Source: Candidatus Magasanikbacteria bacterium RIFOXYD1_FULL_40_23 | GTDB taxonomy: Bacteria; Patescibacteriota; Patescibacteriia; Magasanikbacterales; GWA2-37-8 | Length of the DNA: 64,000 bases | Reading direction: 5' to 3' | Assembly (NCBI GenBank): GCA_001783215.1 | Contig: MFRA01000005.1 | Location: 146,824 to 210,823, forward strand | Part shown: piece by piece, positions 1 through 64,000 of the stretch | Layout of the letters: every line of letters begins with the position of its first letter | Position numbering within the stretch: the first letter of the stretch is position 1 | Notes under the pieces: generated by a model | The model's input: the letters and a program-made list of their open reading frames with translations, nothing else | Database searches by the model: none | What the model was told of the DNA's origin: nothing | Program-made: the position numbers and the translations under genes

Positions 1-403
1 CGGTTTTTTTCTGTCATTTCTGTTACTTCTTCCCATTCGCCTTGGTCTATTCGTACAAACACTGCCTGGCCCATACGTTCACCGCGAGCAACTGGTACTT
101 CTTGGTCGGTAAAGTTGTAAACTTGGAGTAGTAGTTCGTCTTTTTCACCACAGTAATCTTGGTCAATTATACCAATCCCATGTGGTACAAGCAAGCCCTT
201 TTTTTTGGGAGTGCTAGAGCGGCTCGCCAGTATAAGCATATATCCTTTTGGTATTTCTACAATAATATTTGTAGGAATAAGCCCCAGAGATTTGGGGGCA
301 ATAGTCATATCTACTCGGCTATATAAATCAAAAGCCACCGCGCCGGATGTTTGATACTCGGGCAAGGGTAGAGAAGTGTCTATGCGTTTGATTTTAACTT
401 TCA
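1..403 (-). CDS. dut: dUTP diphosphatase (dUTPase); the C-terminus runs off the window start
   Basis: Minus-strand ATG at 403. Manual translation gives MKVKIKRIDTSLPLPEYQTSGAVAFDLY...GIIDQDYCGE, which includes the dUTPase GxIDxDYRGE-type motif. The ORF is open to position 1. Confidence 0.75.
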
Positions 404-970
404 TTATGATAGGTTAGAATATTTTTTGAGTATTTCGTCTAAGTTTTTTTCTAAATTATCTGTAGTTCCGTTGTTGTCTATATGCTCGGTTGCGTGGCTA
501 GCAACTTCAGGAATTGAAATTTCTGTAGATCTTTTATGATCTTCCATAAATTGTTCAAACGTTTTAGTTTTATCATCTGATTTTTCTGAACGTTTAGTTA
601 TTCTGTCGTATCTGGTATGTGGGTCGGCAAAAATTTCTATTAAAACAAAATTAGGAAGCTTGGAAAGATATTCTATATCTGCCATTCGTCTTATGCCATC
701 TACAACGATAATATTATTAGTGTCACTCTCTGCGTCTTTGGCCATTACTTTGGCCATAGTGTCTTCGCCAAATGTACTGCGAATAGCCTCGGACATTTTT
801 ATTAGGTTGTCCCTATTGTTTTCTAAATACATTCTTTTAATAAGGTCGGAAAGCATCGTAGAAAAGCGGTAGGTGCTCGCTCCGTATTTTTTTTGAAAGT
901 ATTCTGCCGAAGTACCTTTGCCACTGGCAGGTAAGCCTACAAATCCCAAGATTATTTTGTCTTGTGCCAT
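404..970 (-). CDS. P-loop nucleotide/nucleoside kinase family protein
   Basis: Walker A motif GLPASGKGT near the N-terminus. 188 aa. It sits between dut and the dCMP deaminase gene. The exact substrate is not determinable from sequence. Confidence 0.5.
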   Translation of the reverse strand: MAQDKIILGFVGLPASGKGTSAEYFQKKYGASTYRFSTMLSDLIKRMYLENNRDNLIKMSEAIRSTFGEDTMAKVMAKDAESDTNNIIVVDGIRRMADIEYLSKLPNFVLIEIFADPHTRYDRITKRSEKSDDKTKTFEQFMEDHKRSTEISIPEVASHATEHIDNNGTTDNLEKNLDEILKKYSNLS

Positions 971-983
971 ATTTATTTAATGT

Positions 984-1466
984 TTATTTCGCCAAATCAC
1001 AAATGTATTGGCGGTATTTAATTCCAGCGCCATCTAGCATGCGGCGAGAAGCTTTCCATACATTTGTATCGTGATATTTATCGCTCTCAAAAACTACTTC
1101 TTTTATTCCAGTCTGAATTAAAGTTTTTGTACATTCATTGCAAGGAAAAAGAGTGCAGTAAATTTTGCCATCTTTTACCGAAGTGGTGGAGTTATAGACC
1201 GCGTTTTCTTCGGCGTGACAAACAAAGGCGTATTTGGTATCCAAAAATCCTCCTTCTCTTTCCCAAGGCAATTTATCGTTGTCTATGCCACGAGGAAAAC
1301 CATTGTAACCCATACCAATAACTACATTGTTTTGGGTGGTAATTACAGCCCCGGCTTGGGTGGAAGGGTCTTTGGAGCGTTCGGCAATAACGTGTGCCAT
1401 ACGCATGAAGCATTCGTCCCAAGAAATGTAGTTTTCTCTTGCTGTTTGCATACAAAAAATTAACAA
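984..1466 (-). CDS. dCMP (deoxycytidylate) deaminase, zinc-dependent
   Basis: CHAEENAV and PCNEC motifs (the H/CAE...PCxxC zinc-binding signature of cytidine/dCMP deaminases). 160 aa. Confidence 0.8.
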   Translation of the reverse strand: MLIFCMQTARENYISWDECFMRMAHVIAERSKDPSTQAGAVITTQNNVVIGMGYNGFPRGIDNDKLPWEREGGFLDTKYAFVCHAEENAVYNSTTSVKDGKIYCTLFPCNECTKTLIQTGIKEVVFESDKYHDTNVWKASRRMLDGAGIKYRQYICDLAK

Positions 1467-1509
1467 TAATTACTCTTAGAGTTTAGCAAGAAAGAAGTCC
1501 GTTGGCAAA

Positions 1510-2529
1510 TTAAAGATTATGAGATTTTTTGTACTCTTCGGCTTCCAAAATAATCTTTCTGGCCACCGAAAGAGTGTAGGCCGGGCGAGTGCCCAAGGCT
1601 GTTTCGTTGCAAAGCATGATGCCGTCGGCACCGTCGAGTACAATGTTAGTAAGATCGGAAATATCCGAACGTAATGGAATATAATTATAGATCGTACCTT
1701 CTAAAATCTGAGAAGAAATTATGGCTTGTTTTTTGTATTTTTTAATTATGCTAATACCTTCTTTTTGGAAAATTCCCAATCGTTCAAATGGCATATCCAG
1801 TCCCAGCTTGCCACGGTTTAGGAGCACTAAATTGTAGAAGTCGTCTTGGCAGATGGCTTCTAGATTTTCTTTGGCTATGCGGCTTTCTATACGAGCAATA
1901 ATCTTTGGTTGCCAACTAAAGTCGGATAGTTGTTTTATTTTTTCATTCACCGATGGGCTAATATAGGGTATAGCCACATATTCGGGAGCGATTTCTTCTA
2001 GTTTTGATAATACTTCTCTACAACGGTTTAGATATTCTTCGTTTTCGTTGTTTTGGGCAATGTGAATGCTAAGGGTGGATTGTAACACTCCTTCGTTTAG
2101 AGCGCGTACTTTTACAGTTTCGTTGTTTATAATCTCTGTAATTTGCAAAGCGATTTTGCCGTGGTCTATGGTGGTGATTTGGTTTATATAAACTTGGTTG
2201 CCAAGCTCTGGAATATGCACGTATACATGGTCATCTATCATTGGTTGGTCGTGGGAAGCAGATTTAAAAATAATCTCTTCATTTTCGGATACTTTGCGCG
2301 GTTCGTGTGGGCCGGCAAGACGGGTCTGGTTAGAAGGTAGGTGAACAATAATTTTGGCCGAAGAGTTTAGTTCATCTATTACTTTCATGCCGATTTTGAT
2401 TCTCTCTATGGTGTTTTCAATTGGGCCATAAGAAAAACTATAGCGCAGCGCATCGGCTCCGGCCAGAATAATTTTTCTGATTTTTTCTTCGGAAAAGTTA
2501 TTTATACCAACTGAAGCAATGATGAACAT
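1510..2529 (-). CDS. pyruvate kinase family protein (catalytic barrel only; no C-terminal regulatory domain)
   Basis: The C-terminal segment RGKLGLDMP...ILEGTI...PLRSDISDLTNIVLDGADGIMLCNETALG matches the pyruvate kinase active-site region (MVARGDLG...PTRAE.SDVANAV.DG.D.VMLS.ETA.G). At 339 aa it is shorter than a canonical PK. Confidence 0.5.
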   Translation of the reverse strand: MFIIASVGINNFSEEKIRKIILAGADALRYSFSYGPIENTIERIKIGMKVIDELNSSAKIIVHLPSNQTRLAGPHEPRKVSENEEIIFKSASHDQPMIDDHVYVHIPELGNQVYINQITTIDHGKIALQITEIINNETVKVRALNEGVLQSTLSIHIAQNNENEEYLNRCREVLSKLEEIAPEYVAIPYISPSVNEKIKQLSDFSWQPKIIARIESRIAKENLEAICQDDFYNLVLLNRGKLGLDMPFERLGIFQKEGISIIKKYKKQAIISSQILEGTIYNYIPLRSDISDLTNIVLDGADGIMLCNETALGTRPAYTLSVARKIILEAEEYKKSHNL

Positions 2530-2567
2530 ATATGGCGAAGTAAATAGTAAGTGGTAGAAAACGAAGT

Positions 2568-2598
2568 TTTAAAACCCCGCCTTTATGGGGCGAGGTTT
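2568..2598 (-). terminator. hairpin plus T-run downstream of rplA
   Basis: aaaaccccgcctttatggggcgaggtttt sits between the rplA stop and the upstream gene start. Confidence 0.4.
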
Positions 2599-2603
2599 TA
2601 ATG

Positions 2604-3296
2604 TTAAGCGGCAATTTTTATAGCAGGACCCATAGTAGAGCAGACAGTCACACTCTTTAGGAAGGTTCCTTTGGCAGTAGCCGGTTTGGCTTTGCGCAAG
2701 GTGTCTAGCAACGCATTTATATTTTCTTTTAGTTTTTCTTCGCCAAAGCTTAGTTTGCCTACAGCTTGGTGAACATTGCCGGTGTCGTCATTCTTGAAAG
2801 TTACTTTACCGGTTTTTAGGTCGCCAATCATTTTTTTGAGGTTGGTGCCTACAGTATCACTTTTTGGGTTTGGCATTAAGCCTTTAGGGCCAAGCACTCT
2901 GGCAACAGAGGCTAGTTTAGGCATCATATCTGGAGTAGTGATAGCAACTTCAAATTCAATCTTACCGGTATCTTTGATTTTTTTAATTTCTTCTTCTCCG
3001 TAGATAAAATCTGCGCCTGCTTCTTTGGCTTCTTTTTCTTTTTCTGGAGAAACAAAGGCAGCTACAGTTTTGGTTTTACCAGTTCCGTGCGGCAACACTA
3101 GAGTGGCGCGCACTTGTTGTTCGGTTTTTTTGGTATTAATGCCTAAGTTAGCATGTAATTCCACGGTGGCGTCAAATTTTACGCCGGCTGTTTCTTGTAA
3201 AAGTTTTACGGCTTCGTCTAAAGAGTAGACTTTATTTTTATCTACCTTGGCTCGGTTGGCTGTCATTCTTTTTGACATATTTTTACATAGATACAT
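2604..3296 (-). CDS. rplA: 50S ribosomal protein L1
   Basis: 230 aa showing the L1 fold (MTANRAKVDKNKVYSLDEAVKLL..., KFDATVELHANLGIN). No rplK lies immediately upstream. Confidence 0.9.
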   Translation of the reverse strand: MYLCKNMSKRMTANRAKVDKNKVYSLDEAVKLLQETAGVKFDATVELHANLGINTKKTEQQVRATLVLPHGTGKTKTVAAFVSPEKEKEAKEAGADFIYGEEEIKKIKDTGKIEFEVAITTPDMMPKLASVARVLGPKGLMPNPKSDTVGTNLKKMIGDLKTGKVTFKNDDTGNVHQAVGKLSFGEEKLKENINALLDTLRKAKPATAKGTFLKSVTVCSTMGPAIKIAA

Positions 3297-3504
3297 GATT
3301 CACACATCAAGATGCAATTGAATCGTGATTATTGTGGTGCAAACCCCTGAGTGTTCAAGGTCCCACTTAATGCGGTGATTATATAGGATAAGGCTGGTTT
3401 TGTCAATAATGCCGTTGCTATGTTTGACTATAGGGTCATTTTCCTATATAATAAGCCGTCATTAGTGTTTTGCATGGGCAAAAGAGCGTGAAATTCGTGC
3501 TTTT

Positions 3505-3876
3505 TTGCCCCTAGCAGTACCAGTAAACAGCAAACTTGGGGAATTTGCCAAATATGTGGAGTCTCGGCGCATGAATCGTATCGTGAGTGAAAAAGAATCC
3601 GCAGTAAGTGGCTGTCTGCACAACTTCATTGAAGCAAGTATTCAGCGTGGAGACTGCTCCGTGCAATACGTGATTTGTAGTCGGTGCGGTCGGTGTAAGC
3701 TGTGGATTTGCAATGGCCATAAGAAGTGGCCGGAAGTGGGTGTGAAGACTCTGGATCAAGCGCGGGACGCGCTCATCTCTGCTGGTCAGATTCTCGATAT
3801 TTCAGCCGGGGTTATCCTTGACCTCGACGCCAGGATGGTGGAGTTGTTCCCGGCGCACGTGTCATCCTTGGCCTAG
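3505..3876 (+). CDS. hypothetical protein (GC-rich ORF)
   Basis: 123-aa ORF. GC is clearly higher than in the flanking genes. No recognisable motif. Confidence 0.3.
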   Translation: MPLAVPVNSKLGEFAKYVESRRMNRIVSEKESAVSGCLHNFIEASIQRGDCSVQYVICSRCGRCKLWICNGHKKWPEVGVKTLDQARDALISAGQILDISAGVILDLDARMVELFPAHVSSLA

Positions 3877-4091
3877 CCAACAATGGCAAGCAGGGGTATG
3901 AAATGGCAAAGAAGTTTTTTCGCCGTCTCGTACTCTTTTAGAGACAATAGTTTTGTCTAAAAAAGAGTGGCGGCGAATTTCTTCTCAAAAAATATTTATA
4001 TAAGACACCTTTCGTAAGAAGGGTGTTTTGTTTTTGTTGACTTATGTTTTAAATTAGAATTTAATAGCTATATCAATCTGGGAGGTGCCTC

Positions 4092-4538
4092 GTGAGCGAT
4101 CCTTTGACAAAGAATTGGTATCAATCATTCTTTATTCCCATGACGGTACCTGATTTGGAAAGTGGATTGCAAAGATGGGCGATGTTTACCGTCTTTAGTT
4201 TGAATGAGAAACAACCATACTCGGGGCGGTTGAGGATCTATATTTTGTACTCAGCTGAACAAGTAGGTAAGATGGTTGAGGAGACCAAAAACGATCATTG
4301 CTTGATGGACGGTTTTCTTGAAAAGGCTAGGGAGTCAGCGTTGTCCGGCACATTTCCAGAGCATGATTATGAAGGCTTGCCTGCTGCAGAGATGTCTGAA
4401 AATTTAGTGGCGTTAAAGATGCTTGCAGGGTTTGTCTTTCAATATATGACTGGACAGATTCAAGTAACCCCAAACGCAGAAGGTGGCGCCGAGTCTGAGA
4501 TGATTACTTCTGGTAGCGGAGAAAAAGCCAAAGCATAA
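4092..4538 (+). CDS. hypothetical protein
   Basis: 148-aa ORF with a GTG start. No motif recognised. Confidence 0.35.
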   Translation: MSDPLTKNWYQSFFIPMTVPDLESGLQRWAMFTVFSLNEKQPYSGRLRIYILYSAEQVGKMVEETKNDHCLMDGFLEKARESALSGTFPEHDYEGLPAAEMSENLVALKMLAGFVFQYMTGQIQVTPNAEGGAESEMITSGSGEKAKA

Positions 4539-4613
4539 GGATCTAGTTGTTCATTTTTGAAAGTGGAAAGGGTTGTAAAAAAACAACCACCTACCACTAC
4601 GTTAGTACCTATA

Positions 4614-4700
4614 CTCGAAATGAGTGAGTGAAATATTTAGCTTGCTCAAATATTTTCGAGCGAATGAGAATATATGCGGCGAAGCCCATATTTATTATAG
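4614..4700 (-). promoter_or_regulatory. R2 leader-element copy in reverse orientation (an orphan with no start codon behind it)
   Basis: The reverse complement reads ...tatattctcattcgctcgaaaatatttgagcaagctaaatatttcactcactcatttcgag. This is ~90% identical to the uvrD leader at 25432-25485. Confidence 0.45.
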
Positions 4701-4863
4701 ATATTGACGTGGAGGTTATGGGTGGTTGTTTTTATTATGAGTTATTTTTTAAGAAGGTTTATTTTAAAATTGGTTGGGAGAGCGGCATCGTATTGATACT
4801 CGCTCTCCCCGTCTGATCGAGGTCGCGGCTTTGCCCGCAGAGCAGGCGCGGTCGGCGTAGATC

Positions 4864-5109
4864 TCAATGGGTCTTGTCTCGGAAGTTGCTGGTCGGTTCG
4901 TCGTCGGGCGTCCCGTTGTCGTTCTCCGCATCGTCGCAGTCGGACGTCGGATCCGTTCCGGGCTGGTCGGGCGTCTTGTCGACCGTGGCGTCCTTGTTGG
5001 TGAAAGGCTTCTTGAACTCATGCCTGTCCTTGAGCTCGTCGAAGGACGGATCGGGTTGGTCGGAGAAGGGGAAGCGGGTGTCGTATGCGTGATTCGGCAG
5101 GTGGCTCAT
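4864..5109 (-). CDS. hypothetical small acidic protein (GC-rich)
   Basis: 81-aa ORF with a strong upstream SD (aaggagatacccATG on the minus strand). High GC, D/E/P/T-rich. Confidence 0.45.
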   Translation of the reverse strand: MSHLPNHAYDTRFPFSDQPDPSFDELKDRHEFKKPFTNKDATVDKTPDQPGTDPTSDCDDAENDNGTPDDEPTSNFRDKTH

Positions 5110-5215
5110 GGGTATCTCCTTTTTTCTCTTAACCTAGCAGAATTACGACAAAATGTCACAATTTCACCTAGGTGAAAATGATTATACCTTATTTTGGGTT
5201 TTTTTTCAAGTATCT

Positions 5216-5247
5216 AAAACACCGTCTGGTTAGGCGGTGTTTTTTTC
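5216..5247. terminator. rho-independent terminator hairpin
   Basis: aaaacaccgtctggttaggcggtgttttttt, a perfect stem flanked by A and T runs. Confidence 0.6.
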
Positions 5248-5267
5248 AGGTATAAAAAAATTTTTGC

Positions 5268-5390
5268 TTATCTGCGTTTTTTTGTAGCTCTTTTTTCTAG
5301 CATTGCTCTTTTTGCGGCAAGACGTTTCTTGGTTTTTGGAGAATGTCTTGATTTAGTTCTCTTTTTTAGGCCTGTAGGTCTTTTTGCCAT
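5268..5390 (-). CDS. small highly basic protein (40 aa), possibly ribosomal-like; identity unknown
   Basis: Manual translation gives MAKRPTGLKKRTKSRHSPKTKKRLAAKRAMLEKRATKKRR. It is absent from the ORF track because it is under 60 aa. Confidence 0.35.
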   Translation of the reverse strand: MAKRPTGLKKRTKSRHSPKTKKRLAAKRAMLEKRATKKRR

Positions 5391-5541
5391 ACAAAATTAA
5401 ATTATTTTATTAAGATAAATTAATTATACATTAAATTTCTAAATAACTCAAATGGATTGCATGCTTTATTGTTTTGGTATATTATCTGCCCAAGGCAAGC
5501 TTGGTTGTATATCAGACCAAAACAACAGGAGGGAACCTAAA

Positions 5542-6210
5542 ATGATTCGCACCGCAGACCAGTGGGAAGCGGAATATAAGAACAGGAAAGCTCTTTGGAT
5601 TCACAATGGCAACCCAAGGCAGCCACACCCGATTCTTTCTTCAGGCGACCATTCAAACGGCTTCTTTAATAGTCGTTTGGTAACCAGCGATTCGATGTTG
5701 TTGCACGATGCCACTTCTGATTTGCTTGAATTGTTCGAAGAACATAGAGGGGATTTCTGGCAAGTTGATGGGTGTGTCGGTCCGCAAACCGGCGCCACCA
5801 GATTGGCGCAAGTAGGAAGTGTTTGGGTTAGTGAATATACCCGCCGTCCATGTTTCTTTGCTTCGCCAGCAAAGCACGGAGAAGGCGAAAGTAGGTCTAT
5901 GTTGTTTAGTAAAGAGGAATCAGCCCTTTTGTCTGGTAAAACAGTGCTTCCGTGGGAGGATGTCGTTACCACAGGAGCCAGTGTTGGTTTGATGGTTGAT
6001 GCAGTTGTTAAAAACGGCGGAGTCGTTTTGTCATATATTCTTGCGTTGGTGAACCGATCCAATCTACAAGCAGTAGACGGCAGAAGGATTGTTGCGCTTT
6101 TCAAGCGTCCGAGGTCTATCGAGGCACCCAGCAATTGCAGTCTTTGCAAATTGGGTTCGGAAGCCATTTATCCGAAAGACAATTGGGATCGTTTCAATGA
6201 GTCGTGCTGA
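5542..6210 (+). CDS. phosphoribosyltransferase family protein (orotate-PRTase-like)
   Basis: PRPP-binding motif LPWEDVVTTGASV plus HPILSSGDHSNGFFN. Internal ATG start with an SD (caggagggaacctaaaATG). Moderately GC-rich. Confidence 0.6.
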   Translation: MIRTADQWEAEYKNRKALWIHNGNPRQPHPILSSGDHSNGFFNSRLVTSDSMLLHDATSDLLELFEEHRGDFWQVDGCVGPQTGATRLAQVGSVWVSEYTRRPCFFASPAKHGEGESRSMLFSKEESALLSGKTVLPWEDVVTTGASVGLMVDAVVKNGGVVLSYILALVNRSNLQAVDGRRIVALFKRPRSIEAPSNCSLCKLGSEAIYPKDNWDRFNESC

Positions 6211-6315
6211 GATAAAATGAAGGGGGTTTATACTAAAAGCTCTGTGTACATACTTGTGCATGGAGCTAATTTTTTATTAGGTGATTGTTATGGGGGTAAT
6301 CAATGTAAAGTGTAC

Positions 6316-6344
6316 TTGACATTATATTTTTCCTATTTTATAAT
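6316..6344 (+). promoter_or_regulatory. sigma70-like promoter
   Basis: TTGACA, a 17-nt spacer, then TATAAT, located upstream of the thioredoxin lipoprotein gene. Confidence 0.5.
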
Positions 6345-6433
6345 TAATATCATAATTCAAGTTTAATTTTTTGTTCTAGACAAAGAATTAATATAAATCT
6401 TCCCGATCTGTGTTGGGAGATAATTTTAATAAT

Positions 6434-6997
6434 ATGAAATATAAGTTAGTAGTTGGTATTACTATGTTACTGGGAGCTGTGGCAATTGCCGGAGCTGGTT
6501 GTGTGCCAACTAATCAACCAAGTTCTCCTTCTACCAGTTCTTCCGTAGATTCTACAGAAAAAGAAGTGATGGAAGAAAAGCAAAAGATGGAAGAAGAGAA
6601 GGCCGCAATGTTGGAAAAAGAAAGAATGATGGCTTTGGAAAAAACAGCAACGACAGAAAAAGAGGCAATGATGGATAAAACTGTGGCGGGAATGTATAAA
6701 GATTACTCGCCAGCCGCTCTAGCCGAAGCAACCAAAAATGGTGGTAAAGTTGTATTATTTTTCTGGGCTTCTTGGTGTCCAAATTGTAAAACTGCCAATG
6801 TTGATTTTCTTGCCAACACAAATCAAATCCCAAATAATGTAACAGTGCTTAAAACTAATTATGATACCGAAAAAACATTAAGAACAAAGTATGGAGTTAC
6901 TTACCAGCACACCTTTGTTCAGGTTGATGCACAAGGCAATCAAATTACTAAATGGAACGGTGGCGATACAGAAGAGCTTAAAAACAATCTTAAATAA
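6434..6997 (+). CDS. secreted thioredoxin-like lipoprotein
   Basis: Signal peptide plus lipobox (LLGAVAIAGAGC). Met/Glu/Lys-rich repeats. Thioredoxin motif FFWASWCPNCK (CxxC). Confidence 0.75.
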   Translation: MKYKLVVGITMLLGAVAIAGAGCVPTNQPSSPSTSSSVDSTEKEVMEEKQKMEEEKAAMLEKERMMALEKTATTEKEAMMDKTVAGMYKDYSPAALAEATKNGGKVVLFFWASWCPNCKTANVDFLANTNQIPNNVTVLKTNYDTEKTLRTKYGVTYQHTFVQVDAQGNQITKWNGGDTEELKNNLK

Positions 6998-7014
6998 TTA
7001 GTAAAACATATACC

Positions 7015-8676
7015 ATGTTGCAAGTGATTTTTTCTTTTTTAGCGGGCGTGCTCACTATTGGTGCGCCCTGCATTCTGCCGATGCTCCCAATTATTTTGGG
7101 GGCGTCGGTGGGCCATACCAGCAAAACCAGGCCATTGTTTATTACCCTCGGTTTTGTTGCTACATTTTCTGTAGCCGGACTTACACTGTCGATTATCGTA
7201 CAGAGACTAATGATTGCACCTGATTTGTTGCGTAATATAGCGGTAGCTGGGTTAGCTTTTTTTGGTTTGCTCATGCTGTTTCCTAGAATTTTTGAAGTGT
7301 TGGCCCAGCGCTTATCCGGTCTTTCTACCCAAGCGCAGCAGATTAGTCAAAAAGCAGGTAGTAAAAATTTTGGTGGTTTTGTGTTGGGTATGATTCTTGG
7401 CCTAATCTGGACACCTTGTGCCGGACCGATACTGGGCAGCATCCTTACTCTTATTGCAACCCAATCAAACTTTGGTCAAGCAACCGCTTTGCTTTTGGCT
7501 TATTCGGCAGGTGCAGGTGTACCCATGCTTGCAATCGCATATGGTGGGCAGGCCATTACCACCAGAGTGCGCTCTGTAGCTAAGTATACAAATATTATCC
7601 AAAAACTATTTGGCGGGATTATTTTGCTTTTAGCCGTGGCCATGTATTTTCAATATGATTTAAAACTTCAGGCAAAAATTTTGGAATATTATAGCTTTCC
7701 AACATTAGAAGAAAAGCTTATTAAACCTAAGTTGGATCATTCATCTGCGCCTAGCATAAAAATAAATAGTAATATAACCATTTCAGACCTTCCAAGTTAT
7801 GGACAGGCTCCGGATTTCAAAAGCATTGTTTCTTGGATTAATACCGACAAGAATCTAACTATGAGCGATCTGAAAGGCAAAGTAGTACTTGTCGATTTTT
7901 GGACCTATTCGTGTATTAATTGTATTCGCACATTGCCTTATGTTACTTCTTGGTATGAAAAATACAAAGACAGTGGTTTTGTAGTCATAGGGGTGCATAC
8001 ACCGGAATTTGAATTTGAAAAAGTATTAGACAATGTAAAAACTGCAACAAAAAGATACGGTATTAATTATCCGGTAGTGTTAGATAATAATTTTGGTACT
8101 TGGAATAATTACAAGAATCGCTATTGGCCTGCGCATTACCTTATAGATCGTGACGGAAACATTCGTTATTACCATTTTGGTGAAGGTAAATATGAAGAAA
8201 CAGAGAATGCCATTGCTCAACTATTGGGGATGAAGGCTGAAGTCGCGAAGATTATAGAAGAGCCGGATAAGAATATCCGTACTCCGGAAATTTATTTTGG
8301 TACAGACAGATTGGAATACCTAACAAATTCACAGTCTCCCTCTGCATCTGGTAAACAGTTCTCTTTGCCGGCGCAACAGGAAGAGAATCATTTTGCTTTG
8401 GAAGGAATATGGAAATTTGATAAAGAGTATGTAAAATTGGCAGAAGGCAATGGGTTAATTAAAATGAAGTTTTTTGCCGGCAAGATTCATATGGTGGCAA
8501 AAGCAAGCAAGCCGATAACCATACAGATTATTGTAGATGGTAAAAAACAAAAATCAGTTGTTATTTTTGCTTCAGACCTGTACACTCTCTTTGATTCAAA
8601 TGATTATGCGGCTCATGAAATTATTATAGAAATTCCCGAAGCCGGTCTAGAGGCGTATACGTTTACTTTTGGTTAA
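7015..8676 (+). CDS. DipZ-like thiol:disulfide interchange protein (CcdA/DsbD transmembrane domain, TlpA-like thioredoxin domain and a C-terminal domain)
   Basis: The N-terminal polytopic TM domain carries the CcdA-type motif LAGVLTIGAPCILPMLP. The periplasmic thioredoxin motif is FWTYSCINCIRTLPY. There is an extra ~150-aa C-terminal domain. Confidence 0.75.
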   Translation: MLQVIFSFLAGVLTIGAPCILPMLPIILGASVGHTSKTRPLFITLGFVATFSVAGLTLSIIVQRLMIAPDLLRNIAVAGLAFFGLLMLFPRIFEVLAQRLSGLSTQAQQISQKAGSKNFGGFVLGMILGLIWTPCAGPILGSILTLIATQSNFGQATALLLAYSAGAGVPMLAIAYGGQAITTRVRSVAKYTNIIQKLFGGIILLLAVAMYFQYDLKLQAKILEYYSFPTLEEKLIKPKLDHSSAPSIKINSNITISDLPSYGQAPDFKSIVSWINTDKNLTMSDLKGKVVLVDFWTYSCINCIRTLPYVTSWYEKYKDSGFVVIGVHTPEFEFEKVLDNVKTATKRYGINYPVVLDNNFGTWNNYKNRYWPAHYLIDRDGNIRYYHFGEGKYEETENAIAQLLGMKAEVAKIIEEPDKNIRTPEIYFGTDRLEYLTNSQSPSASGKQFSLPAQQEENHFALEGIWKFDKEYVKLAEGNGLIKMKFFAGKIHMVAKASKPITIQIIVDGKKQKSVVIFASDLYTLFDSNDYAAHEIIIEIPEAGLEAYTFTFG

Positions 8677-8681
8677 ATAGC

Positions 8682-8876
8682 ATGATTAAAAATAAAATTA
8701 AACTTTTGCGAGAAGACAAAGGTGTGACCCAAGAAGATTTTGCGGCTGTCTTGCAGGTTTCTCGCCAAACAGTTATTGCCATGGAAAAAGGAAACTATGA
8801 ACCATCGCTGGGGCTGGCTTTAAAGGTGGCAAAGTTTTTTGGTATGCCGGTAGAAAAAATTTTTACAATTAATTAG
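8682..8876 (+). CDS. XRE-family helix-turn-helix transcriptional regulator
   Basis: 64 aa with a typical Cro/C1 HTH (QEDFAAVLQVSRQTVIAMEKG). Confidence 0.8.
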   Translation: MIKNKIKLLREDKGVTQEDFAAVLQVSRQTVIAMEKGNYEPSLGLALKVAKFFGMPVEKIFTIN

Positions 8877-8893
8877 CTTAATCTGCATATTGT

Positions 8894-9265
8894 ATGCCAC
8901 GTCTCAAAATTTTAATTTACTATATTCTATTGTTTGTCCTGATTGCTTTACTGGCCGCGTATTTGATTTTTGAGCCAATGGACGCCATGTCTATGCCAAC
9001 GCTTATTTCTATTTGTGGTTTTTTAATTTTATATTCTGTGCTTATTTCGCTTGCGGGAGAAGCTAAATGCGAAGATGAACGAGCTGTGTTGCATCGTAAT
9101 CTATCTAACAGAATAGCCACCATTGCGGCCACTGTATTTATTTCCGGAAGCTTAATTTATCAAATTGTGGTGCTGCACCATATAGATTGGTGGCTACTGG
9201 CAGCAATAATCATAATAAACCTTACAAAAATTACTAGTCTTATTTATTTTCATTATAAGAAATAA
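8894..9265 (+). CDS. small integral membrane protein
   Basis: 123 aa with 3-4 predicted TM helices. This is the common XRE-plus-membrane-protein gene pair. Confidence 0.5.
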   Translation: MPRLKILIYYILLFVLIALLAAYLIFEPMDAMSMPTLISICGFLILYSVLISLAGEAKCEDERAVLHRNLSNRIATIAATVFISGSLIYQIVVLHHIDWWLLAAIIIINLTKITSLIYFHYKK

Positions 9266-9290
9266 CTACCGAATATCTTTTAAAATAAAA

Positions 9291-9320
9291 ATGAAGCATT
9301 TTGTATGCTTCATTTTTTGT
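9291..9320 (+). terminator. rho-independent terminator
   Basis: atgaagcattttgtatgcttcatttttt, a perfect 9-bp stem followed by a T-run. Confidence 0.7.
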
Positions 9321-9337
9321 GCTCCCAGGCTTGGACT
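9321..9337. repeat. 17-19 nt direct repeat of the tRNA-Asn 3' end (att-like)
   Basis: gctcccaggcttggact is identical to the 3' acceptor/T-stem of the tRNA-Asn at 9417-9433. The two copies lie ~96 bp apart. Confidence 0.6.
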
Positions 9338-9417
9338 TACCCCTCGGGGCATGAACTTCTCGTCCATTCTATAAAATAAAATAAAAACACCCAGTCGAAC
9401 TGGATGTTTTTATTTTG

Positions 9418-9489
9418 CTCCCAGGCTTGGACTCGAACCAAGGAAATCCACGTTAACAGCGTGGCGTTGTACCACTCAACTACCTGGGA
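9418..9489 (-). tRNA. tRNA-Asn (anticodon GTT)
   Basis: The reverse complement, TCCCAGGTAGTTGAGTGGTACAACGCCACGCTGTTAACGTGGATTTCCTTGGTTCGAGTCCAAGCCTGGGAG, folds as a cloverleaf. The anticodon loop is CTGTTAA and the T-loop is GGTTCGAGTCC. Confidence 0.85.
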
Positions 9490-9727
9490 ATTTAAAAGCC
9501 CGCTTTTGGCGGGCGTAGTTTCTATATAAAACTACACCTGCGTTAGGCGTTATTATTATTCAAATTGTTATTTAGGCTTTTCATAAGAATTATAATAAGT
9601 CTTTTATGGTTTTCTGTCAATGATTGACTTCTCGCTGTGATTATGATATATAAATATGTCTGTTAATTTTGCGGACTTTGACACGTGTGTTGTCGAAGAC
9701 GTGGAAAACAGGCAAAGGAGAGAGCTC

Positions 9728-10294
9728 ATGAGTTTCTGGGGAAAAGCCTGGTATTACATCAAGCGCTTTGGCTATTGGTTTGATGGTCGAGAAGAGCGTC
9801 CGGCCCTCCCGCCAGCAATGCAGACAAACCTTTCTATGTTGGTGGCTTCGGTTTTTGTTCGTGAGCCGAACGGTTCCCGAACTAATATCGAAAACCATCT
9901 GGAGCAGGAGTTGATCCTGCGTCATGCCAAGGTGGTGGTAGCCAATCAAAAAGTAGGTATGGCTATCATTAAAGATGGCACATTTCAGCCTCTGGCTACT
10001 AATGCGAACTGTTCGTTCGTGGGTACTCTGAGAATAGAAAGAGATGTGGTATTTGAGGATCAAACTAGAGGCGGTAAGAAAAAAGAGACCGACGGCGTGA
10101 TGTTTATCCTTAGTTTCCGCCTTTTTGGTATCGATGGGACCGTTCTAATCTCCGGAACGGCTGAAATAGATGGGGAAGCGGGCATGATTTCATACGACGA
10201 AGAGATGCGTTCTTTGGCTGCCGAAGCCATCACTTATCTGGACACCACGGATGTCTGGGCAAATGTGATTGTTTCCACGACATCTACTGACTGA
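9728..10294 (+). CDS. hypothetical protein (moderately GC-rich)
   Basis: Internal ATG with an SD (aaaggagagagctcATG). 188 aa with no recognised motif. Followed by a hairpin plus T-run at ~10300-10335. Confidence 0.4.
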   Translation: MSFWGKAWYYIKRFGYWFDGREERPALPPAMQTNLSMLVASVFVREPNGSRTNIENHLEQELILRHAKVVVANQKVGMAIIKDGTFQPLATNANCSFVGTLRIERDVVFEDQTRGGKKKETDGVMFILSFRLFGIDGTVLISGTAEIDGEAGMISYDEEMRSLAAEAITYLDTTDVWANVIVSTTSTD

Positions 10295-10342
10295 TTGGTT
10301 GGATGGTTCGCAAGAGCCATCCGCTTTTTTATTTAAAAAAGT

Positions 10343-10371
10343 TGCATTGAACAAAAACAAGTGCTAGAATA
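10343..10371 (+). promoter_or_regulatory. sigma70-like promoter upstream of proS
   Basis: TTGCAT, a 17-nt spacer, then TAGAAT. Confidence 0.45.
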
Positions 10372-10395
10372 AGCCGGTATTTAGATAAAAATCCT

Positions 10396-11631
10396 ATGCG
10401 ATATTCCAACCTATTTGGCAAAACTAGCAAAAGTATTCAGGCTGATGCCGACAGCGCCAATGCCAAACTGCTTACCCAGGCTGGCTTTGTGAACAAACAA
10501 ATGGCCGGTGTTTATAATTATCTGCCTTTGGGTTTGCGAGTTCTTACAAAAATTCAAAATATTATTCGTGCAGAAATGAATGCGGTGGGTGGCAACGAAA
10601 TACTTATGCCAACTATGACCCAAGAGTCTAGCTATGTGCAAACTGGCCGAGATAAAATGGATGTTTTGTTTCATCTTAAAGGGAGAGACGATTCGGAGTT
10701 GGTTTTAAATCCTACCCACGAAGAAGTGGTAACGCCTTTGGCGCAAAAGTATACTTTTTCTTATCGTGATTTGCCAGTATCTGTTTATCAGATTCAAAAT
10801 AAGTTTCGCAACGAACCGCGCGCCAAATCCGGATTGCTTCGCGGACGTGAATTTAACATGAAAGATATGTATTCTTTCCATGTTTCGCACGAGGATTTGG
10901 ATAATTATTACGAACAAGTAAAACAAGCTTACTTTAAAATTTACACCAAATTAGGAATTGGCGATATTACAGTTCTAACTTATGCGTCTGGTGGAGTTTT
11001 TAGTAAATATTCGCATGAGTTTCAAACTTTTGCCGAGGTGGGTGAAGATACCATTTATTTTTGTGGTAAGTGCAAAGTGGCGGTAAACAAAGAAATTATA
11101 GATGATCAAAAAGGTGCCTGTCCAGAATGCGGAACTTCGGAATTAGAAGAGCGACAAGCGATAGAGGTAGGAAACATTTTTAAATTGGCAGATAAATTTT
11201 CTAAGCCATTTGATTTTGAATATGCAGACAGCAATGGAAAAAATCAGTTGGTTCAGATGGGATGTTATGGTATTGGCCCATCAAGATTAATGGGTACTTT
11301 GGTAGAAATTTTTCATGATGAAAAAGGAATTATTTGGCCAAAAGAAGTGGCTCCATACGCAGTGCACCTAGTTTCATTGGGCGCAGATGAAAATATAAAA
11401 ACAGAAGCGGAAAAATTATATAATCAGTTGGTAGAAAAAGGTGTAGAAGTTTTGTGGGACGATCGAGATGCTAGCGCCGGAGCCAAACTCGCCGATGCAG
11501 ATTTGATTGGTATTCCAACGAGACTAGTTGTTTCCAAAAAAACTTTAGCCGAAGAGAGTGTAGAATTAAAAGAAAGAAATAAGAGCGAAGCGGAGATGGT
11601 AAAAATGTCCGAACTGTTAAGCAGAATTTAA
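10396..11631 (+). CDS. proS: prolyl-tRNA synthetase, minimal form with no editing (INS) domain
   Basis: The N-terminus MRYSNLFGKTSK...AGFV matches bacterial ProRS. Class II motifs are present (FRNEPRAKSGLLRGREFNMKDMYSFH). Zinc motif CGKC...CPEC. Class IIa anticodon-binding domain at the C-terminus. Only 411 aa. Confidence 0.8.
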   Translation: MRYSNLFGKTSKSIQADADSANAKLLTQAGFVNKQMAGVYNYLPLGLRVLTKIQNIIRAEMNAVGGNEILMPTMTQESSYVQTGRDKMDVLFHLKGRDDSELVLNPTHEEVVTPLAQKYTFSYRDLPVSVYQIQNKFRNEPRAKSGLLRGREFNMKDMYSFHVSHEDLDNYYEQVKQAYFKIYTKLGIGDITVLTYASGGVFSKYSHEFQTFAEVGEDTIYFCGKCKVAVNKEIIDDQKGACPECGTSELEERQAIEVGNIFKLADKFSKPFDFEYADSNGKNQLVQMGCYGIGPSRLMGTLVEIFHDEKGIIWPKEVAPYAVHLVSLGADENIKTEAEKLYNQLVEKGVEVLWDDRDASAGAKLADADLIGIPTRLVVSKKTLAEESVELKERNKSEAEMVKMSELLSRI

Positions 11632-11637
11632 AAACTA

Positions 11638-11668
11638 AACAAAAAAATCCCCGAGTTGGGGATTTTTT
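11638..11668. terminator. bidirectional terminator (extended palindrome)
   Basis: aaactaaacaaaaaaatccccgagttggggatttttttgtttagttt, located between convergent genes. Confidence 0.7.
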
Positions 11669-11681
11669 TGTTTAGTTTTGT

Positions 11682-12092
11682 TTAGAGGTTTTCGTCCTTG
11701 CGGCGAAGAATATTCCAGTGAATAAGGAATAGTGGGATACCAACTACGATCATAGATATGTCGCGTACCACACTATTTTGTTTTTGAGCAATGCGGTTGG
11801 TCTCTTGTTGTTTGGCGCTTATTGCATTTTGTTTCTCACATTCTTCTACAGACATTACTGGTCCTCTGGAAAGATCTTCTTTTATACCAGGTGGTAAAGG
11901 TTGTGGGCCTGTACATACACTTGGCACATAGTACATATCTTTATCGGCAGCAGTAAATACCCAAGTTTTAAGAGCTATATTTATAGCATCGGCGAAAGAG
12001 AAAACGACCATCATTAGAGCTACGAAACAGACTAGGTAGAAGTATATACTTTTTATGATTCTTCCTTTTGACGCTGGGTTTAGATTATCCAT
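11682..12092 (-). CDS. hypothetical membrane protein
   Basis: 136 aa with two hydrophobic helices. No motif recognised. Confidence 0.4.
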   Translation of the reverse strand: MDNLNPASKGRIIKSIYFYLVCFVALMMVVFSFADAINIALKTWVFTAADKDMYYVPSVCTGPQPLPPGIKEDLSRGPVMSVEECEKQNAISAKQQETNRIAQKQNSVVRDISMIVVGIPLFLIHWNILRRKDENL

Positions 12093-12119
12093 ACTGTGAT
12101 ATGATTAGTTAGTTAAAAT

Positions 12120-13094
12120 TTAAATCAATCCCATTTTTGTTTTTACTTCTTCCATTTTTTTCTCTGCCACACCCTTTGCTTTTTTGGCACCATCTTCCAA
12201 AATCTTTTTTACTTTGTCATCGTCTAAGGCATTAAATTTATCTTGAAACTGTGAGATAAATTCTACAACTACCCCGGACAATCCTTTTTTGAAATCTGCA
12301 TAGCCTTTGCCTGTATATTCTTTTTCTATATTTTTTATACCTTGGCCAGAAAGTAGAGAATATATAGTAAGTAGGTTGGCTAGCGCTGGTCTGTCTGCGC
12401 CGGATTCTATGGTAGTACCAGAGTCGGTAACTGCGCGAGATATTTTTTTGGCAACTACTTCTGGGGAATCAAGTAGGGCGATATAGTTGTTGGCGCTAGT
12501 GGCGCTCTTGCTCATTTTTTTGGTTGGGTCGTCTAGTCCCATTATACGAGCGCCCTCTTTATTTATCATTGGCTCAGGCTCAACAAATGTTTTGCCATAT
12601 AGCGAATTAAATCTTGCAGCCAAATCGCGGGTTAATTCTACATGCTGTTTTTGATCTTCGCCAACTGGTACTACTTCTGGGCTATATAATAGGATGTCGG
12701 AAGCCATAAGTACTGGGTAATCGAATAGACCCATATTTATATTTTCTTTGTGATCTTTGGCTTTATCTTTAAACTGCGTCATGCGTTCTAGTTCAGAAAC
12801 TTTGGCAACTGTATTTAAAATCCAAGCCAACTCGGTATGCTGTGGTACGTGTGATTGAACAAAAATTGTAGACTTGTTTGGGTCAACCCCCAAAGCCAAA
12901 TAAGTTTTGGCTACATTTAAAACATTTTGACGAAGTTGTTTAGGGTCTTGTTTTATGGTTATGGCATGCAAATCTACCACGCAATAAAAAGCGTCGTATG
13001 AGTTTTGTAGCTCTACCCAGTTTTTGATTGCGCCCAAGTAATTACCCAAGTGCAGGTTGTTGGTTGGTTGTACGCCGGAGAAAACTCGTTTCAT
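12120..13094 (-). CDS. trpS: tryptophanyl-tRNA synthetase
   Basis: Class I HIGH-type motif (TNNLHLGNYLGA) and KMSKS. 324 aa. Confidence 0.9.
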   Translation of the reverse strand: MKRVFSGVQPTNNLHLGNYLGAIKNWVELQNSYDAFYCVVDLHAITIKQDPKQLRQNVLNVAKTYLALGVDPNKSTIFVQSHVPQHTELAWILNTVAKVSELERMTQFKDKAKDHKENINMGLFDYPVLMASDILLYSPEVVPVGEDQKQHVELTRDLAARFNSLYGKTFVEPEPMINKEGARIMGLDDPTKKMSKSATSANNYIALLDSPEVVAKKISRAVTDSGTTIESGADRPALANLLTIYSLLSGQGIKNIEKEYTGKGYADFKKGLSGVVVEFISQFQDKFNALDDDKVKKILEDGAKKAKGVAEKKMEEVKTKMGLI

Positions 13095-13244
13095 GGTGGT
13101 AAGTTTAAACAGATTAATTGATTACTTGGATAGTTTACCGAATTTGACTGTGATTGTAAACAATCGGCCTAAGGGGTTGATTTTTATCGTTTTATATGGT
13201 ATAGATAAATTTGTATTCTTCCCACACAAACCACAAGAGGATAT

Positions 13245-13598
13245 ATGGAAGTTCCGTGTAGGTACGTCGTAGATCGTGAAGTTAGCCTCTATCTGCTTCT
13301 TTATGTGCTCCTCAAGAGCAAGCTGTCCGAAGAGCAGCAGGAAGTAATTGGCACGATGGACGAGATGGATGCCGAGTTGCACAACTTGGCCAAGCTGGTA
13401 TTGCCTGGCTATGCGAGTCAGTGGCCAAAGATGGCCCGTTTGCAGCTTCCGCATTTGGAGTCAGCTCTGCAGGAGCGGTTTCCGGAGTTGGTTCAGCTCC
13501 CTGTCAAGCACTTGCTTGGAGCAAGTCAGTTCCGAACGTGGTTGACTCATCAGGTCGCTCGCTTCGGTGAGTGGCTAGATATCGATTCGAAGGGGTAG
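13245..13598 (+). CDS. hypothetical protein (GC-rich; start uncertain)
   Basis: 117-aa ORF in a GC-rich patch. Followed by a hairpin plus T-run at ~13625-13660. Confidence 0.25.
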   Translation: MEVPCRYVVDREVSLYLLLYVLLKSKLSEEQQEVIGTMDEMDAELHNLAKLVLPGYASQWPKMARLQLPHLESALQERFPELVQLPVKHLLGASQFRTWLTHQVARFGEWLDIDSKG

Positions 13599-13656
13599 TA
13601 TAGTGGCGGAAGCCAAAATCGGTTGGGGCGCGGACTCTGTGTAGGACCGCCCTTTT

Positions 13657-14130
13657 TTAATAGTGATAATTTCTACTGGAGTTAATCATCATAGCTCGAT
13701 AAATTTGCTCCCACAAAAATACCCGTGCCATTTGGTGAGTAAAAGTCATAGAAGATAAAGAAAGTTTGAGTTTAGCAAGTTTTAAAATAGATTCGTGCAG
13801 GCCAAGTGGTCCGCCGATAATAAATGTGAGGTGATGAAATTGTTCTAGTTCTGTAAAATGCTGAGCAAATTGTTTGGAAGAAAAGTTTTTGCCATGTTCG
13901 TCTAAAACAATTATGTGCGCATCTTTTATTTTTTCTAAAGTACCTATAATTTTTTCTGCTTCTTTTTGTTTTATATTTTCTATATTATCTTTTTCCGAAA
14001 AAGATTCTTCTCGCAGTTCGTGAATGGTAATTTTGGCCCAAGGTTTTAGGCGTTTTAGATATTCACTTTCAGCTTCTTGCCAGAAGGTTTCTTTTAATTT
14101 TCCCAAAATGATTAAATCTATGTGTAACAT
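13657..14130 (-). CDS. rlmH: 23S rRNA (pseudouridine1915-N3)-methyltransferase RlmH
   Basis: SPOUT-family signature: IIVLDEHGK...FIIGGPLGL...LSLSSMTFTHQMARV. 157 aa. Confidence 0.85.
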   Translation of the reverse strand: MLHIDLIILGKLKETFWQEAESEYLKRLKPWAKITIHELREESFSEKDNIENIKQKEAEKIIGTLEKIKDAHIIVLDEHGKNFSSKQFAQHFTELEQFHHLTFIIGGPLGLHESILKLAKLKLSLSSMTFTHQMARVFLWEQIYRAMMINSSRNYHY

Positions 14131-14139
14131 AATGAGTAT

Positions 14140-14500
14140 AAAATTTTTGCCCCGTCCTTTTGTGAAGAACGGGGCTGGTGAGGAAGTGGTATTCCCGAGC
14201 TAGTTTCGGGTTATCGACCACGATTCCTTCTCTTGATGAGGCCGCGAGCCGGCTGTCCAGATTGTTTTCGGTGTCGCCCCCTGGCGCTATTGTTCTTCTG
14301 TTTCCTTCTCGTGTGAAATGGTGGGTAGCGCACCTCTTCGGACGGTCTCCGAAATTCGGTATACTGTAAGCCCAAGACGGAGCAGTAGAGAAAGATGATG
14401 AGTGGCACGGCGCCTCCCTTTGGGTTGTTGGTGTAGCAGTCCGGCGTTGACCGGAAAGATACATTTGCACTCCGGATACTACATGAATAATGTGCAAAAG
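14140..14500 (+). ncRNA. rnpB: candidate RNase P RNA (rnpB); boundaries approximate
   Basis: A ~360-nt GC-rich non-coding stretch whose only ORFs are overlapping junk. GUGUGAAAUGGUGGGUAGCGCACC resembles the bacterial P10-P12 'GUGNAAA...GGUGCGGUAAGAGCGCACC' region. GGUAUACUGUAAGCCCAAGACGGAGCAGUAGAG resembles 'GGUAAACUCCACCCGGAGCAAGGCCAAAUAGG'. A P3-like hairpin (gccccgtccttttgtgaagaacggggc) is followed by GAGGAAGUGG (compare GAGGAAAGUCC). A putative P4 pairing is GUGGUAU / AUACUAC. Confidence 0.5.
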
Positions 14501-14585
14501 TCAATCTTGACAACTATAGATTAATACTTTTACAGGTTAAAATGGATGTGATATATTTTATGTATACTTATTTTATTTTAAACGT

Positions 14586-14837
14586 ATGTCAAATAGACAA
14601 GAGCGTGGAATAGGTGAAGAAAATATAGAAGTTTTTCAAAATCCGGACAAACCGGTTGTGGAAGCTAGTCCGCTGGCTCCGGGGGTGCTAAAAGTAAAAA
14701 GAGGTGATGCGCCACCATCAGTAAATAAGGTAGATAGAGCGACTGCGCAAGCAAGACTCGATTCTTTAAAGGGACCTGGGTCTAAAATTGTAGGTGGTGG
14801 GTCTGCACCTAGTCGAAATGGAAAATTTAGTAGATGA
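14586..14837 (+). CDS. hypothetical small Gly/Pro-rich protein (GC-rich)
   Basis: 83-aa ORF followed by a clean terminator. Confidence 0.4.
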   Translation: MSNRQERGIGEENIEVFQNPDKPVVEASPLAPGVLKVKRGDAPPSVNKVDRATAQARLDSLKGPGSKIVGGGSAPSRNGKFSR

Positions 14838-14842
14838 AATGA

Positions 14843-14876
14843 AAATCCGGTCGCATTGTGCGAGCGGATTTTTTCT
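14843..14876 (+). terminator. rho-independent terminator
   Basis: aaatccggtcgcattgtgcgagcggatttttt. Confidence 0.6.
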
Positions 14877-14923
14877 TTGTGCTACTAGAATAACTACGTT
14901 TCGCTTAAAGCACGAGAGGGTGA

Positions 14924-17725
14924 TTGTTCGTTGACAATACACCGAAACTTGCAACCGATAGGAAGTACCAAATGTCGAAATCTCCAAAGAAAAGGACCCC
15001 AGCAGAGGAGCTGGCTTGGTTATGTGATTTTTCTATTACCGCCTGCGTGGCTCACGTGAGTGAGTTTGCGCCAGGCACTGATTATTTCAAGGCTGCCGAA
15101 GCAGATGCATCGGTGGTCATTGAGAGTCTAAAGCAGACGCCGGATCTCACAGGTGTGATTATCGACGGTATGGCCAGCGTGCGCCGTCCCGGTATTCTTG
15201 ATGACAGCGTGGTGTTCTATAACAGTACCGAAGAAGAGGTGCTCGCACACCTTGAAAAGGTGCCATCGCACGACCACGTTCACTGGATGTTTAACAAACT
15301 TTTAGAGATCCAAGATGTGTGGCTTGGCAAATTCCGTAAGGCGTTGCCGGCAGTCAAGATTGTTTATTCGGCCGACTCGGACGACTTGGCAGCTACGGCC
15401 GAGCGCATGTTGCGGGTGATTGTGCAGTCTGCAACGGTAAAAGCTTCTCAGACTAAGAAGAGTTTGGAAGAGCAGCGTGATGAGCTGCAAGCCAGGCTCG
15501 ATGGTCCGGGCAAGCTGACTAGCTCTGTTCTGCAGGCTAAGTTGCACGAGCTCCAATCTAAGCGCAAAAAGTTGGTTGGAACCTCTGGTAAGAGTGAGCT
15601 CAGGGCAGTTGAGGCTGATTTTGCCGAGGCGAAAGAAGGCCTACATCTTCTCGCTGAGCGTGAGCGGTTGGTAATTAAGCTTCGAGTCAATAAGGCAAAG
15701 AAGAAGCAAAAGTTAATCGAAAAAACCGAAGCCGAGCTGGTTTCGGTTCAAGCCGAGATTAGCGCCAGAGAAGATGGTGTGGTCAAGGCACTGAACAAGG
15801 CTATTGAAGCTAGAGAAAGGTTCAGTGGCGAGGTTGGCAAGAAAGCCGATCGCGATGCCCTTGATTTGGACATTAAAGAGCTTCGAAAGAGCATCGAAGA
15901 TATTAGAGAAAAAATTGCCAAGATCCAAACCAGAATGACCAAGCTGGAAAAGGTCTTTAAGAACTTGCGTGAATCGGAAACTAGCCCGGTATACGGTAAG
16001 CGTATGACCGAGCACGTGCGCAGGTTGTATAAGCGCTTCTATGCTTTGGGTCAAAAGCACAATGTCCAAGTTGTGTTCAAGCCCGAAGTGCTGGTCTTTG
16101 GAAATTTGGTGATTGACTATGCGCACGATCGCGGCCGCACTTGGCAGCCGATGCCTGGGCGTGTGCGTCGATTGGCAGAGTCGTATCATGGAATGATGAC
16201 AAGCTATCGTGAAAACATTGCCGAAGCGCTGGAGGAGCAAAAGGCTGCTACGCGCGAGGTGGATGTTGTTATGGAGAGCGGTCATCACGGTGTCTTCTTT
16301 GCTCGTTGGCAGAAGCAGGAGCTTACGCCGGAAGAAATTCGCATGCAGCACGTGAACACGTACTACACGGGTGCAAGCGATGATGTGAAACACACGGTGT
16401 TTATTGCAGGTATGCCGTTTGAGCCGCAAGATGAGATCGATAAGTACCTCAAGCGACAGAAGCCGGGTCGGACCCGTGCTGGCAAGCCTATTGCCAGTTC
16501 TTCGCACCCCGTGTTTATTCGTAACTCTCAGAAGTCAGTTGCCGGTGTGACGCTTGTGCGTAAACACAACCACGGACTAATTTCCGTGGAAGCGATTATG
16601 TACTTTCTCTACCGGAATAAGCAGGTGTTGGAACAGTTCAAGGGCGTGATGATTCTGCTTGATTCAGATAATCACTTGAACTCGCCCGAAATGGATTGCC
16701 CAGGCACTCTCGGTGAGCTTGCCCTTCTTGATCAGCTGATCAAGAATCCTATGGTGCTCTACAACCAGAAGATCTATGTGGGTGGCAACCTTAACTTGGG
16801 TGATGTATCCGAAGCGAACTCCAAGAAGTGGAAAGAGGCAGTTAAATTCCGTCGCCCGGTGATGGAAATTCTTCAGGAAATCGCTATGCTCGTCGCTGGA
16901 ACTGATACCAGCAACCCCAAGTCTGTGGCCGAGACTGCGCTTCGTTGGGCCAACGACATGATGGGTGGAGCAAACGAGAGTATGAAGTTGAATATGCGGG
17001 TAACGAAGTGGTTCCTCAAGGAGAAATTCATGAGGATCTATAATCAGAGCCCGACTCGTTTGCGCGACATTATGGCCGTGTTGGAGGGCAATCACTTTGC
17101 CGATGCGGTGCGTGATGTTGGTATTCAGGAGTTTACTTTGTTTGAGGAGTGGTTAATTGCTATGCGGGATGCGCACATTGATTTTCCGGAGAAGGGGCGC
17201 AAGCCTTTCCCTGTGAGAATCGAGGCCGGTGGCGAACCGCAATACTTCCAGCCGGATAATGGCAAGGCCGAAGTAGTGGTGCACTTAGGAGGTTATAGCA
17301 GTGCTCGACAAGGAATTATTGAGAAGTTTGGTGTGGGCCATGATGGCAAGTTGCTAGTGCAAGCTCCTTGTAGGGTTGGGCTCACTCACGAGCCGAACGC
17401 CATCTTGAATAAGGCTCGTAACCAGAACGCTGACGTGACCTATGCGGGGCATACGCATGAGTTTTACGTCATGGCAGATAAGAGTGGCACTAACAAGGTG
17501 CGTTTCATCCATCAGCTGGGTGCAACGCAGCGAGTGTCTGCTACAGAGCTAATGTATGGTGGATTGCCTCGTACGTCTGGAGTAGCGCTGGCTGTTATTC
17601 CGCGTCCAGGGCGATATTGGACTATGATGATCCCTATGAACCACATGCGTCGCATTGGTGAGGCGCAGCGAATGGTTGATGCAGAAGCAGAGGTGGCCAA
17701 GAAGAATGGTAAAAAGAAAGAGTAA
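14924..17725 (+). CDS. large hypothetical protein (933 aa). It has an N-terminal domain, a long coiled-coil region and a C-terminal region with weak metallophosphatase-like motifs. An alternative start at 14972 is possible.
   Basis: Long GC-rich ORF (~52% GC). Heptad-like charged segment around aa 180-360. DYAHDRG and GHTHEFYV resemble calcineurin-like phosphoesterase motifs II and VI; this is tentative. The alternative start MSKSPKK has an SD (ggaagtaccaaATG). Confidence 0.55.
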   Translation: MFVDNTPKLATDRKYQMSKSPKKRTPAEELAWLCDFSITACVAHVSEFAPGTDYFKAAEADASVVIESLKQTPDLTGVIIDGMASVRRPGILDDSVVFYNSTEEEVLAHLEKVPSHDHVHWMFNKLLEIQDVWLGKFRKALPAVKIVYSADSDDLAATAERMLRVIVQSATVKASQTKKSLEEQRDELQARLDGPGKLTSSVLQAKLHELQSKRKKLVGTSGKSELRAVEADFAEAKEGLHLLAERERLVIKLRVNKAKKKQKLIEKTEAELVSVQAEISAREDGVVKALNKAIEARERFSGEVGKKADRDALDLDIKELRKSIEDIREKIAKIQTRMTKLEKVFKNLRESETSPVYGKRMTEHVRRLYKRFYALGQKHNVQVVFKPEVLVFGNLVIDYAHDRGRTWQPMPGRVRRLAESYHGMMTSYRENIAEALEEQKAATREVDVVMESGHHGVFFARWQKQELTPEEIRMQHVNTYYTGASDDVKHTVFIAGMPFEPQDEIDKYLKRQKPGRTRAGKPIASSSHPVFIRNSQKSVAGVTLVRKHNHGLISVEAIMYFLYRNKQVLEQFKGVMILLDSDNHLNSPEMDCPGTLGELALLDQLIKNPMVLYNQKIYVGGNLNLGDVSEANSKKWKEAVKFRRPVMEILQEIAMLVAGTDTSNPKSVAETALRWANDMMGGANESMKLNMRVTKWFLKEKFMRIYNQSPTRLRDIMAVLEGNHFADAVRDVGIQEFTLFEEWLIAMRDAHIDFPEKGRKPFPVRIEAGGEPQYFQPDNGKAEVVVHLGGYSSARQGIIEKFGVGHDGKLLVQAPCRVGLTHEPNAILNKARNQNADVTYAGHTHEFYVMADKSGTNKVRFIHQLGATQRVSATELMYGGLPRTSGVALAVIPRPGRYWTMMIPMNHMRRIGEAQRMVDAEAEVAKKNGKKKE

Positions 17726-17746
17726 GAATTTTTTTAAACTAGGTTG

Positions 17747-17783
17747 TTGGGGTGTTCGGAATGTCCGAGCACCCCTTTTTTTG
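17747..17783 (+). terminator. rho-independent terminator
   Basis: ggggtgttcggaatgtccgagcaccccttttttt. Confidence 0.7.
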
Positions 17784-17898
17784 TTGTCAGCGACGAGATG
17801 AGCTTGCGAATCCGTCTGGCTGACAATCCGCCGCGTTTGCGGGTGCCACAGAGCCGAATGGGTGTGCGGTGGAGGGAGAGGCGGATACAATGAAGTAA

Positions 17899-19236
17899 TT
17901 AAATCCACTTTTTAAGTAACTCACCAAACTTATTTTGTTCAATTGCAGTTCGTGCTTGGTTCATTAGATCAAGCATAAAATATAAATTGTGAATGCTGGC
18001 CAAACGCATGCCGGAAAGTTCGCCAGCATTAAAAAGATGGTGCACGTACGCACGAGAATAATTTATGCAAGTATGGCATTTGCAATCTGGATCTATGGCG
18101 CCAGTATCTTTTGCATATTTTTTATTTGTAATATTGATTCGTAACTTTTCGTCTATATTTCTGTTTACAAATACCATGCCATGTCTGGCCAGTCTGGTAG
18201 GAGCCACACAATCAAACATATCTACGCCGTGCTCTATTGCAATAAGTAAATCTGTAGGGGACAAGCCGATACCCATAGCATAGTGCGGTTTGTTTTCTGG
18301 AATAAGAGGAAATACCCAGTCTAAAATATCGGCCGTTGCTTTCATATTATATCCCACAGATTCGCCGCCAATGGCGATACCGTCAAAATCTAAAGATGAA
18401 ATATATTTGGCAGATTCTTCGCGTAGATTTTTGTAAACAGATCCTTGGATAATACCAAAAAGAAATTGTTTATAATCACGAGTATTTTTTGTAGATAATT
18501 CTTTGTGCGCATCTAGGGATCGTTTGGCCCAGCGGTGGGTGCGTTCCATTGCTTCGCGCGCATATTTTTCTTCTACATTGTCCGGAGTGCATTCATCAAA
18601 TGCCATTATAATATCGGCGCCAATTTTGTGTTGGATCTCTACGGCTATTTCTGGAGTAAAGCGATGTGAGCTCCCATCTATATGTGAGCGAAAAGTAACA
18701 CCTTCTTCATCTATAGAAACAAGTTGGCCTTGTTCTCGTTTGTCATTCTGAGGCGTAGACGAAGAATCCCTTTTGTCCGAACGAGAGGGATCCTTCACTC
18801 CGTTCAGAGCCTGTCCTGAGTTTGTCGAAGGGATGACAGACTGCTGTCGGTCATCTTTTTGTTTGCCCAAACTAAATACTTGAAAACCACCACTATCGGT
18901 AAGGATTGGCTTGTTCCAGTTCATGAATTTGTGAAGTCCGCCAAAATCGTTTATTAAATCTTCGCCCGGGCGTAAATGCAAATGGTAAGTATTACCCAAG
19001 ATAATCTGAGCTGGTAAATTTTGCAGGTCAGTTTGGTCTAGAGTTTTGACTGTGGCTTGTGTGCCGACAGGCATAAAAATAGGTGTTTGAATATCACCAT
19101 GATCTGTATGGATTATGCCAGTTCTGGCACGGGAATTTGTGTCTTTGTGTTGTAGTTCAAAAAATGACATATTTTGGGGAAAGCTTAGCATGATTTTTGC
19201 TTTGTAGCAATGATATATAAATAAGCCCCAGGACAT
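17899..19236 (-). CDS. tgt: queuine tRNA-ribosyltransferase carrying an in-frame ~40-aa low-complexity insertion
   Basis: Tgt hallmarks are present (TPIFMPVGTQATVK, FSLG...EEGVTFRSHIDGS, DECTP). An extra hydrophilic segment, KQKDDRQQSVIPSTNSGQALNGVKDPSRSDKRDSSSTPQNDKREQ, is encoded by the R3 repeat at 18741-18840. Confidence 0.85.
   Translation of the reverse strand: MSWGLFIYHCYKAKIMLSFPQNMSFFELQHKDTNSRARTGIIHTDHGDIQTPIFMPVGTQATVKTLDQTDLQNLPAQIILGNTYHLHLRPGEDLINDFGGLHKFMNWNKPILTDSGGFQVFSLGKQKDDRQQSVIPSTNSGQALNGVKDPSRSDKRDSSSTPQNDKREQGQLVSIDEEGVTFRSHIDGSSHRFTPEIAVEIQHKIGADIIMAFDECTPDNVEEKYAREAMERTHRWAKRSLDAHKELSTKNTRDYKQFLFGIIQGSVYKNLREESAKYISSLDFDGIAIGGESVGYNMKATADILDWVFPLIPENKPHYAMGIGLSPTDLLIAIEHGVDMFDCVAPTRLARHGMVFVNRNIDEKLRINITNKKYAKDTGAIDPDCKCHTCINYSRAYVHHLFNAGELSGMRLASIHNLYFMLDLMNQARTAIEQNKFGELLKKWI
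18741..18840. repeat. R3 palindromic (MITE/RPE-like) element, copy A, inserted in-frame within tgt
   Basis: tgtcattctgaggcgtagacgaagaatcccttttgtccgaacgagagggatccttcactccgttcagagcctgtcctgagtttgtcgaagggatgacag shares the X/Y/Z modules with the copies at 21709-21738 and 22035-22168. Confidence 0.65.
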
Positions 19237-19257
19237 CTAGTCCTAGGGCGGTCATCC

Positions 19258-19878
19258 TTACTGCGCAAGCAGTGCAGCCTGTCCATCTGCAACTCGCCTG
19301 ATCTCGTCTCGCAACCACGTAGTGCGTGGTTGGTATTGTGGCGGAGTGAGCTGGACCATTCGGTCAAAAAGATGGTAGTAGTGGTCGCGAGTTTCTGCTA
19401 CCTGCTTTTTACGGAACGCTTCATCGGTCTGTGCAAGGTCTCGAAGATTGAAAAGTCTATCGCAACCTTTGATGGCAAGCATTTCCCAATCAATGGATAG
19501 CATTAGACGTTCCAAGTATCCCTCTTCCGGGATCTTGCTTAGACCCTTTACCTTGGTAACCACATTGCTTCCAAATGCATGCTCAATCATTTCAGGTGTT
19601 AGGTCTTCCGTGTCTTCCAGACTATCGTGCAGCAGAGCAGTGATAATCATCTCGGCATCAACGATTTTCACTTCGTCGATCAAGATTAGTGCCGCTCCGC
19701 GCAGGTGTTCGAAATACCGGATTGGTTTCCCTTCATCATCCACGCTCTTGCGAACTTGGGCGCGATGCCCAAACTTTGCCATCATGTAAGCGAATCGAAT
19801 GTCGCACAGTATGCTGGGAGCGAAGAACGGGTTGATACGGCTAAAGAACAGCTCTTTGTTTTCGACGGGCTTCGTCAC
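19258..19878 (-). CDS. HD-domain protein; RelA/SpoT-type (p)ppGpp hydrolase domain (small alarmone hydrolase-like)
   Basis: HRAQVRKSVDDEGKPIRYFEHLRGAALIL...ALLHDSLEDTEDLTPEMIEHAFGSNVVTKVKGLSKI matches the SpoT HD hydrolase motif pattern (HxGQxRK...LLHDxxEDT...FG..V..lV.gvtK). Confidence 0.7.
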   Translation of the reverse strand: MTKPVENKELFFSRINPFFAPSILCDIRFAYMMAKFGHRAQVRKSVDDEGKPIRYFEHLRGAALILIDEVKIVDAEMIITALLHDSLEDTEDLTPEMIEHAFGSNVVTKVKGLSKIPEEGYLERLMLSIDWEMLAIKGCDRLFNLRDLAQTDEAFRKKQVAETRDHYYHLFDRMVQLTPPQYQPRTTWLRDEIRRVADGQAALLAQ

Positions 19879-20101
19879 TAGTTTCCTCCTACTTGGATTG
19901 TGAAAGAATGGGTGATTATATGTAAATTTTTTATAACTGTCAATAGTAGTATTATAAATATGAATTTATTAAAAATAATCCCCAAGTAGGTAGTGTTTGT
20001 TGCTCTGGTGTCGATGGTAAAGATGTGGTAGTATTTACTTGGTTAAATTTTAAGTGTATTGTATGCCAGGAGAAAAACCAGGCGGTAATCCAGGAGAAAA
20101 A

Positions 20102-20626
20102 ATGAGAGATGAATTCGATTTGAATACTGAGCCTACTCCAGAAGAAGAAGCGAGACAAAAAGAATTGGCTCAAGCAAGAATGGATCGGCTGGCTCAAAGA
20201 AGTGAAGAAAGGAAATCTGTAAAAGCAAAGCCTGCAGTAGTGGGGGAAGTGGATTCTCCTTTTGAAAATCCTGTTAAAGCTCCTAAATTAGGAAAGATAA
20301 AAGACAATGTATCAAAATTAAGTTTGGGAACAAGCAGTACTAGGAGGGCACAAGAAGCCAAACAGTCTGGATTTATGAGTGGTAGATCCGAAGAAGGCCA
20401 AGAAACAGACCGTAATAGAGACATAAAAGATATATTAAAGAAATTTGTTTTTGCTGGTAGTTTTAAATTACGCACATCACAAGAAAAAGGAAAATTTGTT
20501 TTGAGAGTTCTCTCTGGAATAGAAGGGCATAAAGATACCAGGGTGATATTGAAAGTTGAAGGTACAATGGAAGATATTAAAGCCAAGTTAGAAAAACATT
20601 TGAATCATAACTTTACAAGAAAATAA
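20102..20626 (+). CDS. hypothetical Lys/Glu-rich protein
   Basis: Internal ATG with an SD (aatccaggagaaaaaATG). No motif recognised. Confidence 0.4.
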   Translation: MRDEFDLNTEPTPEEEARQKELAQARMDRLAQRSEERKSVKAKPAVVGEVDSPFENPVKAPKLGKIKDNVSKLSLGTSSTRRAQEAKQSGFMSGRSEEGQETDRNRDIKDILKKFVFAGSFKLRTSQEKGKFVLRVLSGIEGHKDTRVILKVEGTMEDIKAKLEKHLNHNFTRK

Positions 20627-20648
20627 TATATTAAAACCATAACGGTCT

Positions 20649-21707
20649 ATGCCTGGTGCAAAGTTGGTGCTAAAAGATGGTTCGGAATTTGAGGGGTTTT
20701 CTTTTGGTTCAGAGACTAGCATGGCAGGAGAAGTGGTATTTAACACAGGTATGGTCGGCTATCCCGAAACCATGACCGATCCTTCGTACAGAGGGCAAAT
20801 TTTGGTACTTACTTATCCGTTGGTAGGAAATTATGGTGTGCCGGGCGACGCAAACCCAGAAGAACTTTTTAAAAATTTTGAATCAGACAAAATCCAAATT
20901 CAAGGATTAATTGTAAGTGAGCAGTGTGAAGGATTTTCTCATTGGAGCGCCAAGCAATCTTTGTCTGATTGGATGAAAAAAAATAATATTCCAGGAATAT
21001 TTGGTGTAGACACGCGCGAGCTTACCAAAAAATTACGCTCTAGTGGTACTATGCTGGGTAAGATTGTAGTAGAAAATACTACGATAGATTTTGAAGATCC
21101 TAATTTACGTAATTTGGCAGCTGAAGTAAGTGTGAAAGAGCCTGTGCGATATGGCGCAGGAGAAAAAACAGTAATAGTGGTAGATTGTGGTGTAAAAAAT
21201 AATATCATTCGTTCGTTTGTAAATAGAGGCATTTCGGTTTTACGAGTGCCTTGGAATTATAATTTCTTAGAAGAAAAAGCTGACGGCATACTTATTTCTA
21301 ATGGTCCGGGTGATCCAAAAATGTGTACAGACACAATTGCCAATGTAAGATCTGCTTTGGCAGGCAATAGGTCAATACTTGGTATATGTTTGGGTTCGCA
21401 AATTTTGTCGCTCGCTGCCGGAGCCAACACTTATAAATTAAAATATGGGCATAGGGGCCAGAATCAGCCATGCGTAGAAATGGGAACAAAAAAATGTTTT
21501 ATCACTTCACAAAATCATGGTTTTGCAGTGGACACAAAAACCCTGCCACAAGATTGGCGCGAGTGGTTTACCAATGATAACGACGGCACAAACGAAGGTA
21601 TTATTCATATTTCTAAACCATTTTTTGGCGCACAGTTTCACCCGGAAGGCGCGCCCGGCCCAGACGACAGCGAGTTTATTTTTGATATGTTTATACGAAC
21701 ATTGTAG
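20649..21707 (+). CDS. carA: carbamoyl-phosphate synthase small (glutaminase) subunit
   Basis: The CarA N-domain (GEVVFNTGMVGYPETMTDPSYRGQILVLTYPLVGNYGVP) plus a class I GATase domain (ICLGSQ...HGF). Confidence 0.9.
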   Translation: MPGAKLVLKDGSEFEGFSFGSETSMAGEVVFNTGMVGYPETMTDPSYRGQILVLTYPLVGNYGVPGDANPEELFKNFESDKIQIQGLIVSEQCEGFSHWSAKQSLSDWMKKNNIPGIFGVDTRELTKKLRSSGTMLGKIVVENTTIDFEDPNLRNLAAEVSVKEPVRYGAGEKTVIVVDCGVKNNIIRSFVNRGISVLRVPWNYNFLEEKADGILISNGPGDPKMCTDTIANVRSALAGNRSILGICLGSQILSLAAGANTYKLKYGHRGQNQPCVEMGTKKCFITSQNHGFAVDTKTLPQDWREWFTNDNDGTNEGIIHISKPFFGAQFHPEGAPGPDDSEFIFDMFIRTL

Positions 21708-21708
21708 C

Positions 21709-21738
21709 TGTCATTCTGAGCAAAGCGAAGAATCCCTT
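21709..21738. repeat. R3 element copy B (X module only), immediately after the carA stop codon
   Basis: gtcattctgagcaaagcgaagaatccctt. Confidence 0.6.
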
Positions 21739-21773
21739 AACCTACGAATAATAAAGATTACTATGTCTACATT

Positions 21774-22034
21774 ATGGCCAGTGAAAGTGGAACATTGTAT
21801 GTCGGCGTAACAAACGATTTAACCCGCAGAATTTCAGAGCACAAACAAAATTTAATTGAAGGTTTTACTAAAAAATATAAATGTCATAAATTAGTATATT
21901 ACGAAAACTATTCAGATATAAAACAGGCTATTGCGAGAGAAAAGGAGATAAAAGGATGGTTAAGAAAAAAGAAAGAACAGTTAATTAAAAATATAAATCC
22001 TGGTTGGAAGGATTTAAGTGTAGAGTGGGTGTAA
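21774..22034 (+). CDS. GIY-YIG nuclease family protein (small UPF0213/YhbQ-like); possibly N-terminally disrupted
   Basis: GTLYVGVTNDLTRRISEHKQ...KLVYYE...AIAREKEIKGW. The in-frame upstream codons encode the conserved YYVYI strand, but there is no start codon between it and an upstream TAA. The R3 repeat abuts the gene. Confidence 0.6.
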   Translation: MASESGTLYVGVTNDLTRRISEHKQNLIEGFTKKYKCHKLVYYENYSDIKQAIAREKEIKGWLRKKKEQLIKNINPGWKDLSVEWV

Positions 22035-22168
22035 AGGGATCCTTCATTTCATTCAGAGCCTGCACTGAGCCGTAGCGAATGTGATGACAACGCCTGTCAT
22101 TCTGAGCAAAGCGAAGAATCCCTCTTGTCCGAACGAAAGGGATCCTTCACTCCGTTCAGGATGACAAA
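22035..22168. repeat. R3 element copy C (compound Y'-Z-X-Y-end modules), immediately after the GIY-YIG stop codon
   Basis: agggatccttcatttcattcagagcctgcactgagccgtagcgaatgtgatgacaacgcctgtcattctgagcaaagcgaagaatccctcttgtccgaacgaaagggatccttcactccgttcaggatgacaa. The imperfect terminal inverted repeats are TGTCATTCTGAGC and GTTCAGGATGACA. Confidence 0.65.
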
Positions 22169-22207
22169 ACGGATCGATTAGCTATAAATCCGCGTAATCC
22201 GTGTTTT

Positions 22208-25200
22208 ATGATCAGAAATATCAAACCAAAGAAAATTTTAATCCTAGGCTCCGGCGCTCTGCAGATTGGGCAGGCTGGCGAGTTTGATTATTCTGGAAGT
22301 CAGGCAATCAAAGCCTTAAAAGAAGATGGAATTTTTACAGTATTGGTCAATCCAAATATCGCTACTATCCAAACTTCAGATCATTTAGCAGATAAAGTAT
22401 ATTTTTTGCCGCTTAATATTTTTTTCGTAGAACAAGTAATTGCCAAAGAAAAACCGGATGGTATTTTGCTTGGCTTTGGTGGTCAGACTGCACTAAATGT
22501 TGGCGTGCAACTCTACGAAAAAGGTATTTTAGAAAAGTACAATGTAAAAGTTTTGGGTACACAGGTAGAAGTAATAAAAGACACAGAAGATAGGCAATTA
22601 TTTTCTAACAGAGTGGCAGAGGTTGGGTTAAAAGTCGCTAGAAGTGTAACTGCCGGCACTGTTCAAGAAGCACTGGACGCTGCAGACAAAATTGGCTATC
22701 CGGTAATGTGTCGCGTGGCTTATGCTTTGGGCGGATTAGGGTCGGGAATTGTGCAAAACAAAGCCGAGTTGGAAGAAAAAACAAACAGAGCTTTTGCTTT
22801 TACAAATCAAGTTTTAATTGAAGAATGTTTGTATGGTTGGAAAGAAGTAGAATACGAAATTGTACGCGATGTCCACGATAATTGTATTACGATTTGTTCC
22901 ATGGAAAATTTTGATCCAATGGGTATCCATACTGGAGATAGTATCGTGGTAGCACCTGTGCAAACTCTTACTGCCAAAGAAAATTTTAATTTGCGTGCTA
23001 TTGGTATAAAGCTAATTAGGCATCTAGGAATTATTGGTGAGTGCAATATTCAATATGCGCTGGATCCAAACTCTGGTGATTATCGTATTATAGAAGTAAA
23101 TGCTCGTCTTAGCCGCAGTTCGGCTCTAGCTTCCAAAGCTACCGGCTATCCGCTGGCGTTTGTGGCTACCAAATTGGCTTTGGGTTATGCGCTTAACGAA
23201 GTAGAAAATATTATAACCAAAGAAACCTCGGCCTGTTTTGAGCCAGCACTTGATTATATTACGCTTAAATTTCCTCGTTGGGATTTGCAGAAATTTGAAC
23301 ATGTAAACAAAGTGCTTGGTACAGAAATGAAATCTGTGGGGGAAGTAATGGCAATTGGCCGTAGTTTTGAAGAAGTTCTGCAAAAAGCGATTCGCATGTT
23401 GGACGTTGGTATGAATGGTTTGGTAGGTAATGACATTGATTTTGCAGAATTAGATAAAGAAATTACTCAGCCAACAGACAAAAGGATTTTTGCGATTGTC
23501 CAGGCTATAAAATCCGGATATTCTATAGAAAAAGTTCACGAACTTTCCAAAGTTGATAATTGGTTTTTGCATAAACTAAAAAATATAATTGATTTGGAAA
23601 GTAAATTAAAAAATTATAATTTAGAAACTCTGCCTATAGAAGTTTTGCGACCAGCCAAACAAGCCGGATTTTCGGACAAACAAATAGCTGGGGTAATAGG
23701 TTCTGTGGCCGAAGCGGTACGCGCCAAGCGAAAATCATTGGGAGTGTTGCCGGTTGTAAAGCAGATAGATACTCTAGCCGCCGAGTACCCCGCTAAAACA
23801 AATTATTTATATCTTACATACAATGGCCGCGAAAACGATATTGTTCGCTCTACAGAAAAACAAGTTATAGTGCTTGGCAGTGGTCCGTATCGCATTGGTT
23901 CGTCGGTAGAGTTTGATTGGTGTTGTGTAAATTCTCTCATGAGTCTGCAAAAAGCTGGTTACAAAACTATTATGATAAATTGTAATCCAGAAACTGTTAG
24001 TACTGACTACGATGTTTCCGACCAATTATATTTTGAAGAATTAAGCCTAGAAAAGATTTTGGATATTTATGAATTTCAACAGCCGTTGGGCGTGGTAGTT
24101 TCTATGGGTGGCCAAACACCAAATAATTTGGCTCTAAAGTTGCACAATGCGGGTGTAAAAATTTTGGGTACAACGCCGGAACAAATAGATAATGCCGAAA
24201 GCAGGCATAAATTTTCTCAGATTTTGGATAGTCTAGAAATAGACCAGCCGGAATGGAAAGAACTTACCGATATAGATTCGGCCAAAGAGTTTGCGCAGCG
24301 AGTGGGATATCCGGTTTTGGTGCGCCCCAGCTATGTTCTTAGTGGTGCTGCGATGAGCATATCTTATAGTGAAGATGATTTGGAATTATTTTTGAAAAAA
24401 GCAGTTGATTTAAACAAAGAATATCCGGTGGTGATAAGCAAATTTATTACCAAGGCTAGAGAGATAGAGATGGATGCGGTAGCCAACAATGGCGAGTTAT
24501 TTTGCTATGCCATTTCCGAACATTTAGAAAACGCGGGCGTGCATTCTGGAGATGCTACGCTTGTATTTCCTCCACAAAAAACATATTTGGAAACAACTCG
24601 CAGATTAAAAGTAATTGCCAAAGAAGTGGCCAAGGCTTTGCAAATTACTGGTCCGTTTAATATGCAGCTCATTGCCAAAGATAATGATATTAAAGTAATT
24701 GAATGCAATTTGCGCGCATCTCGCAGTTTTCCATTTGTATCCAAAGTTTTAAAAATAAATTTTATAGATATTGCTACCAGATTAATGATGGGGGAGTCTG
24801 TACCGAAATTAAGTCGATCGTCTTTCGATTTGGATTATGTGGGTGTAAAAGCGTCGCAATTTTCTTTTACCAGATTAAAGGGTTCTGATCCAGTGACGCG
24901 CGTAGAGATGAGTTCTACTGGAGAGGTGGCGTGTCTAGGAGATAATTTGAATGAAGCGTTTTTGAAAAGCGTAATTTCTACTGGTTTTAATGTGGAGCCA
25001 AAATCAGTTTTGTTATCTATTGGTTCGCTGGATAAAAAAACCGCCTTTTTGGAAGAAGCTAAAATTTTGCAGACTATGGGAGTAAAAATTTATGCTACCA
25101 CCGGCACAGGCGCATTTTTGAAAGAAAATAATATTGAAGCAGAAGTTTTGGAATGGAATTTGGAAAATGGCCAACCAAATGTGATGTCGCACTTGTCCGA

Positions 25201-25402
25201 TAAAAAAATTGATTTGGTGATTGGTATTCCTAGTAACACCGAGAAGGCCGGGTTAAGTAATGGCTATTTGGCTAGAAGAAAAGCCATAGATCAGAACATT
25301 TCTCTTATTACTAATTTGGAATTTGCCAGACGTTATGTAAAAGCTATTAGTAAATTTAAAATGAGTGATCTGAAAATAAAAAGCTGGGATGAGTATTTAT
25401 AA
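22208..25402 (+). CDS. carB: carbamoyl-phosphate synthase large subunit
   Basis: 1064 aa. Two ATP-grasp halves (KILILGSGALQIGQAGEFDYSGSQA... and VIVLGSGPYRIGSSVEFDWC...) plus an MGS-like C-terminus. Confidence 0.92.
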   Translation: MIRNIKPKKILILGSGALQIGQAGEFDYSGSQAIKALKEDGIFTVLVNPNIATIQTSDHLADKVYFLPLNIFFVEQVIAKEKPDGILLGFGGQTALNVGVQLYEKGILEKYNVKVLGTQVEVIKDTEDRQLFSNRVAEVGLKVARSVTAGTVQEALDAADKIGYPVMCRVAYALGGLGSGIVQNKAELEEKTNRAFAFTNQVLIEECLYGWKEVEYEIVRDVHDNCITICSMENFDPMGIHTGDSIVVAPVQTLTAKENFNLRAIGIKLIRHLGIIGECNIQYALDPNSGDYRIIEVNARLSRSSALASKATGYPLAFVATKLALGYALNEVENIITKETSACFEPALDYITLKFPRWDLQKFEHVNKVLGTEMKSVGEVMAIGRSFEEVLQKAIRMLDVGMNGLVGNDIDFAELDKEITQPTDKRIFAIVQAIKSGYSIEKVHELSKVDNWFLHKLKNIIDLESKLKNYNLETLPIEVLRPAKQAGFSDKQIAGVIGSVAEAVRAKRKSLGVLPVVKQIDTLAAEYPAKTNYLYLTYNGRENDIVRSTEKQVIVLGSGPYRIGSSVEFDWCCVNSLMSLQKAGYKTIMINCNPETVSTDYDVSDQLYFEELSLEKILDIYEFQQPLGVVVSMGGQTPNNLALKLHNAGVKILGTTPEQIDNAESRHKFSQILDSLEIDQPEWKELTDIDSAKEFAQRVGYPVLVRPSYVLSGAAMSISYSEDDLELFLKKAVDLNKEYPVVISKFITKAREIEMDAVANNGELFCYAISEHLENAGVHSGDATLVFPPQKTYLETTRRLKVIAKEVAKALQITGPFNMQLIAKDNDIKVIECNLRASRSFPFVSKVLKINFIDIATRLMMGESVPKLSRSSFDLDYVGVKASQFSFTRLKGSDPVTRVEMSSTGEVACLGDNLNEAFLKSVISTGFNVEPKSVLLSIGSLDKKTAFLEEAKILQTMGVKIYATTGTGAFLKENNIEAEVLEWNLENGQPNVMSHLSDKKIDLVIGIPSNTEKAGLSNGYLARRKAIDQNISLITNLEFARRYVKAISKFKMSDLKIKSWDEYL

Positions 25403-25408
25403 AATTAT

Positions 25409-25485
25409 AGGGGCTAAAGCCCATATAATCTCATTCGTTCGAAAATATTTAAGCAAGCTAAATATCTTACTCACTCATTTCGATT
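25409..25485 (+). promoter_or_regulatory. R2 leader element (hairpin, TATAAT, CTCATTCG(C/T)TCG(G/A)AAA, AT-rich hairpin, CTCACTCATTTCGA) abutting the uvrD start codon
   Basis: aggggctaaagcccatataatctcattcgttcgaaaatatttaagcaagctaaatatcttactcactcatttcgattATG. Confidence 0.5.
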
Positions 25486-27522
25486 ATGATTGATTTTGTA
25501 AAAGAGCTGAATCAAGAACAGCTAGAAGTAGTTTTACACGGCGATGGGCCGTGTTTAGTTTTGGCTGGCGCCGGGAGCGGCAAAACCAGAGTAATTACTT
25601 ATCGGGTAGCATATCTGTTGGAGCAAGGCGTAGATCCAGAAAATATATTGCTCGTCACCTTTACCAATAAAGCGGCCGACGAAATGATTCGTCGTGTACA
25701 GAGCTTAACCAATTCTCCAAAACGCTTGCCTTGGGCCGGCACGTTCCATCATATTGCCTATAGGATTCTCAAAATTTATGCAGCTATTTTGGGTTACAAA
25801 AGTAATTTTTCGGTATTAGACAGCGATGATAGCGAAACAATTTTAAAGTTATGTGCCAAACCATTTAAATCCGATACGGGTCGAACTAAATTTCCTTCGG
25901 CACGCGTGCTTCAATCTATAATTAGTTTTGCTCGTAATTCCGAAACTACAGTAGAAGATGTATTGGATTTAAAATATCCGCAATGGATGGTTTTTGCCGA
26001 TCAGATAAAAAGCGTGGCACATGAATATGAAGTGAAAAAGAAAGAAGCCAATGCTATGGACTTTGATGATTTGTTGGTAAATTTTTGTAATTTATTAAAT
26101 CACGAACAGGCATTAAAAAAGTATTCGCAGCAGTTTAAATATATTTTGGTAGACGAATACCAAGATACAAATAAAATTCAATCTTCTATAATCAAAAAAT
26201 TGGCTAGTGCGCACGGCAATATGCTTGTGGTGGGCGATGACGCACAAAGTATTTATTCTTTTCGCGCCGCTGACATTGCCAATATTTTGCAATTCGAAAA
26301 AGAATTTCCAAATGCCAAAGTATTTAAATTAGAAACCAATTATCGTTCCACGGCCGAAATTTTAGATGTGGCCAACGACGTTATAGTTAATAATACAAAG
26401 CAATACAAAAAACAATTAAAAACTGTATTAGAAAATGGAGAAAAACCTACGCTTCACCCGCAGATGGACCAATCCAATGAAGCTGAATTTGTAACCGGTA
26501 AAATTTTGGAGCTACTAGACAAAGGCACGCCGGCCAACGAAATTGCAGTTTTGTTTCGCGCGGCGCACCATTCACAGCTTTTGGAAATGGAGTTAGTAAA
26601 AGCCGGGATTATTTATGATTACCGCGGAGGGCTTAGATTTTTTGAACGCGCTCACGTAAAAGATGTTTTGGCATATTTACGAATACTAAATAATTTGACC
26701 GATACAGCCGCGTGGATGCGTGTGCTTATGCACGAAGAGGGAATTGGCGCGGTGGCAGCTAGTAAAATTACTGAAGCATTAAAAAAAGCAACCAACGTGG
26801 AAGATGTGAAAATAATCGGTCAAGAAATTTTGGGAGAGAAAGCCAAAAATGGTTGGAATAATTTTGTGCGCATCTGGGAAAGTATGTTGGGCAAAAGCCG
26901 CACCGATACTTCTGGGCTTATACAATCTGTAATTAATTCTCCGTACAAAGACTATTTAGAAGGAGAATATATAGATAGTAGAGATAGATTAGAAGACATT
27001 GCCCAGTTGCAAGTTTTTGCCGAAAAATATAATGAATTAGAGCAATTTTTGGCCGAAGCTACGCTGCAAGAGGGTTTTGGTGGTGGCAAAGGTGGAAATC
27101 AAAACAGAGAAAGTTCTGGTCCAAAAGTGGTATTGTCTACAATTCATCAAGCCAAAGGGTTAGAATGGGCGGCTGTGTTTATTATCAATTTGGCCTCAGG
27201 TGCTTTCCCAAACGATAGAGCGCTGCACGAAAATAATGGATTAGAAGAAGAACGCCGGTTGCTGTATGTGGCCATAACTCGTGCCAAAAAACATTTGCAC
27301 CTTACGTATCCTATGTCGGGGGGTGGGTTTGGAGATTCACTTGCCGGTCCAAGTATGTTTTTAGGAGAGATTAGTTCGGATTTATTAGAGGATCATTCGC
27401 TTCTTTCTTATGGTAATGGTTTAGTGCTCAACGACGAAGCAGCTGGTGTGACATATATAAATGAAGACAAACCATTGCGTATAAAACCGGGCAGTTTTTT
27501 GCGTGGTTTGGACGATCTTTAG
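25486..27522 (+). CDS. pcrA: ATP-dependent DNA helicase, UvrD/PcrA/Rep family
   Basis: Helicase motif I AGAGSGKTRVITYRVAYLL. The TFTNKAADEM, LVDEYQDTN and NYRST motifs are also present. 678 aa. Confidence 0.85.
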   Translation: MIDFVKELNQEQLEVVLHGDGPCLVLAGAGSGKTRVITYRVAYLLEQGVDPENILLVTFTNKAADEMIRRVQSLTNSPKRLPWAGTFHHIAYRILKIYAAILGYKSNFSVLDSDDSETILKLCAKPFKSDTGRTKFPSARVLQSIISFARNSETTVEDVLDLKYPQWMVFADQIKSVAHEYEVKKKEANAMDFDDLLVNFCNLLNHEQALKKYSQQFKYILVDEYQDTNKIQSSIIKKLASAHGNMLVVGDDAQSIYSFRAADIANILQFEKEFPNAKVFKLETNYRSTAEILDVANDVIVNNTKQYKKQLKTVLENGEKPTLHPQMDQSNEAEFVTGKILELLDKGTPANEIAVLFRAAHHSQLLEMELVKAGIIYDYRGGLRFFERAHVKDVLAYLRILNNLTDTAAWMRVLMHEEGIGAVAASKITEALKKATNVEDVKIIGQEILGEKAKNGWNNFVRIWESMLGKSRTDTSGLIQSVINSPYKDYLEGEYIDSRDRLEDIAQLQVFAEKYNELEQFLAEATLQEGFGGGKGGNQNRESSGPKVVLSTIHQAKGLEWAAVFIINLASGAFPNDRALHENNGLEEERRLLYVAITRAKKHLHLTYPMSGGGFGDSLAGPSMFLGEISSDLLEDHSLLSYGNGLVLNDEAAGVTYINEDKPLRIKPGSFLRGLDDL

Positions 27523-27603
27523 AGCTTTTTTAGCAAAAAATCAGATTGACTTTTTGTCGATTTTTTGATATAATACTTACATTATACAATGTAATTTATA
27601 TTT

Positions 27604-28101
27604 ATGGACCAACTATCTAGGGTGCCTGATTCTGTAAAGTCAAAAGAACCAATTCCGATGTTACGAATTCCAATAGAATCGGATGTGCATGCAGAAGTTG
27701 GTGGAGAAATAGATCAATCAAAAGCAGAGGATGTAGAAGGTAAAAGAGAATCTACTTTGGACAACAAAGTAGAAAGCACGGTTAATTCATTTTCTGCGTA
27801 TATTGCCAGAATGGCCAAAGAGCGCGGCGGGCAAATGCCCGTAGCCGAGGCTTCCTCTATTTACTCCAATGATTTATTACCAGGTCTTCGTGGAAAAAGT
27901 TTTTCTGAAGGAGAGGAACACGACTTAGAACAAAAAATGGGTGGAACTGGATTTTATGACACAGGAAAAACTATTACAATTCCAACTAATGAAGGTGAAG
28001 CAACCTTTAATTTAGTGGCAGTTTCCAAGGCAGGAAAATCAAAACTTACGTTAGAGCCAGGTGCGTATAGTGACATTGCGCAAAGAATAGCCGGCAATTA
28101 A
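27604..28101 (+). CDS. hypothetical protein
   Basis: 165-aa ORF with no motif. Tightly followed by the next ORF. Confidence 0.4.
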   Translation: MDQLSRVPDSVKSKEPIPMLRIPIESDVHAEVGGEIDQSKAEDVEGKRESTLDNKVESTVNSFSAYIARMAKERGGQMPVAEASSIYSNDLLPGLRGKSFSEGEEHDLEQKMGGTGFYDTGKTITIPTNEGEATFNLVAVSKAGKSKLTLEPGAYSDIAQRIAGN

Positions 28102-28115
28102 TTTTTTATATTTAT

Positions 28116-28709
28116 ATGGGCGTAGATCATAGAGGTGGAGGGCCAGAACGAAGAAATCAACAAAATTATTTTGATAGCGCAAATACATTTAATGAAATTA
28201 TTAATTTAATTTCAAAAGCACCAGAAGGATCTTTGAAAGATAGTAAAGGCAATGAAATAGACGCCACAATAATAGTTGGCGTTAAAAGAGTTTTTGAAAA
28301 TAAAGATTTGGTAGGAAGTGATTTGATAAACTATATTACTAGAAATAATGGGCTTCGAGAAGCGGTGGTGCGAGCGATGGCGCCAAATTTTGATATGGAA
28401 AATAATTTAAATAATGTGTGGGTAGGGCTAAAAGCTGCCGAGCACCAAAACAATGAACTAAAAGGAGTAAATGGTTCAGGCGGGAAGCAGCTGTGCCTAA
28501 TGACAGACAGTAGTGGTAACCCTGTAGATATAGGGATCTACATTCAAGTTTTGGAGCAAATAATGGATTTCTTGAAAAAGAACCCTACAGATAAGATTCC
28601 AAATGAAAATCAATACTTTGCCCATTTTACAAGCAAATATGGCTTGCGCGGGGCGATACAAAGAGGTGTGGCTACCCTAACTGGTGATACTGGCCGTTTT
28701 ACGTACTAG
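28116..28709 (+). CDS. hypothetical protein
   Basis: 197-aa ORF with no motif. Confidence 0.4.
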   Translation: MGVDHRGGGPERRNQQNYFDSANTFNEIINLISKAPEGSLKDSKGNEIDATIIVGVKRVFENKDLVGSDLINYITRNNGLREAVVRAMAPNFDMENNLNNVWVGLKAAEHQNNELKGVNGSGGKQLCLMTDSSGNPVDIGIYIQVLEQIMDFLKKNPTDKIPNENQYFAHFTSKYGLRGAIQRGVATLTGDTGRFTY

Positions 28710-28745
28710 AAGACTTAAGTTAAGGATTTTAATTGTTCGTTAGGG

Positions 28746-28774
28746 TTGACAAAACCCTTATTTTGTGGTATATA
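28746..28774 (+). promoter_or_regulatory. consensus sigma70 promoter
   Basis: TTGACA, spacer aaacccttattttgtgg (17 nt), then TATATA. Confidence 0.55.
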
Positions 28775-28816
28775 GTTGTACGCACAAGCTGTTCAACCAG
28801 GGAGCAAAGAACTGAC

Positions 28817-28990
28817 ATGTGTCCTCCTCCAGATCGTAAAGAGCCTAGAGAGCTAAGCACCGGGGAAGTTATCCAAGAGATCGGTAAGATGTTCTTGGGG
28901 ATCGGCGAATTTGCGATGTGGGCAGCCAAGAAAAAGGCGGCCAAAGTCTTGCGCAAGAGGGCTGTGAAGCCCATTTCCTTCTACTTCTGA
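28817..28990 (+). CDS. hypothetical small basic protein (57 aa), GC-rich
   Basis: First ATG downstream of the promoter. SD gggagcaaagaactgacATG. Followed by a terminator. Confidence 0.3.
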   Translation: MCPPPDRKEPRELSTGEVIQEIGKMFLGIGEFAMWAAKKKAAKVLRKRAVKPISFYF

Positions 28991-29036
28991 TTCTGATTTC
29001 GACAGAACAGAGGTGAAGCCAATATCCTCGTTCTAA

Positions 29037-29080
29037 CCCGCAATCATAGCGGGGCTGGGGCGGGGTCTTTTTGTTCCCTT
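29037..29080 (+). terminator. hairpin(s) plus T-run
   Basis: cccgcaatcatagcggggctggggcggggtcttttt. Confidence 0.5.
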
Positions 29081-29088
29081 GACATTTT

Positions 29089-29200
29089 CTCTCTGTTTGT
29101 ATATACTCATACCCAGAACGTCCCCCATGTGGGGGTTCTCCAAAAAGCTGGAGAAAAAGACTCGTGGCTGAGCACATTTTCGTTCAGTTTTTTTGTTTAA
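29089..29200 (+). ncRNA. promoter-to-terminator unit; candidate ~80-nt sRNA
   Basis: TTGACA, a 17-nt spacer, TATACT, then the hairpin cccccatgtggggg, then ctgagcacattttcgttcag followed by a T7 run. No ORF. Confidence 0.35.
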
Positions 29201-29347
29201 TTTAAAAAATAAAATTGGTAATTTGTCCATCCGGACAGAGATCCCTGCTCCACCGCTAAAGCTATGGCGGCACGCGGTCGTCGGCCCAAAGGGGCCTCGC
29301 TCGGGATGACAAACCAATCCAGAACTCAAATAATTAATAAATAAATT

Positions 29348-29776
29348 ATGCCAACAATTAACCAACTTATCCGCAAAGGCAGAACTAGTAAAGTAAAGAA
29401 AAGCAAAGTTCCTGCTTTGCAGTTTACCGTAGACAATTTACACAGACGCAAAACTATTTTTGCAAAGGGATCCTCTTTTAAGAGAGGTGTTTGTACCAAG
29501 GTATATACAACCACTCCAAAAAAACCAAACTCCGCTTTGCGCAAAGTAGCCAAAGTACGTTTGAGTAATGGTATGGAAGTAATTGCTTATATCCCAGGTG
29601 AAGGACACAATTTGCAAGAACACTCAATCGTGTTGCTTCGCGGTGGTCGTGTAAAAGACTTGCCAGGTGTACGTTACCACATTGTACGCGGTGTTTATGA
29701 TGCTCAAGGCGTAGAAGGAAGACGCAAAGGCCGCAGTTTGTATGGAGCAAAAAGACCAAAGGCAGCGAAAAAATAG
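29348..29776 (+). CDS. rpsL: 30S ribosomal protein S12
   Basis: [12 protein letters not shown]...; 142 aa. Confidence 0.95.
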
Positions 29777-29813
29777 ACCCCCCCTTTAATCAAAAATTTT
29801 AAACTAACTTAAT

Positions 29814-30290
29814 ATGCGCGGTGGAAAAAAAGATTATCAACGAGTTATTGCTCCAGATCCAAAATACGGCAGTGTGTCACTAGCCAAATTTATCAACCAT
29901 ATAATGATGGGTGGTAAAAAAACAACTGCACAAACAATTGTTTACGATGCTTTTGATAAAATTGCTGAAGCTAAAAAAGACCCGATGAAAACTTTTGAAG
30001 AGGCTTTAAAAACTGTTCAACCTCAAGTAGAAGTAAGATCTCGTAGAGTAGGTGGTGCCAATTACCAGGTACCTATGCCAGTAAGTGCAAGCAGACAAAA
30101 TGCTCTTACTTTCCGCTGGATTGTAGAGGCTGCTCGCAACAAAAAAGGTTCAGCTATGGCCGACAGATTGGCCACAGTTCTTCTTGATAGTGCTCAAGGC
30201 GTTGGTGATGCGATCAAAAAACGCGATGACGTACACAGAATGGCAGAAGCCAACAAGGCCTTTGCTCACTTTGCTAGATTTGCGAAATAG
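29814..30290 (+). CDS. rpsG: 30S ribosomal protein S7
   Basis: 158 aa with the S7 family sequence ([12 protein letters not shown]...). Confidence 0.95.
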
Positions 30291-30362
30291 AGGCTCCGCC
30301 TATATTTACTCATTCGCTCGGAAAAACAAAACAATTTGTTTTTCTCTCACTTATTTCGTAAA
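30291..30362 (+). promoter_or_regulatory. R2 leader element upstream of fusA
   Basis: aggctccgcctatatttactcattcgctcggaaaaacaaaacaatttgtttttctctcacttatttcg. Confidence 0.5.
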
Positions 30363-30400
30363 TAGTTTTTTTCAATCAACATATTAAATAAAATAATTTT

Positions 30401-32476
30401 ATGCCTCGAGAATTCCCCATAGAAAAAACTCGTAATATCGGTATCATGGCTCACATTGATGCTGGTAAAACTACAACTTCCGAACGCGTACTTTTTTATA
30501 CCGGTAAAAAACATAAAATCGGTGAAGTGCACGAAGGTGAAGCAACTATGGACTGGATGGAACAAGAAAAAGAACGCGGTATTACTATTACTTCCGCTGC
30601 TACCACTTGTTTTTGGAAAGGACATCGTATAAACCTTATCGACACTCCTGGTCACGTAGACTTTACTGTAGAAGTAGAGCGTTCTTTGCGTGTTCTAGAC
30701 GGAGCCGTAGCTGTGTTTGACGCTTCTCAGGGTGTAGAACCTCAATCCGAAACTGTATGGCACCAAGCTGACAAATATAACGTACCTCGCGTTGCTTTTG
30801 TAAATAAAATGGACAAACTCGGAGCAGATTTCTATATGAGTCTTGCTTCTGTTCAAGAAAGATTATCTGTAAATGCAGTAGCTGTTCAATTGCCAATCGG
30901 ACAAGACAGCTCTTTTTCTGGTTTAGTAGATATTATTCAAGAAAAAGCTTTCAAATTTGAAGGTGCAAAAGGAGAAAATATTATTGAGATGCCAGTTCCA
31001 GAAGATATGAAAGAATTGGTAGCTACTCATCGTGCAAAATTAATGGAAAAAGTTGCCGAAGCCAATGACACTTTAATGGAAAAATATTTGGCCGGACAAT
31101 CTTTTAGTATTGATGAATTAAAAACTGGTATTCGCAGCATGGTAATCAAGGGTCAAATTTACCCAGTATTGTGCGGTTCCGCTTTGGCTAACATTGGTGT
31201 TCAGCTTATGCTTGATGCTGTTGTTGACTACTTACCATCCCCAAGTGATTTGCCTCCAATCGCTGGTTTAAATCCAGATACCAATGCCGAAGAAACACGT
31301 CTTGCTTTGGACAAAGAACCTTTCTGTGCTTTGGCCTTCAAGATTGCTACCGATCCATTTGTAGGTAAGCTTATCTTTTTCCGCGTTTACTCTGGTACAG
31401 TTTCTGCAGGTACTTATGTTTATAACTCTAGTAATGGTGAAAAAGAACGCCTTGGTCGTATCGTGCGTTTGCATGCTAACCAACGCGAAGATGTATCCGA
31501 AGTTTATGCTGGAGAAATTGCAGCTGCTATAGGTCTTAAAGATGTAAAAACAGGTGATACTCTTTGTGATGAAGATAAGCCGATGGTTATGTATCGCCCA
31601 ACTTTTGCTGAGCCTGTAATCTCTATGGCGATTGAGCCAAAGACCAAAGCTGACCAAGAAAAAATTGGTATGGCTTTGCAGAAATTGGCTGAAGAAGATC
31701 CAACTTTCCGCGTTCATACCGATGAAGAAACTTTGCAAACAATTATTGCCGGTATGGGTGAGTTGCATTTGGATATTCTGGTAGATCGCATGCGCCGTGA
31801 ATTTAAAGTAGAAGCCAATGTTGGTAAACCTCAGGTAGCTTACAAAGAAACTATCAAAATTTCTGCCGAAGCTGAAGGTAAATATATCAAACAGTCTGGT
31901 GGTAAGGGTCAGTACGGCCATTGTTGGATAAAAGTAGAGCCAAGAGAGCAAGGCGCAGGTTATGAATTTGAAGATGACACCAAAGGTGGCTCTATTCCAA
32001 AAGAATTTATTCCAGCTGTAGAAAAAGGTGTAAAAGCCTCTCTTACTCGTGGTATCCAGGCTGGTTACCCAGTGGTAGACGTAAAGGTTACTGTTTACGA
32101 TGGTTCTTACCACGAAGTAGACTCTTCCGAAATGTCTTTCAAAATGGCCGGATCTATGGCCTTCCAAGCTGCTTGTAAAAAAGCCAATCCAATAATCATG
32201 GAACCTATCATGAAGGTAGAAGTGACTACTCCGGAAGCTTATATGGGTGATGTGATCGGTGATTTGAATTCAAAGCGCGGACAAATTCAAGAAATGTTTG
32301 ATCGCGGTCAAGTAAAAGTTATCAAAGCAATCGTGCCTCTAGCTAGCATGTTTGGCTACGCTACTACTCTACGCAGTGTTAGTCAGGGACGTGCCAACTA
32401 CTCTATGGAATTTGGCCACTATGCCGAGGTGCCTCGCAATGTAGCCGAAACTATTATTGCTGGAACACAGAAGTAG
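30401..32476 (+). CDS. fusA: elongation factor G
   Basis: G-domain motifs AHIDAGKTT and DTPGHVDF. 691 aa. Confidence 0.95.
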
Positions 32477-32488
32477 TTTTACACTATT

Positions 32489-32534
32489 AAAACAAATACA
32501 CCATCTTCATATGAAGGTGGTGTATTTGTTTTAA
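32489..32534 (+). terminator. strong rho-independent terminator after fusA
   Basis: aaacaaatacaccatcttcatatgaaggtggtgtatttgtttt; the stem is about 14 bp. Confidence 0.8.
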
Positions 32535-32563
32535 TTATCCACATAGGCTCAATAGTGAATTTA

Positions 32564-32572
32564 TGGTATAAT
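32564..32572 (+). promoter_or_regulatory. extended -10 promoter (TGgTATAAT)
   Basis: ttatggtataat, ~30 nt upstream of the MKREKFF start of the giant ORF. Confidence 0.35.
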
Positions 32573-32602
32573 TCTTTCGTAAAGAAACCCTCTTTTATTC
32601 TT

Positions 32603-35600
32603 ATGAAAAGGGAAAAATTTTTTAGTTTGTATCCTGCTCTTATCAAAAAAAGATTAAAGAATTTGTTTTTGTTACTTAATTTCAAACATCGCTCCCTCCA
32701 CTTATTTAAAAAAAGACAATTTCACGCTACGGTGGCCGGTCTTTTGCTTGTAGTTATTTTGGTAAATGTATTTCAGCCTTGGTCAGACGAAATTGCTCAA
32801 GGTGCAACTTATACTTTTGTACAAAGCAGTTGGAGTGGGGGAGTTAGCGCTTCGGTTCCTCTACATCCTACCAACCAAACTAGCTGGACAAATTTTTCTA
32901 CTAGCACAAACACCTTCACTACAGGTACTACCACAGTTACCATAGCCAGTACCACCTATAGCTCTACTGATGACGGTACCTTTACCTCTACCGGTAGTGC
33001 AACCGGGGGTGGTTTTAGCAATGGTGTTACCTCTACTGTGGCTGTCTCTGGTAGTGGCGCATCCGCTGTAATTAAATTATCAGGTGGTGTAACTACGATA
33101 AATCGGGTTACTGCCACTTCTTCAAATACTGGTACGAGCGCTAACTTTCACGGTGCTTCTCAGATGATTGGTGCTTCAGGGTCAGACTACTTATATTTTG
33201 TAGAAGCTGCCAATGAGGGGAGAGCGTTACGCCGCTATTCCATTTCCGGAAATTCGTGGACAGATTTAGCGGCTTATACATACGCTTATTTTGGTGCTCA
33301 ATTACTTTGGAATGGTACCGACGATTATATGTATCTAGCAGAAGGTCAAAGTAATGCCTTTACTCGTTACTCTATCTCCGGAAATTCGTGGTCATCTATG
33401 GCGAATATACCAGCTGCCTTGCCTACAAGCATTACTCAAACTGCGGCCCTGCGCTATGGAACAGAAGATTATATATATCTTTGGAGAGGTGCCGGACAGA
33501 CAGCATTTTATCGTTATTCAATTAGTGGCGATAGTTGGAGTACCCTCGATGCATTACCAGCTGCGGCTGGCGTTGGTATTCAAGCTATCAGAGATGCAGA
33601 TAGCAATTTTATTTATGTTGCTAGCGGGGTCAGTACAAATTTTTATCGTTACAATATATCTGCAAATACAACTTCTGCGATGACAGCTATTCCAGCATCC
33701 CTTACCGGTATACAGTCTTACGCTCTCCATGATGAAGGTAGTGATTATATTTATCTTTTAGCAAATGATGGTTTTTATAGATATTCTATTTCCGGTAATT
33801 CATGGTCGACTATGGCTAGCGCCGCGTCGGTTAATCCAGATTTTGGTTCAACATTAATCCATAGCGCAGGAGAAGATGTTATATATGTAGCAGGTGATTG
33901 GGACTGTTGTTCAATTGTAAAATTATGGGGATATTCTATCGCAGGTGATTCTTGGACATCATATCATACAATTACAGCTCATTCGGGTGGTTATGGTTCT
34001 CCAAATAAAACAGCTTACCGAAGAGCGGGTGATGACTATTTTTACTTTTTCACTGCCAACCAAGATAATGAGTTGTTTAAATTTACAATAAGCCAAACCG
34101 TTTATAACTCTTCTGGTAATTTTACCTCTGCTGCTATGGATTTGGGTGTTGCCAAAATGAATTCTTTTTCATGGAGCAGTACCACGCCTTCGGGGGTAGG
34201 TAGCAATTCCATCCAATTCCAGCTTGCGGCCAATAATGATAATAGTACATGGAGTTTTGTGGGGCCGGACGGTACTAGCGGAACATATTTTACAACCAAT
34301 GGCACGACGGTTTTTCCATCTTCATTGCAACAAAATCTTCGCTATTGGAAATACAAAGCGTATTTGAGTACAGCCGACACTAGTGTAACCCCAGTGTTAA
34401 ACAGTGTTACTTTTGGTTACTCTTCTTATGCTGCCACAAGCTCGCTTATTTCTTCTATATATGATACAGCCGATCCAACCAATGTAGTGGCCAGTATTGC
34501 TTGGACTGAATATGAGCCAACTAGCACCACAGTCAAATTTCAATTACGAACAGGCGCTAGTTCGTCTAGTGTGGCTTCTGCTACCTGGATGGGTCCGGAC
34601 GGTACAAATTCTTCATACTTTACCACTTTTGGTGGCGAGACAACTACTTCCACCATGCGTGATGGCTCAAGCGATCAGTATTTCCAGTACAAAGTATTTT
34701 TAGAAACAACAAACTCTTCATACACTCCAACACTTTCGAGTGTTACAGTTACCTATGTAGTTAATGCTGCTCCAGAGATTCAAAATGTTTTGGCTAGCCA
34801 GAGCGCTACTGGCACAGTCTCTATTAGCTATCAGGCACGAGACTCAGACACAGATACAGGTACAGTAAACCCTGGCTATGTTAGTTCCACCTTTGAATAT
34901 TTAGATGCAAACGGTGCTTATCAAACTATCCCTGCAGGCCAACTTTCGGCTGGAGCAAATAGTGGTATAGCGGTAGATGATGTAAATTGGACTACAAATA
35001 CTGTTACTTGGACACCGGCATCAGGTTTAAGTGTGGCTGCTAGTAGAATTAGAGTAACAATAAATGATAACGAAGCAGCTAATAACACCACTTCTACTAT
35101 TTCAGATACTTTCCAAATAGATAGCGTTTCACCAGCTTCGGGTGCGATAGTTGTAGATGGATCTCAAGTGCCGGCTGTTGTTACCCTTACAGCCACCGAT
35201 AGTTCTTCTTTGTACATGAAAGTTTCGGAGAATAGCACTTTGTCGGATGTTTCTAGTTGGTCCGCTCTTACTGCTACCACCTCTATTACACTTACTGCCA
35301 ACCCAGCAACAGTTTATGTACAATTTAAAGACGCTTTTAACAATACGTCTAGTATTTTTAGTGCTACTACTCCTAACACGCCAAGCAGTACGATAGTTCA
35401 AGATATTTCTAACGTTTTAAACGGGGCTACTGACTACCGTTTGTTTGTGGCTTGGAGAGTAATTACTACTCCAGTGCCAGGTTTTGCAAATTATAGAATT
35501 TATAGATCTTTAGATCAATCTGATTGGACTCCGATTGCTACCAACACTTCTATAAACGACAATTATACTGCCGACAGCTCTATATCTTCTAACACACTTT

Positions 35601-38600
35601 ATTACTATAAAGTAAAATCCACTGACTCTTCCGGTAATGTTTCTGTATTTTCTTCTATCGTAAATGCTCGCGCTAACGGGGATCAAGATGCGGGTGAAGG
35701 TGGTGGTGGTACGGGAATAGAAAGCGCGCCCGTTATTACATCTGTGGCAACATCATCTGTTTCGCCAACTTCAATTACCATCACTTGGAATACGGATGTT
35801 TTATCAAATTCCGTAGTTGGTTTTTCAACTATTCTTGGTAATTTTACCGACAATGTATTATCCGTAGGTGGTATGTTTGATAACCCTAGTTCTGTAGGCG
35901 CGCATACTGTAGTTTTAGGTGGTCTCACTCCAAATACTACTTATTATTTTAATGTAAAATCCACTGCTGCTGGTGGCGCGTCTGCCTCTTCTTCGGATGG
36001 TGGTAATGGTTTTATTGTTAGAACCTTAAATGGTCCTGTTATTTCCGGTGTTTCGGCTCCAGAAGTTTATAATACTTTTGCCAGAGTAGTTTGGACCACT
36101 TCGGAAAACGCAAATAGTTATGTAATTTATTCTACTTCCACCGATTTATCTAACCCTATAGTTACTAGTACTATTGTAACGTTTGGGACTTCGCACGACC
36201 TAACCCTAACCGGTTTAACGGCTGGTACAAATTATTATTATTATGTTCAGTCGGCGAATGTTGGGATGATTACGACAACCGATAAAAACATAGTAAATGG
36301 TATTCCAGAATACTTTAGTTTGGCGACTACTTTAGATGTTACCGCTCCTACAATTTCTTCTATTGCCACCACTAGCGTCGGTAATAATTCTGCCAACGTT
36401 ACTTGGGTTACAAACGAAAATGCAGATTCGCAGATAGCTTATGGTACTACGACTAATTATGGCACCACCACTACTTTAGATTCTACTTTTACGGCCCAAC
36501 ACTTGGTTACGCTTTCTGGTTTAGCTTCTTCCACTGTCTATCATTTTAAAATTTTATCACGAGATAGAAATGATAATTTAGCAGAATCCTCCGATCAAAT
36601 TTTCGAAACAGCTGCAGCTGCCGATACAATCGCTCCGACAATATCTTCGGTTGCCACTTCAAGTGTTACTCTTACTAGCTTTACAGTTACTTGGTCTACC
36701 AACGAAGTCGGTTCTTCTATCGTGGAGTATGGCACAAACACGTCTTCTTACAATAGTTTAGCTGGTTCAAATACAGATTCAGTTACGTCTCATTCGGTGA
36801 CTGTAAGCAGTCTAAGTGGTAATGCTACTTATTATTTTCGAGTTAGATCAGCAGATTCGGCTGGTAATTCTGCCACAGATAGCAACGGCGGTGCTGGCTG
36901 GGAAGTTAGAACAGTTGCCGACACTACCGCTCCAACCATTTCCAATATTAGTACGCTGGTAAACAATACAACTACCCAAATCACTTGGACCACCAACGAA
37001 GCGGCTAATTCCGAAATTAATTATGGTTCAACTTCAAGCTCTCTTAACACAACTGCTTCCAGCTCAACTTTGCAGACTAACCACGCCATTACCATTACCG
37101 GTTTAACAGCCGACACTACTTATTATTTCCGAGTTAGATCTACAGACGCTTCAAGCAATGTTGCGACCGACGATAATGGCGGCGCTGCTTATAGCTTTAC
37201 CACATTGCTTACTCCGGGTGGTACAACTATTATTATTACCGGTGGTTCTAGCGCTCAGCGTGGAGATAGAGAGCCCCCTATAATTAGCAATATTGAAATA
37301 GTAAATGTTACAGCCAATTCGGCTAGCGTGACTTGGAGAACCAGCGAAGACGGAAATTCTTTGGTTAGATTTGGTGTCAGCGAAACTTATGGTACTTTAG
37401 TGGGTAATGATTTGGAATTATTAACTTCAAATCACACTGTTAAGATGTCTAATTTAAGAGCTGCTCAAACCTATCATTTGAGAGCTATTACCTATGATGA
37501 AGCAGGTAATAGAACCGAATCAAATGATCAAGCGTTTACCACTTTAAATATTGATGGAACAGAAGCTCCGCCTAGTACTAGTACAGCAGAGGAGATTATA
37601 GAGGAAGAAAAAGAAATACAATCTCCACAAACAGAACAATTTATATCGGATGCTTTAAAAAAAGCTTCTAGTGAGTCCTTAGAAAAATTCTTGAGGGATA
37701 TAGCTGCCAATCCATTGCTCAAAGATATTCCTGAAGATAAATTTATCCAGGCACTGCTTGAAATGACAAGTCGTGTAATTGAACCTCCAACTATTGTGGG
37801 TATTAAACCAACAGTAGATGTTCAAGGAACTACTGCAATTATCAAATGGTCTACAGACAAGAAATCTTCTTCAGAAATAAATTATGCTAAAGAAAGTGAA
37901 TACAAACCTAACGACTCTACCCCATACACCAACGCAGCTGTTAGCCCGGATGAATTTAGTGTAAATCACAGCGTAAAATTAACTGGTCTTGATCCGGGTG
38001 TTCTTTATCACTTCAAAGTTATATCCAAAGGCCTTATTGGTGCACCAGCTATGAGTGGTGATTATACATTCCAAACCACCGGTGATTTACCAGTTATTTC
38101 CGACATAAGAGTTACCAGACCAAAAGATTTACAATCATCTATCGTTGTAAATTGGAAGACAAATGTTTCTACTGCTGGTAGCGTAGAATATAGAAACGCT
38201 AAATCTGGTCAATCTCTAACTCAAGGTGATTCAGCGCTGCTCATAAATCACGAAGTCACGTTGAAGGGTCTTGAGGGCGGTGTAAATTATACTTTGGTAC
38301 TTAAAGGTAAAGATGAGTTTAGTAATGAAGTATCCAGTCTTCCTATAACTTTCTCTACTACTTTAGATAAGGCCGAACCAACCATATCCAAACTTTCATC
38401 AGAATCCACATTGTATCCAGGCAAGGATTCCAAAGTTCAAACTATTATTTCTTGGGAAACAGACGAACCAGCAACCTCTCAGGTTTTCTACCAAGAAGGT
38501 GCGGCTACAGACAAAGTTACAGCCCTTCCATTAGACAGTTCCTTAAACACTCGTCATATTGTGGTAGTAACCAAGTTTAAACCAGGCACAGTTTATAAGT

Positions 38601-38749
38601 ATTGGGTAGAATCCAAAGATTTGGCCGGTAATGCTGGCAAATCGGAAGTGTTCTCCATCCTGACGCCTCAAGAAAAAGAAACCATTGTTGATATAATTAT
38701 TAACAATTTCCAATCAGTATTTGGTTGGACCAAGAATATAGGCATCTAG
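32603..38749 (+). CDS. giant membrane-anchored cell-surface protein (~2050 aa). It has an N-terminal TM anchor, six YRYSISGNSW beta-propeller-like repeats and many fibronectin-III / purple-acid-phosphatase-N-like repeats.
   Basis: TM segment ATVAGLLLVVILVNVF. Repeats include YRYSISGNSWTDL, TRYSISGNSWSSM, YRYSISGDSWSTL, YRYSISGNSWSTM and WGYSIAGDSWTSY. At least 12 repeats of the type 'TAPTISS.ATTSV...AN.TW.TNE.A.S...YGTT..Y' are present. The protein is Thr/Ser-rich. Confidence 0.7.
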   Translation: MKREKFFSLYPALIKKRLKNLFLLLNFKHRSLHLFKKRQFHATVAGLLLVVILVNVFQPWSDEIAQGATYTFVQSSWSGGVSASVPLHPTNQTSWTNFSTSTNTFTTGTTTVTIASTTYSSTDDGTFTSTGSATGGGFSNGVTSTVAVSGSGASAVIKLSGGVTTINRVTATSSNTGTSANFHGASQMIGASGSDYLYFVEAANEGRALRRYSISGNSWTDLAAYTYAYFGAQLLWNGTDDYMYLAEGQSNAFTRYSISGNSWSSMANIPAALPTSITQTAALRYGTEDYIYLWRGAGQTAFYRYSISGDSWSTLDALPAAAGVGIQAIRDADSNFIYVASGVSTNFYRYNISANTTSAMTAIPASLTGIQSYALHDEGSDYIYLLANDGFYRYSISGNSWSTMASAASVNPDFGSTLIHSAGEDVIYVAGDWDCCSIVKLWGYSIAGDSWTSYHTITAHSGGYGSPNKTAYRRAGDDYFYFFTANQDNELFKFTISQTVYNSSGNFTSAAMDLGVAKMNSFSWSSTTPSGVGSNSIQFQLAANNDNSTWSFVGPDGTSGTYFTTNGTTVFPSSLQQNLRYWKYKAYLSTADTSVTPVLNSVTFGYSSYAATSSLISSIYDTADPTNVVASIAWTEYEPTSTTVKFQLRTGASSSSVASATWMGPDGTNSSYFTTFGGETTTSTMRDGSSDQYFQYKVFLETTNSSYTPTLSSVTVTYVVNAAPEIQNVLASQSATGTVSISYQARDSDTDTGTVNPGYVSSTFEYLDANGAYQTIPAGQLSAGANSGIAVDDVNWTTNTVTWTPASGLSVAASRIRVTINDNEAANNTTSTISDTFQIDSVSPASGAIVVDGSQVPAVVTLTATDSSSLYMKVSENSTLSDVSSWSALTATTSITLTANPATVYVQFKDAFNNTSSIFSATTPNTPSSTIVQDISNVLNGATDYRLFVAWRVITTPVPGFANYRIYRSLDQSDWTPIATNTSINDNYTADSSISSNTLYYYKVKSTDSSGNVSVFSSIVNARANGDQDAGEGGGGTGIESAPVITSVATSSVSPTSITITWNTDVLSNSVVGFSTILGNFTDNVLSVGGMFDNPSSVGAHTVVLGGLTPNTTYYFNVKSTAAGGASASSSDGGNGFIVRTLNGPVISGVSAPEVYNTFARVVWTTSENANSYVIYSTSTDLSNPIVTSTIVTFGTSHDLTLTGLTAGTNYYYYVQSANVGMITTTDKNIVNGIPEYFSLATTLDVTAPTISSIATTSVGNNSANVTWVTNENADSQIAYGTTTNYGTTTTLDSTFTAQHLVTLSGLASSTVYHFKILSRDRNDNLAESSDQIFETAAAADTIAPTISSVATSSVTLTSFTVTWSTNEVGSSIVEYGTNTSSYNSLAGSNTDSVTSHSVTVSSLSGNATYYFRVRSADSAGNSATDSNGGAGWEVRTVADTTAPTISNISTLVNNTTTQITWTTNEAANSEINYGSTSSSLNTTASSSTLQTNHAITITGLTADTTYYFRVRSTDASSNVATDDNGGAAYSFTTLLTPGGTTIIITGGSSAQRGDREPPIISNIEIVNVTANSASVTWRTSEDGNSLVRFGVSETYGTLVGNDLELLTSNHTVKMSNLRAAQTYHLRAITYDEAGNRTESNDQAFTTLNIDGTEAPPSTSTAEEIIEEEKEIQSPQTEQFISDALKKASSESLEKFLRDIAANPLLKDIPEDKFIQALLEMTSRVIEPPTIVGIKPTVDVQGTTAIIKWSTDKKSSSEINYAKESEYKPNDSTPYTNAAVSPDEFSVNHSVKLTGLDPGVLYHFKVISKGLIGAPAMSGDYTFQTTGDLPVISDIRVTRPKDLQSSIVVNWKTNVSTAGSVEYRNAKSGQSLTQGDSALLINHEVTLKGLEGGVNYTLVLKGKDEFSNEVSSLPITFSTTLDKAEPTISKLSSESTLYPGKDSKVQTIISWETDEPATSQVFYQEGAATDKVTALPLDSSLNTRHIVVVTKFKPGTVYKYWVESKDLAGNAGKSEVFSILTPQEKETIVDIIINNFQSVFGWTKNIGI

Positions 38750-38790
38750 GATATATATATGGCTTACCTATATATAAGCACTGTCCCAGT

Positions 38791-38860
38791 GCTTGAAATT
38801 CCGTCGCTCGCCCCAGATGAACACAAGCTTTCGCCTGGGGGCTCGCTAGGAATTATAAAA
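38791..38860 (+). promoter_or_regulatory. R1 leader element (variant) upstream of the ABC ATPase
   Basis: gcttgaaattccgtcgctcgccccagatgaacacaagctttcgcctgggggctcgctaggaattataaaa. Confidence 0.5.
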
Positions 38861-38868
38861 TCTTTACC

Positions 38869-40218
38869 ATGGAGCCAATTATTAAGACAGAAAATATCAA
38901 AGTTATATATAATAAGGGGCAAGATAATGAATATATCGCTCTTAATGATATTAGTATAGAGGTGTTTCCGGAAGAGTATTCGATTTTTTTCGGTCCTTCC
39001 GGATGCGGAAAATCAACTCTCCTCTATACGATTCTAGGACTTCAAAAAATAAGTGAAGGGAAATTATATATAAAAGGCCGAGAAAGTTCTTCTTTTTCGG
39101 AAGCAGACAAGAGCAACCTTGATTCCCAGTTCTTTGGTATCGTGTTCCAGAACTTCAATCTCATTTACTCTCTCAACGTTATAGACAACATCGCCCTACC
39201 ACAGGTGTTTTTGGAATCAAAAAAAGAAGTACGTTTGGCAAAATCCAAAACATTATTAGCACGTTTTGGTATAGAAACCAGAGCTCACAATTTGCCGGCA
39301 TCTCTCTCTGGTGGGCAGCAGCAAAGAGTAGCTATTTGTCGTGCGCTTGTAAACGATCCGCTTGTGTTGCTCGCCGATGAGCCGGTAGGTAACTTGGATA
39401 GTGAATCAGCCAGAGTGGTAATGGAATCAATTTATGATATCAACAAGAAAGATAAAAAAACTGTAATTTTGGTTACGCACGATCATACGTTTCTTCCCTA
39501 TGCCGATCGTATTTACTACTTCAAGGATGCTAAGTTAGAAAAAGTTGTGCAAAATACTCATCCTAAAAAGATGATTGCCGGCGCAAAAAATTTACAACAA
39601 GAAGAAGCCAGTGAAACCACCGGGTCCGGCACAGGTGACTTTACGCCTTTTGGAGAATTGGAAAAAATGGCGCGCGCGCATCATTTTATGACAGTGCCGC
39701 AGCTTAAAGCTTGGAGCATTACCAACTATCTAACAGATGAGTTTACTGTTAATCAGATAGAAAGACTGGAAAAGTTCATGGAAGAAATGTTGGCGGGCAA
39801 ACTTAGCGAACACGCATTTTTTGAGAAGTTAAATGCGCCGTTTAGTGAAGGTGGTGTGGGTTTGTATCAGGGCACAGCTATTAGGTTCACCCAAAAAATT
39901 TCTTCTATCCTGCGAGAAGTTGGTGCTTTTTTGCAAAATTTAAAAAATATTAAAGACCCACAAGAAAGTCTAAAAATGGTAGATATCTTAAGAAAATTTT
40001 TGTTGGAAGAATACCATGGTAGTTTAAGCCAAGAACAAATTCAGCGTTTGGAAAAGGGGATAGGTGAACGTTTGGCCGGAAGCATGAATGATCTTCAGTT
40101 TAGTGAACTATTAGACAAATCTGTTTCGGAAGGAGGCATAGGTTTAAATACATTAACAGCCGAGCATTTGTCCGAAAGGCTAGAAATAATTCTCGCTCAA
40201 GCCTATGAAAGCAACTGA
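38869..40218 (+). CDS. ABC transporter ATP-binding protein (MacB/FtsE-like) with a C-terminal tandem ~62-aa repeat domain
   Basis: Walker [10 protein letters not shown], signature [15 protein letters not shown] and Walker B LLADEP. The C-terminal repeats are ...[38 protein letters not shown]... and ...[39 protein letters not shown]... Confidence 0.8.
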
Positions 40219-41401
40219 TCTATTTTCATTATCAACCAGAATGTTTCGCACCAATCCATCCCGTACGTGGCTTACTATTTTGGGTATTAGCGTGGGGGTA
40301 GGGGCAGTGCTATTTTTGGTTTCTCTTGGGTATGGTTTACAAAATGTTATTTTGCAAAAAATAGTTTTTAATCAAGCACTTCTTAGTCTGCTTATTACTC
40401 CAAGTACAGACCTGATTGTGTTAGACGACAAGACCATAGCGGAAATTTCTCAGATTCAAAATGTTACCGACGTGACTGCTATGGCTAGATTTACGGGTCA
40501 GCTATCTATGGGTGGGGTAAATGGTACTGTAGATATTAGAACCGCTAACCCTTCATATTTTGCATATTCTGGTACAGAGGCCAAATACGGCAAGTTGTAC
40601 GAAGATGCAGATCAAAACCAGATATTGGTATCTGAAGCAGTGTTAAAGCTGTTTGGGCTTGAAGACCCAAATGAAATTCTGGGTAAACAGATTAACGTGA
40701 AAATTTTTACGCATAACGGCGCTGCCGACTCCGAGCTAGAAATTACAGAGATCCCAGTAGCCTATACAGTAAAGGGTATAATAGATGACAGCCAAGAGAG
40801 CTACGCTTTTCTTTCTCTCAAAGAAGCTCTAAATTATGTAAAAATCAATCAGTATGAGCAGGCGCGGGTAAAAGTAAATGATAGTAAAGATTTGGATTTA
40901 GTAAAAGAAGAAGTTATAGCCAGGGGATTTCAGACCCAATCACTATCGGAAACAATCGAACAGGCCAATAAGATCTTTAATGTTATCCAGATAGTTTTGG
41001 GTGCATTCGGTGCAGTCGCGCTTGCAGTTTCGGCCATCGGCATGTTTAACACCATGACGGTTACCCTGCTGGAACGTACAAATGAAATTGGTATTATGCG
41101 TGCTTTGGGCGCAGACAAGAGTAATTTACGCAATTTATTTTTAACGGAATCTGTAATAATCGGATTTTTCGGTGGGTTGGTAGGTACGGCTATTGGTATT
41201 GTGGGTGGTCAAATTTTTAATCTGGTTATAAATCAGTTGGCTGCCAAGTTTGGTGGTGCAAAGACAAGCTTGTTTGTATATCCAGCTTCATTTTTATTTA
41301 CAATTATTGGGCTTTCTGTATTTATTGGTTTTTTATCTGGCATATTTCCGGCCCGTCGCGCTGCGGCCATGGATCCGCTTGAAGCGTTGAGATACAAATA
41401 G
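40205..41401 (+). CDS. ABC transporter permease, FtsX/MacB family
   Basis: An N-terminal TM helix, a large extracytoplasmic domain and three C-terminal TM helices (FtsX-like). It overlaps the upstream ATPase gene. Confidence 0.75.
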   Translation: MKATDLFSLSTRMFRTNPSRTWLTILGISVGVGAVLFLVSLGYGLQNVILQKIVFNQALLSLLITPSTDLIVLDDKTIAEISQIQNVTDVTAMARFTGQLSMGGVNGTVDIRTANPSYFAYSGTEAKYGKLYEDADQNQILVSEAVLKLFGLEDPNEILGKQINVKIFTHNGAADSELEITEIPVAYTVKGIIDDSQESYAFLSLKEALNYVKINQYEQARVKVNDSKDLDLVKEEVIARGFQTQSLSETIEQANKIFNVIQIVLGAFGAVALAVSAIGMFNTMTVTLLERTNEIGIMRALGADKSNLRNLFLTESVIIGFFGGLVGTAIGIVGGQIFNLVINQLAAKFGGAKTSLFVYPASFLFTIIGLSVFIGFLSGIFPARRAAAMDPLEALRYK

Positions 41402-41404
41402 CCC

Positions 41405-41512
41405 TTGACAAATAATATAGTTGTGATATAATGTATTCAGCTTAGGAAGTGGTGAGCAATCATTCGCTTTCAGCAATACAGGGCTCTCAATGCGAGAGCC
41501 TTTTTGCTTTTT
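41405..41512 (+). ncRNA. promoter-to-terminator unit; candidate ~75-nt sRNA
   Basis: TTGACA, a 16-nt spacer and TATAAT at 41405-41432. Terminator gggctctcaatgcgagagcctttttgcttttt at 41481-41512. No ORF. The transcript contains CATTCGCT, as the R2 family does. Confidence 0.4.
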
Positions 41513-41518
41513 ACAGGG

Positions 41519-41546
41519 TTGACTTAAATTTTTTTAATGGTAAAAT
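41519..41546 (+). promoter_or_regulatory. sigma70-like promoter for the 41578 ORF
   Basis: TTGACT, a 16-nt spacer, then TAAAAT. Confidence 0.45.
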
Positions 41547-41577
41547 ACGTTCAACCTTTTTCATTTTATGATTTTAT

Positions 41578-42033
41578 ATGCAAAATTCTCAGATAAACAG
41601 AGTGGTTAGATTGGTAAGGAGAACTGGAGACAAAGCAATTATAATGGATAACGAATCGGACGCTATCATGATGCTCATGGATTTGGGAGCATACGAAAAA
41701 ATATTAGACCGTTCCCAAGGAGTAGAAAATTTAACAGAAGAAGAGTTGATGGAAAAGATAAATCGAGATGTGGCTGTATGGCGTGCCTATAACGACAAAG
41801 AACGCATAGAGACCTTTGATAAGGTATTAGAAAAACCGGTAGCTAATCAACCCGTTGAGTCAGCTAGAGCTACGGAGCAAAGTAGAGTAGAGCCAGAAAT
41901 GGCTAAAACTACAGTAAAAGAAGCAGTTCAGCCGACCCCAGAATATAGTAGATATGCCGGCACCGAAGAATCCGCAAGCGATATAATTGCCGAAGAAGGA
42001 GAAGAAAAGTTCTATTTAGAGCCGGTTGAGTAG
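41578..42033 (+). CDS. hypothetical acidic protein
   Basis: 151 aa with an E/D-rich C-terminus. No motif recognised. Confidence 0.45.
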   Translation: MQNSQINRVVRLVRRTGDKAIIMDNESDAIMMLMDLGAYEKILDRSQGVENLTEEELMEKINRDVAVWRAYNDKERIETFDKVLEKPVANQPVESARATEQSRVEPEMAKTTVKEAVQPTPEYSRYAGTEESASDIIAEEGEEKFYLEPVE

Positions 42034-42107
42034 GGTACGAATTAGTATAAAAAAGTGAAAAAAGAGGGGTGTTTTTTGTTCTAAATAGCTGTCCACAATT
42101 TACCCCC

Positions 42108-42136
42108 TTGCATTTTTTTTAATTGTCTGCTACAAT
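42108..42136 (+). promoter_or_regulatory. sigma70-like promoter of the tuf leader
   Basis: TTGCAT, a 17-nt spacer, then TACAAT. Confidence 0.5.
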
Positions 42137-42201
42137 GCTCACGCTATCTAGATTTAGTGTTTAGTTAGCGAAAATTTGTCAAAATTAGTAATTTTTAAAA
42201 T

Positions 42202-42248
42202 AAGCCCGACCATGTGTTGGTAACACATGGCATCTGGGCGGGCTTTTT
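42202..42248 (+). terminator. R4 element copy 1: a terminator- or attenuator-like compound hairpin in the tuf leader
   Basis: aagcccgaccatgtgttggtaacacatggcatctgggcgggcttttt. Three more hairpins follow before the tuf ATG. Confidence 0.45.
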
Positions 42249-42376
42249 AGACAAGGTATCGGCTCCGCCGATAACATAATAAATTATCCCGCTTTGCGGG
42301 TTTCTAATAAACATAAACGGCTGGAGAAAAATCTATCACCGACCACTCGGTGTAGTGCCGTCTAAGTATTAAGCTT

Positions 42377-43564
42377 ATGGCTGAGTTTGTACGAAACAAG
42401 CCACACGTAAACATTGGTACTATTGGTCACGTTGACCATGGTAAAACGACTTTAACAGCCGCTATTTTGTCGGTTTTAAGAAGTCGTGGTGGAGCTGCCT
42501 CCAATAAAGGCGTAGATGATTTGGATAAATCCCCAGAGTCCAAAGCTCGTGGTATTACCATCTCTACTGCTCACGTAGAATACGAAACAGACAACAGACA
42601 CTACGCTCACGTAGACTGTCCTGGCCACGCTGACTATGTTAAAAACATGATCACTGGTGCCGCTCAAATGGATGGTGCTATTTTAGTTGTTTCTGCTGCC
42701 GATGGTCCGATGCCTCAAACTAGAGAACACATCTTGCTTGCTCGTCAGGTAGGTGTGCCTTATATCGTAGTTTTCTTAAACAAAGTAGACCAAGTTACTG
42801 ATCCAGAATTGATCGACTTGGTAGAAGCTGAAGTTCGTGATTTATTGAAGAAATATGGTTTCCCTGGTGACACTACTACAATAATCCGAGGTTCTGCTTT
42901 GCAAGCTTTGCAAAACCCTACCGATGAAGCTGCAGCAAAACCAATTATGGATTTGATGGCTGCCTGTGACGCAATTCCTCAACCTGCACGTGATGTTGAT
43001 AAGCCTTTCTTAATGCCTATCGAAGATGTATTCTCTATTGAAGGACGCGGTACAGTAGTTACCGGTCGTTTGGAGAGAGGTGTTATTCACTTGAATGACG
43101 AAGCTTCTATCGTAGGTATGAGTGATGCTACTGGCAAGACAATTATTACTGGTATTGAAATGTTTAATAAGCAGTTAAAAGAAGGTCAAGCTGGTGACAA
43201 CGTAGGTTTGTTGCTTCGCGGTACCAAAAAAGAAGAAGTAGAACGCGGTATGGTTATTGCCAAACCGGGCAGTATTACTCCTCACACCGAATTTGAAGCT
43301 CAGGTATATATCTTGACCAAAGAAGAAGGTGGCAGACACAAGCCATTCTTCAAAGGCTATAAGCCACAATTCTATATCCGCACTACTGATGTAACTGGAG
43401 AAGTAGAATTACCAGCAGCCACTGAAATGGTTATGCCTGGAGACACTATTGGATTTAATGTTAAATTGATTTCTCCTGTAGCCATGGAAGAAAAGATGAA
43501 TTTTGCTATCCGCGAGGGTGGTAAAACCGTAGGTTCTGGTGTAGTAACTAAAATTATAAAATAA
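42377..43564 (+). CDS. tuf: elongation factor Tu
   Basis: [13 protein letters not shown] and DCPGHADY motifs. 395 aa. Confidence 0.95.
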
Positions 43565-43574
43565 CCTTGATTAA

Positions 43575-43605
43575 ACCCCCCTCCGATGTCATGTCGGAGG
43601 GGGGT
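43575..43605 (+). terminator. GC-rich hairpin after tuf (weak T-tract)
   Basis: cccccctccgatgtcatgtcggagggggg. Confidence 0.35.
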
Positions 43606-43619
43606 TATCCTTGCTCCTT

Positions 43620-43976
43620 ATGAAAGATACTAAAGACCACAAAAAAACAGCAGCCACAACCGTAGAAGAAACCATTAGCCGAATTAGAATTAAGATTCGT
43701 GCTTATGATAACAAGATTATAGATCAGGCTACAAAGAATATTATAGAGACAGCCGAACGAAGTGGGGCTACAATTGTTGGTCCAATACCACTACCTACAG
43801 AAAAGACTAAGTTTACAGTAAATCGCTCTACTTTTGTGCACAAAGACGCTCGTGAACAATACGAAATGCGCGTTCACAAACGTTTGATTGATATCGTAAA
43901 CCCAACTGCCAAAACTGTAGATGCTTTGATGAGTTTGCAAGTTCCAGCCGGTGTAGATATTGAAATAAAGATGTAA
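43620..43976 (+). CDS. rpsJ: 30S ribosomal protein S10, with a ~15-aa N-terminal extension
   Basis: [17 protein letters not shown]...[25 protein letters not shown]. Confidence 0.9.
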
Positions 43977-43988
43977 GGCAAAAAACCC

Positions 43989-44017
43989 TTGACATATATT
44001 AAAAATTGTAGTAGAAT
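43989..44017 (+). promoter_or_regulatory. consensus sigma70 promoter between rpsJ and rplC
   Basis: TTGACA, spacer tatattaaaaattgtag (17 nt), then TAGAAT. Confidence 0.5.
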
Positions 44018-44149
44018 CGTAGTAATAAAAAAGTTGATTCAGACTAAGTAAATAAGATGCATTGCAAAACATTTACAAAGTCGGAATAAACTAGGAGAAT
44101 AAATTATTTTAAAATTTTAAATTAAGCCAATCTAAGTTACTCAACCAGT

Positions 44150-44262
44150 GTCCAACTAGGGCTTTGGTGGGGCGAAGAAGGCTAGAAACGAGAACATGTT
44201 TTTATGGCCACCTAAAAGTGGTCGCTAAAAGCGGGTTGTTGTTTCTAGTTTTTATTTAGGAG
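44150..44262 (+). promoter_or_regulatory. structured 5' leader of rplC (candidate ribosomal-protein autoregulatory or attenuator element)
   Basis: A long-range stem, ggctagaaac...gtttctag, encloses the hairpins ggccacctaaaagtggtc and cgctaaaagcg. The SD GGAG lies just downstream. Confidence 0.35.
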
Positions 44263-44276
44263 AAAAGCGGGATATT

Positions 44277-44999
44277 ATGAAATTCATTTTAGGTAAAAAA
44301 ATAGGAATGACTCAGGTGTTCTTGCCAAATGGAACGGTAGTGCCTGTTACAAAAGTGCAAGCTGGCCCATGCCAAATTGCCGAAGTCAGAGCCGACAATA
44401 AGAATGGGGTAAAAGCCGTTCAGATTGGTTTTGGTGAAACAAAAGAAACAAGATTGGCTCAACCACAAGTAGGCCACTTAAAAGATCTAGACAAAGTACG
44501 CAACCTAAGAGATTTTAAAGTTGATAGTAATGCCGAAGTAAAAAGAGGCGATACTATAACTGTAGAAACATTTATTGTTGGAGATAAAGTACTTGTAGTA
44601 GGAGAATCCAAAGGTAAAGGTTTTGCCGGTGTAGTAAAACGCCATCACTTCCGCGGTGGACCTGCTTCTCATGGTCATAAAGACAACTTGCGCATGCCTG
44701 GTTCCATTGGTGCCGGTGGTGTACAAAGAGTTTTCAAGGGTATGAGAATGGGTGGTCGCATGGGTGGAGACAGAGTAACAATCAAAAATCTAGAAATTGT
44801 TGAAGTTCACCCAGAAACTAATGAATTATATATCAAAGGTGCCGTACCGGGCGGACGCAACGCTTTGTTGCTTATTAGCGCTGACGGTGAATTGAAGCTA
44901 AAGGCTGTTCAAGCTGCTCCTGTTGTAGAAGAGGTAATTCCAGAAGTAGTAGCTGAACCAGTAGTAGAACAAGTAGCTAGCAAAAATCAATCCGCATAA
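44277..44999 (+). CDS. rplC: 50S ribosomal protein L3
   Basis: MKFILGKKIGMTQVF...; 240 aa. The C-terminal ~35 aa are extended. Confidence 0.92.
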   Translation: MKFILGKKIGMTQVFLPNGTVVPVTKVQAGPCQIAEVRADNKNGVKAVQIGFGETKETRLAQPQVGHLKDLDKVRNLRDFKVDSNAEVKRGDTITVETFIVGDKVLVVGESKGKGFAGVVKRHHFRGGPASHGHKDNLRMPGSIGAGGVQRVFKGMRMGGRMGGDRVTIKNLEIVEVHPETNELYIKGAVPGGRNALLLISADGELKLKAVQAAPVVEEVIPEVVAEPVVEQVASKNQSA

Positions 45000-45007
45000 A
45001 AAATATT

Positions 45008-45640
45008 ATGAAAGTAAAAGTTTACAATCTAGAAGGTAAAGAAACTGGTGAGATGAATCTGCTCGACAGCGTGTTTGGAGTAAAAATCAAACCAGAAGTT
45101 GTACACGAAGTTTTTGTAGCTTTACAAAACAATCAAAGAGAACCTTGGGCTGACACCAAAAGTAAAGGTGAAGTACGAGGTGGTGGCAAGAAACCTTGGC
45201 AACAAAAAGGTACTGGCCGCGCTCGCCATGGTTCTATCCGTTCTCCAATTTGGAAAGGCGGCGGTGTAACCTTTGGTCCTTTATCAATCCGCAATTACAA
45301 GACCAAAATTAACAAAAAAACCAAACAGTTAGCCCTAAAGATGTGCTTGAGCGATCGCGCTAGTAGCAACGCTTTGTGGGTATTTGAAGATTTTAATTTT
45401 TCCGAACCAAAAACAAAATTGTTTGTAAAATTTCTTACAGCTTTGCCAGCAAAAGCAAAATCATTTTTATTGCTTACACCAGGCAAAAATGATAATGTAA
45501 TCCGCATGACAAGAAATTTAAAATCAGTAAAAACTGCTAGAGTTGAAGATATAAATGTAATGGATGTATTATCAAAATCAGTTGTACTTACCAACAAAGC
45601 AGGTGCAGAAAAGTTAGAAGCAGCTTTAAGTAAAGTTTAA
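45008..45640 (+). CDS. rplD: 50S ribosomal protein L4
   Basis: L4 family sequence (KPWQQKGTGRARHGSIRSPIWKGGGVTFGP). Confidence 0.92.
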   Translation: MKVKVYNLEGKETGEMNLLDSVFGVKIKPEVVHEVFVALQNNQREPWADTKSKGEVRGGGKKPWQQKGTGRARHGSIRSPIWKGGGVTFGPLSIRNYKTKINKKTKQLALKMCLSDRASSNALWVFEDFNFSEPKTKLFVKFLTALPAKAKSFLLLTPGKNDNVIRMTRNLKSVKTARVEDINVMDVLSKSVVLTNKAGAEKLEAALSKV

Positions 45641-45647
45641 TAATCAA

Positions 45648-45723
45648 TATATGCGAAGCATATATTCTAATTCGCTCGGAAATAATTAAATAAATTTAAT
45701 AATTCCACTCACTTAATTACGAA
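45648..45723 (+). promoter_or_regulatory. R2 leader element upstream of rplW
   Basis: atatatgcgaagcatatattctaattcgctcggaaataattaaataaatttaataattccactcacttaattacgaatATG. Confidence 0.5.
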
Positions 45724-45724
45724 T

Positions 45725-46222
45725 ATGGGTTTGATAAATAATTGGTTAAACAAGAAAGATAAAGAACAGTTGAGCAAGACTGGCGAGAAAAAATCTCCAG
45801 CTACTGCTGCTGTGGCCAAAACTAAAACCAAATCCACCGCTCGTGTTTCCGAAAAAGAAAAAACAGAGAAGAAAGAACACGATCACAAAGAGCACGAACC
45901 AAAACAAGTTAAATCCACTGTAAAGGTTTCTACACACAGTACATCCTTTAGAGTTTTAATAAAACCACTTGTTACCGAAAAGAGTGCGATTGCAGAAAGC
46001 AAGAATAAATACAGTTTCTTGGTAGCTAAAGCTGCAAATAAGAATCAAGTAAAAACAGCTGTTGCTGAAATTTACGGAGTACAACCTACACAAGTAAACA
46101 TTGCTAATGTAGAAGGACGCGCAGTGCGTTTCGGAAGATCTGCCGGTCGTCGCGGAGATTATAAAAAAGCAATTGTTACTTTGCCAGCAGGTAAAACAAT
46201 AGATATTCACACTGGAGTTTAA
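45725..46222 (+). CDS. rplW: 50S ribosomal protein L23 with a ~70-aa Lys-rich N-terminal extension
   Basis: The L23 core is FRVLIKPLVTEKS...AVAEIYGVQPTQVNIANV. No alternative in-frame start codon lies between the annotated ATG and the core. Confidence 0.85.
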   Translation: MGLINNWLNKKDKEQLSKTGEKKSPATAAVAKTKTKSTARVSEKEKTEKKEHDHKEHEPKQVKSTVKVSTHSTSFRVLIKPLVTEKSAIAESKNKYSFLVAKAANKNQVKTAVAEIYGVQPTQVNIANVEGRAVRFGRSAGRRGDYKKAIVTLPAGKTIDIHTGV

Positions 46223-46230
46223 TATTATAT

Positions 46231-47076
46231 ATGCCGATTAAGATTTATAAACCAACAAGCGATGGACGACGCCACTCAAGTGTGCAGTCTTTTTCTGATA
46301 TTACAAAAAAGAAACCGGAGAAGTCTCTAGTTGTATTTTTACCTCCAAGTTCTGGCCGCAACAACCAAGGTGTTCTTACTGTTAGACATCAAGGTGGCGG
46401 CGTTAAACAATTTTATCGCTTAGTTGATTTTAAATTGACCAAATTTGATATGGAAGCCACTGTATTGGCTATTGAATACGATCCAAATCGTGGACCTCGT
46501 ATTGCTTTAGTTCAATACACAGATGGTGTAAAAGCTTACGTTTTGGCACCGGAAGGCTTAAAAGTAGGAGACAAGATTATGTCTTCTCAAAAAGCCATCG
46601 AAGCCAATGTTGGTAGCCGTATGCCTTTGGAATTTATTCCAGTTGGTATGTTTATCCATAATTTAGAGCTTACTCCTGGCAAAGGCGGACAATTGGTTCG
46701 TGGTGCAGGAAATGCTGCTCAATTACTAGATAAAGAAGAAACTCATGTTTTGGTAAAATTACCATCTGGAGAAGTAAGAAAGATTTTGAAAGAATGCGCT
46801 GCAACTGTAGGTTCAATGGGAAATGCTGATTACGCTTTGATTCGTTGGGGTAAAGCTGGAAGAAACCGCATGCGCGGTATTCGTCCTCGTGTAAACGGTA
46901 AGAACATGAACCCTGTAGACCATCCACACGGTGGTGGTGAGGGTCACAACCCAATCGGTCAAAAGAGAGGTCCACAAACCATTTATGGTAAGCCAGCTAG
47001 AGGTGTTAAGACCCGCAAGCCAGGCAAGTGGAGTGATAAATTCGTAGTTAAGTCTAGAAAAGTTAAATCCCAATAA
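46231..47076 (+). CDS. rplB: 50S ribosomal protein L2
   Basis: ...[16 protein letters not shown]...HPHGGGEG. Confidence 0.95.
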
Positions 47077-47081
47077 TCTAT

Positions 47082-47426
47082 ATGTCTAGAAGTTTAAAAA
47101 AAGGCCCTTACGTTGATCCGAGAGTTCTGAACAAAGTAGAAAAGATGAAGGCCGCTGGAAAAAGACAACCAATAAAGACTTGGTCAAGAGCATGTGTAAT
47201 TTCTCCGGAAATGGTAGCTCAAACTTTTTTGGTTCACAATGGTAAAGATTTCTTAACTGTTTTGGTTGATGAAAATATGGTAGGCCACCGCTTGGGTGAG
47301 TTTGCTCCTACCAAGAAATTTGTTCGCCATGGTGGTAAGATGGCTAAAGATCAAGAAGGGGCAGCTGCCGCAGCTGCAGCCGCTGATTCCAAACCAGCCG
47401 CTAAAGCAGGAGAAAAAAAGAAATAA
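47082..47426 (+). CDS. rpsS: 30S ribosomal protein S19 with an Ala/Lys-rich C-terminal tail
   Basis: [12 protein letters not shown]...VHNGKDF; tail [22 protein letters not shown]. Confidence 0.92.
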
Positions 47427-47431
47427 GCAAA

Positions 47432-47500
47432 GCTTGAAATTACGTCGGGGTTCGTAAATAAGAAAGCATTCTTATTTAGCTCACCCCTAGCAATTATAAT
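47432..47500 (+). promoter_or_regulatory. R1 leader element upstream of rplV
   Basis: gcttgaaattacgtcggggttcgtaaataagaaagcattcttatttagctcacccctagcaattataat. Confidence 0.55.
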
Positions 47501-47507
47501 TAATTTT

Positions 47508-47894
47508 ATGACAACACAAGTAACAGCAAAATTAAGATTCTTAAGAATGGGGCCACGCAAGGTTCGTCTTGTGGTAGATATGATTCGTGGTAAAAAAGTT
47601 TTAAGAGCCCTAGATATTTTGTCTGTGTTGCCAAAAAGAGCAGCTCATCCAGTTTTGAAACTGCTAAATTCAGCTGTTGCAAACGCTAAGCATAATCATT
47701 CATTAGCTGTAGAAGACCTAAAGATCTCCGAAGTTTATGTAGATGGCGGTCCGGTACTAAAAAGATCAATGCCAAAAGCGCATGGTAGAGCTACTCCAAT
47801 CCGAGAGCGCACCAGTCATATCAATTTGGTTTTATCAACATTTGATAAGCGCGTTAAATCAGAAAAAGATAAAGAGTTAAAATCTAAATCCTAA
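47508..47894 (+). CDS. rplV: 50S ribosomal protein L22
   Basis: AKLRFLRMGPRKVRLVVDMIRGKKV. Confidence 0.92.
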   Translation: MTTQVTAKLRFLRMGPRKVRLVVDMIRGKKVLRALDILSVLPKRAAHPVLKLLNSAVANAKHNHSLAVEDLKISEVYVDGGPVLKRSMPKAHGRATPIRERTSHINLVLSTFDKRVKSEKDKELKSKS

Positions 47895-47896
47895 AT

Positions 47897-48598
47897 ATGG
47901 GACATAAAGTTCACCCTAAAATTCACAGAATTCCGACTATATATTCTTGGGATTCAAAATGGTTTGCCAAAAATGCTCAAATGCCTTTGTTTTTGAAGCA
48001 GGAAGTTCAAATCAGAGACTTTTTAACAAAGAAACTAAAAGAATCTTTAATTGACAGTATTAGCATTGAAAGAAATCCAAAAGAGCTAACTGTTTATATT
48101 TTAGCAGGCAAGCCGGGTACTATCATTGGCCGTGGTGGTCAGGGTATGGCAGATTTGTCCAAACACATTGAAAGAAAAATTTTACAACAAAAATTAAAAG
48201 CTAAGATTAATGTTTTAGAAGTTCGTCAGCCAGCACTATCTGCACAGATTGTGGCAACAAATGCTGCTACCGATATCGAAAAACGTTTTCCTTTCCGCAG
48301 AGTAATGAAGCAAATGATAGAAAGAGTAATGAGTGCTGGCGGACAAGGAGTTAAAGTAAGAATGAGTGGACGTTTAAACGGTGTAGAAATTGCCAGAACC
48401 GAAAAATTGGCAGCCGGAAAAATGTCGCTTATTACTTTGCGCAGCGATGTAGATTACGCTCAAGCTGAAGCCCAAACATTGTATGGAAAAATTGGTATCC
48501 AGGTTTGGATATACAAGGGTGAAGCTTTTAGCCGCAGAGATAAATTTGCCAAAAAAGAAGAAGATTCAAAAGAAGAAAAACCTAAAGCAAAGAAATAA
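47897..48598 (+). CDS. rpsC: 30S ribosomal protein S3
   Basis: [12 protein letters not shown]...; KH and S3-C domains. Confidence 0.95.
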
Positions 48599-48606
48599 GA
48601 AGTAGT

Positions 48607-49020
48607 ATGTTGTTACCAAAAAAAGTATTACATAGAAAATGGCACAAAGGCCGCCGCAGACACTTGGGAGTTGCTACTCGCAATAATTTTGTAGCCTTTG
48701 GAGAATACGGAATCAAAAGCCAAGAACATGGATGGGTAAATAGCCGTCAGATTGAAGCAATCCGCCGTGTGCTTACTCGCTATGTAAAAAAGGGTGGAAA
48801 GATTTGGATCCGCATATTCCCAGATAAGCCAATTACCAAAAAAGGAAATGAAACCCCTATGGGTGGTGGTAAAGGTGCTCCAGACCACTATGTGGCTGTA
48901 GTAAAACCAGGGACTGTAATGTTTGAAATGGGTGGTTTGCCAGAAGCAACTGCAAGAGAGGCTATTAAAAACGCAGCCTTTAAGATCAGTGTAAAAACAA
49001 AGTTTGTTACTAAACACTAA
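48607..49020 (+). CDS. rplP: 50S ribosomal protein L16
   Basis: [18 protein letters not shown]... Confidence 0.95.
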
Positions 49021-49050
49021 GAATAAAGATTATACAAATAATTTAAACGT

Positions 49051-49248
49051 ATGCAATGGGAAGATTTAAAAAATAAAGGCAAAAAAGAGCTAGAAGAATT
49101 GCTTTCTGAGAACAGAAATGAGCTTAGAAGTTTGCTTTTCCAAACCCATGGCCGACAATTAAAGCAAGTTCACAAAATCGACTTGATCAAAAAAACAATT
49201 GCTAGAATCACTATGGCTTTAAAAGATTTGTCTAGAAAAGTTATATAA
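49051..49248 (+). CDS. rpmC: 50S ribosomal protein L29
   Basis: 65 aa, KELEELLSENRNELRSLLFQ. Confidence 0.85.
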   Translation: MQWEDLKNKGKKELEELLSENRNELRSLLFQTHGRQLKQVHKIDLIKKTIARITMALKDLSRKVI

Positions 49249-49252
49249 ATAT

Positions 49253-49537
49253 ATGTCAACTGAAAATACACAATCCACTCACAATAGAAACTTTGAAGGA
49301 ACTGTTGTTTCTGCAGCTATGAACAAGACTGTTGTTGTTAGAGTTGACGCTATGGCGATGCACGCCAAGTATAACAAGAGCTACAAAGTTAGCAACAAAT
49401 ACCATGTTCATGACGAAAAGAGTGAAGCCAAAGTGGGTGACAAGGTAAAATTTGTAGAATGCCGACCATTATCCAAAACAAAAAAATGGAGATTAGTAGA
49501 GGTTTTGGGAGTTAAATCTAAAAAAGCCAAAGCTTAA
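49253..49537 (+). CDS. rpsQ: 30S ribosomal protein S17
   Basis: FEGTVVSAAMNKTVVVRVD...KYHVHDE. Confidence 0.92.
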   Translation: MSTENTQSTHNRNFEGTVVSAAMNKTVVVRVDAMAMHAKYNKSYKVSNKYHVHDEKSEAKVGDKVKFVECRPLSKTKKWRLVEVLGVKSKKAKA

Positions 49538-49549
49538 AGAATCAAGTAT

Positions 49550-49921
49550 ATGATACAACATCGCTCAATGTTAAAAGTAGCCGATAATACTGGTGCAAAG
49601 AAGTTACAATGCATCCGTGTTTTGGGTGGTTACAAAAAAAGATACGCTATCATTGGCGATATTGTTACCTGTTCCGTAAAAGAAGCCGCTCCGCACGGTT
49701 TGGTTAAAAAAGGTGAAGTTGTACATGTAGTTATTGCTAGACTTCGCAAACATACTCGCAGAGCAGATGGTACCTATATTCGTTTTGATGAAAACGCTGC
49801 TATAATTATTGATAGAAAATCCAAAGAGCCAAAAGGTACACGTATTTTGGGTCCGGTTGCCAGAGAATTGCGCTCCAAAGGTTTTCAAAAAATTATTTCT
49901 TTAGCTCCGGAAGTATTGTAA
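49550..49921 (+). CDS. rplN: 50S ribosomal protein L14
   Basis: [27 protein letters not shown]. Confidence 0.95.
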
Positions 49922-49928
49922 TTTCTAT

Positions 49929-50237
49929 ATGAAAATAAAAACAAACGACAATGTAAAAGTATTAAGTGGAAAAGATGCTGGTAAAACCGGCAAAGTTATT
50001 CAGGTTTTTCCTAGAGAAGAGAAAGTAGTGGTAGAAGGTGTAAATATCATGAAGAAAAACATGAAAGCAAACAAAAAAGGTGAGAAGGGCCAAAAGATAG
50101 AGCTCGCTGGTCCAATGCATATGAGTAAAGTAGCGCTTGTTTGTCCTAAATGTAATCTGGATACCAGAGTTGGATATAAAGTAGAAGGAACTGACAAAAA
50201 ACGCATTTGTAGAAAATGTAAAGAACTAATAGACTAG
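49929..50237 (+). CDS. rplX: 50S ribosomal protein L24 with a C-terminal C4 zinc-ribbon extension
   Basis: KOW core KTNDNVKVLSGKDAGKTGKV. Tail CPKC...CRKC. Confidence 0.9.
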   Translation: MKIKTNDNVKVLSGKDAGKTGKVIQVFPREEKVVVEGVNIMKKNMKANKKGEKGQKIELAGPMHMSKVALVCPKCNLDTRVGYKVEGTDKKRICRKCKELID

Positions 50238-50241
50238 TATT

Positions 50242-50784
50242 ATGAAAGTGAATTTATACGAAAAATATAAAAAAGAAATCGTACCTGCTTTGCAGAAAGA
50301 GTTTGGTTTCAAGAACGTAATGCAAGTTCCTAAATTAAAAAAGGTAGTTCTTAATGCTGGTATCGGACGTTTTGTAAAAGAGCCTCGCTTTATAGATAAC
50401 GTAGAAGCTAACTTGACCAAGATCAGTGGTCAAAAGCCTATGCGCACCAAAGCCAAGAAATCCATTTCTAACTTCAAAACTCGTGAAGGTATGGAAATCG
50501 GTGTGGCAGTTACTTTGCGCGGAGCAAAAATGTATCAATTTTTAGAAAAATTAGTTTCAATCACTTTGCCACGCGTAAGAGACTTTAGAGGTTTATCTGA
50601 CAAGAGTTTTGATAAGAACGGAAATTACGCAATTGGTTTCAAAGAGAACTTGGCTTTCCCAGAAATTAAGACTGAAGAATTGGAAAAAATGCATGGTTTA
50701 CAAATTATTATAAATATTAGCGCAAAAAATAAAGCGGAAGGCAAAGCTTTGTTAACTCACTTGGGCTTTCCCTTTGTAAAATAA
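50242..50784 (+). CDS. rplE: 50S ribosomal protein L5
   Basis: L5 family sequence (NVMQVPKLKKVVLNAGIG). Confidence 0.95.
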   Translation: MKVNLYEKYKKEIVPALQKEFGFKNVMQVPKLKKVVLNAGIGRFVKEPRFIDNVEANLTKISGQKPMRTKAKKSISNFKTREGMEIGVAVTLRGAKMYQFLEKLVSITLPRVRDFRGLSDKSFDKNGNYAIGFKENLAFPEIKTEELEKMHGLQIIINISAKNKAEGKALLTHLGFPFVK

Positions 50785-50789
50785 GCGGA

Positions 50790-50857
50790 GCTTGAAATTC
50801 CGTCGGGCCTCGCAAATAAAACACATTTTATTTGACTCAGCCCTAGAAATTATAAAA
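50790..50857 (+). promoter_or_regulatory. R1 leader element upstream of rpsN
   Basis: gcttgaaattccgtcgggcctcgcaaataaaacacattttatttgactcagccctagaaattataaaa. Confidence 0.55.
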
Positions 50858-50859
50858 AT

Positions 50860-51045
50860 ATGGCTACCCAATCACAAATTGCAAAATCAAATAGAAAACC
50901 TAAATTTACCACTAGAATCGTAAGACGCTGTTGGAAATGCGGCCGTGTCCACGGTTATATGGGAGAATTTGGGTTGTGCCGTATTTGTTTTAGAGAATTA
51001 GCCAACCAGGGTAAGATTCCTGGTGTGCGTAAATCAAGCTGGTAA
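50860..51045 (+). CDS. rpsN: 30S ribosomal protein S14, zinc-binding type Z
   Basis: 61 aa, CWKCGRVHGYMGEFGLCRIC. Confidence 0.92.
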   Translation: MATQSQIAKSNRKPKFTTRIVRRCWKCGRVHGYMGEFGLCRICFRELANQGKIPGVRKSSW

Positions 51046-51060
51046 ATTAATTTAAATACT

Positions 51061-51450
51061 ATGATGACGGATCCTATCGCTGACATGTTAACCCGCATAC
51101 GTAATGCCTCTCTAGTGAATAAGAAAGAGGTTATGTTGCCATATTCCAAAATCAAATTTGGCATTGCTAATATTCTGGTTAAAGAAGGATATTTAAAAAA
51201 AGTAGAAGAGAAAAAGGATGTTCACCCTTATCTTTTAGTTACTTTGCAATATCACAGCAATGTTCCAGCTATTACTCACATCAAAAGAATTAGTAAACCA
51301 GGCCACAGGCGCTATATAAAGAGAGATGATATTGAGAAAGTTTTGAGTGGTTTTGGCGTGGCTATCCTATCAACACCAAAAGGCTTGCTTACAAATACAG
51401 AGGCCAGAAAAGAGCAAGTAGGTGGCGAATTAATTTGTGAAGTCTATTAA
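51061..51450 (+). CDS. rpsH: 30S ribosomal protein S8
   Basis: MTDPIADMLTRIRNA. Confidence 0.95.
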   Translation: MMTDPIADMLTRIRNASLVNKKEVMLPYSKIKFGIANILVKEGYLKKVEEKKDVHPYLLVTLQYHSNVPAITHIKRISKPGHRRYIKRDDIEKVLSGFGVAILSTPKGLLTNTEARKEQVGGELICEVY

Positions 51451-51465
51451 AGTAATTGATATAGT

Positions 51466-52017
51466 ATGTCTAGAATAGGCAAAAAAGTTATCACTATCCC
51501 TGCAGGCGTTACTGTTAGTATTGAAAAAGATCAAGTTGCAGTAAAAGGGCCAAAAGGTGAATTAAAGCTAAAGTTGCACCCAAGAGTGGTGGTAGTTTGT
51601 GATAAAAACGAAGTAACTACTCAAGTTGTAAACGAAAACAACAAGCAAGACAGAGCTTTGTGGGGAACTTTTTCTAGCCTAGTAATCAACATGGTAAAAG
51701 GTGTAACCGAAGGATTTAAGAAAGAATTGGAAATAAATGGTGTAGGTTACAAAGCTGCTATGAAGGGAACAAATCTAATGCTAGAAGTTGGTTTTTCTCA
51801 TCCTGTAGAAATCAAACCAGCCGCAGGTGTAAAGTTCGCTGTAGATAAAAATCTTATCACTATAGAAGGTGTAGATAAGCAAATGATTGGTGAAATGGCT
51901 GCTCAGATTAGAAGTATTAGAAAACCAGAACCATATAAAGGAAAAGGCATTAAGTATGTTACTGAAGTTATCCGACGCAAGGCTGGTAAGACAGCCGCCA
52001 AAGGAGCTGCAGCCTAA
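51466..52017 (+). CDS. rplF: 50S ribosomal protein L6
   Basis: MSRIGKKVITIPAGV. Confidence 0.95.
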   Translation: MSRIGKKVITIPAGVTVSIEKDQVAVKGPKGELKLKLHPRVVVVCDKNEVTTQVVNENNKQDRALWGTFSSLVINMVKGVTEGFKKELEINGVGYKAAMKGTNLMLEVGFSHPVEIKPAAGVKFAVDKNLITIEGVDKQMIGEMAAQIRSIRKPEPYKGKGIKYVTEVIRRKAGKTAAKGAAA

Positions 52018-52043
52018 AAATTGGTTTATTATAAAAATGTAGT

Positions 52044-52418
52044 ATGAAGCGATTATTTGTTAAAAACAAAAGCAAACTAAGAGAAGTTAGACACGCTAGA
52101 ATCCGCAAAGCTTTGGGCGGAACTGCAGACGTGCCTCGCTTGTCTGTTTTTCGTAGCTTAAAAGGAATGACTGTGCAGATTATAGATGACGTATCGCGCA
52201 AAACTTTATGCTATGCTAGTATTAAAGAAGTAAAAGAAAAGAAAGCAGAAAACAGAAACGGAAAAGTAGCAACTAGCTATTTGCTAGGCAAGGTTTTGGC
52301 AGAAAAAGCAAAAGCAAAAGGTGTTACTAAGGTAAAATTTGATCGCGGTGGTTATAAATACCATGGACGCGTACAAGCTTTGGCCGAAGGCGCTAGAGAA
52401 GGCGGTTTAGTTTTTTAA
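52044..52418 (+). CDS. rplR: 50S ribosomal protein L18
   Basis: RLSVFRSLKGMTVQIIDD. Confidence 0.92.
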   Translation: MKRLFVKNKSKLREVRHARIRKALGGTADVPRLSVFRSLKGMTVQIIDDVSRKTLCYASIKEVKEKKAENRNGKVATSYLLGKVLAEKAKAKGVTKVKFDRGGYKYHGRVQALAEGAREGGLVF

Positions 52419-52440
52419 AGTATAATAAGAAATTTATAGT

Positions 52441-52965
52441 ATGAGTAAACCAATGGGACGCAGAGGAGACAAACCAAGAGAAAAGCCTGAATTTGATCAG
52501 TATGTTTTGGATTTGGCTCGTGTTACTCGCGTAACAAAAGGTGGAAAACATATGAGTTTCCGCGCCGCTGTTATTTTGGGTGATCGCCATGGCCGTGTAG
52601 GTTTTGGACTTGCCAAAGGTAAGGACGTTCAATTGGGGGTAGAAAAAGCTGTTCACCAAGCCAAGAAAAACATGATTACAGTACCTATTATAAACGAAAC
52701 TGTTCCTCATGCTGTAGTTTGCAAGTTCAAGGCGGCCACTATTTTCCTTAAGCCAGCTCCAAAAGGTTCCGGTATTATTGCTGGGGGAGCCACTCGCGCA
52801 ATGTTAGAATTGGCTGGTATTCCAAATATCTCTTCCAAAATTTTAGGTAAAACAAAAAACAAAGTAACTATTGTAAAAGCTACATTCAACGCTTTGCAAT
52901 TATTTAAAAAATCACACAAGAAATCGGAAGAAGCAAAAGAAGTTGTGGCAGTTAAGGCAGAGTAA
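52441..52965 (+). CDS. rpsE: 30S ribosomal protein S5
   Basis: VTKGGKHMSFRAAVILGD...; immediately followed by rplO with no rpmD (L30). Confidence 0.95.
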   Translation: MSKPMGRRGDKPREKPEFDQYVLDLARVTRVTKGGKHMSFRAAVILGDRHGRVGFGLAKGKDVQLGVEKAVHQAKKNMITVPIINETVPHAVVCKFKAATIFLKPAPKGSGIIAGGATRAMLELAGIPNISSKILGKTKNKVTIVKATFNALQLFKKSHKKSEEAKEVVAVKAE

Positions 52966-52984
52966 TTTAGGTTAATTTTCAAAT

Positions 52985-53425
52985 ATGTCTTTACATATAC
53001 ATACAATCGGCCCAGCCAAAGGATCTAAGTTCGCTAAAAAAGTAGTGGGCAGAGGTAGTGCGTCTGGTCTTGGTACTACTGCCGGTCGTGGTGGTAAGGG
53101 TCAAACAGCTAGATCAGGTGGAAGCAGTGGAAATGTCCGCCGTGGTTTTAAGTTTCAATTGCAATCTACTCCAAAACTTCGTGGTTTTACTGGTATAAAC
53201 AAGAAACCATCCGAAGTTTATTTGTCTGATTTAGAAAATAAATTTAAAGACGGAGAAGTTGTAAACCTTGCTTCCTTAAAAGAAAAAGACCTCATTAATT
53301 CTTCTGCTAAATCCGCTAAAGTTTTATCTACTGGCGAGATTACCAAGAAATTATCTGTAGAAGGAGTAGCTTGCACTGCAGGCGCAGCCACCAAGATCAA
53401 AGCAGTAGGCGGAGAAGTCAAATAA
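52985..53425 (+). CDS. rplO: 50S ribosomal protein L15
   Basis: Gly/Arg-rich N-terminus GRGSASGLGTTAGRGGKGQ. Confidence 0.92.
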   Translation: MSLHIHTIGPAKGSKFAKKVVGRGSASGLGTTAGRGGKGQTARSGGSSGNVRRGFKFQLQSTPKLRGFTGINKKPSEVYLSDLENKFKDGEVVNLASLKEKDLINSSAKSAKVLSTGEITKKLSVEGVACTAGAATKIKAVGGEVK

Positions 53426-53499
53426 TGATAAAATGGTAAAGCTGATTGTGTTGGTCAAGTGGAATGGTTTACCAGTTTAATCACCTTCATCAATTATTT

Positions 53500-54774
53500 A
53501 TGTGGGAAAAAATACAACAAGTTTGGAAAATTAAAGATATTAGAAATAAAATTTTATTTGTTGTAGGCGCGCTCGTAATCTTCAGACTAGTGGCCCACAT
53601 TCCAATTCCAGGTGTAAATTTAGCAAACTTACGCCAATTTTTGGCAGGTAATCAAATCTTTGGCTTGTTAGATGTATTCTCCGGCGGTACAATGAGTAAT
53701 TTCTCTATCGTAATGTTGGGTGTTGGTCCATATATCACTTCTTCCATTATCTTCCAGCTACTTGCTATGATTGTGCCGAAATTAGAGGAGCTGTCCAAAG
53801 AAGGTGAATCAGGCCAGCAAAGAATAAATAGTTATACTAGATTATTGGCTGTGCCGCTTGCTTTTGTACAATCCTACGCCATGATCAAGATTTTAAATAG
53901 ACCAGGGCTTCCAATAATTACCGATTTAACCTTCTTCCGTTTGGTTACCATCATGATGACCATTACCGCCGGTACTATGTTTTTGATGTGGATTGGTGAA
54001 TTAATCTCTGAAAAGAAAGTTGGCAACGGCATATCACTGCTTATTTTTGCCGGTATCGTATCTAGTTTCCCTGGCGCTATTCGTAATTTTTTCCTCAACT
54101 ATAATTCTGCTGATTTTTATATCTTTGTATTATTTGCAGTTTTGGCAGTGCTTACAGTGGTAGGTGTTGTATTTATAAACGAAGGACAAAGAAACATTCC
54201 TGTAAATTATGCTAAGCAAATGCGCGGCACTCATATGTATGGTGGTAACTCTACCCACTTGCCATTACGCGTAAACATGTCTGGTGTTATCCCAATCATC
54301 TTTGCTATTTCACTTATGGTTTTTCCATCGCTTATTGCCCAATTCTTTATTCAAGCACAAACCGCTTGGATAGCTAGTGCGGCAGCAGGCACTATCGCTT
54401 TGTTCCAAAACCAATTATTCTACGGCGTAGTTTATTTCTTGTTAGTATTTGGATTTACCTATTTCTACACATCTGTAATTTTCCACCCTCAAAAAATGGC
54501 GGAAAACTTGCAGAAACAAGGTGGTTTTATTCCTGGTATTCGCCCAGGGCTAGAAACCGAAAAGTATCTTGGTCAAACTATGAACCGTATAAATCTGACC
54601 GGCGCCTTATTCTTGGGTGTAATCGCTATCCTGCCACTGCTTGTACAATATTTTATGGGCACAACCAACTTGGCTATTGGTGGTACTAGTTTGCTTATCG
54701 TAGTTTCTGTAGCAATTGAAATATCTAAACAAATTAGTTCTCAACTAACCATGCACGCTTACGACAATGTTTAG
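53500..54774 (+). CDS. secY: preprotein translocase subunit SecY
   Basis: 10 TM helices; NIPVNYAKQ and PLRVNMSGVIP motifs. The start is taken as MWEKIQQ. Confidence 0.9.
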   Translation: MWEKIQQVWKIKDIRNKILFVVGALVIFRLVAHIPIPGVNLANLRQFLAGNQIFGLLDVFSGGTMSNFSIVMLGVGPYITSSIIFQLLAMIVPKLEELSKEGESGQQRINSYTRLLAVPLAFVQSYAMIKILNRPGLPIITDLTFFRLVTIMMTITAGTMFLMWIGELISEKKVGNGISLLIFAGIVSSFPGAIRNFFLNYNSADFYIFVLFAVLAVLTVVGVVFINEGQRNIPVNYAKQMRGTHMYGGNSTHLPLRVNMSGVIPIIFAISLMVFPSLIAQFFIQAQTAWIASAAAGTIALFQNQLFYGVVYFLLVFGFTYFYTSVIFHPQKMAENLQKQGGFIPGIRPGLETEKYLGQTMNRINLTGALFLGVIAILPLLVQYFMGTTNLAIGGTSLLIVVSVAIEISKQISSQLTMHAYDNV

Positions 54775-54819
54775 TCTGAGGCCAAGATTGAAGAAACCTT
54801 TTTGAAATGATAAACTAAG

Positions 54820-54842
54820 AGGGCTGGAAAGCCCTTTTTAGT
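54820..54842 (+). terminator. rho-independent terminator after secY
   Basis: agggctggaaagcccttttt. Confidence 0.6.
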
Positions 54843-54873
54843 TTAAATTAACTTAAAATAGTAAATAGTAGGA

Positions 54874-54984
54874 TAGGGGCTAAAGCCACATATATACTCA
54901 TTCACTCGGAAATATCCAGATTAAATATTTATAACTCGCAAGCGATTATAAATATTTCATTGTCTATTTCCCTCATTCATCTCG
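54874..54984 (+). promoter_or_regulatory. R2 leader element upstream of adk
   Basis: ggataggggctaaagccacatatatactcattcactcggaaatatccagattaaatattt...ccctcattcatctcgtatATG. Confidence 0.5.
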
Positions 54985-54987
54985 TAT

Positions 54988-55644
54988 ATGAAAAAAATCA
55001 TTATAATGATGGGGCCGCCTGGATCTGGTAAAGGTACTCAGGCCAAAAAAATCGCTACCAAATATAATTATGCTCATATTTCTAGCGGTGATTTGTTGCG
55101 AGCATTATCTTTGCAGTCCGAATTAAATGCGGTAGAAAAAGAAGCTTTGGAACAGATGAAAGCCGGTAATTTGGTTTCAGATGATCTTATTTACAAATTA
55201 GTTTTTGATAAAATAGAGAGTGAGCTTGCTTCTGGTAAAGGAGTAGTGCTAGATGGTGCTATTCGCAATTTGGACCAAGTAAAAGGTTTTGAAAGTTTTT
55301 TTGAGAAAAAAAACTTGGTGGAAGAAGTTTTGGTAATAGAAGTTGTTTTGAGTGATGAAGAATCTTTTAATAGACTTGCTTCTCGCAGAGTTTGTGACAA
55401 TTGCGGAGAGATTATTCCAGCCAAAGACAGTGCTTTAACAGAGTGTCCAAAATGTTCTGGTAAGCTGGTGGTGCGAGCAGATGACAATTCAGAAATAGTA
55501 AGGCAACGTATAGAAAAACAGGGGAACAAGGCAATGGCACCAATAATAGATTTTTATAAAAACTTGGGCGTGCTTGTAGCTGTAGATGGTAGTGCCTCAA
55601 TAGAAAATGTAGAAAAAAATATCGATAATATTTTAACAGCCTAG
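54988..55644 (+). CDS. adk: adenylate kinase (zinc-finger lid type)
   Basis: GPPGSGKGTQA, plus lid motif CDNCG...CPKCSG. Confidence 0.92.
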   Translation: MKKIIIMMGPPGSGKGTQAKKIATKYNYAHISSGDLLRALSLQSELNAVEKEALEQMKAGNLVSDDLIYKLVFDKIESELASGKGVVLDGAIRNLDQVKGFESFFEKKNLVEEVLVIEVVLSDEESFNRLASRRVCDNCGEIIPAKDSALTECPKCSGKLVVRADDNSEIVRQRIEKQGNKAMAPIIDFYKNLGVLVAVDGSASIENVEKNIDNILTA

Positions 55645-55647
55645 TGT

Positions 55648-56454
55648 ATGTTAATCAAAACTCCCGAAGAAATAAAATTAATTAAACAAGGTGGCAAGCT
55701 GATGGGTGAAATTTTAGAGCACTTGGCCAAAATGTGCAAACCAGGCACTGCTGTTTTGGATATAGATAAAATGGCGGAAGAAATGATTTTAGAAGCAGGT
55801 GGAATACCGGCCTTCAAGGGTTATAAAACACGGCTTACCGACACACCGTTTCCAGCCACTATTTGCGCATCTATAAACGAAGAGCTGGTGCACGGTATAC
55901 CCAAAAAAGGTGTAGTCTTAAAAGATGGAGATATCTTTACTATAGACATAGGTATGGAGTGGCCATACAAAGGCAAAGGCGCCGGCCAAGGATATTTTAC
56001 CGATACTGCCGTCACTATTCCAATTGGTAAAATTTCTCCAAAAAACAGAGAGTTGCTGCGTGTTACCCAAGAATCTTTGGAAGAGGGTATAAGAGCAGTT
56101 AAGCCTGGCAATACGGTAGCCGATATTGGCAAAGCTATAGAAGATTATATTAAGTCCCAGGGTAAATATGGAATTATTCGTGATTTGGTTGGCCACGGTG
56201 TGGGGCATGAAGTGCACGAAGATCCAAGAATACCAAATTATTACGATCGTAATTTAGACTATATTATCCTAAAAGAAGGTATGGTAATTGCCGTTGAGCC
56301 TATGGTTTCTTTGGGTGGCTGGAGAGTAAAAACTGCCAATGATGGATGGACAATACTTACATCTGACGGATCGTTAAGCGCTCACTTTGAACATACAATG
56401 GTTATTACAAAAAGTGGATGTACAGTGGTAACCAGAAGACCTGGTGAGAAATAA
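55648..56454 (+). CDS. map: type I methionine aminopeptidase
   Basis: Metal-ligand pattern D..D..H..E..E (FTIDIGME..., GHGVGHEVHE). Confidence 0.9.
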   Translation: MLIKTPEEIKLIKQGGKLMGEILEHLAKMCKPGTAVLDIDKMAEEMILEAGGIPAFKGYKTRLTDTPFPATICASINEELVHGIPKKGVVLKDGDIFTIDIGMEWPYKGKGAGQGYFTDTAVTIPIGKISPKNRELLRVTQESLEEGIRAVKPGNTVADIGKAIEDYIKSQGKYGIIRDLVGHGVGHEVHEDPRIPNYYDRNLDYIILKEGMVIAVEPMVSLGGWRVKTANDGWTILTSDGSLSAHFEHTMVITKSGCTVVTRRPGEK

Positions 56455-56464
56455 GCGCCAAGGC

Positions 56465-56533
56465 GCTTGAAATTACGTCGGGCTTCAAAAAAGAAAATTC
56501 ATTTTCTTTTTATTCAGCCCTAGTAATTATAGA
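56465..56533 (+). promoter_or_regulatory. R1 leader element upstream of ruvX
   Basis: gcttgaaattacgtcgggcttcaaaaaagaaaattcattttctttttattcagccctagtaattataga. Confidence 0.55.
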
Positions 56534-56540
56534 CTTCTTT

Positions 56541-56939
56541 ATGATTTTACTTGCAATAGATTTTGGCACAAAGAATATTGGTTTAGCCAAAGCCTCTACA
56601 GAGGTAGATGTGGTCTTGCCTTTTGGTGTTATAAGCAATGTTGATAAAAACCAGGCAGAGCAAGAGTTGGTAAAACTTATCAAAGATCAGCGTGTAGATA
56701 AAATTATAGTTGGTTTGCCGTTTGGTTTAGATGGAAAAGAAAACAATAATACAATTAGAATAAGAGAATTTGTTGAAAGACTAAAAAAAGAAGTTGATGT
56801 TTCTTTTGAATTTATAACCGAAGTGTTTTCTTCTCAGGCCGGTGATCGAATGGGTGTAGGTGTAAGCCGGGATGAAAAATCTGCCATGGTAATTTTACAA
56901 AGCTATTTGGAGAAAACCGCCTTGGGCGGGAAACAATAA
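56541..56939 (+). CDS. ruvX: Holliday-junction resolvase-like protein YqgF/RuvX
   Basis: ILLAIDFGTKNIGLA ... VGLPFGLDG ... SAMVILQSYL. Confidence 0.8.
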   Translation: MILLAIDFGTKNIGLAKASTEVDVVLPFGVISNVDKNQAEQELVKLIKDQRVDKIIVGLPFGLDGKENNNTIRIREFVERLKKEVDVSFEFITEVFSSQAGDRMGVGVSRDEKSAMVILQSYLEKTALGGKQ

Positions 56940-56948
56940 ATTCAAACT

Positions 56949-57554
56949 ATGTTTGCAATAGTATTGTCCAGGAACAATACACGTGAGTTTGATCAGATGG
57001 TATCTTTGTATACGCGTGAGCAGGGCAAAGTAGAAGTGCTGGCCAAAGGGATTAAGAAAATTGTCAGCAAGAATTCTGCCAACTTAAAAGTTTTTTCTTT
57101 GGTGGATGTAGAAGTTGCTAAAGGAAAAGGCGTAGACCATTTGACCAAGGTGCAATCAATAAATATCTTTAGAAATATTTATAATGATTTTGATAAAATT
57201 TTTGTAGCTGGTTATATTATAAAAATAGCGGACAATAGTATTTTGGTAGGGGAGAAAGATGAAAGAATTTTTGATTTGTTACTTAGTTTTTTGGAGTTTT
57301 TAAACTCTGCCGTATCGGTTAATTCTTTTGTTCTGGTAACAGGCTTTGTCTTCAAACTATGGCACTGTCTGGGTTTTGGCGATTCGGAAAATAAATACAG
57401 TGTGTGGCTAGAGAGTAGTTGGGCAGATATAAATAATTTAAAATTAACAAAACAGGAAGCGTTAAACGCCTACGAAGCTGCCAGAAATTTTGCTCAACAT
57501 CATGCCGGTGTAAAACTTGCGGAATTCATAGAAAGTGATAGGATTATGGTATAA
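56949..57554 (+). CDS. recO: DNA repair protein RecO (short form)
   Basis: N-terminal OB-fold pattern AIVLSRNNTREFDQMVSLYTREQGKVEVLAKGIKK. 201 aa. Confidence 0.6.
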   Translation: MFAIVLSRNNTREFDQMVSLYTREQGKVEVLAKGIKKIVSKNSANLKVFSLVDVEVAKGKGVDHLTKVQSINIFRNIYNDFDKIFVAGYIIKIADNSILVGEKDERIFDLLLSFLEFLNSAVSVNSFVLVTGFVFKLWHCLGFGDSENKYSVWLESSWADINNLKLTKQEALNAYEAARNFAQHHAGVKLAEFIESDRIMV

Positions 57555-57566
57555 ATTGATTATTAT

Positions 57567-58859
57567 ATGCAAACTTTTATCAAAAATTTAGCATCTCTGG
57601 TAGATCAGGAAGTAGAGATTAAAGCTTGGTTATATAACAAACGTTCCTCTGGGCCGATTGCCTTTTTGGAATTGCGAGACGGTACCGGTTGGGTGCAAGC
57701 TGTGGCAGCAAAGTCCGATTTGAGCGCTACTGTGTGGGAAGACGTAGAAAAAGCTACTCAAGAATCATCTGTGGTAATTTTGGGTAAAGTAGCTAAACAC
57801 CCAAAAAAAGAAAATGTTTTTGAGTTGCAAGTTAAAGATTTTAAAATTATTCAATTGGCTCAAGAGTACCCAATTGCTCACAAAGAACATGGCCCAGATT
57901 TTCTAATGGAGAATCGGCACTTGTGGTTGCGTAGTAAAAAGCAATGGGCGATATTGCGTGTACGTGATTCTATTATTACTGCTATCGGTGAATATCTACA
58001 CAAAGAACTTTTTATAAAAGTAGATTCACCAGTATTTACGCCAAATGCCTGTGAAGGTACAACCACGCTTTTCCCAGTGCCATATTTTGATTTGGGCACA
58101 GCGTACTTATCTCAATCTGGTCAGCTGTATATAGAAGCAGCCATCGCTTCCGTTGGTCGTTGTTATGATTTTGGGCCAGTGTTTCGTGCCGAAAAAAGTA
58201 AAACAAAAAGACATCTAACAGAGTTTTGGATGATGGATGCCGAAGCTGCTTTTGTAGAGCATGAAGAAAATTTAAAAATCCAAGAAGGATTGGTGCGATA
58301 TATAATTCGCTACTGTTTAAATAACTGCCAAGAAGAATTGAGAATTTTGGAACGCAATACGGAGCCATTAGAAAAAGCCGACAATCCATTTACTCGTTAT
58401 ACTTATGATGAAGCAATAAAGAAATTAAACGAGCTTGGGTCAGACATAAAATATGGTGAAGATTTAGGAAATGATGATGAGGGAATACTAACCAAAGATT
58501 CTGAAGTGCCAGTATTTATAGAAAAATGGCCAAAAAGCATAAAGCCGTTTTATATGAAACGAGATTCTGTTAATCCGGATTTGGTTTTAAATGATGATTT
58601 AATTGCGATAGAAGGTGCGGGAGAGATAATCGGTGGGAGTCAGCGTGAAGATGATTATGATTTGCTACTATCTAGAATAAAAGCGGAAGGTTTAAATATA
58701 GAAGATTACCAATGGTATTTAGATTTGCGAAAATATGGAAGTGTGCCCCATGCTGGATTTGGTATTGGTTTAGAACGTATGGTTCGTTGGGTTACTGGTG
58801 TAGAGCATATTCGTGAATGTATTCCATTTCCTAGGACGATTGGAAGATTAAAGCCATAA
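57567..58859 (+). CDS. asnS: asparaginyl-tRNA synthetase (class IIb)
   Basis: FRAEKSKTKRHLTEFWMMDAE (AsnRS-type EFWM motif), GGSQRE, and the class II motif 3 GFGIGLERMV. Confidence 0.75.
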   Translation: MQTFIKNLASLVDQEVEIKAWLYNKRSSGPIAFLELRDGTGWVQAVAAKSDLSATVWEDVEKATQESSVVILGKVAKHPKKENVFELQVKDFKIIQLAQEYPIAHKEHGPDFLMENRHLWLRSKKQWAILRVRDSIITAIGEYLHKELFIKVDSPVFTPNACEGTTTLFPVPYFDLGTAYLSQSGQLYIEAAIASVGRCYDFGPVFRAEKSKTKRHLTEFWMMDAEAAFVEHEENLKIQEGLVRYIIRYCLNNCQEELRILERNTEPLEKADNPFTRYTYDEAIKKLNELGSDIKYGEDLGNDDEGILTKDSEVPVFIEKWPKSIKPFYMKRDSVNPDLVLNDDLIAIEGAGEIIGGSQREDDYDLLLSRIKAEGLNIEDYQWYLDLRKYGSVPHAGFGIGLERMVRWVTGVEHIRECIPFPRTIGRLKP

Positions 58860-58877
58860 ACAAAATAAACACAGGTT

Positions 58878-58903
58878 AAAAACCGCCAACTGGCGGTTTT
58901 TTG
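58878..58903 (+). terminator. rho-independent terminator
   Basis: aaaaccgccaactggcggttttttg. Confidence 0.75.
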
Positions 58904-59056
58904 TTTATTCTTAGCCAAATTTTGACTTGTAAACATTGACAAAATGGCAAAAATATGATAATAATATGCGCAGATAACCCTCCGCTTTGGAGGGCTCTTT
59001 GACAATGTGTGGCGGTTAGATTCGCTACACATAAGACACAGTCGGGGGAAACGTCA

Positions 59057-60331
59057 ATGGCTTTCGAACAGAAACAGGCAACAGGAAGTGGTGCTTTGGA
59101 TAATAGCGCGGAAGGTGCCAGCTATCGGGCTGGTGCTGGTGGGCAGAAAGGCAATGGTGCTGCTGCCGGGAAGGTTCCGGCGACCTCCAAGCTTAGGGTC
59201 AAGCCTAAGCAGGCTGCTGAACCCGAAGAGATCGTTATGACCGGCCACCCCTTGCTCGACAAGGGGCTTGCCTGTGATGATCGAGAGGGCAAGGCGCCTG
59301 AATGTCCGCTTGATGAGCGGGACGCCAAACGTCTTGAAGATATGGTTGAGCGTGCGGGCACGGCCTATTGTATGGCCATGATCATGGCGCTCGGCAATCT
59401 CTATCTCGAGTTCAAGACCAAGCATCACAAGACTTGGGGTCCGTGGCATGAGATTTTCTTTCTCGTTGTAACCACAGCGGCCTTCGGTCCGCTTGGTGCG
59501 CTTGGTGCCTCGGTAGGAGCTCGTGCAGCTGTGGGGCTCGCGATGCGTGGTGCCACAAGGGCAGCATGGACAGCAGCCAGCATTGATGCATCGAAGCTCA
59601 TTGGCGTTTTCACTACGATGTCGAAGGGTGTGCGTAGCTCCCTTGCCCATCGTAGCGTTGATATGCCGACCGACGAGATTGAGTTCATCAAGTACATGCA
59701 GGACCAGGTGCCGGGCTTCGTCGAGAATCTCATGCAAGGCATTGCTGAGCATGAACTTGATCAGCTCGAGATGCTCGAAGTGGTCGCCCGGCTACAAGAT
59801 CCGGACATTTCCGGACGGGCTGCTATTGAGCACCGTGGCCGTACGTTGTTGGCACAGTTCGGCGAGAACCGCATCGGTTCGATTGGGAATGTTATGGACC
59901 TTGGTGGAGGTTACGAAGTAGCTACTCCAGTACGCGTTCGTCTTCGCAAGAAGGAATTAATGGTTCTATGTGAAAGCCTTGGTGTTCACCATTCGGCCCT
60001 TGCGCTTAATGGTGCCAACCTGGACCTGGAACCAGGTGTTTCTAAGATGACGATGGAGAGCCTAGTCTACGTCAAGATGATTGAACCGGCTTTTCATGAG
60101 CTGGTTACCGCTGAGTACAGTGGTAAGCGGAAAGAGGAAGTTCCGTTCATCAACTTCGATGATTGCGCCGAGCGAAAGAAACATCGTTGGTTCAAAGATA
60201 TGTACCACGATATGAAGCGGCGCGAACGGCTTGAAAAATATATCGACGATATGCACAACATTGGCGGGCTGCCTGCCAATGACATGGACGACGAAAACAA
60301 TGGTGACATGGTCGCCGAAGCGGGAGAGTGA
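59057..60331 (+). CDS. hypothetical protein (GC-rich, ~55% GC; internal Gly/Ala-rich hydrophobic segment)
   Basis: 425-aa ORF. SD gggggaaacgtcaATG. Preceded by a TTGACA...TAATAAT promoter (~58938-58966) and the hairpin ccctccgctttggaggg. Confidence 0.5.
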   Translation: MAFEQKQATGSGALDNSAEGASYRAGAGGQKGNGAAAGKVPATSKLRVKPKQAAEPEEIVMTGHPLLDKGLACDDREGKAPECPLDERDAKRLEDMVERAGTAYCMAMIMALGNLYLEFKTKHHKTWGPWHEIFFLVVTTAAFGPLGALGASVGARAAVGLAMRGATRAAWTAASIDASKLIGVFTTMSKGVRSSLAHRSVDMPTDEIEFIKYMQDQVPGFVENLMQGIAEHELDQLEMLEVVARLQDPDISGRAAIEHRGRTLLAQFGENRIGSIGNVMDLGGGYEVATPVRVRLRKKELMVLCESLGVHHSALALNGANLDLEPGVSKMTMESLVYVKMIEPAFHELVTAEYSGKRKEEVPFINFDDCAERKKHRWFKDMYHDMKRRERLEKYIDDMHNIGGLPANDMDDENNGDMVAEAGE

Positions 60332-60756
60332 ATACAGTGAGGAATGCAATTTTCGTCATCATCTTTACTGGTCTGATCGGCTTTCTGGGGCTCACTTCCA
60401 AGAGGCAGTACGATAAGATTAACACACTTACTTCACAGGTCTCCAAACACAAGGAGGTTCGCGAGAAGATGTGCAATCGCATCCTGTCTATTTCTGAAGA
60501 AATGGCTCAGGTGACCCTTCAGACGCCGCTCAACATCGAGGATAGTCAACGGCTGCGCACAGACTTGCTAGCAGTTGGGGCCTATGCCGAAGGATGTGTT
60601 GATCTGCCTAGTATCACCAAGAAAGCAATGGAGGGTTGTCAGAACGGAAGTGTTGACGACAGTCTTCTCAAAGAAGGTGTTTGGGCGCTCGACGAAGAGT
60701 TGAGCGTTGCCAAGAAGAATGGGTGGAAACTATATGAGCAGAAGCCCAAGTTGTAG
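60328..60756 (+). CDS. hypothetical membrane-anchored protein (GC-rich), translationally coupled to the upstream ORF
   Basis: The GTG start overlaps the upstream TGA (GTGA). N-terminal TM helix AIFVIIFTGLIGFLGL. 142 aa. Confidence 0.45.
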   Translation: MNTVRNAIFVIIFTGLIGFLGLTSKRQYDKINTLTSQVSKHKEVREKMCNRILSISEEMAQVTLQTPLNIEDSQRLRTDLLAVGAYAEGCVDLPSITKKAMEGCQNGSVDDSLLKEGVWALDEELSVAKKNGWKLYEQKPKL

Positions 60757-60814
60757 CTGAAAGTAGTAAGAGTCATCTAAACGGAGAAGTCCGTGCAGAT
60801 GCTATAAGCAGTTC

Positions 60815-60848
60815 ACCAGGCACACCGTGCCTGGTTATTTGTTTTTAT
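60815..60848 (+). terminator. rho-independent terminator
   Basis: ccaggcacaccgtgcctggttatttgttttt. Confidence 0.7.
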
Positions 60849-60917
60849 AGGTAAGATTGACCTTGCTAGATAATTTGCTATAAACAAAATTGCCACAAAG
60901 AGTAGCATTTAACAGGG

Positions 60918-60946
60918 TTGACAAAGTGTCTTATCTAAAATATACT
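60918..60946 (+). promoter_or_regulatory. consensus sigma70 promoter of the tRNA-Leu gene
   Basis: TTGACA, a 17-nt spacer, then TATACT. The tRNA 5' end lies ~14 nt downstream. Confidence 0.6.
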
Positions 60947-60959
60947 GTTTTACAGATAG

Positions 60960-61041
60960 GCCGAAGTGGCGGAATTGGTAGACGCACACGACTCAAAATC
61001 GTGCGGAGAAATCCATGAGAGTTCGATTCTCTCCTTCGGCA
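60960..61041 (+). tRNA. tRNA-Leu (anticodon CAA), type II with a long variable arm
   Basis: GCCGAAGTGGCGGAATTGGTAGACGCACACGACTCAAAATCGTGCGGAGAAATCCATGAGAGTTCGATTCTCTCCTTCGGCA. Anticodon loop ACTCAAAAT. Confidence 0.85.
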
Positions 61042-61050
61042 CAATATTAT

Positions 61051-61105
61051 TATTTCATGGCAATATTAACAAGAGAATGCCTTTCTTTTTAATATTGCCA
61101 TGAAA
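61051..61105. repeat. perfect 17-bp inverted repeat (large hairpin) between the tRNA-Leu gene and the next ORF
   Basis: atttcatggcaatattaa...(19 nt)...ttaatattgccatgaaat. Confidence 0.6.
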
Positions 61106-61127
61106 TTGAAAACAGGAGGCAAGTCAA

Positions 61128-61385
61128 ATGATGAGAATCAGGGTTAGAGGAGAAGTCTATAATGGGAGAACGGCTGTAGAGCTGGTTTCCCATATGCGTT
61201 CCGACTTTAATGCGTTTGCGAGAAAGCCAGCAAGCTCCAATGCGGCTTATATGGATCGTAGGATTCAGTGGTTTAAGGCTCATTCTAACGTAGAAGTGGT
61301 GCGTGACGGAACGACAGAAGAAGATCAGTGTCTTTCGTTTATTCGTTCTATGGTCAACGGCGGGTTGGCAGAGGAGATCACGTGA
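61128..61385 (+). CDS. hypothetical protein
   Basis: 85-aa ORF with a strong SD (acaggaggcaagtcaaATG). Confidence 0.45.
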   Translation: MMRIRVRGEVYNGRTAVELVSHMRSDFNAFARKPASSNAAYMDRRIQWFKAHSNVEVVRDGTTEEDQCLSFIRSMVNGGLAEEIT

Positions 61386-61445
61386 CTAAGATTGGCGGCG
61401 AGATAACATCAAGCCGTTTTTTTATTAGTGTCCGTAATGAAATAG

Positions 61446-61495
61446 AGGCCCGCCCAGGCACCTTTTGTTATAAACAGAAGGTCGGGCTTATTTTT
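61446..61495 (-). terminator. R4 element copy 2, in reverse orientation relative to copy 1
   Basis: The reverse complement, aagcccgaccttctgtttataacaaaaggtgcctgggcgggcct, shares its flanks (aagcccgacc ... ctgggcgggc) with 42202-42248. Confidence 0.4.
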
Positions 61496-61513
61496 AATTT
61501 ATGTGTTATAATA

Positions 61514-61550
61514 TTCTAAGATTTAGAATTTCTAAATATTTAGAAGCAAA
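61514..61550. promoter_or_regulatory. two adjacent inverted repeats upstream of parA (candidate operator)
   Basis: attctaaGATttagaat and tttctaaaTAtttagaa. Confidence 0.35.
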
Positions 61551-61621
61551 GCTTTGCAATTCCGTCAGGTCTCACAAATAAGAAAAATACATTTTTCTTA
61601 TTTGATTTAACCTTAGCAATT
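61551..61621 (+). promoter_or_regulatory. R1 leader element (divergent copy) upstream of parA
   Basis: gctttgcaattccgtcaggtctcacaaataagaaaaatacatttttcttatttgatttaaccttagcaattGTG. The paired boxes covary (AGGT/ACCT). Confidence 0.5.
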
Positions 61622-62395
61622 GTGGCCGAAATAATCGCAGTAGTGAACCAAAAAGGCGGGGTAGGCAAAACCACCACCGCTGTAAATTTAGCCGCTGCAT
61701 TGGCAGAGAGCGGTAAGTTTGTGTTGCTGGTAGATCTGGACCCTCAGGGTAATGCTACTTCTGGGTTGGGTATAAAATACCAAGAATTAGAAAGTGGCTT
61801 ATATCACAGTCTTTCCGGTCAAGCACGTTTGCACGATGTAGTTCACAATACTGCCCATGCTGGTTTGCGTGTAGCGCCAGCCACTCCAGATTTGGCAGGT
61901 GCAAATGTAGAGTTAGTAAATGTAGAGGGGAGAGAAACAAAATTAGCCGAGGTTTTATCCGAAGTATCTCATGCCTATGATTATATTATCATTGATTGCC
62001 CGCCTTCACTTGGGATACTTACAATAAATGGTCTAATTGCCGCCGATCATATTTTGATTCCGGTTCAAGCAGAATATTATGCTTTAGAAGGGTTGGGGCA
62101 ATTGCTAAAAACTATAGAACTTATACGTAGTAATCTAAAACCGGAATTAAAAGTTTTGGGCGCCGTGCTTACTATGTACGATTCGCGCAACAGTCTATCC
62201 GAAGAAGTGATGAATGATCTTTATAAATTTTTTCCAGACAATATTTTTCGTTCTGTTATTCCTCGCACTGTGCGATTGGCCGAAGCTCCTAGTTTTGGAC
62301 AGAGTATTTTTCATTACGACCCAAGTGGTAAAGCTGCCAAGGCTTATGAAAGATTGGGCAGAGAGTTTTTGGAGAGATTTGAAGAAAAATCATAA
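61622..62395 (+). CDS. parA: chromosome partitioning ATPase ParA/Soj (GTG start)
   Basis: Deviant Walker A NQKGGVGKTTTAVNLAAALA. Confidence 0.9.
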   Translation: MAEIIAVVNQKGGVGKTTTAVNLAAALAESGKFVLLVDLDPQGNATSGLGIKYQELESGLYHSLSGQARLHDVVHNTAHAGLRVAPATPDLAGANVELVNVEGRETKLAEVLSEVSHAYDYIIIDCPPSLGILTINGLIAADHILIPVQAEYYALEGLGQLLKTIELIRSNLKPELKVLGAVLTMYDSRNSLSEEVMNDLYKFFPDNIFRSVIPRTVRLAEAPSFGQSIFHYDPSGKAAKAYERLGREFLERFEEKS

Positions 62396-62459
62396 TTCAC
62401 AATACACGCAACATGATTCATAAGTGGATTGTGCTGTGTGCATCATGTATCATGTTAGT

Positions 62460-63305
62460 ATGGCTTTAGGTAAAGGATTAAGCGCTCTAATATCCGGCGC
62501 GCCAAAACAAAAAATAGATTCTGTCCCTGGTGTAGATAATCAGGATAGAGTTTGGCATATTCCTGTGACTGCTATTACTCCGGGTGCAAATCAACCTCGT
62601 AAAAATTTTAACCAAGCCGAATTAGATGATTTGGCTTCTTCTATAAAAGAGCATGGTGTTTTGCAGCCAATAATTGTGACCGAACGGGTAGATGGTGGTT
62701 ACGAACTAATTGCTGGAGAAAGGCGTTGGCGCGCTGCACAACAGGTTGGTTTGGCTACTGTGCCAGCCTTAATTAAAAAATTAGTTGACCGACAAAAATT
62801 AGAAGTAGCGGTGATTGAAAACATTCAAAGAGAAAATTTAACACCAATAGAAGAGGCTTTTGCTTACCAAAGGTTAATGGAAGATTTTTCTCTTACTCAG
62901 CAAGAAGTAGCCGATAAAGTTGGAAAAAGCAGGCCGGCAGTAGCCAATTTTATTCGCCTCCTTGGTTTGCCAGAAGAAGTAAAAGCAGCTCTAAATGACA
63001 AGAGAATAAATATGAGTCAGGCGCGAGCGTTGCTATCTTTGGAAGATAAAGCCAAACAGCTAGACATGCTTTCGTCTATGCTTGGGCAGCGTATTACGGT
63101 GCGAGAACTAGAAAGAAATGTGGGGAAGCAGACAAATAAAAAAAGTCATCGCGATCCAAATTTAGCTTATTTGGAAGATAAGCTTCGTACGGCTTTGGGC
63201 ACCAAAGTAACTATGACAAAGAAAGGAGAGAGAGGTACTGTAGTAATAGATTTCTATTCTCAAGAAGAATTAACTCGTATAATCAAAAAAATAGTTCCTA
63301 ATTAG
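62460..63305 (+). CDS. parB: chromosome partitioning protein ParB/Spo0J
   Basis: MALGKGLSALI... and the ParB box GERRWRAAQQVGLATVPALI. Confidence 0.88.
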   Translation: MALGKGLSALISGAPKQKIDSVPGVDNQDRVWHIPVTAITPGANQPRKNFNQAELDDLASSIKEHGVLQPIIVTERVDGGYELIAGERRWRAAQQVGLATVPALIKKLVDRQKLEVAVIENIQRENLTPIEEAFAYQRLMEDFSLTQQEVADKVGKSRPAVANFIRLLGLPEEVKAALNDKRINMSQARALLSLEDKAKQLDMLSSMLGQRITVRELERNVGKQTNKKSHRDPNLAYLEDKLRTALGTKVTMTKKGERGTVVIDFYSQEELTRIIKKIVPN

Positions 63306-63380
63306 GAACTATTTTTTTGATTCAGCGGAATATGTGATTTACCGAAATCATGCAGGGTAACGTCCATTGAAACGCGGCGC

Positions 63381-64000
63381 TTATTTTTTTGGAAGAATAA
63401 TTTTTAGCCACTTACTTTTTTCGGTTTTAAGTTTTTCTTTTATTTTTGATTTGGCTTGATGAGTTTTTACGTGCTTTAGCCAATCTACACTAGGGCCTTT
63501 GCGGTTTTTGTCGGTAAATACTTCTATCACATCTCCGCTTTTTAAAGGAGTGTCCAAGCTTACCAGTTGGTCATTTATTTTGGCGCCGTTGCATTGGTTG
63601 CCGATGTCGGTGTGAATGCTGTATGCAAAATCAATTGGGGTGGCGTCTTCCGGCAGGTCTATCACGTCTCCTTTGGGAGTAAAGACAAAAATTCGGTTTT
63701 TGAAAAAGTCCACCTTTAGTTCGTCTATATCGGATAATTTTTCCAAAATATTTTTTTGGATGTCGGCTAGTTCTTTGGCCCAGAAAATATCTTTGGATGG
63801 TAGGCGAGAGCCTTTTTCGTCGTAGTGCCAATGAGCGGCGATGCCGTATTCGGCTTCATCGTGCATAGAACGATCGCGGATTTGGAATTCTACAATTTGT
63901 CCATCAATACAAAAAACTGTGGTATGCAATGATTGGTAACCGTTTGGTTTTGGTTGGGAAATATAGTCTTTGATTCTTCCTTTGAGCGGGCGCCAAAGTT
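63381..64000 (-). CDS. RelA/SpoT-family (p)ppGpp synthetase (partial: synthetase C-end plus TGS domain). The ORF continues past the window end.
   Basis: The reading frame stays open to position 64000 and encodes ...KDYISQPKPNGYQSLHTTVF (RelA synthetase motif). The TGS domain is VFTPKGDVIDLPEDATPIDFAYSIHTDIGNQCNGAKINDQLVSL. Confidence 0.75.
   Translation of the reverse strand, partial: LWRPLKGRIKDYISQPKPNGYQSLHTTVFCIDGQIVEFQIRDRSMHDEAEYGIAAHWHYDEKGSRLPSKDIFWAKELADIQKNILEKLSDIDELKVDFFKNRIFVFTPKGDVIDLPEDATPIDFAYSIHTDIGNQCNGAKINDQLVSLDTPLKSGDVIEVFTDKNRKGPSVDWLKHVKTHQAKSKIKEKLKTEKSKWLKIILPKK

Follow-up and report, generated by a model that had tools for sequence, protein, structure and literature searches.

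The chromosome of a tiny groundwater bacterium, Candidatus Magasanikbacteria of the Candidate Phyla Radiation (CPR), carries two adjoining genes of high GC content between asnS and a leucine tRNA gene, and the question that this locus raises is where the pair came from and what it might do for its host. The genomes of CPR bacteria are tiny, and these organisms are believed to live attached to other cells. We refer below to the larger gene as A, to the smaller gene that follows it as B, and to the whole 64,000-nt stretch of DNA that was analysed as the window; the neighbours of the cassette in the window include ruvX, recO, asnS, tRNA-Leu, parA and parB. Coordinates are collected in Table 1.

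Table 1. Features of the A-B locus, in window coordinates
Feature	Coordinates	Strand	Basis or remarks
A-B cassette, promoter to terminator	58936-60845	+	Gene A (424 aa) and gene B (139-142 aa)
Sigma-70-type promoter-like site, TTGACA-18-AATAAT	58936-58965	+	Consensus scan, 11/12 matches
5' leader of the A mRNA	58966-59056	+	Two hairpins, then GGGGGA ribosome-binding site
Gene A, 424 aa, unnamed rare family	59057-60331	+	ORF; ATG 59057, stop 60329-60331
A residues 1-59, predicted disordered N-terminal region	59057-59233	+	pLDDT <50 for residues 1-36
Putative leader-motif remnant, A residues 33-47, AAAGKVPATSKLRV (consensus APGKRTRTQxLP)	59153-59197	+	Motif profile, 2.4 bits
Putative membrane-insertion hairpin, A residues 91-165	59327-59551	+	Hydropathy, AlphaFold model
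Predicted alpha/beta C-terminal domain, A residues 276-400, starting with an NRIGSIG motif	59882-60256	+	Model pLDDT 84-96
Gene B, 139 aa from GTG 60337 (142 aa from GTG 60328)	60337-60756	+	ORF, hydropathy
Predicted N-terminal transmembrane (TM) helix of B, residues 4-24	60337-60399	+	Hydropathy
Intrinsic-terminator-like hairpin, 9 bp with 6 G-C pairs, then T run	60815-60845 (hairpin 60815-60835)	+	Consensus match
tRNA-Leu(CAA)	60960-61042		Downstream of the cassette

Composition, signals and products of the cassette

An earlier, sequence-only reading had described this region as a GC-rich cassette with a composition unlike that of its flanks, and windowed GC and GC3 agree on this point. The cassette has a GC content of 0.50-0.58 (0.505-0.578 in 400-nt windows across 59000-60199) as compared with 0.34-0.43 in the flanks, with gene A at 0.54 and gene B at 0.49, and GC3 is 0.56 in A and 0.58 in B, about twice the values of 0.28-0.34 in ruvX, recO and asnS. 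The A protein contains 50 alanine and 41 glycine residues, a richness that itself raises the GC content of the gene; GC3, however, is largely independent of amino acid content and rules out the high GC as a mere alanine and glycine effect.

The same reading had assigned the cassette its own promoter and terminator, with a tRNA gene downstream. Sites of both kinds, called as consensus matches only, lie at its two ends, the terminator-like hairpin coinciding with inverted repeat I2 of the repeat scan, and the downstream gene is a tRNA-Leu(CAA). The promoter block ATTGACAAAATG...TATGnTAA is kept 5' of A in the sister locus L010, and 5' of both cassette genes in L018, a relative discussed below. 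The hairpins of the A mRNA leader lie at 58978-58994 and 59005-59032, separated by the spacer CTCTTTGACAAT, and the leader RNA is predicted to fold at -32.1 kcal/mol (z = -2.6); the two-hairpin layout is also found in L018 (z = -3.3) and L010 (z = -0.8), with stems of different sequence. The GGGGGA element sits 8 nt 5' of the ATG of A.

The A reading frame proposed earlier is borne out, with a length of 424 rather than 425 aa, and its product matches, at 100% identity, a hypothetical protein from Candidatus Magasanikbacteria RIFOXYD1_FULL_40. The Gly/Ala-rich hydrophobic segment and acidic C-terminus ascribed to it were both recovered, residues 133-151 having a Kyte-Doolittle value of 1.88 and the last 44 residues a net charge of -8. 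The N-terminal region is hydrophilic and, by comparison with L010, is the least constrained part of the protein (omega 0.30). The putative membrane-insertion hairpin consists of small-residue-rich hydrophobic helices at approximately residues 94-115 and 129-163, with a polar loop carrying the invariant residues W127 and E132; the AlphaFold2 model, built from a 30-sequence alignment (pLDDT 74.5, pTM 0.62), places helices at 87-122, 130-148 and 150-163. By hydropathy both hydrophobic helices are conserved in the window protein and 30 family members, and the hairpin is under the strongest constraint in the gene (92% identity and omega 0.04 against L010). Its hydrophobicity is moderate (Kyte-Doolittle 1.0-2.1), and instead of a membrane element it could form the buried interior of a soluble helical bundle. 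The model is most confident over the C-terminal domain, which is also the part best conserved between the CPR members of the family and those on phage-like contigs (53-68% identity). The invariant residues T62, D68, R193 and W378 point to no chemistry.

Gene B had been read as a 142-aa, N-terminally membrane-anchored protein, coupled to A through a GTGA start/stop overlap. The longest ORF, from GTG 60328 to 60756, does give 142 aa and this overlap with the A stop codon, but a Shine-Dalgarno-like GGGAGAG at 60320-60326 is poorly spaced for GTG 60328 and well spaced for GTG 60337, and the L010 B gene begins at an ATG, 4 nt past the stop of A, that aligns with GTG 60337. For these two reasons B probably starts at 60337 and is 139 aa long, and the literal GTGA overlap is likely an artefact of ORF calling; the tight A-B junction and the membrane anchor stand. 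The TM helix is followed by a predicted helical domain with conserved cysteine residues; a model of B made from a single sequence is of low confidence (pLDDT 58). The homologues of B share an invariant cysteine and the motifs MCxR and GCVxLP.

That neither protein carries a recognised motif had also been noted, and remote homology and structure searches were likewise empty. Products A and B and an 85-aa ORF gave only noise in Pfam, PHROGs, PADLOC and NCBIfam, the best of these noise-level matches being phrog_1383 (E 0.025) and FlhB (E 0.026, on the TM helix of B), and no family among the 5027 defence models of PADLOC-DB 2.0 was matched by any of the three at E <= 1. Foldseek comparison of the A model with the PDB and BFVD found no neighbour (best E 0.43 and 0.42, respectively). 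Homology to a housekeeping complex, which would have spoken against the sequence-only reading, was found neither in the family searches nor in those against PDB profiles.

The gene family and the slot at asnS

The A family is rare, with about 30 clusters among 1.84 billion representatives. One apparent homologue (P0011; 7571 aa, 76 matched stretches) was rejected as spurious, being repetitive and eukaryote-like. Outside the CPR copies, the family occupies high-GC loci (56-69%) with GC3 of 0.75-0.95, which matches that of the contigs concerned. B adjoins A in every locus, with a gap of 0-6 nt or an overlap, and the phage-like loci carry a tight trio, U-A-B, in which the small gene U overlaps the start of A through its stop codon; U is missing from the CPR copies, including the cassette in the window. 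U matched no Pfam family, and searches of PDB sequence profiles found nothing for A, B or U. The identity of A and B to the window copies falls in step, from 73 and 62% respectively in L001 (which is the same contig as L010) to 54 and 34% in L004, 49 and 30% in L005, and 35 and 15% in L006.

Gene context on these contigs suggests that the family is phage-borne. L005, L006, L007 and L009 have neighbours of PHROG or Pfam phage families together with dense small ORFs. L005 encodes an InPase-domain protein matching PHROGs annotated as virion structural or minor head protein, as well as a DUF5131 protein and phrog_3329; a Gp80 head protein is encoded in L009; and L007 lies within a 197-kb Hainich groundwater contig on which dozens of small, unannotated ORFs run in one direction and a single PHROG match occurs, resembling large lytic-type genomes rather than prophages. 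In L004 the trio adjoins a block with a sheath-like protein (1244 aa, with a weak, sub-threshold match to tail-sheath C-termini, E 0.036) and a gene weakly similar to those for tape-measure proteins, while in L005, L007 and L009 it sits among small accessory-type genes, outside recognised structural blocks. No member of the family was found in IMG/VR, searched with the alignment and three single proteins, or among INPHARED phages, searched by tblastn; the sole hit of these searches (L096) covers 56 residues at 34% identity and was set aside. One homologue, in a Myxococcales MAG, adjoins an RHS-repeat gene.

At the asnS/tRNA-Leu slot the A-B pair was found in none of the 80 AsnS-anchored relatives sampled, which include the closest ones apart from L010, and with this sporadic distribution and the non-core GC3 a uniform, core-like presence, the other outcome that would have spoken against the sequence-only reading, does not hold. 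L017, L032 and L035 have an empty slot. In L018 it holds a distant A homologue, A' (hhalign 98.9%, E 4e-17, 19% identity to A), together with a 119-aa TM protein in which no similarity to B could be detected; the extra gene of this locus matched nothing in Pfam or PHROG, and U-like and B-like profiles matched neither its 315-aa nor its 119-aa protein. We rejected the possibility that orthologues diverging in place gave rise to A and A', given their 19% identity as against 87% for AsnS, and yet an omega of only 0.11 between the window and L010. The slot between asnS and tRNA-Leu is hypervariable. As for the manner of entry, the cassette contains no integrase ORF and no conserved att repeats; a flanking 21-nt repeat (58853 and 60877; 81% identity), considered as a candidate att, occurs in neither L010 nor L018 and is probably due to chance, and classical tRNA-3' integration was discarded because the cassette lies on the 5' side of tRNA-Leu.

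The version of A-B in the window is seen only in this lineage, in its sister L010, and in a close copy on a short contig (P0002). The window and L010 are colinear across the cassette, with 73% nucleotide identity and saturating synonymous divergence, and omega values of 0.11 for A and 0.17 for B, as compared with 0.03-0.26 for core genes; A and B are under purifying selection. It is very probable that the cassette was acquired horizontally and is phage-derived, the ancestor of this lineage and L010 having taken up the A-B core of a U-A-B trio, and we consider with equal assurance that the genes then acquired a promoter and terminator of host type, moved part of the way to the GC content of the host and persisted under purifying selection. 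That A and B are instead an ordinary envelope pair of the Magasanikbacteria, with a GC content set by alanine and glycine and with phages having taken the genes from bacteria, is very improbable: a host-like promoter, selection near core-gene levels and the composition of A would all suit such a pair, but not the doubled GC3, the absence from the sampled relatives, the high-GC setting of all other members, or the restriction of this version to three known copies in which the conserved protein leader of the family has been lost.

The protein leader and particle loading

In members on phage-like contigs, A begins with a predicted disordered, hydrophilic region of approximately 45-60 residues containing the leader APGKRT[LR]T[EQ]xLP. 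A profile search with this leader found the exact motif, in the same N-terminal position, in unrelated proteins, 5 of the 40 hits carrying the eCIS_core domain PF13699; the E-values of individual hits are weak (0.008-9). The motif scores 27-29 bits in eCIS_core and phage-side proteins and 0-2.4 bits in the CPR copies, in which, as judged from these scores, it has decayed. Among the neighbours of the leader-bearing PF13699 proteins are an Ntox28 toxin gene and an eCIS_core protein of 515 aa. Two leader-bearing ORFs occur on one Kofleriaceae contig, and one leader-bearing protein lies in an ordinary chromosomal context.

AlgoCIS cargo is loaded through a disordered N-terminal region ahead of DUF4157 (bioRxiv 10.64898/2026.05.27.728243), DUF4157 marks eCIS toxins (PMC8213781), and no conserved sequence has been reported in eCIS signals (PMC11297309); a literature search on the leader peptide strings returned nothing relevant. 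By analogy, we read the leader of the A family as a putative recognition signal that directs loading into contractile-tail or virion particles. The family resembles eCIS cargo (AlgoCIS Cgo1 and Cgo2, and the toxins of Geller et al., 2021) in its predicted disordered N-terminus, in a leader motif placed as far from the N-terminus as in a subset of PF13699 proteins, in the presence of leader-bearing PF13699 proteins in toxin-rich loci, and in the one locus that adjoins a sheath-like gene. It differs in that A lacks an eCIS_core domain, that the CPR copy has no CIS genes nearby and that its motif is decayed: PF13699 was matched by neither A nor B, nor by any called gene of L001-L009, no sheath, tube, baseplate or AAA+ loader genes flank the cassette, and the window contains no contractile-tail genes.

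A second comparison is with the phage-derived CIS effectors of the Sle1 type, which have a TM helical hairpin and move to membranes, one relative forming a toxin-antitoxin pair (bioRxiv 10.1101/2025.11.06.686954). Compared by description, Sle1, which is actinobacterial and related to tape-measure proteins, is like A in being phage-derived and largely helical with a predicted TM hairpin, and is associated with contractile particles and DUF4157 partners. The Sle1 hairpin, however, lies near the C-terminus after a long coiled coil, whereas that of A is at residues 94-163 and is followed by an alpha/beta domain, and the partner of A is a TM protein rather than a DUF4157 protein.

Particle loading would also be expected if A were a virion or ejection protein of the donor phages, packaged by means of its leader and then ejected so as to build or prime a DNA conduit in the host membrane in the manner of tape-measure or pilot proteins, with B and U as assembly helpers and the CPR pair a remnant co-opted for an unrelated envelope role. 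Tape-measure proteins typically have Gly/Ala-rich hydrophobic helices, and those of A are similar. The resemblance of the leader to particle-loading signals (bioRxiv 10.64898/2026.05.27.728243), the sheath-like and tape-measure-like neighbours in L004, and the presence of tape-measure and internal virion proteins among the top, non-significant BFVD matches of A point the same way. We nonetheless think this explanation quite unlikely, as the trio lies outside structural blocks at three other loci, A has no PHROG structural match, and a remnant would be expected neither to keep an omega of 0.04-0.11 and its small partner through saturating synonymous divergence nor to be acquired twice at one slot.

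A possible membrane effector and its protector

The sequence-only reading had likened A and B to toxin-immunity or effector-chaperone pairs, and the context fits a pair of the toxin-immunity or effector type. Tentatively, we favour the view that they are a captured membrane-inserting effector of phage or CIS type with its cognate membrane-anchored protector, which would now operate without a delivery machine, serving either toxin/immunity or anti-phage purposes. Originally, A would have been a delivered effector, its leader directing it into a particle of contractile-tail or virion type and U perhaps acting as adaptor or chaperone for its hydrophobic helices. Once delivered, the two helices would enter the target membrane as a hairpin, damaging or gating that membrane, an action that the C-terminal domain may modulate, while B, made from the same mRNA in fixed proportion and anchored in the membrane of the producer, would bind or block A and so protect the producer. 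With U absent and the leader decayed, the pair would now act within its own producer cell, as a self-sufficient membrane toxin and protector; addiction, abortive infection and exclusion of incoming phage are candidate roles.

The searches gave no known toxin or immunity domain, no catalytic motif and no structural analogue, and A matched no toxin family in Pfam, NCBIfam, PADLOC or PHROG. The effector-chaperone variant of the earlier proposal is disfavoured for B, since B is membrane-anchored and downstream; U is the more chaperone-like product. Phage-like provenance, a coupled small membrane protein, the A' allele in the slot and a leader shared with eCIS_core proteins all fit a toxin-immunity or effector pair.

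Membrane effectors with immunity proteins include the pore-forming colicins and the T6SS pore-former pairs Tse4-Tsi4, VasX-TsiV2 and Ssp6-Sip6. A and B resemble these in the small-residue-rich hydrophobic hairpin, the coupled downstream membrane protein, the sporadic and mobile distribution and the divergent alleles; they lack sequence or fold similarity to any solved structure, and whereas colicin immunity proteins have three or four TM helices, B has one and a soluble domain. In T6SS triads of the Eag/DUF1795 type, a chaperone shields the TM helices of the effector. The U-A-B trio has the same arrangement of a small upstream gene, an effector with hydrophobic helices and a small downstream gene, but U has no Pfam or PDB match, there is no T6SS context, and U is absent in the CPR copies.

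A domesticated phage exclusion or defence module, in which A and B form a resident membrane complex that blocks genome injection or aborts infection by other phages with no toxin or antidote, and which the CPR host retains for its protection, would account for several of the same observations and seems to us rather unlikely. The cassette shares with phage morons and superinfection-exclusion genes a phage origin, its own promoter and terminator, a position between core genes and membrane protein products. Hydrophobic helices in both A and B, long purifying selection in a host without U or the leader motif, and turnover of alleles in the slot, as an arms race predicts, are also consistent with such a module. 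There is, however, no homology to described exclusion proteins or to any PADLOC model, the donor-type contigs resemble large lytic-type genomes and are no evident prophages, and a leader common to eCIS_core cargo-type proteins is unexpected in a resident membrane protein and left unexplained by exclusion.

If the effector-protector reading is true, an unannotated family would be added to the membrane-targeting effector/protector pairs, and phage-tail-like machines would gain a defined cargo-recognition motif of use in protein-delivery engineering. A broader proposal is unlikely, namely that the A proteins make up a new class of membrane-inserting effector delivered by phage or contractile-injection particles, with a portable leader, shared with eCIS_core cargo, as a loading signal defined by sequence, and that CPR bacteria captured such proteins at least twice at one hot spot, removed leader and adaptor, and now employ them as stand-alone toxin/protector or anti-phage modules of the membrane; were it true, weaponry would have moved from phages of high-GC bacteria into ultra-small episymbionts. 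Repeated import and retention at one hot spot bears on CPR defence or host interaction, and on gene flow from high-GC phages into CPR bacteria. Even if the pair is inert, a horizontal transfer that is clear and datable is documented, as is the hypervariability of the slot. Two very different alleles, A and A', share that slot, and yet in the closer family the C-terminal domain is the better conserved part, unlike classical polymorphic toxins, in which the C-terminus is variable.

Layout and history of the cassette

The host of the window belongs to Candidatus Magasanikbacteria, ultra-small bacteria of the Candidate Phyla Radiation (CPR), and the genes around the cassette are ordinary, with map, ruvX, recO and asnS upstream and tRNA-Leu(CAA), parA, parB and a RelA/SpoT-family gene downstream. 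The sequence-only reading had described a GC-rich gene pair with its own promoter and terminator, and correctly so: GC content is 0.50-0.58 as against 0.34-0.43 in the surroundings, GC3 is 0.56-0.58 compared with 0.28-0.34 in neighbouring core genes, and the unit is self-contained, with its own promoter-like site and terminator hairpin, in the stretch from the terminator of asnS to the promoter of tRNA-Leu. The product of the upstream gene, A, is one residue shorter than the 425 aa first given. Coupling of A to the downstream gene, B, is real, but the literal GTGA overlap claimed for it is probably absent. The overlap arises in the longest B ORF, from GTG 60328; the ribosome-binding sequence GGGAGAG (60320-60326) suits GTG 60337 instead, and in the sister CPR copy, L010, B starts 4 nt past the A stop, at the position equivalent to GTG 60337, which together favour the second start.

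Features of the cassette in the window and of the insert at the same site in the related locus L018
Locus	Feature	Position	Details
Window	Promoter-like site	58936-58965	TTGACA-18-AATAAT
Window	5' leader of A		about 90 nt; two hairpins
Window	Gene A	59057-60331	424 aa
Window	Gene B	end 60756	start GTG 60328 (longest ORF) or GTG 60337
Window	Terminator hairpin	60815-60835	T run after hairpin
L018	315-aa gene	7470-8417	own copy of the cassette promoter
L018	A' (distant A-family member)	8656-10083	475 aa; recognisable leader kept (APGKSTLTGKLPP)
L018	119-aa protein	10126-10485	N-terminal TM helix; two spaced cysteines

The window and L010 are colinear from ruvX through the entire cassette at 73% nucleotide identity, and their AsnS proteins are 92% identical and sisters on the AsnS tree. 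Purifying selection acts on both genes of the cassette, A and B, with omega values between the two genomes of 0.11 and 0.17 (dS about 1.5, synonymous sites being near saturation) that are comparable with those of ruvX (0.26) and recO (0.09). Within A, constraint is strongest in the hairpin region, with 92% identity and an omega of 0.04, and weakest in the N-terminal region (omega 0.30). Such core-like constraint can be set beside a view of the pair as ordinary lineage-specific envelope proteins, which we consider very improbable. The GC3 of A (0.56 in the window, 0.66 in L010) lies between that of the host, about 0.3, and that of the A-family genes in phage-like loci, 0.75-0.95, as would fit a gene imported long ago from a donor very rich in GC and since shifted part of the way towards host composition. 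Phage-type provenance together with selection is a reading that we hold with considerable confidence.

L010 (also L001; CAZUFD010000011.1 of GCA_964619625.1) is titled 'uncultured Gammaproteobacteria bacterium', yet its gene order is that of the Magasanikbacteria window: between ruvX and the RelA/SpoT-family gene the aligned blocks are colinear, with nucleotide identities of 73-81% and, for the tRNA, 99%. The record is probably mislabelled. A 21-nt direct repeat with 81% identity (58853-58873 and 60877-60897, the first copy spanning the asnS stop codon) flanks the whole cassette. It was considered as an att-like feature, but is missing from L010 and L018 and is probably a chance occurrence in AT-rich spacer DNA; no integrase or att sites were found for the cassette.

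Turnover at the asnS/tRNA-Leu slot

The sequence-only reading had named phyletic distribution as a check, and the pair is not uniformly present: none of 80 loci recovered by an AsnS-anchored metagenome scan (AsnS identity 62-89%) carries A-B, as judged by tblastn and family HMMs. The slot itself is hypervariable. The asnS-tRNA-Leu spacer is 46-63 bp in L017, L032 and L035, a GC-rich non-coding element of 530-740 bp occupies it in L012, L014 and L016, and several other relatives have unrelated genes there. In L018, whose AsnS is 87% identical, it holds a 3.3-kb GC-rich insert (7291-10631) of three genes, among them A', which matches the A family with an hhalign probability of 98.9% (E 4e-17, 19% identity) and a family HMM E-value of 6e-20; no similarity was detectable between the 119-aa TM protein and B. 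A promoter block and a two-hairpin 5' leader are common to the window, L010 and L018, with different stem sequences.

On the AsnS tree L018 falls outside the clade that holds the window and relatives lacking the cassette. Divergence of A' in place as an orthologue is ruled out by its 19% identity as against 87% for AsnS, with omega about 0.1. Either the slot has received the A family at least twice or a resident cassette was swapped for another. Turnover of this kind is typical of conflict genes.

The element in L012 (2101-2606), L014 (4032-4407) and L016 (7403-7821) comprises about 350-500 nt of GC 0.47-0.51. It carries a TTGACA/TATAAT-like promoter of its own and a strong GC hairpin terminator, and no ORF in it is convincing. 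The motif CGYAAYAC-[stem 4-5 bp, 7-nt loop]-GGYTNGTGCR occurs in four copies (two in L016), whose inner stems vary in sequence and keep complementarity (with one G-U pair, in L012). There was no Rfam match at gathering score or E <= 1, and the element is a candidate new structured RNA adjoining a tRNA gene.

The A family and its phage-like loci

A hypothetical protein from Magasanikbacteria isolate RIFOXYD1_FULL_40 has 100% identity to A. As the sequence-only reading had it, neither protein has a recognisable motif: A and B are without a match in Pfam, PHROGs, NCBIfam, PADLOC and PDB sequences. An AlphaFold2 model of A from 30 sequences (mean pLDDT 74.5) has no neighbour among PDB and BFVD structures. 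In it the first ~60 residues are of low confidence and almost without secondary structure (pLDDT <50 for residues 1-36), residues 87-270 are helical and a well-predicted alpha/beta domain spans residues 290-400, followed by an acidic tail. Family-wide, two hydrophobic helices, at ~94-115 and 129-163, have a high content of Gly, Ala, Ser and Thr, and W127 and E132 are invariant in the polar loop that links them. The membrane anchor proposed for B is borne out by a single clear predicted N-terminal TM helix, followed by a helical domain with conserved cysteines.

The family is rare, with 6-9 clusters among 5.8 billion proteins in a word-seeded search and 30 representatives among 1.84 billion in a full HMMER search, one of which (P0011, a repeat protein) is spurious. 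Members outside CPR lie in loci of 56-69% GC whose content is phage-like: L007, within a 197-kb groundwater contig, has dozens of small co-directional unannotated genes around it and one PHROG hit; in L005 there are a protein with an InPase domain, whose PHROG matches are annotated virion structural or minor head protein, a DUF5131 protein and phrog_3329; L009 has a Gp80-type head protein nearby; L006 has a PHROG hit; L004 has a 1244-aa protein with a below-threshold tail-sheath C-terminal match; and in L011, from a Myxococcales MAG, the A-family gene adjoins an RHS-repeat gene. Searches of IMG/VR and INPHARED gave no member, so 'phage-derived' is a label taken from gene context. In all these listed phage-like loci a B homologue directly follows A. 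A third gene, U, of two subfamilies and 144-230 aa, comes directly before A, its stop codon overlapping the start codon of A; U is missing from the CPR copies. Co-option of a virion or ejection protein with its helper is a rival reading of the pair that we think improbable, though less so than the envelope pair.

A shared leader and a possible mechanism

The N terminus of phage-side A proteins reads M[GS]Y[DE], about 20 variable residues, APGKRT[LR]T[EQ]xLP and MTGxPxxDxGxxC. Searched against 5.8 billion proteins, its profile gave weak E-values (0.008-9), to otherwise unrelated proteins with the exact motif at the same position; PF13699 (DUF4157, now eCIS_core), a marker of eCIS toxins (PMC8213781), is present in 5 of 40, and one of these proteins has an Ntox28 toxin gene on the same contig. 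Of other leader-bearing proteins, one comes from a contig that is phage-like and another has a plain chromosomal setting. A Kofleriaceae contig (JABTUH010000012.1, L098) has leader-bearing ORFs at 2593 and 10022, with nearly identical ~45 residues ending GPAPGKRTRSExLxPVQRR; the second (53 aa, leader only) lies directly upstream of a 515-aa eCIS_core protein, which suggests an N-terminal module reusable within one genome. A 17-residue motif profile scores 27-29 bits for eCIS_core proteins, 13 bits for A' and 0-2.4 bits for the three window-type CPR copies. AlgoCIS cargo loading needs a disordered region upstream of DUF4157 (bioRxiv 10.64898/2026.05.27.728243), and a conserved sequence in eCIS loading signals is unreported (PMC11297309). 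We infer that the motif may be recognised by a machine for particle loading or processing, and would have become dispensable once the genes entered a host without one.

The provenance, repeated capture and shared leader motif are solid leads, and A-B looks like a mobile cassette of effector/protector type, built from an undescribed protein family and placed in a variable slot. A would be a membrane-inserting effector, loaded via its leader into phages or tail-like particles, with U perhaps shielding its hydrophobic helices until the helical hairpin inserts into a target membrane, and B, co-translated and membrane-anchored, would protect the producer. Inside the CPR host, A and B would function without delivery as a membrane toxin/protector unit, possibly in addiction, abortive infection or exclusion. 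As a whole this mechanism is tentative: against it, family and structure searches gave A no toxin domain or structural analogue, the hydrophobicity of its hairpin is only moderate, the leader matches are individually weak and contractile-tail genes are not visible in the window. A non-toxic exclusion or defence complex is unlikely, if the least so of the alternatives. The leader resembles that of eCIS cargo, and the pair is similar to phage-derived CIS effectors of the Sle1 type, which have a TM hairpin (bioRxiv 10.1101/2025.11.06.686954), to effector/immunity pairs that target membranes and to adaptor-effector-immunity triads. No eCIS_core domain, CIS neighbourhood, toxin family or defence-model match was found for it, and on the tests that could be run it should not be assigned to any of these families.

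Elsewhere in the window, the tRNA-Leu-parA spacer (61043-61621) is 580 bp as against 139 bp in L010, with a 23-nt inverted repeat (61052-61106) and an 85-aa ORF (61128-61385) that matches neither a family nor a related locus; it looks like a small insertion specific to the window, 3' of the tRNA. A 933-aa ORF (14924-17725; GC about 0.50 in a 0.40 genome), without a Pfam family, may be a second foreign gene; its long middle part is charged and coiled-coil-like, and the GHTHE motif at its C-terminal end is reminiscent of metallophosphoesterases. The 2064-aa protein encoded at 32555-38749, with about eight Pur_ac_phosph_N/fibronectin-III-type repeats, is probably a giant surface protein.
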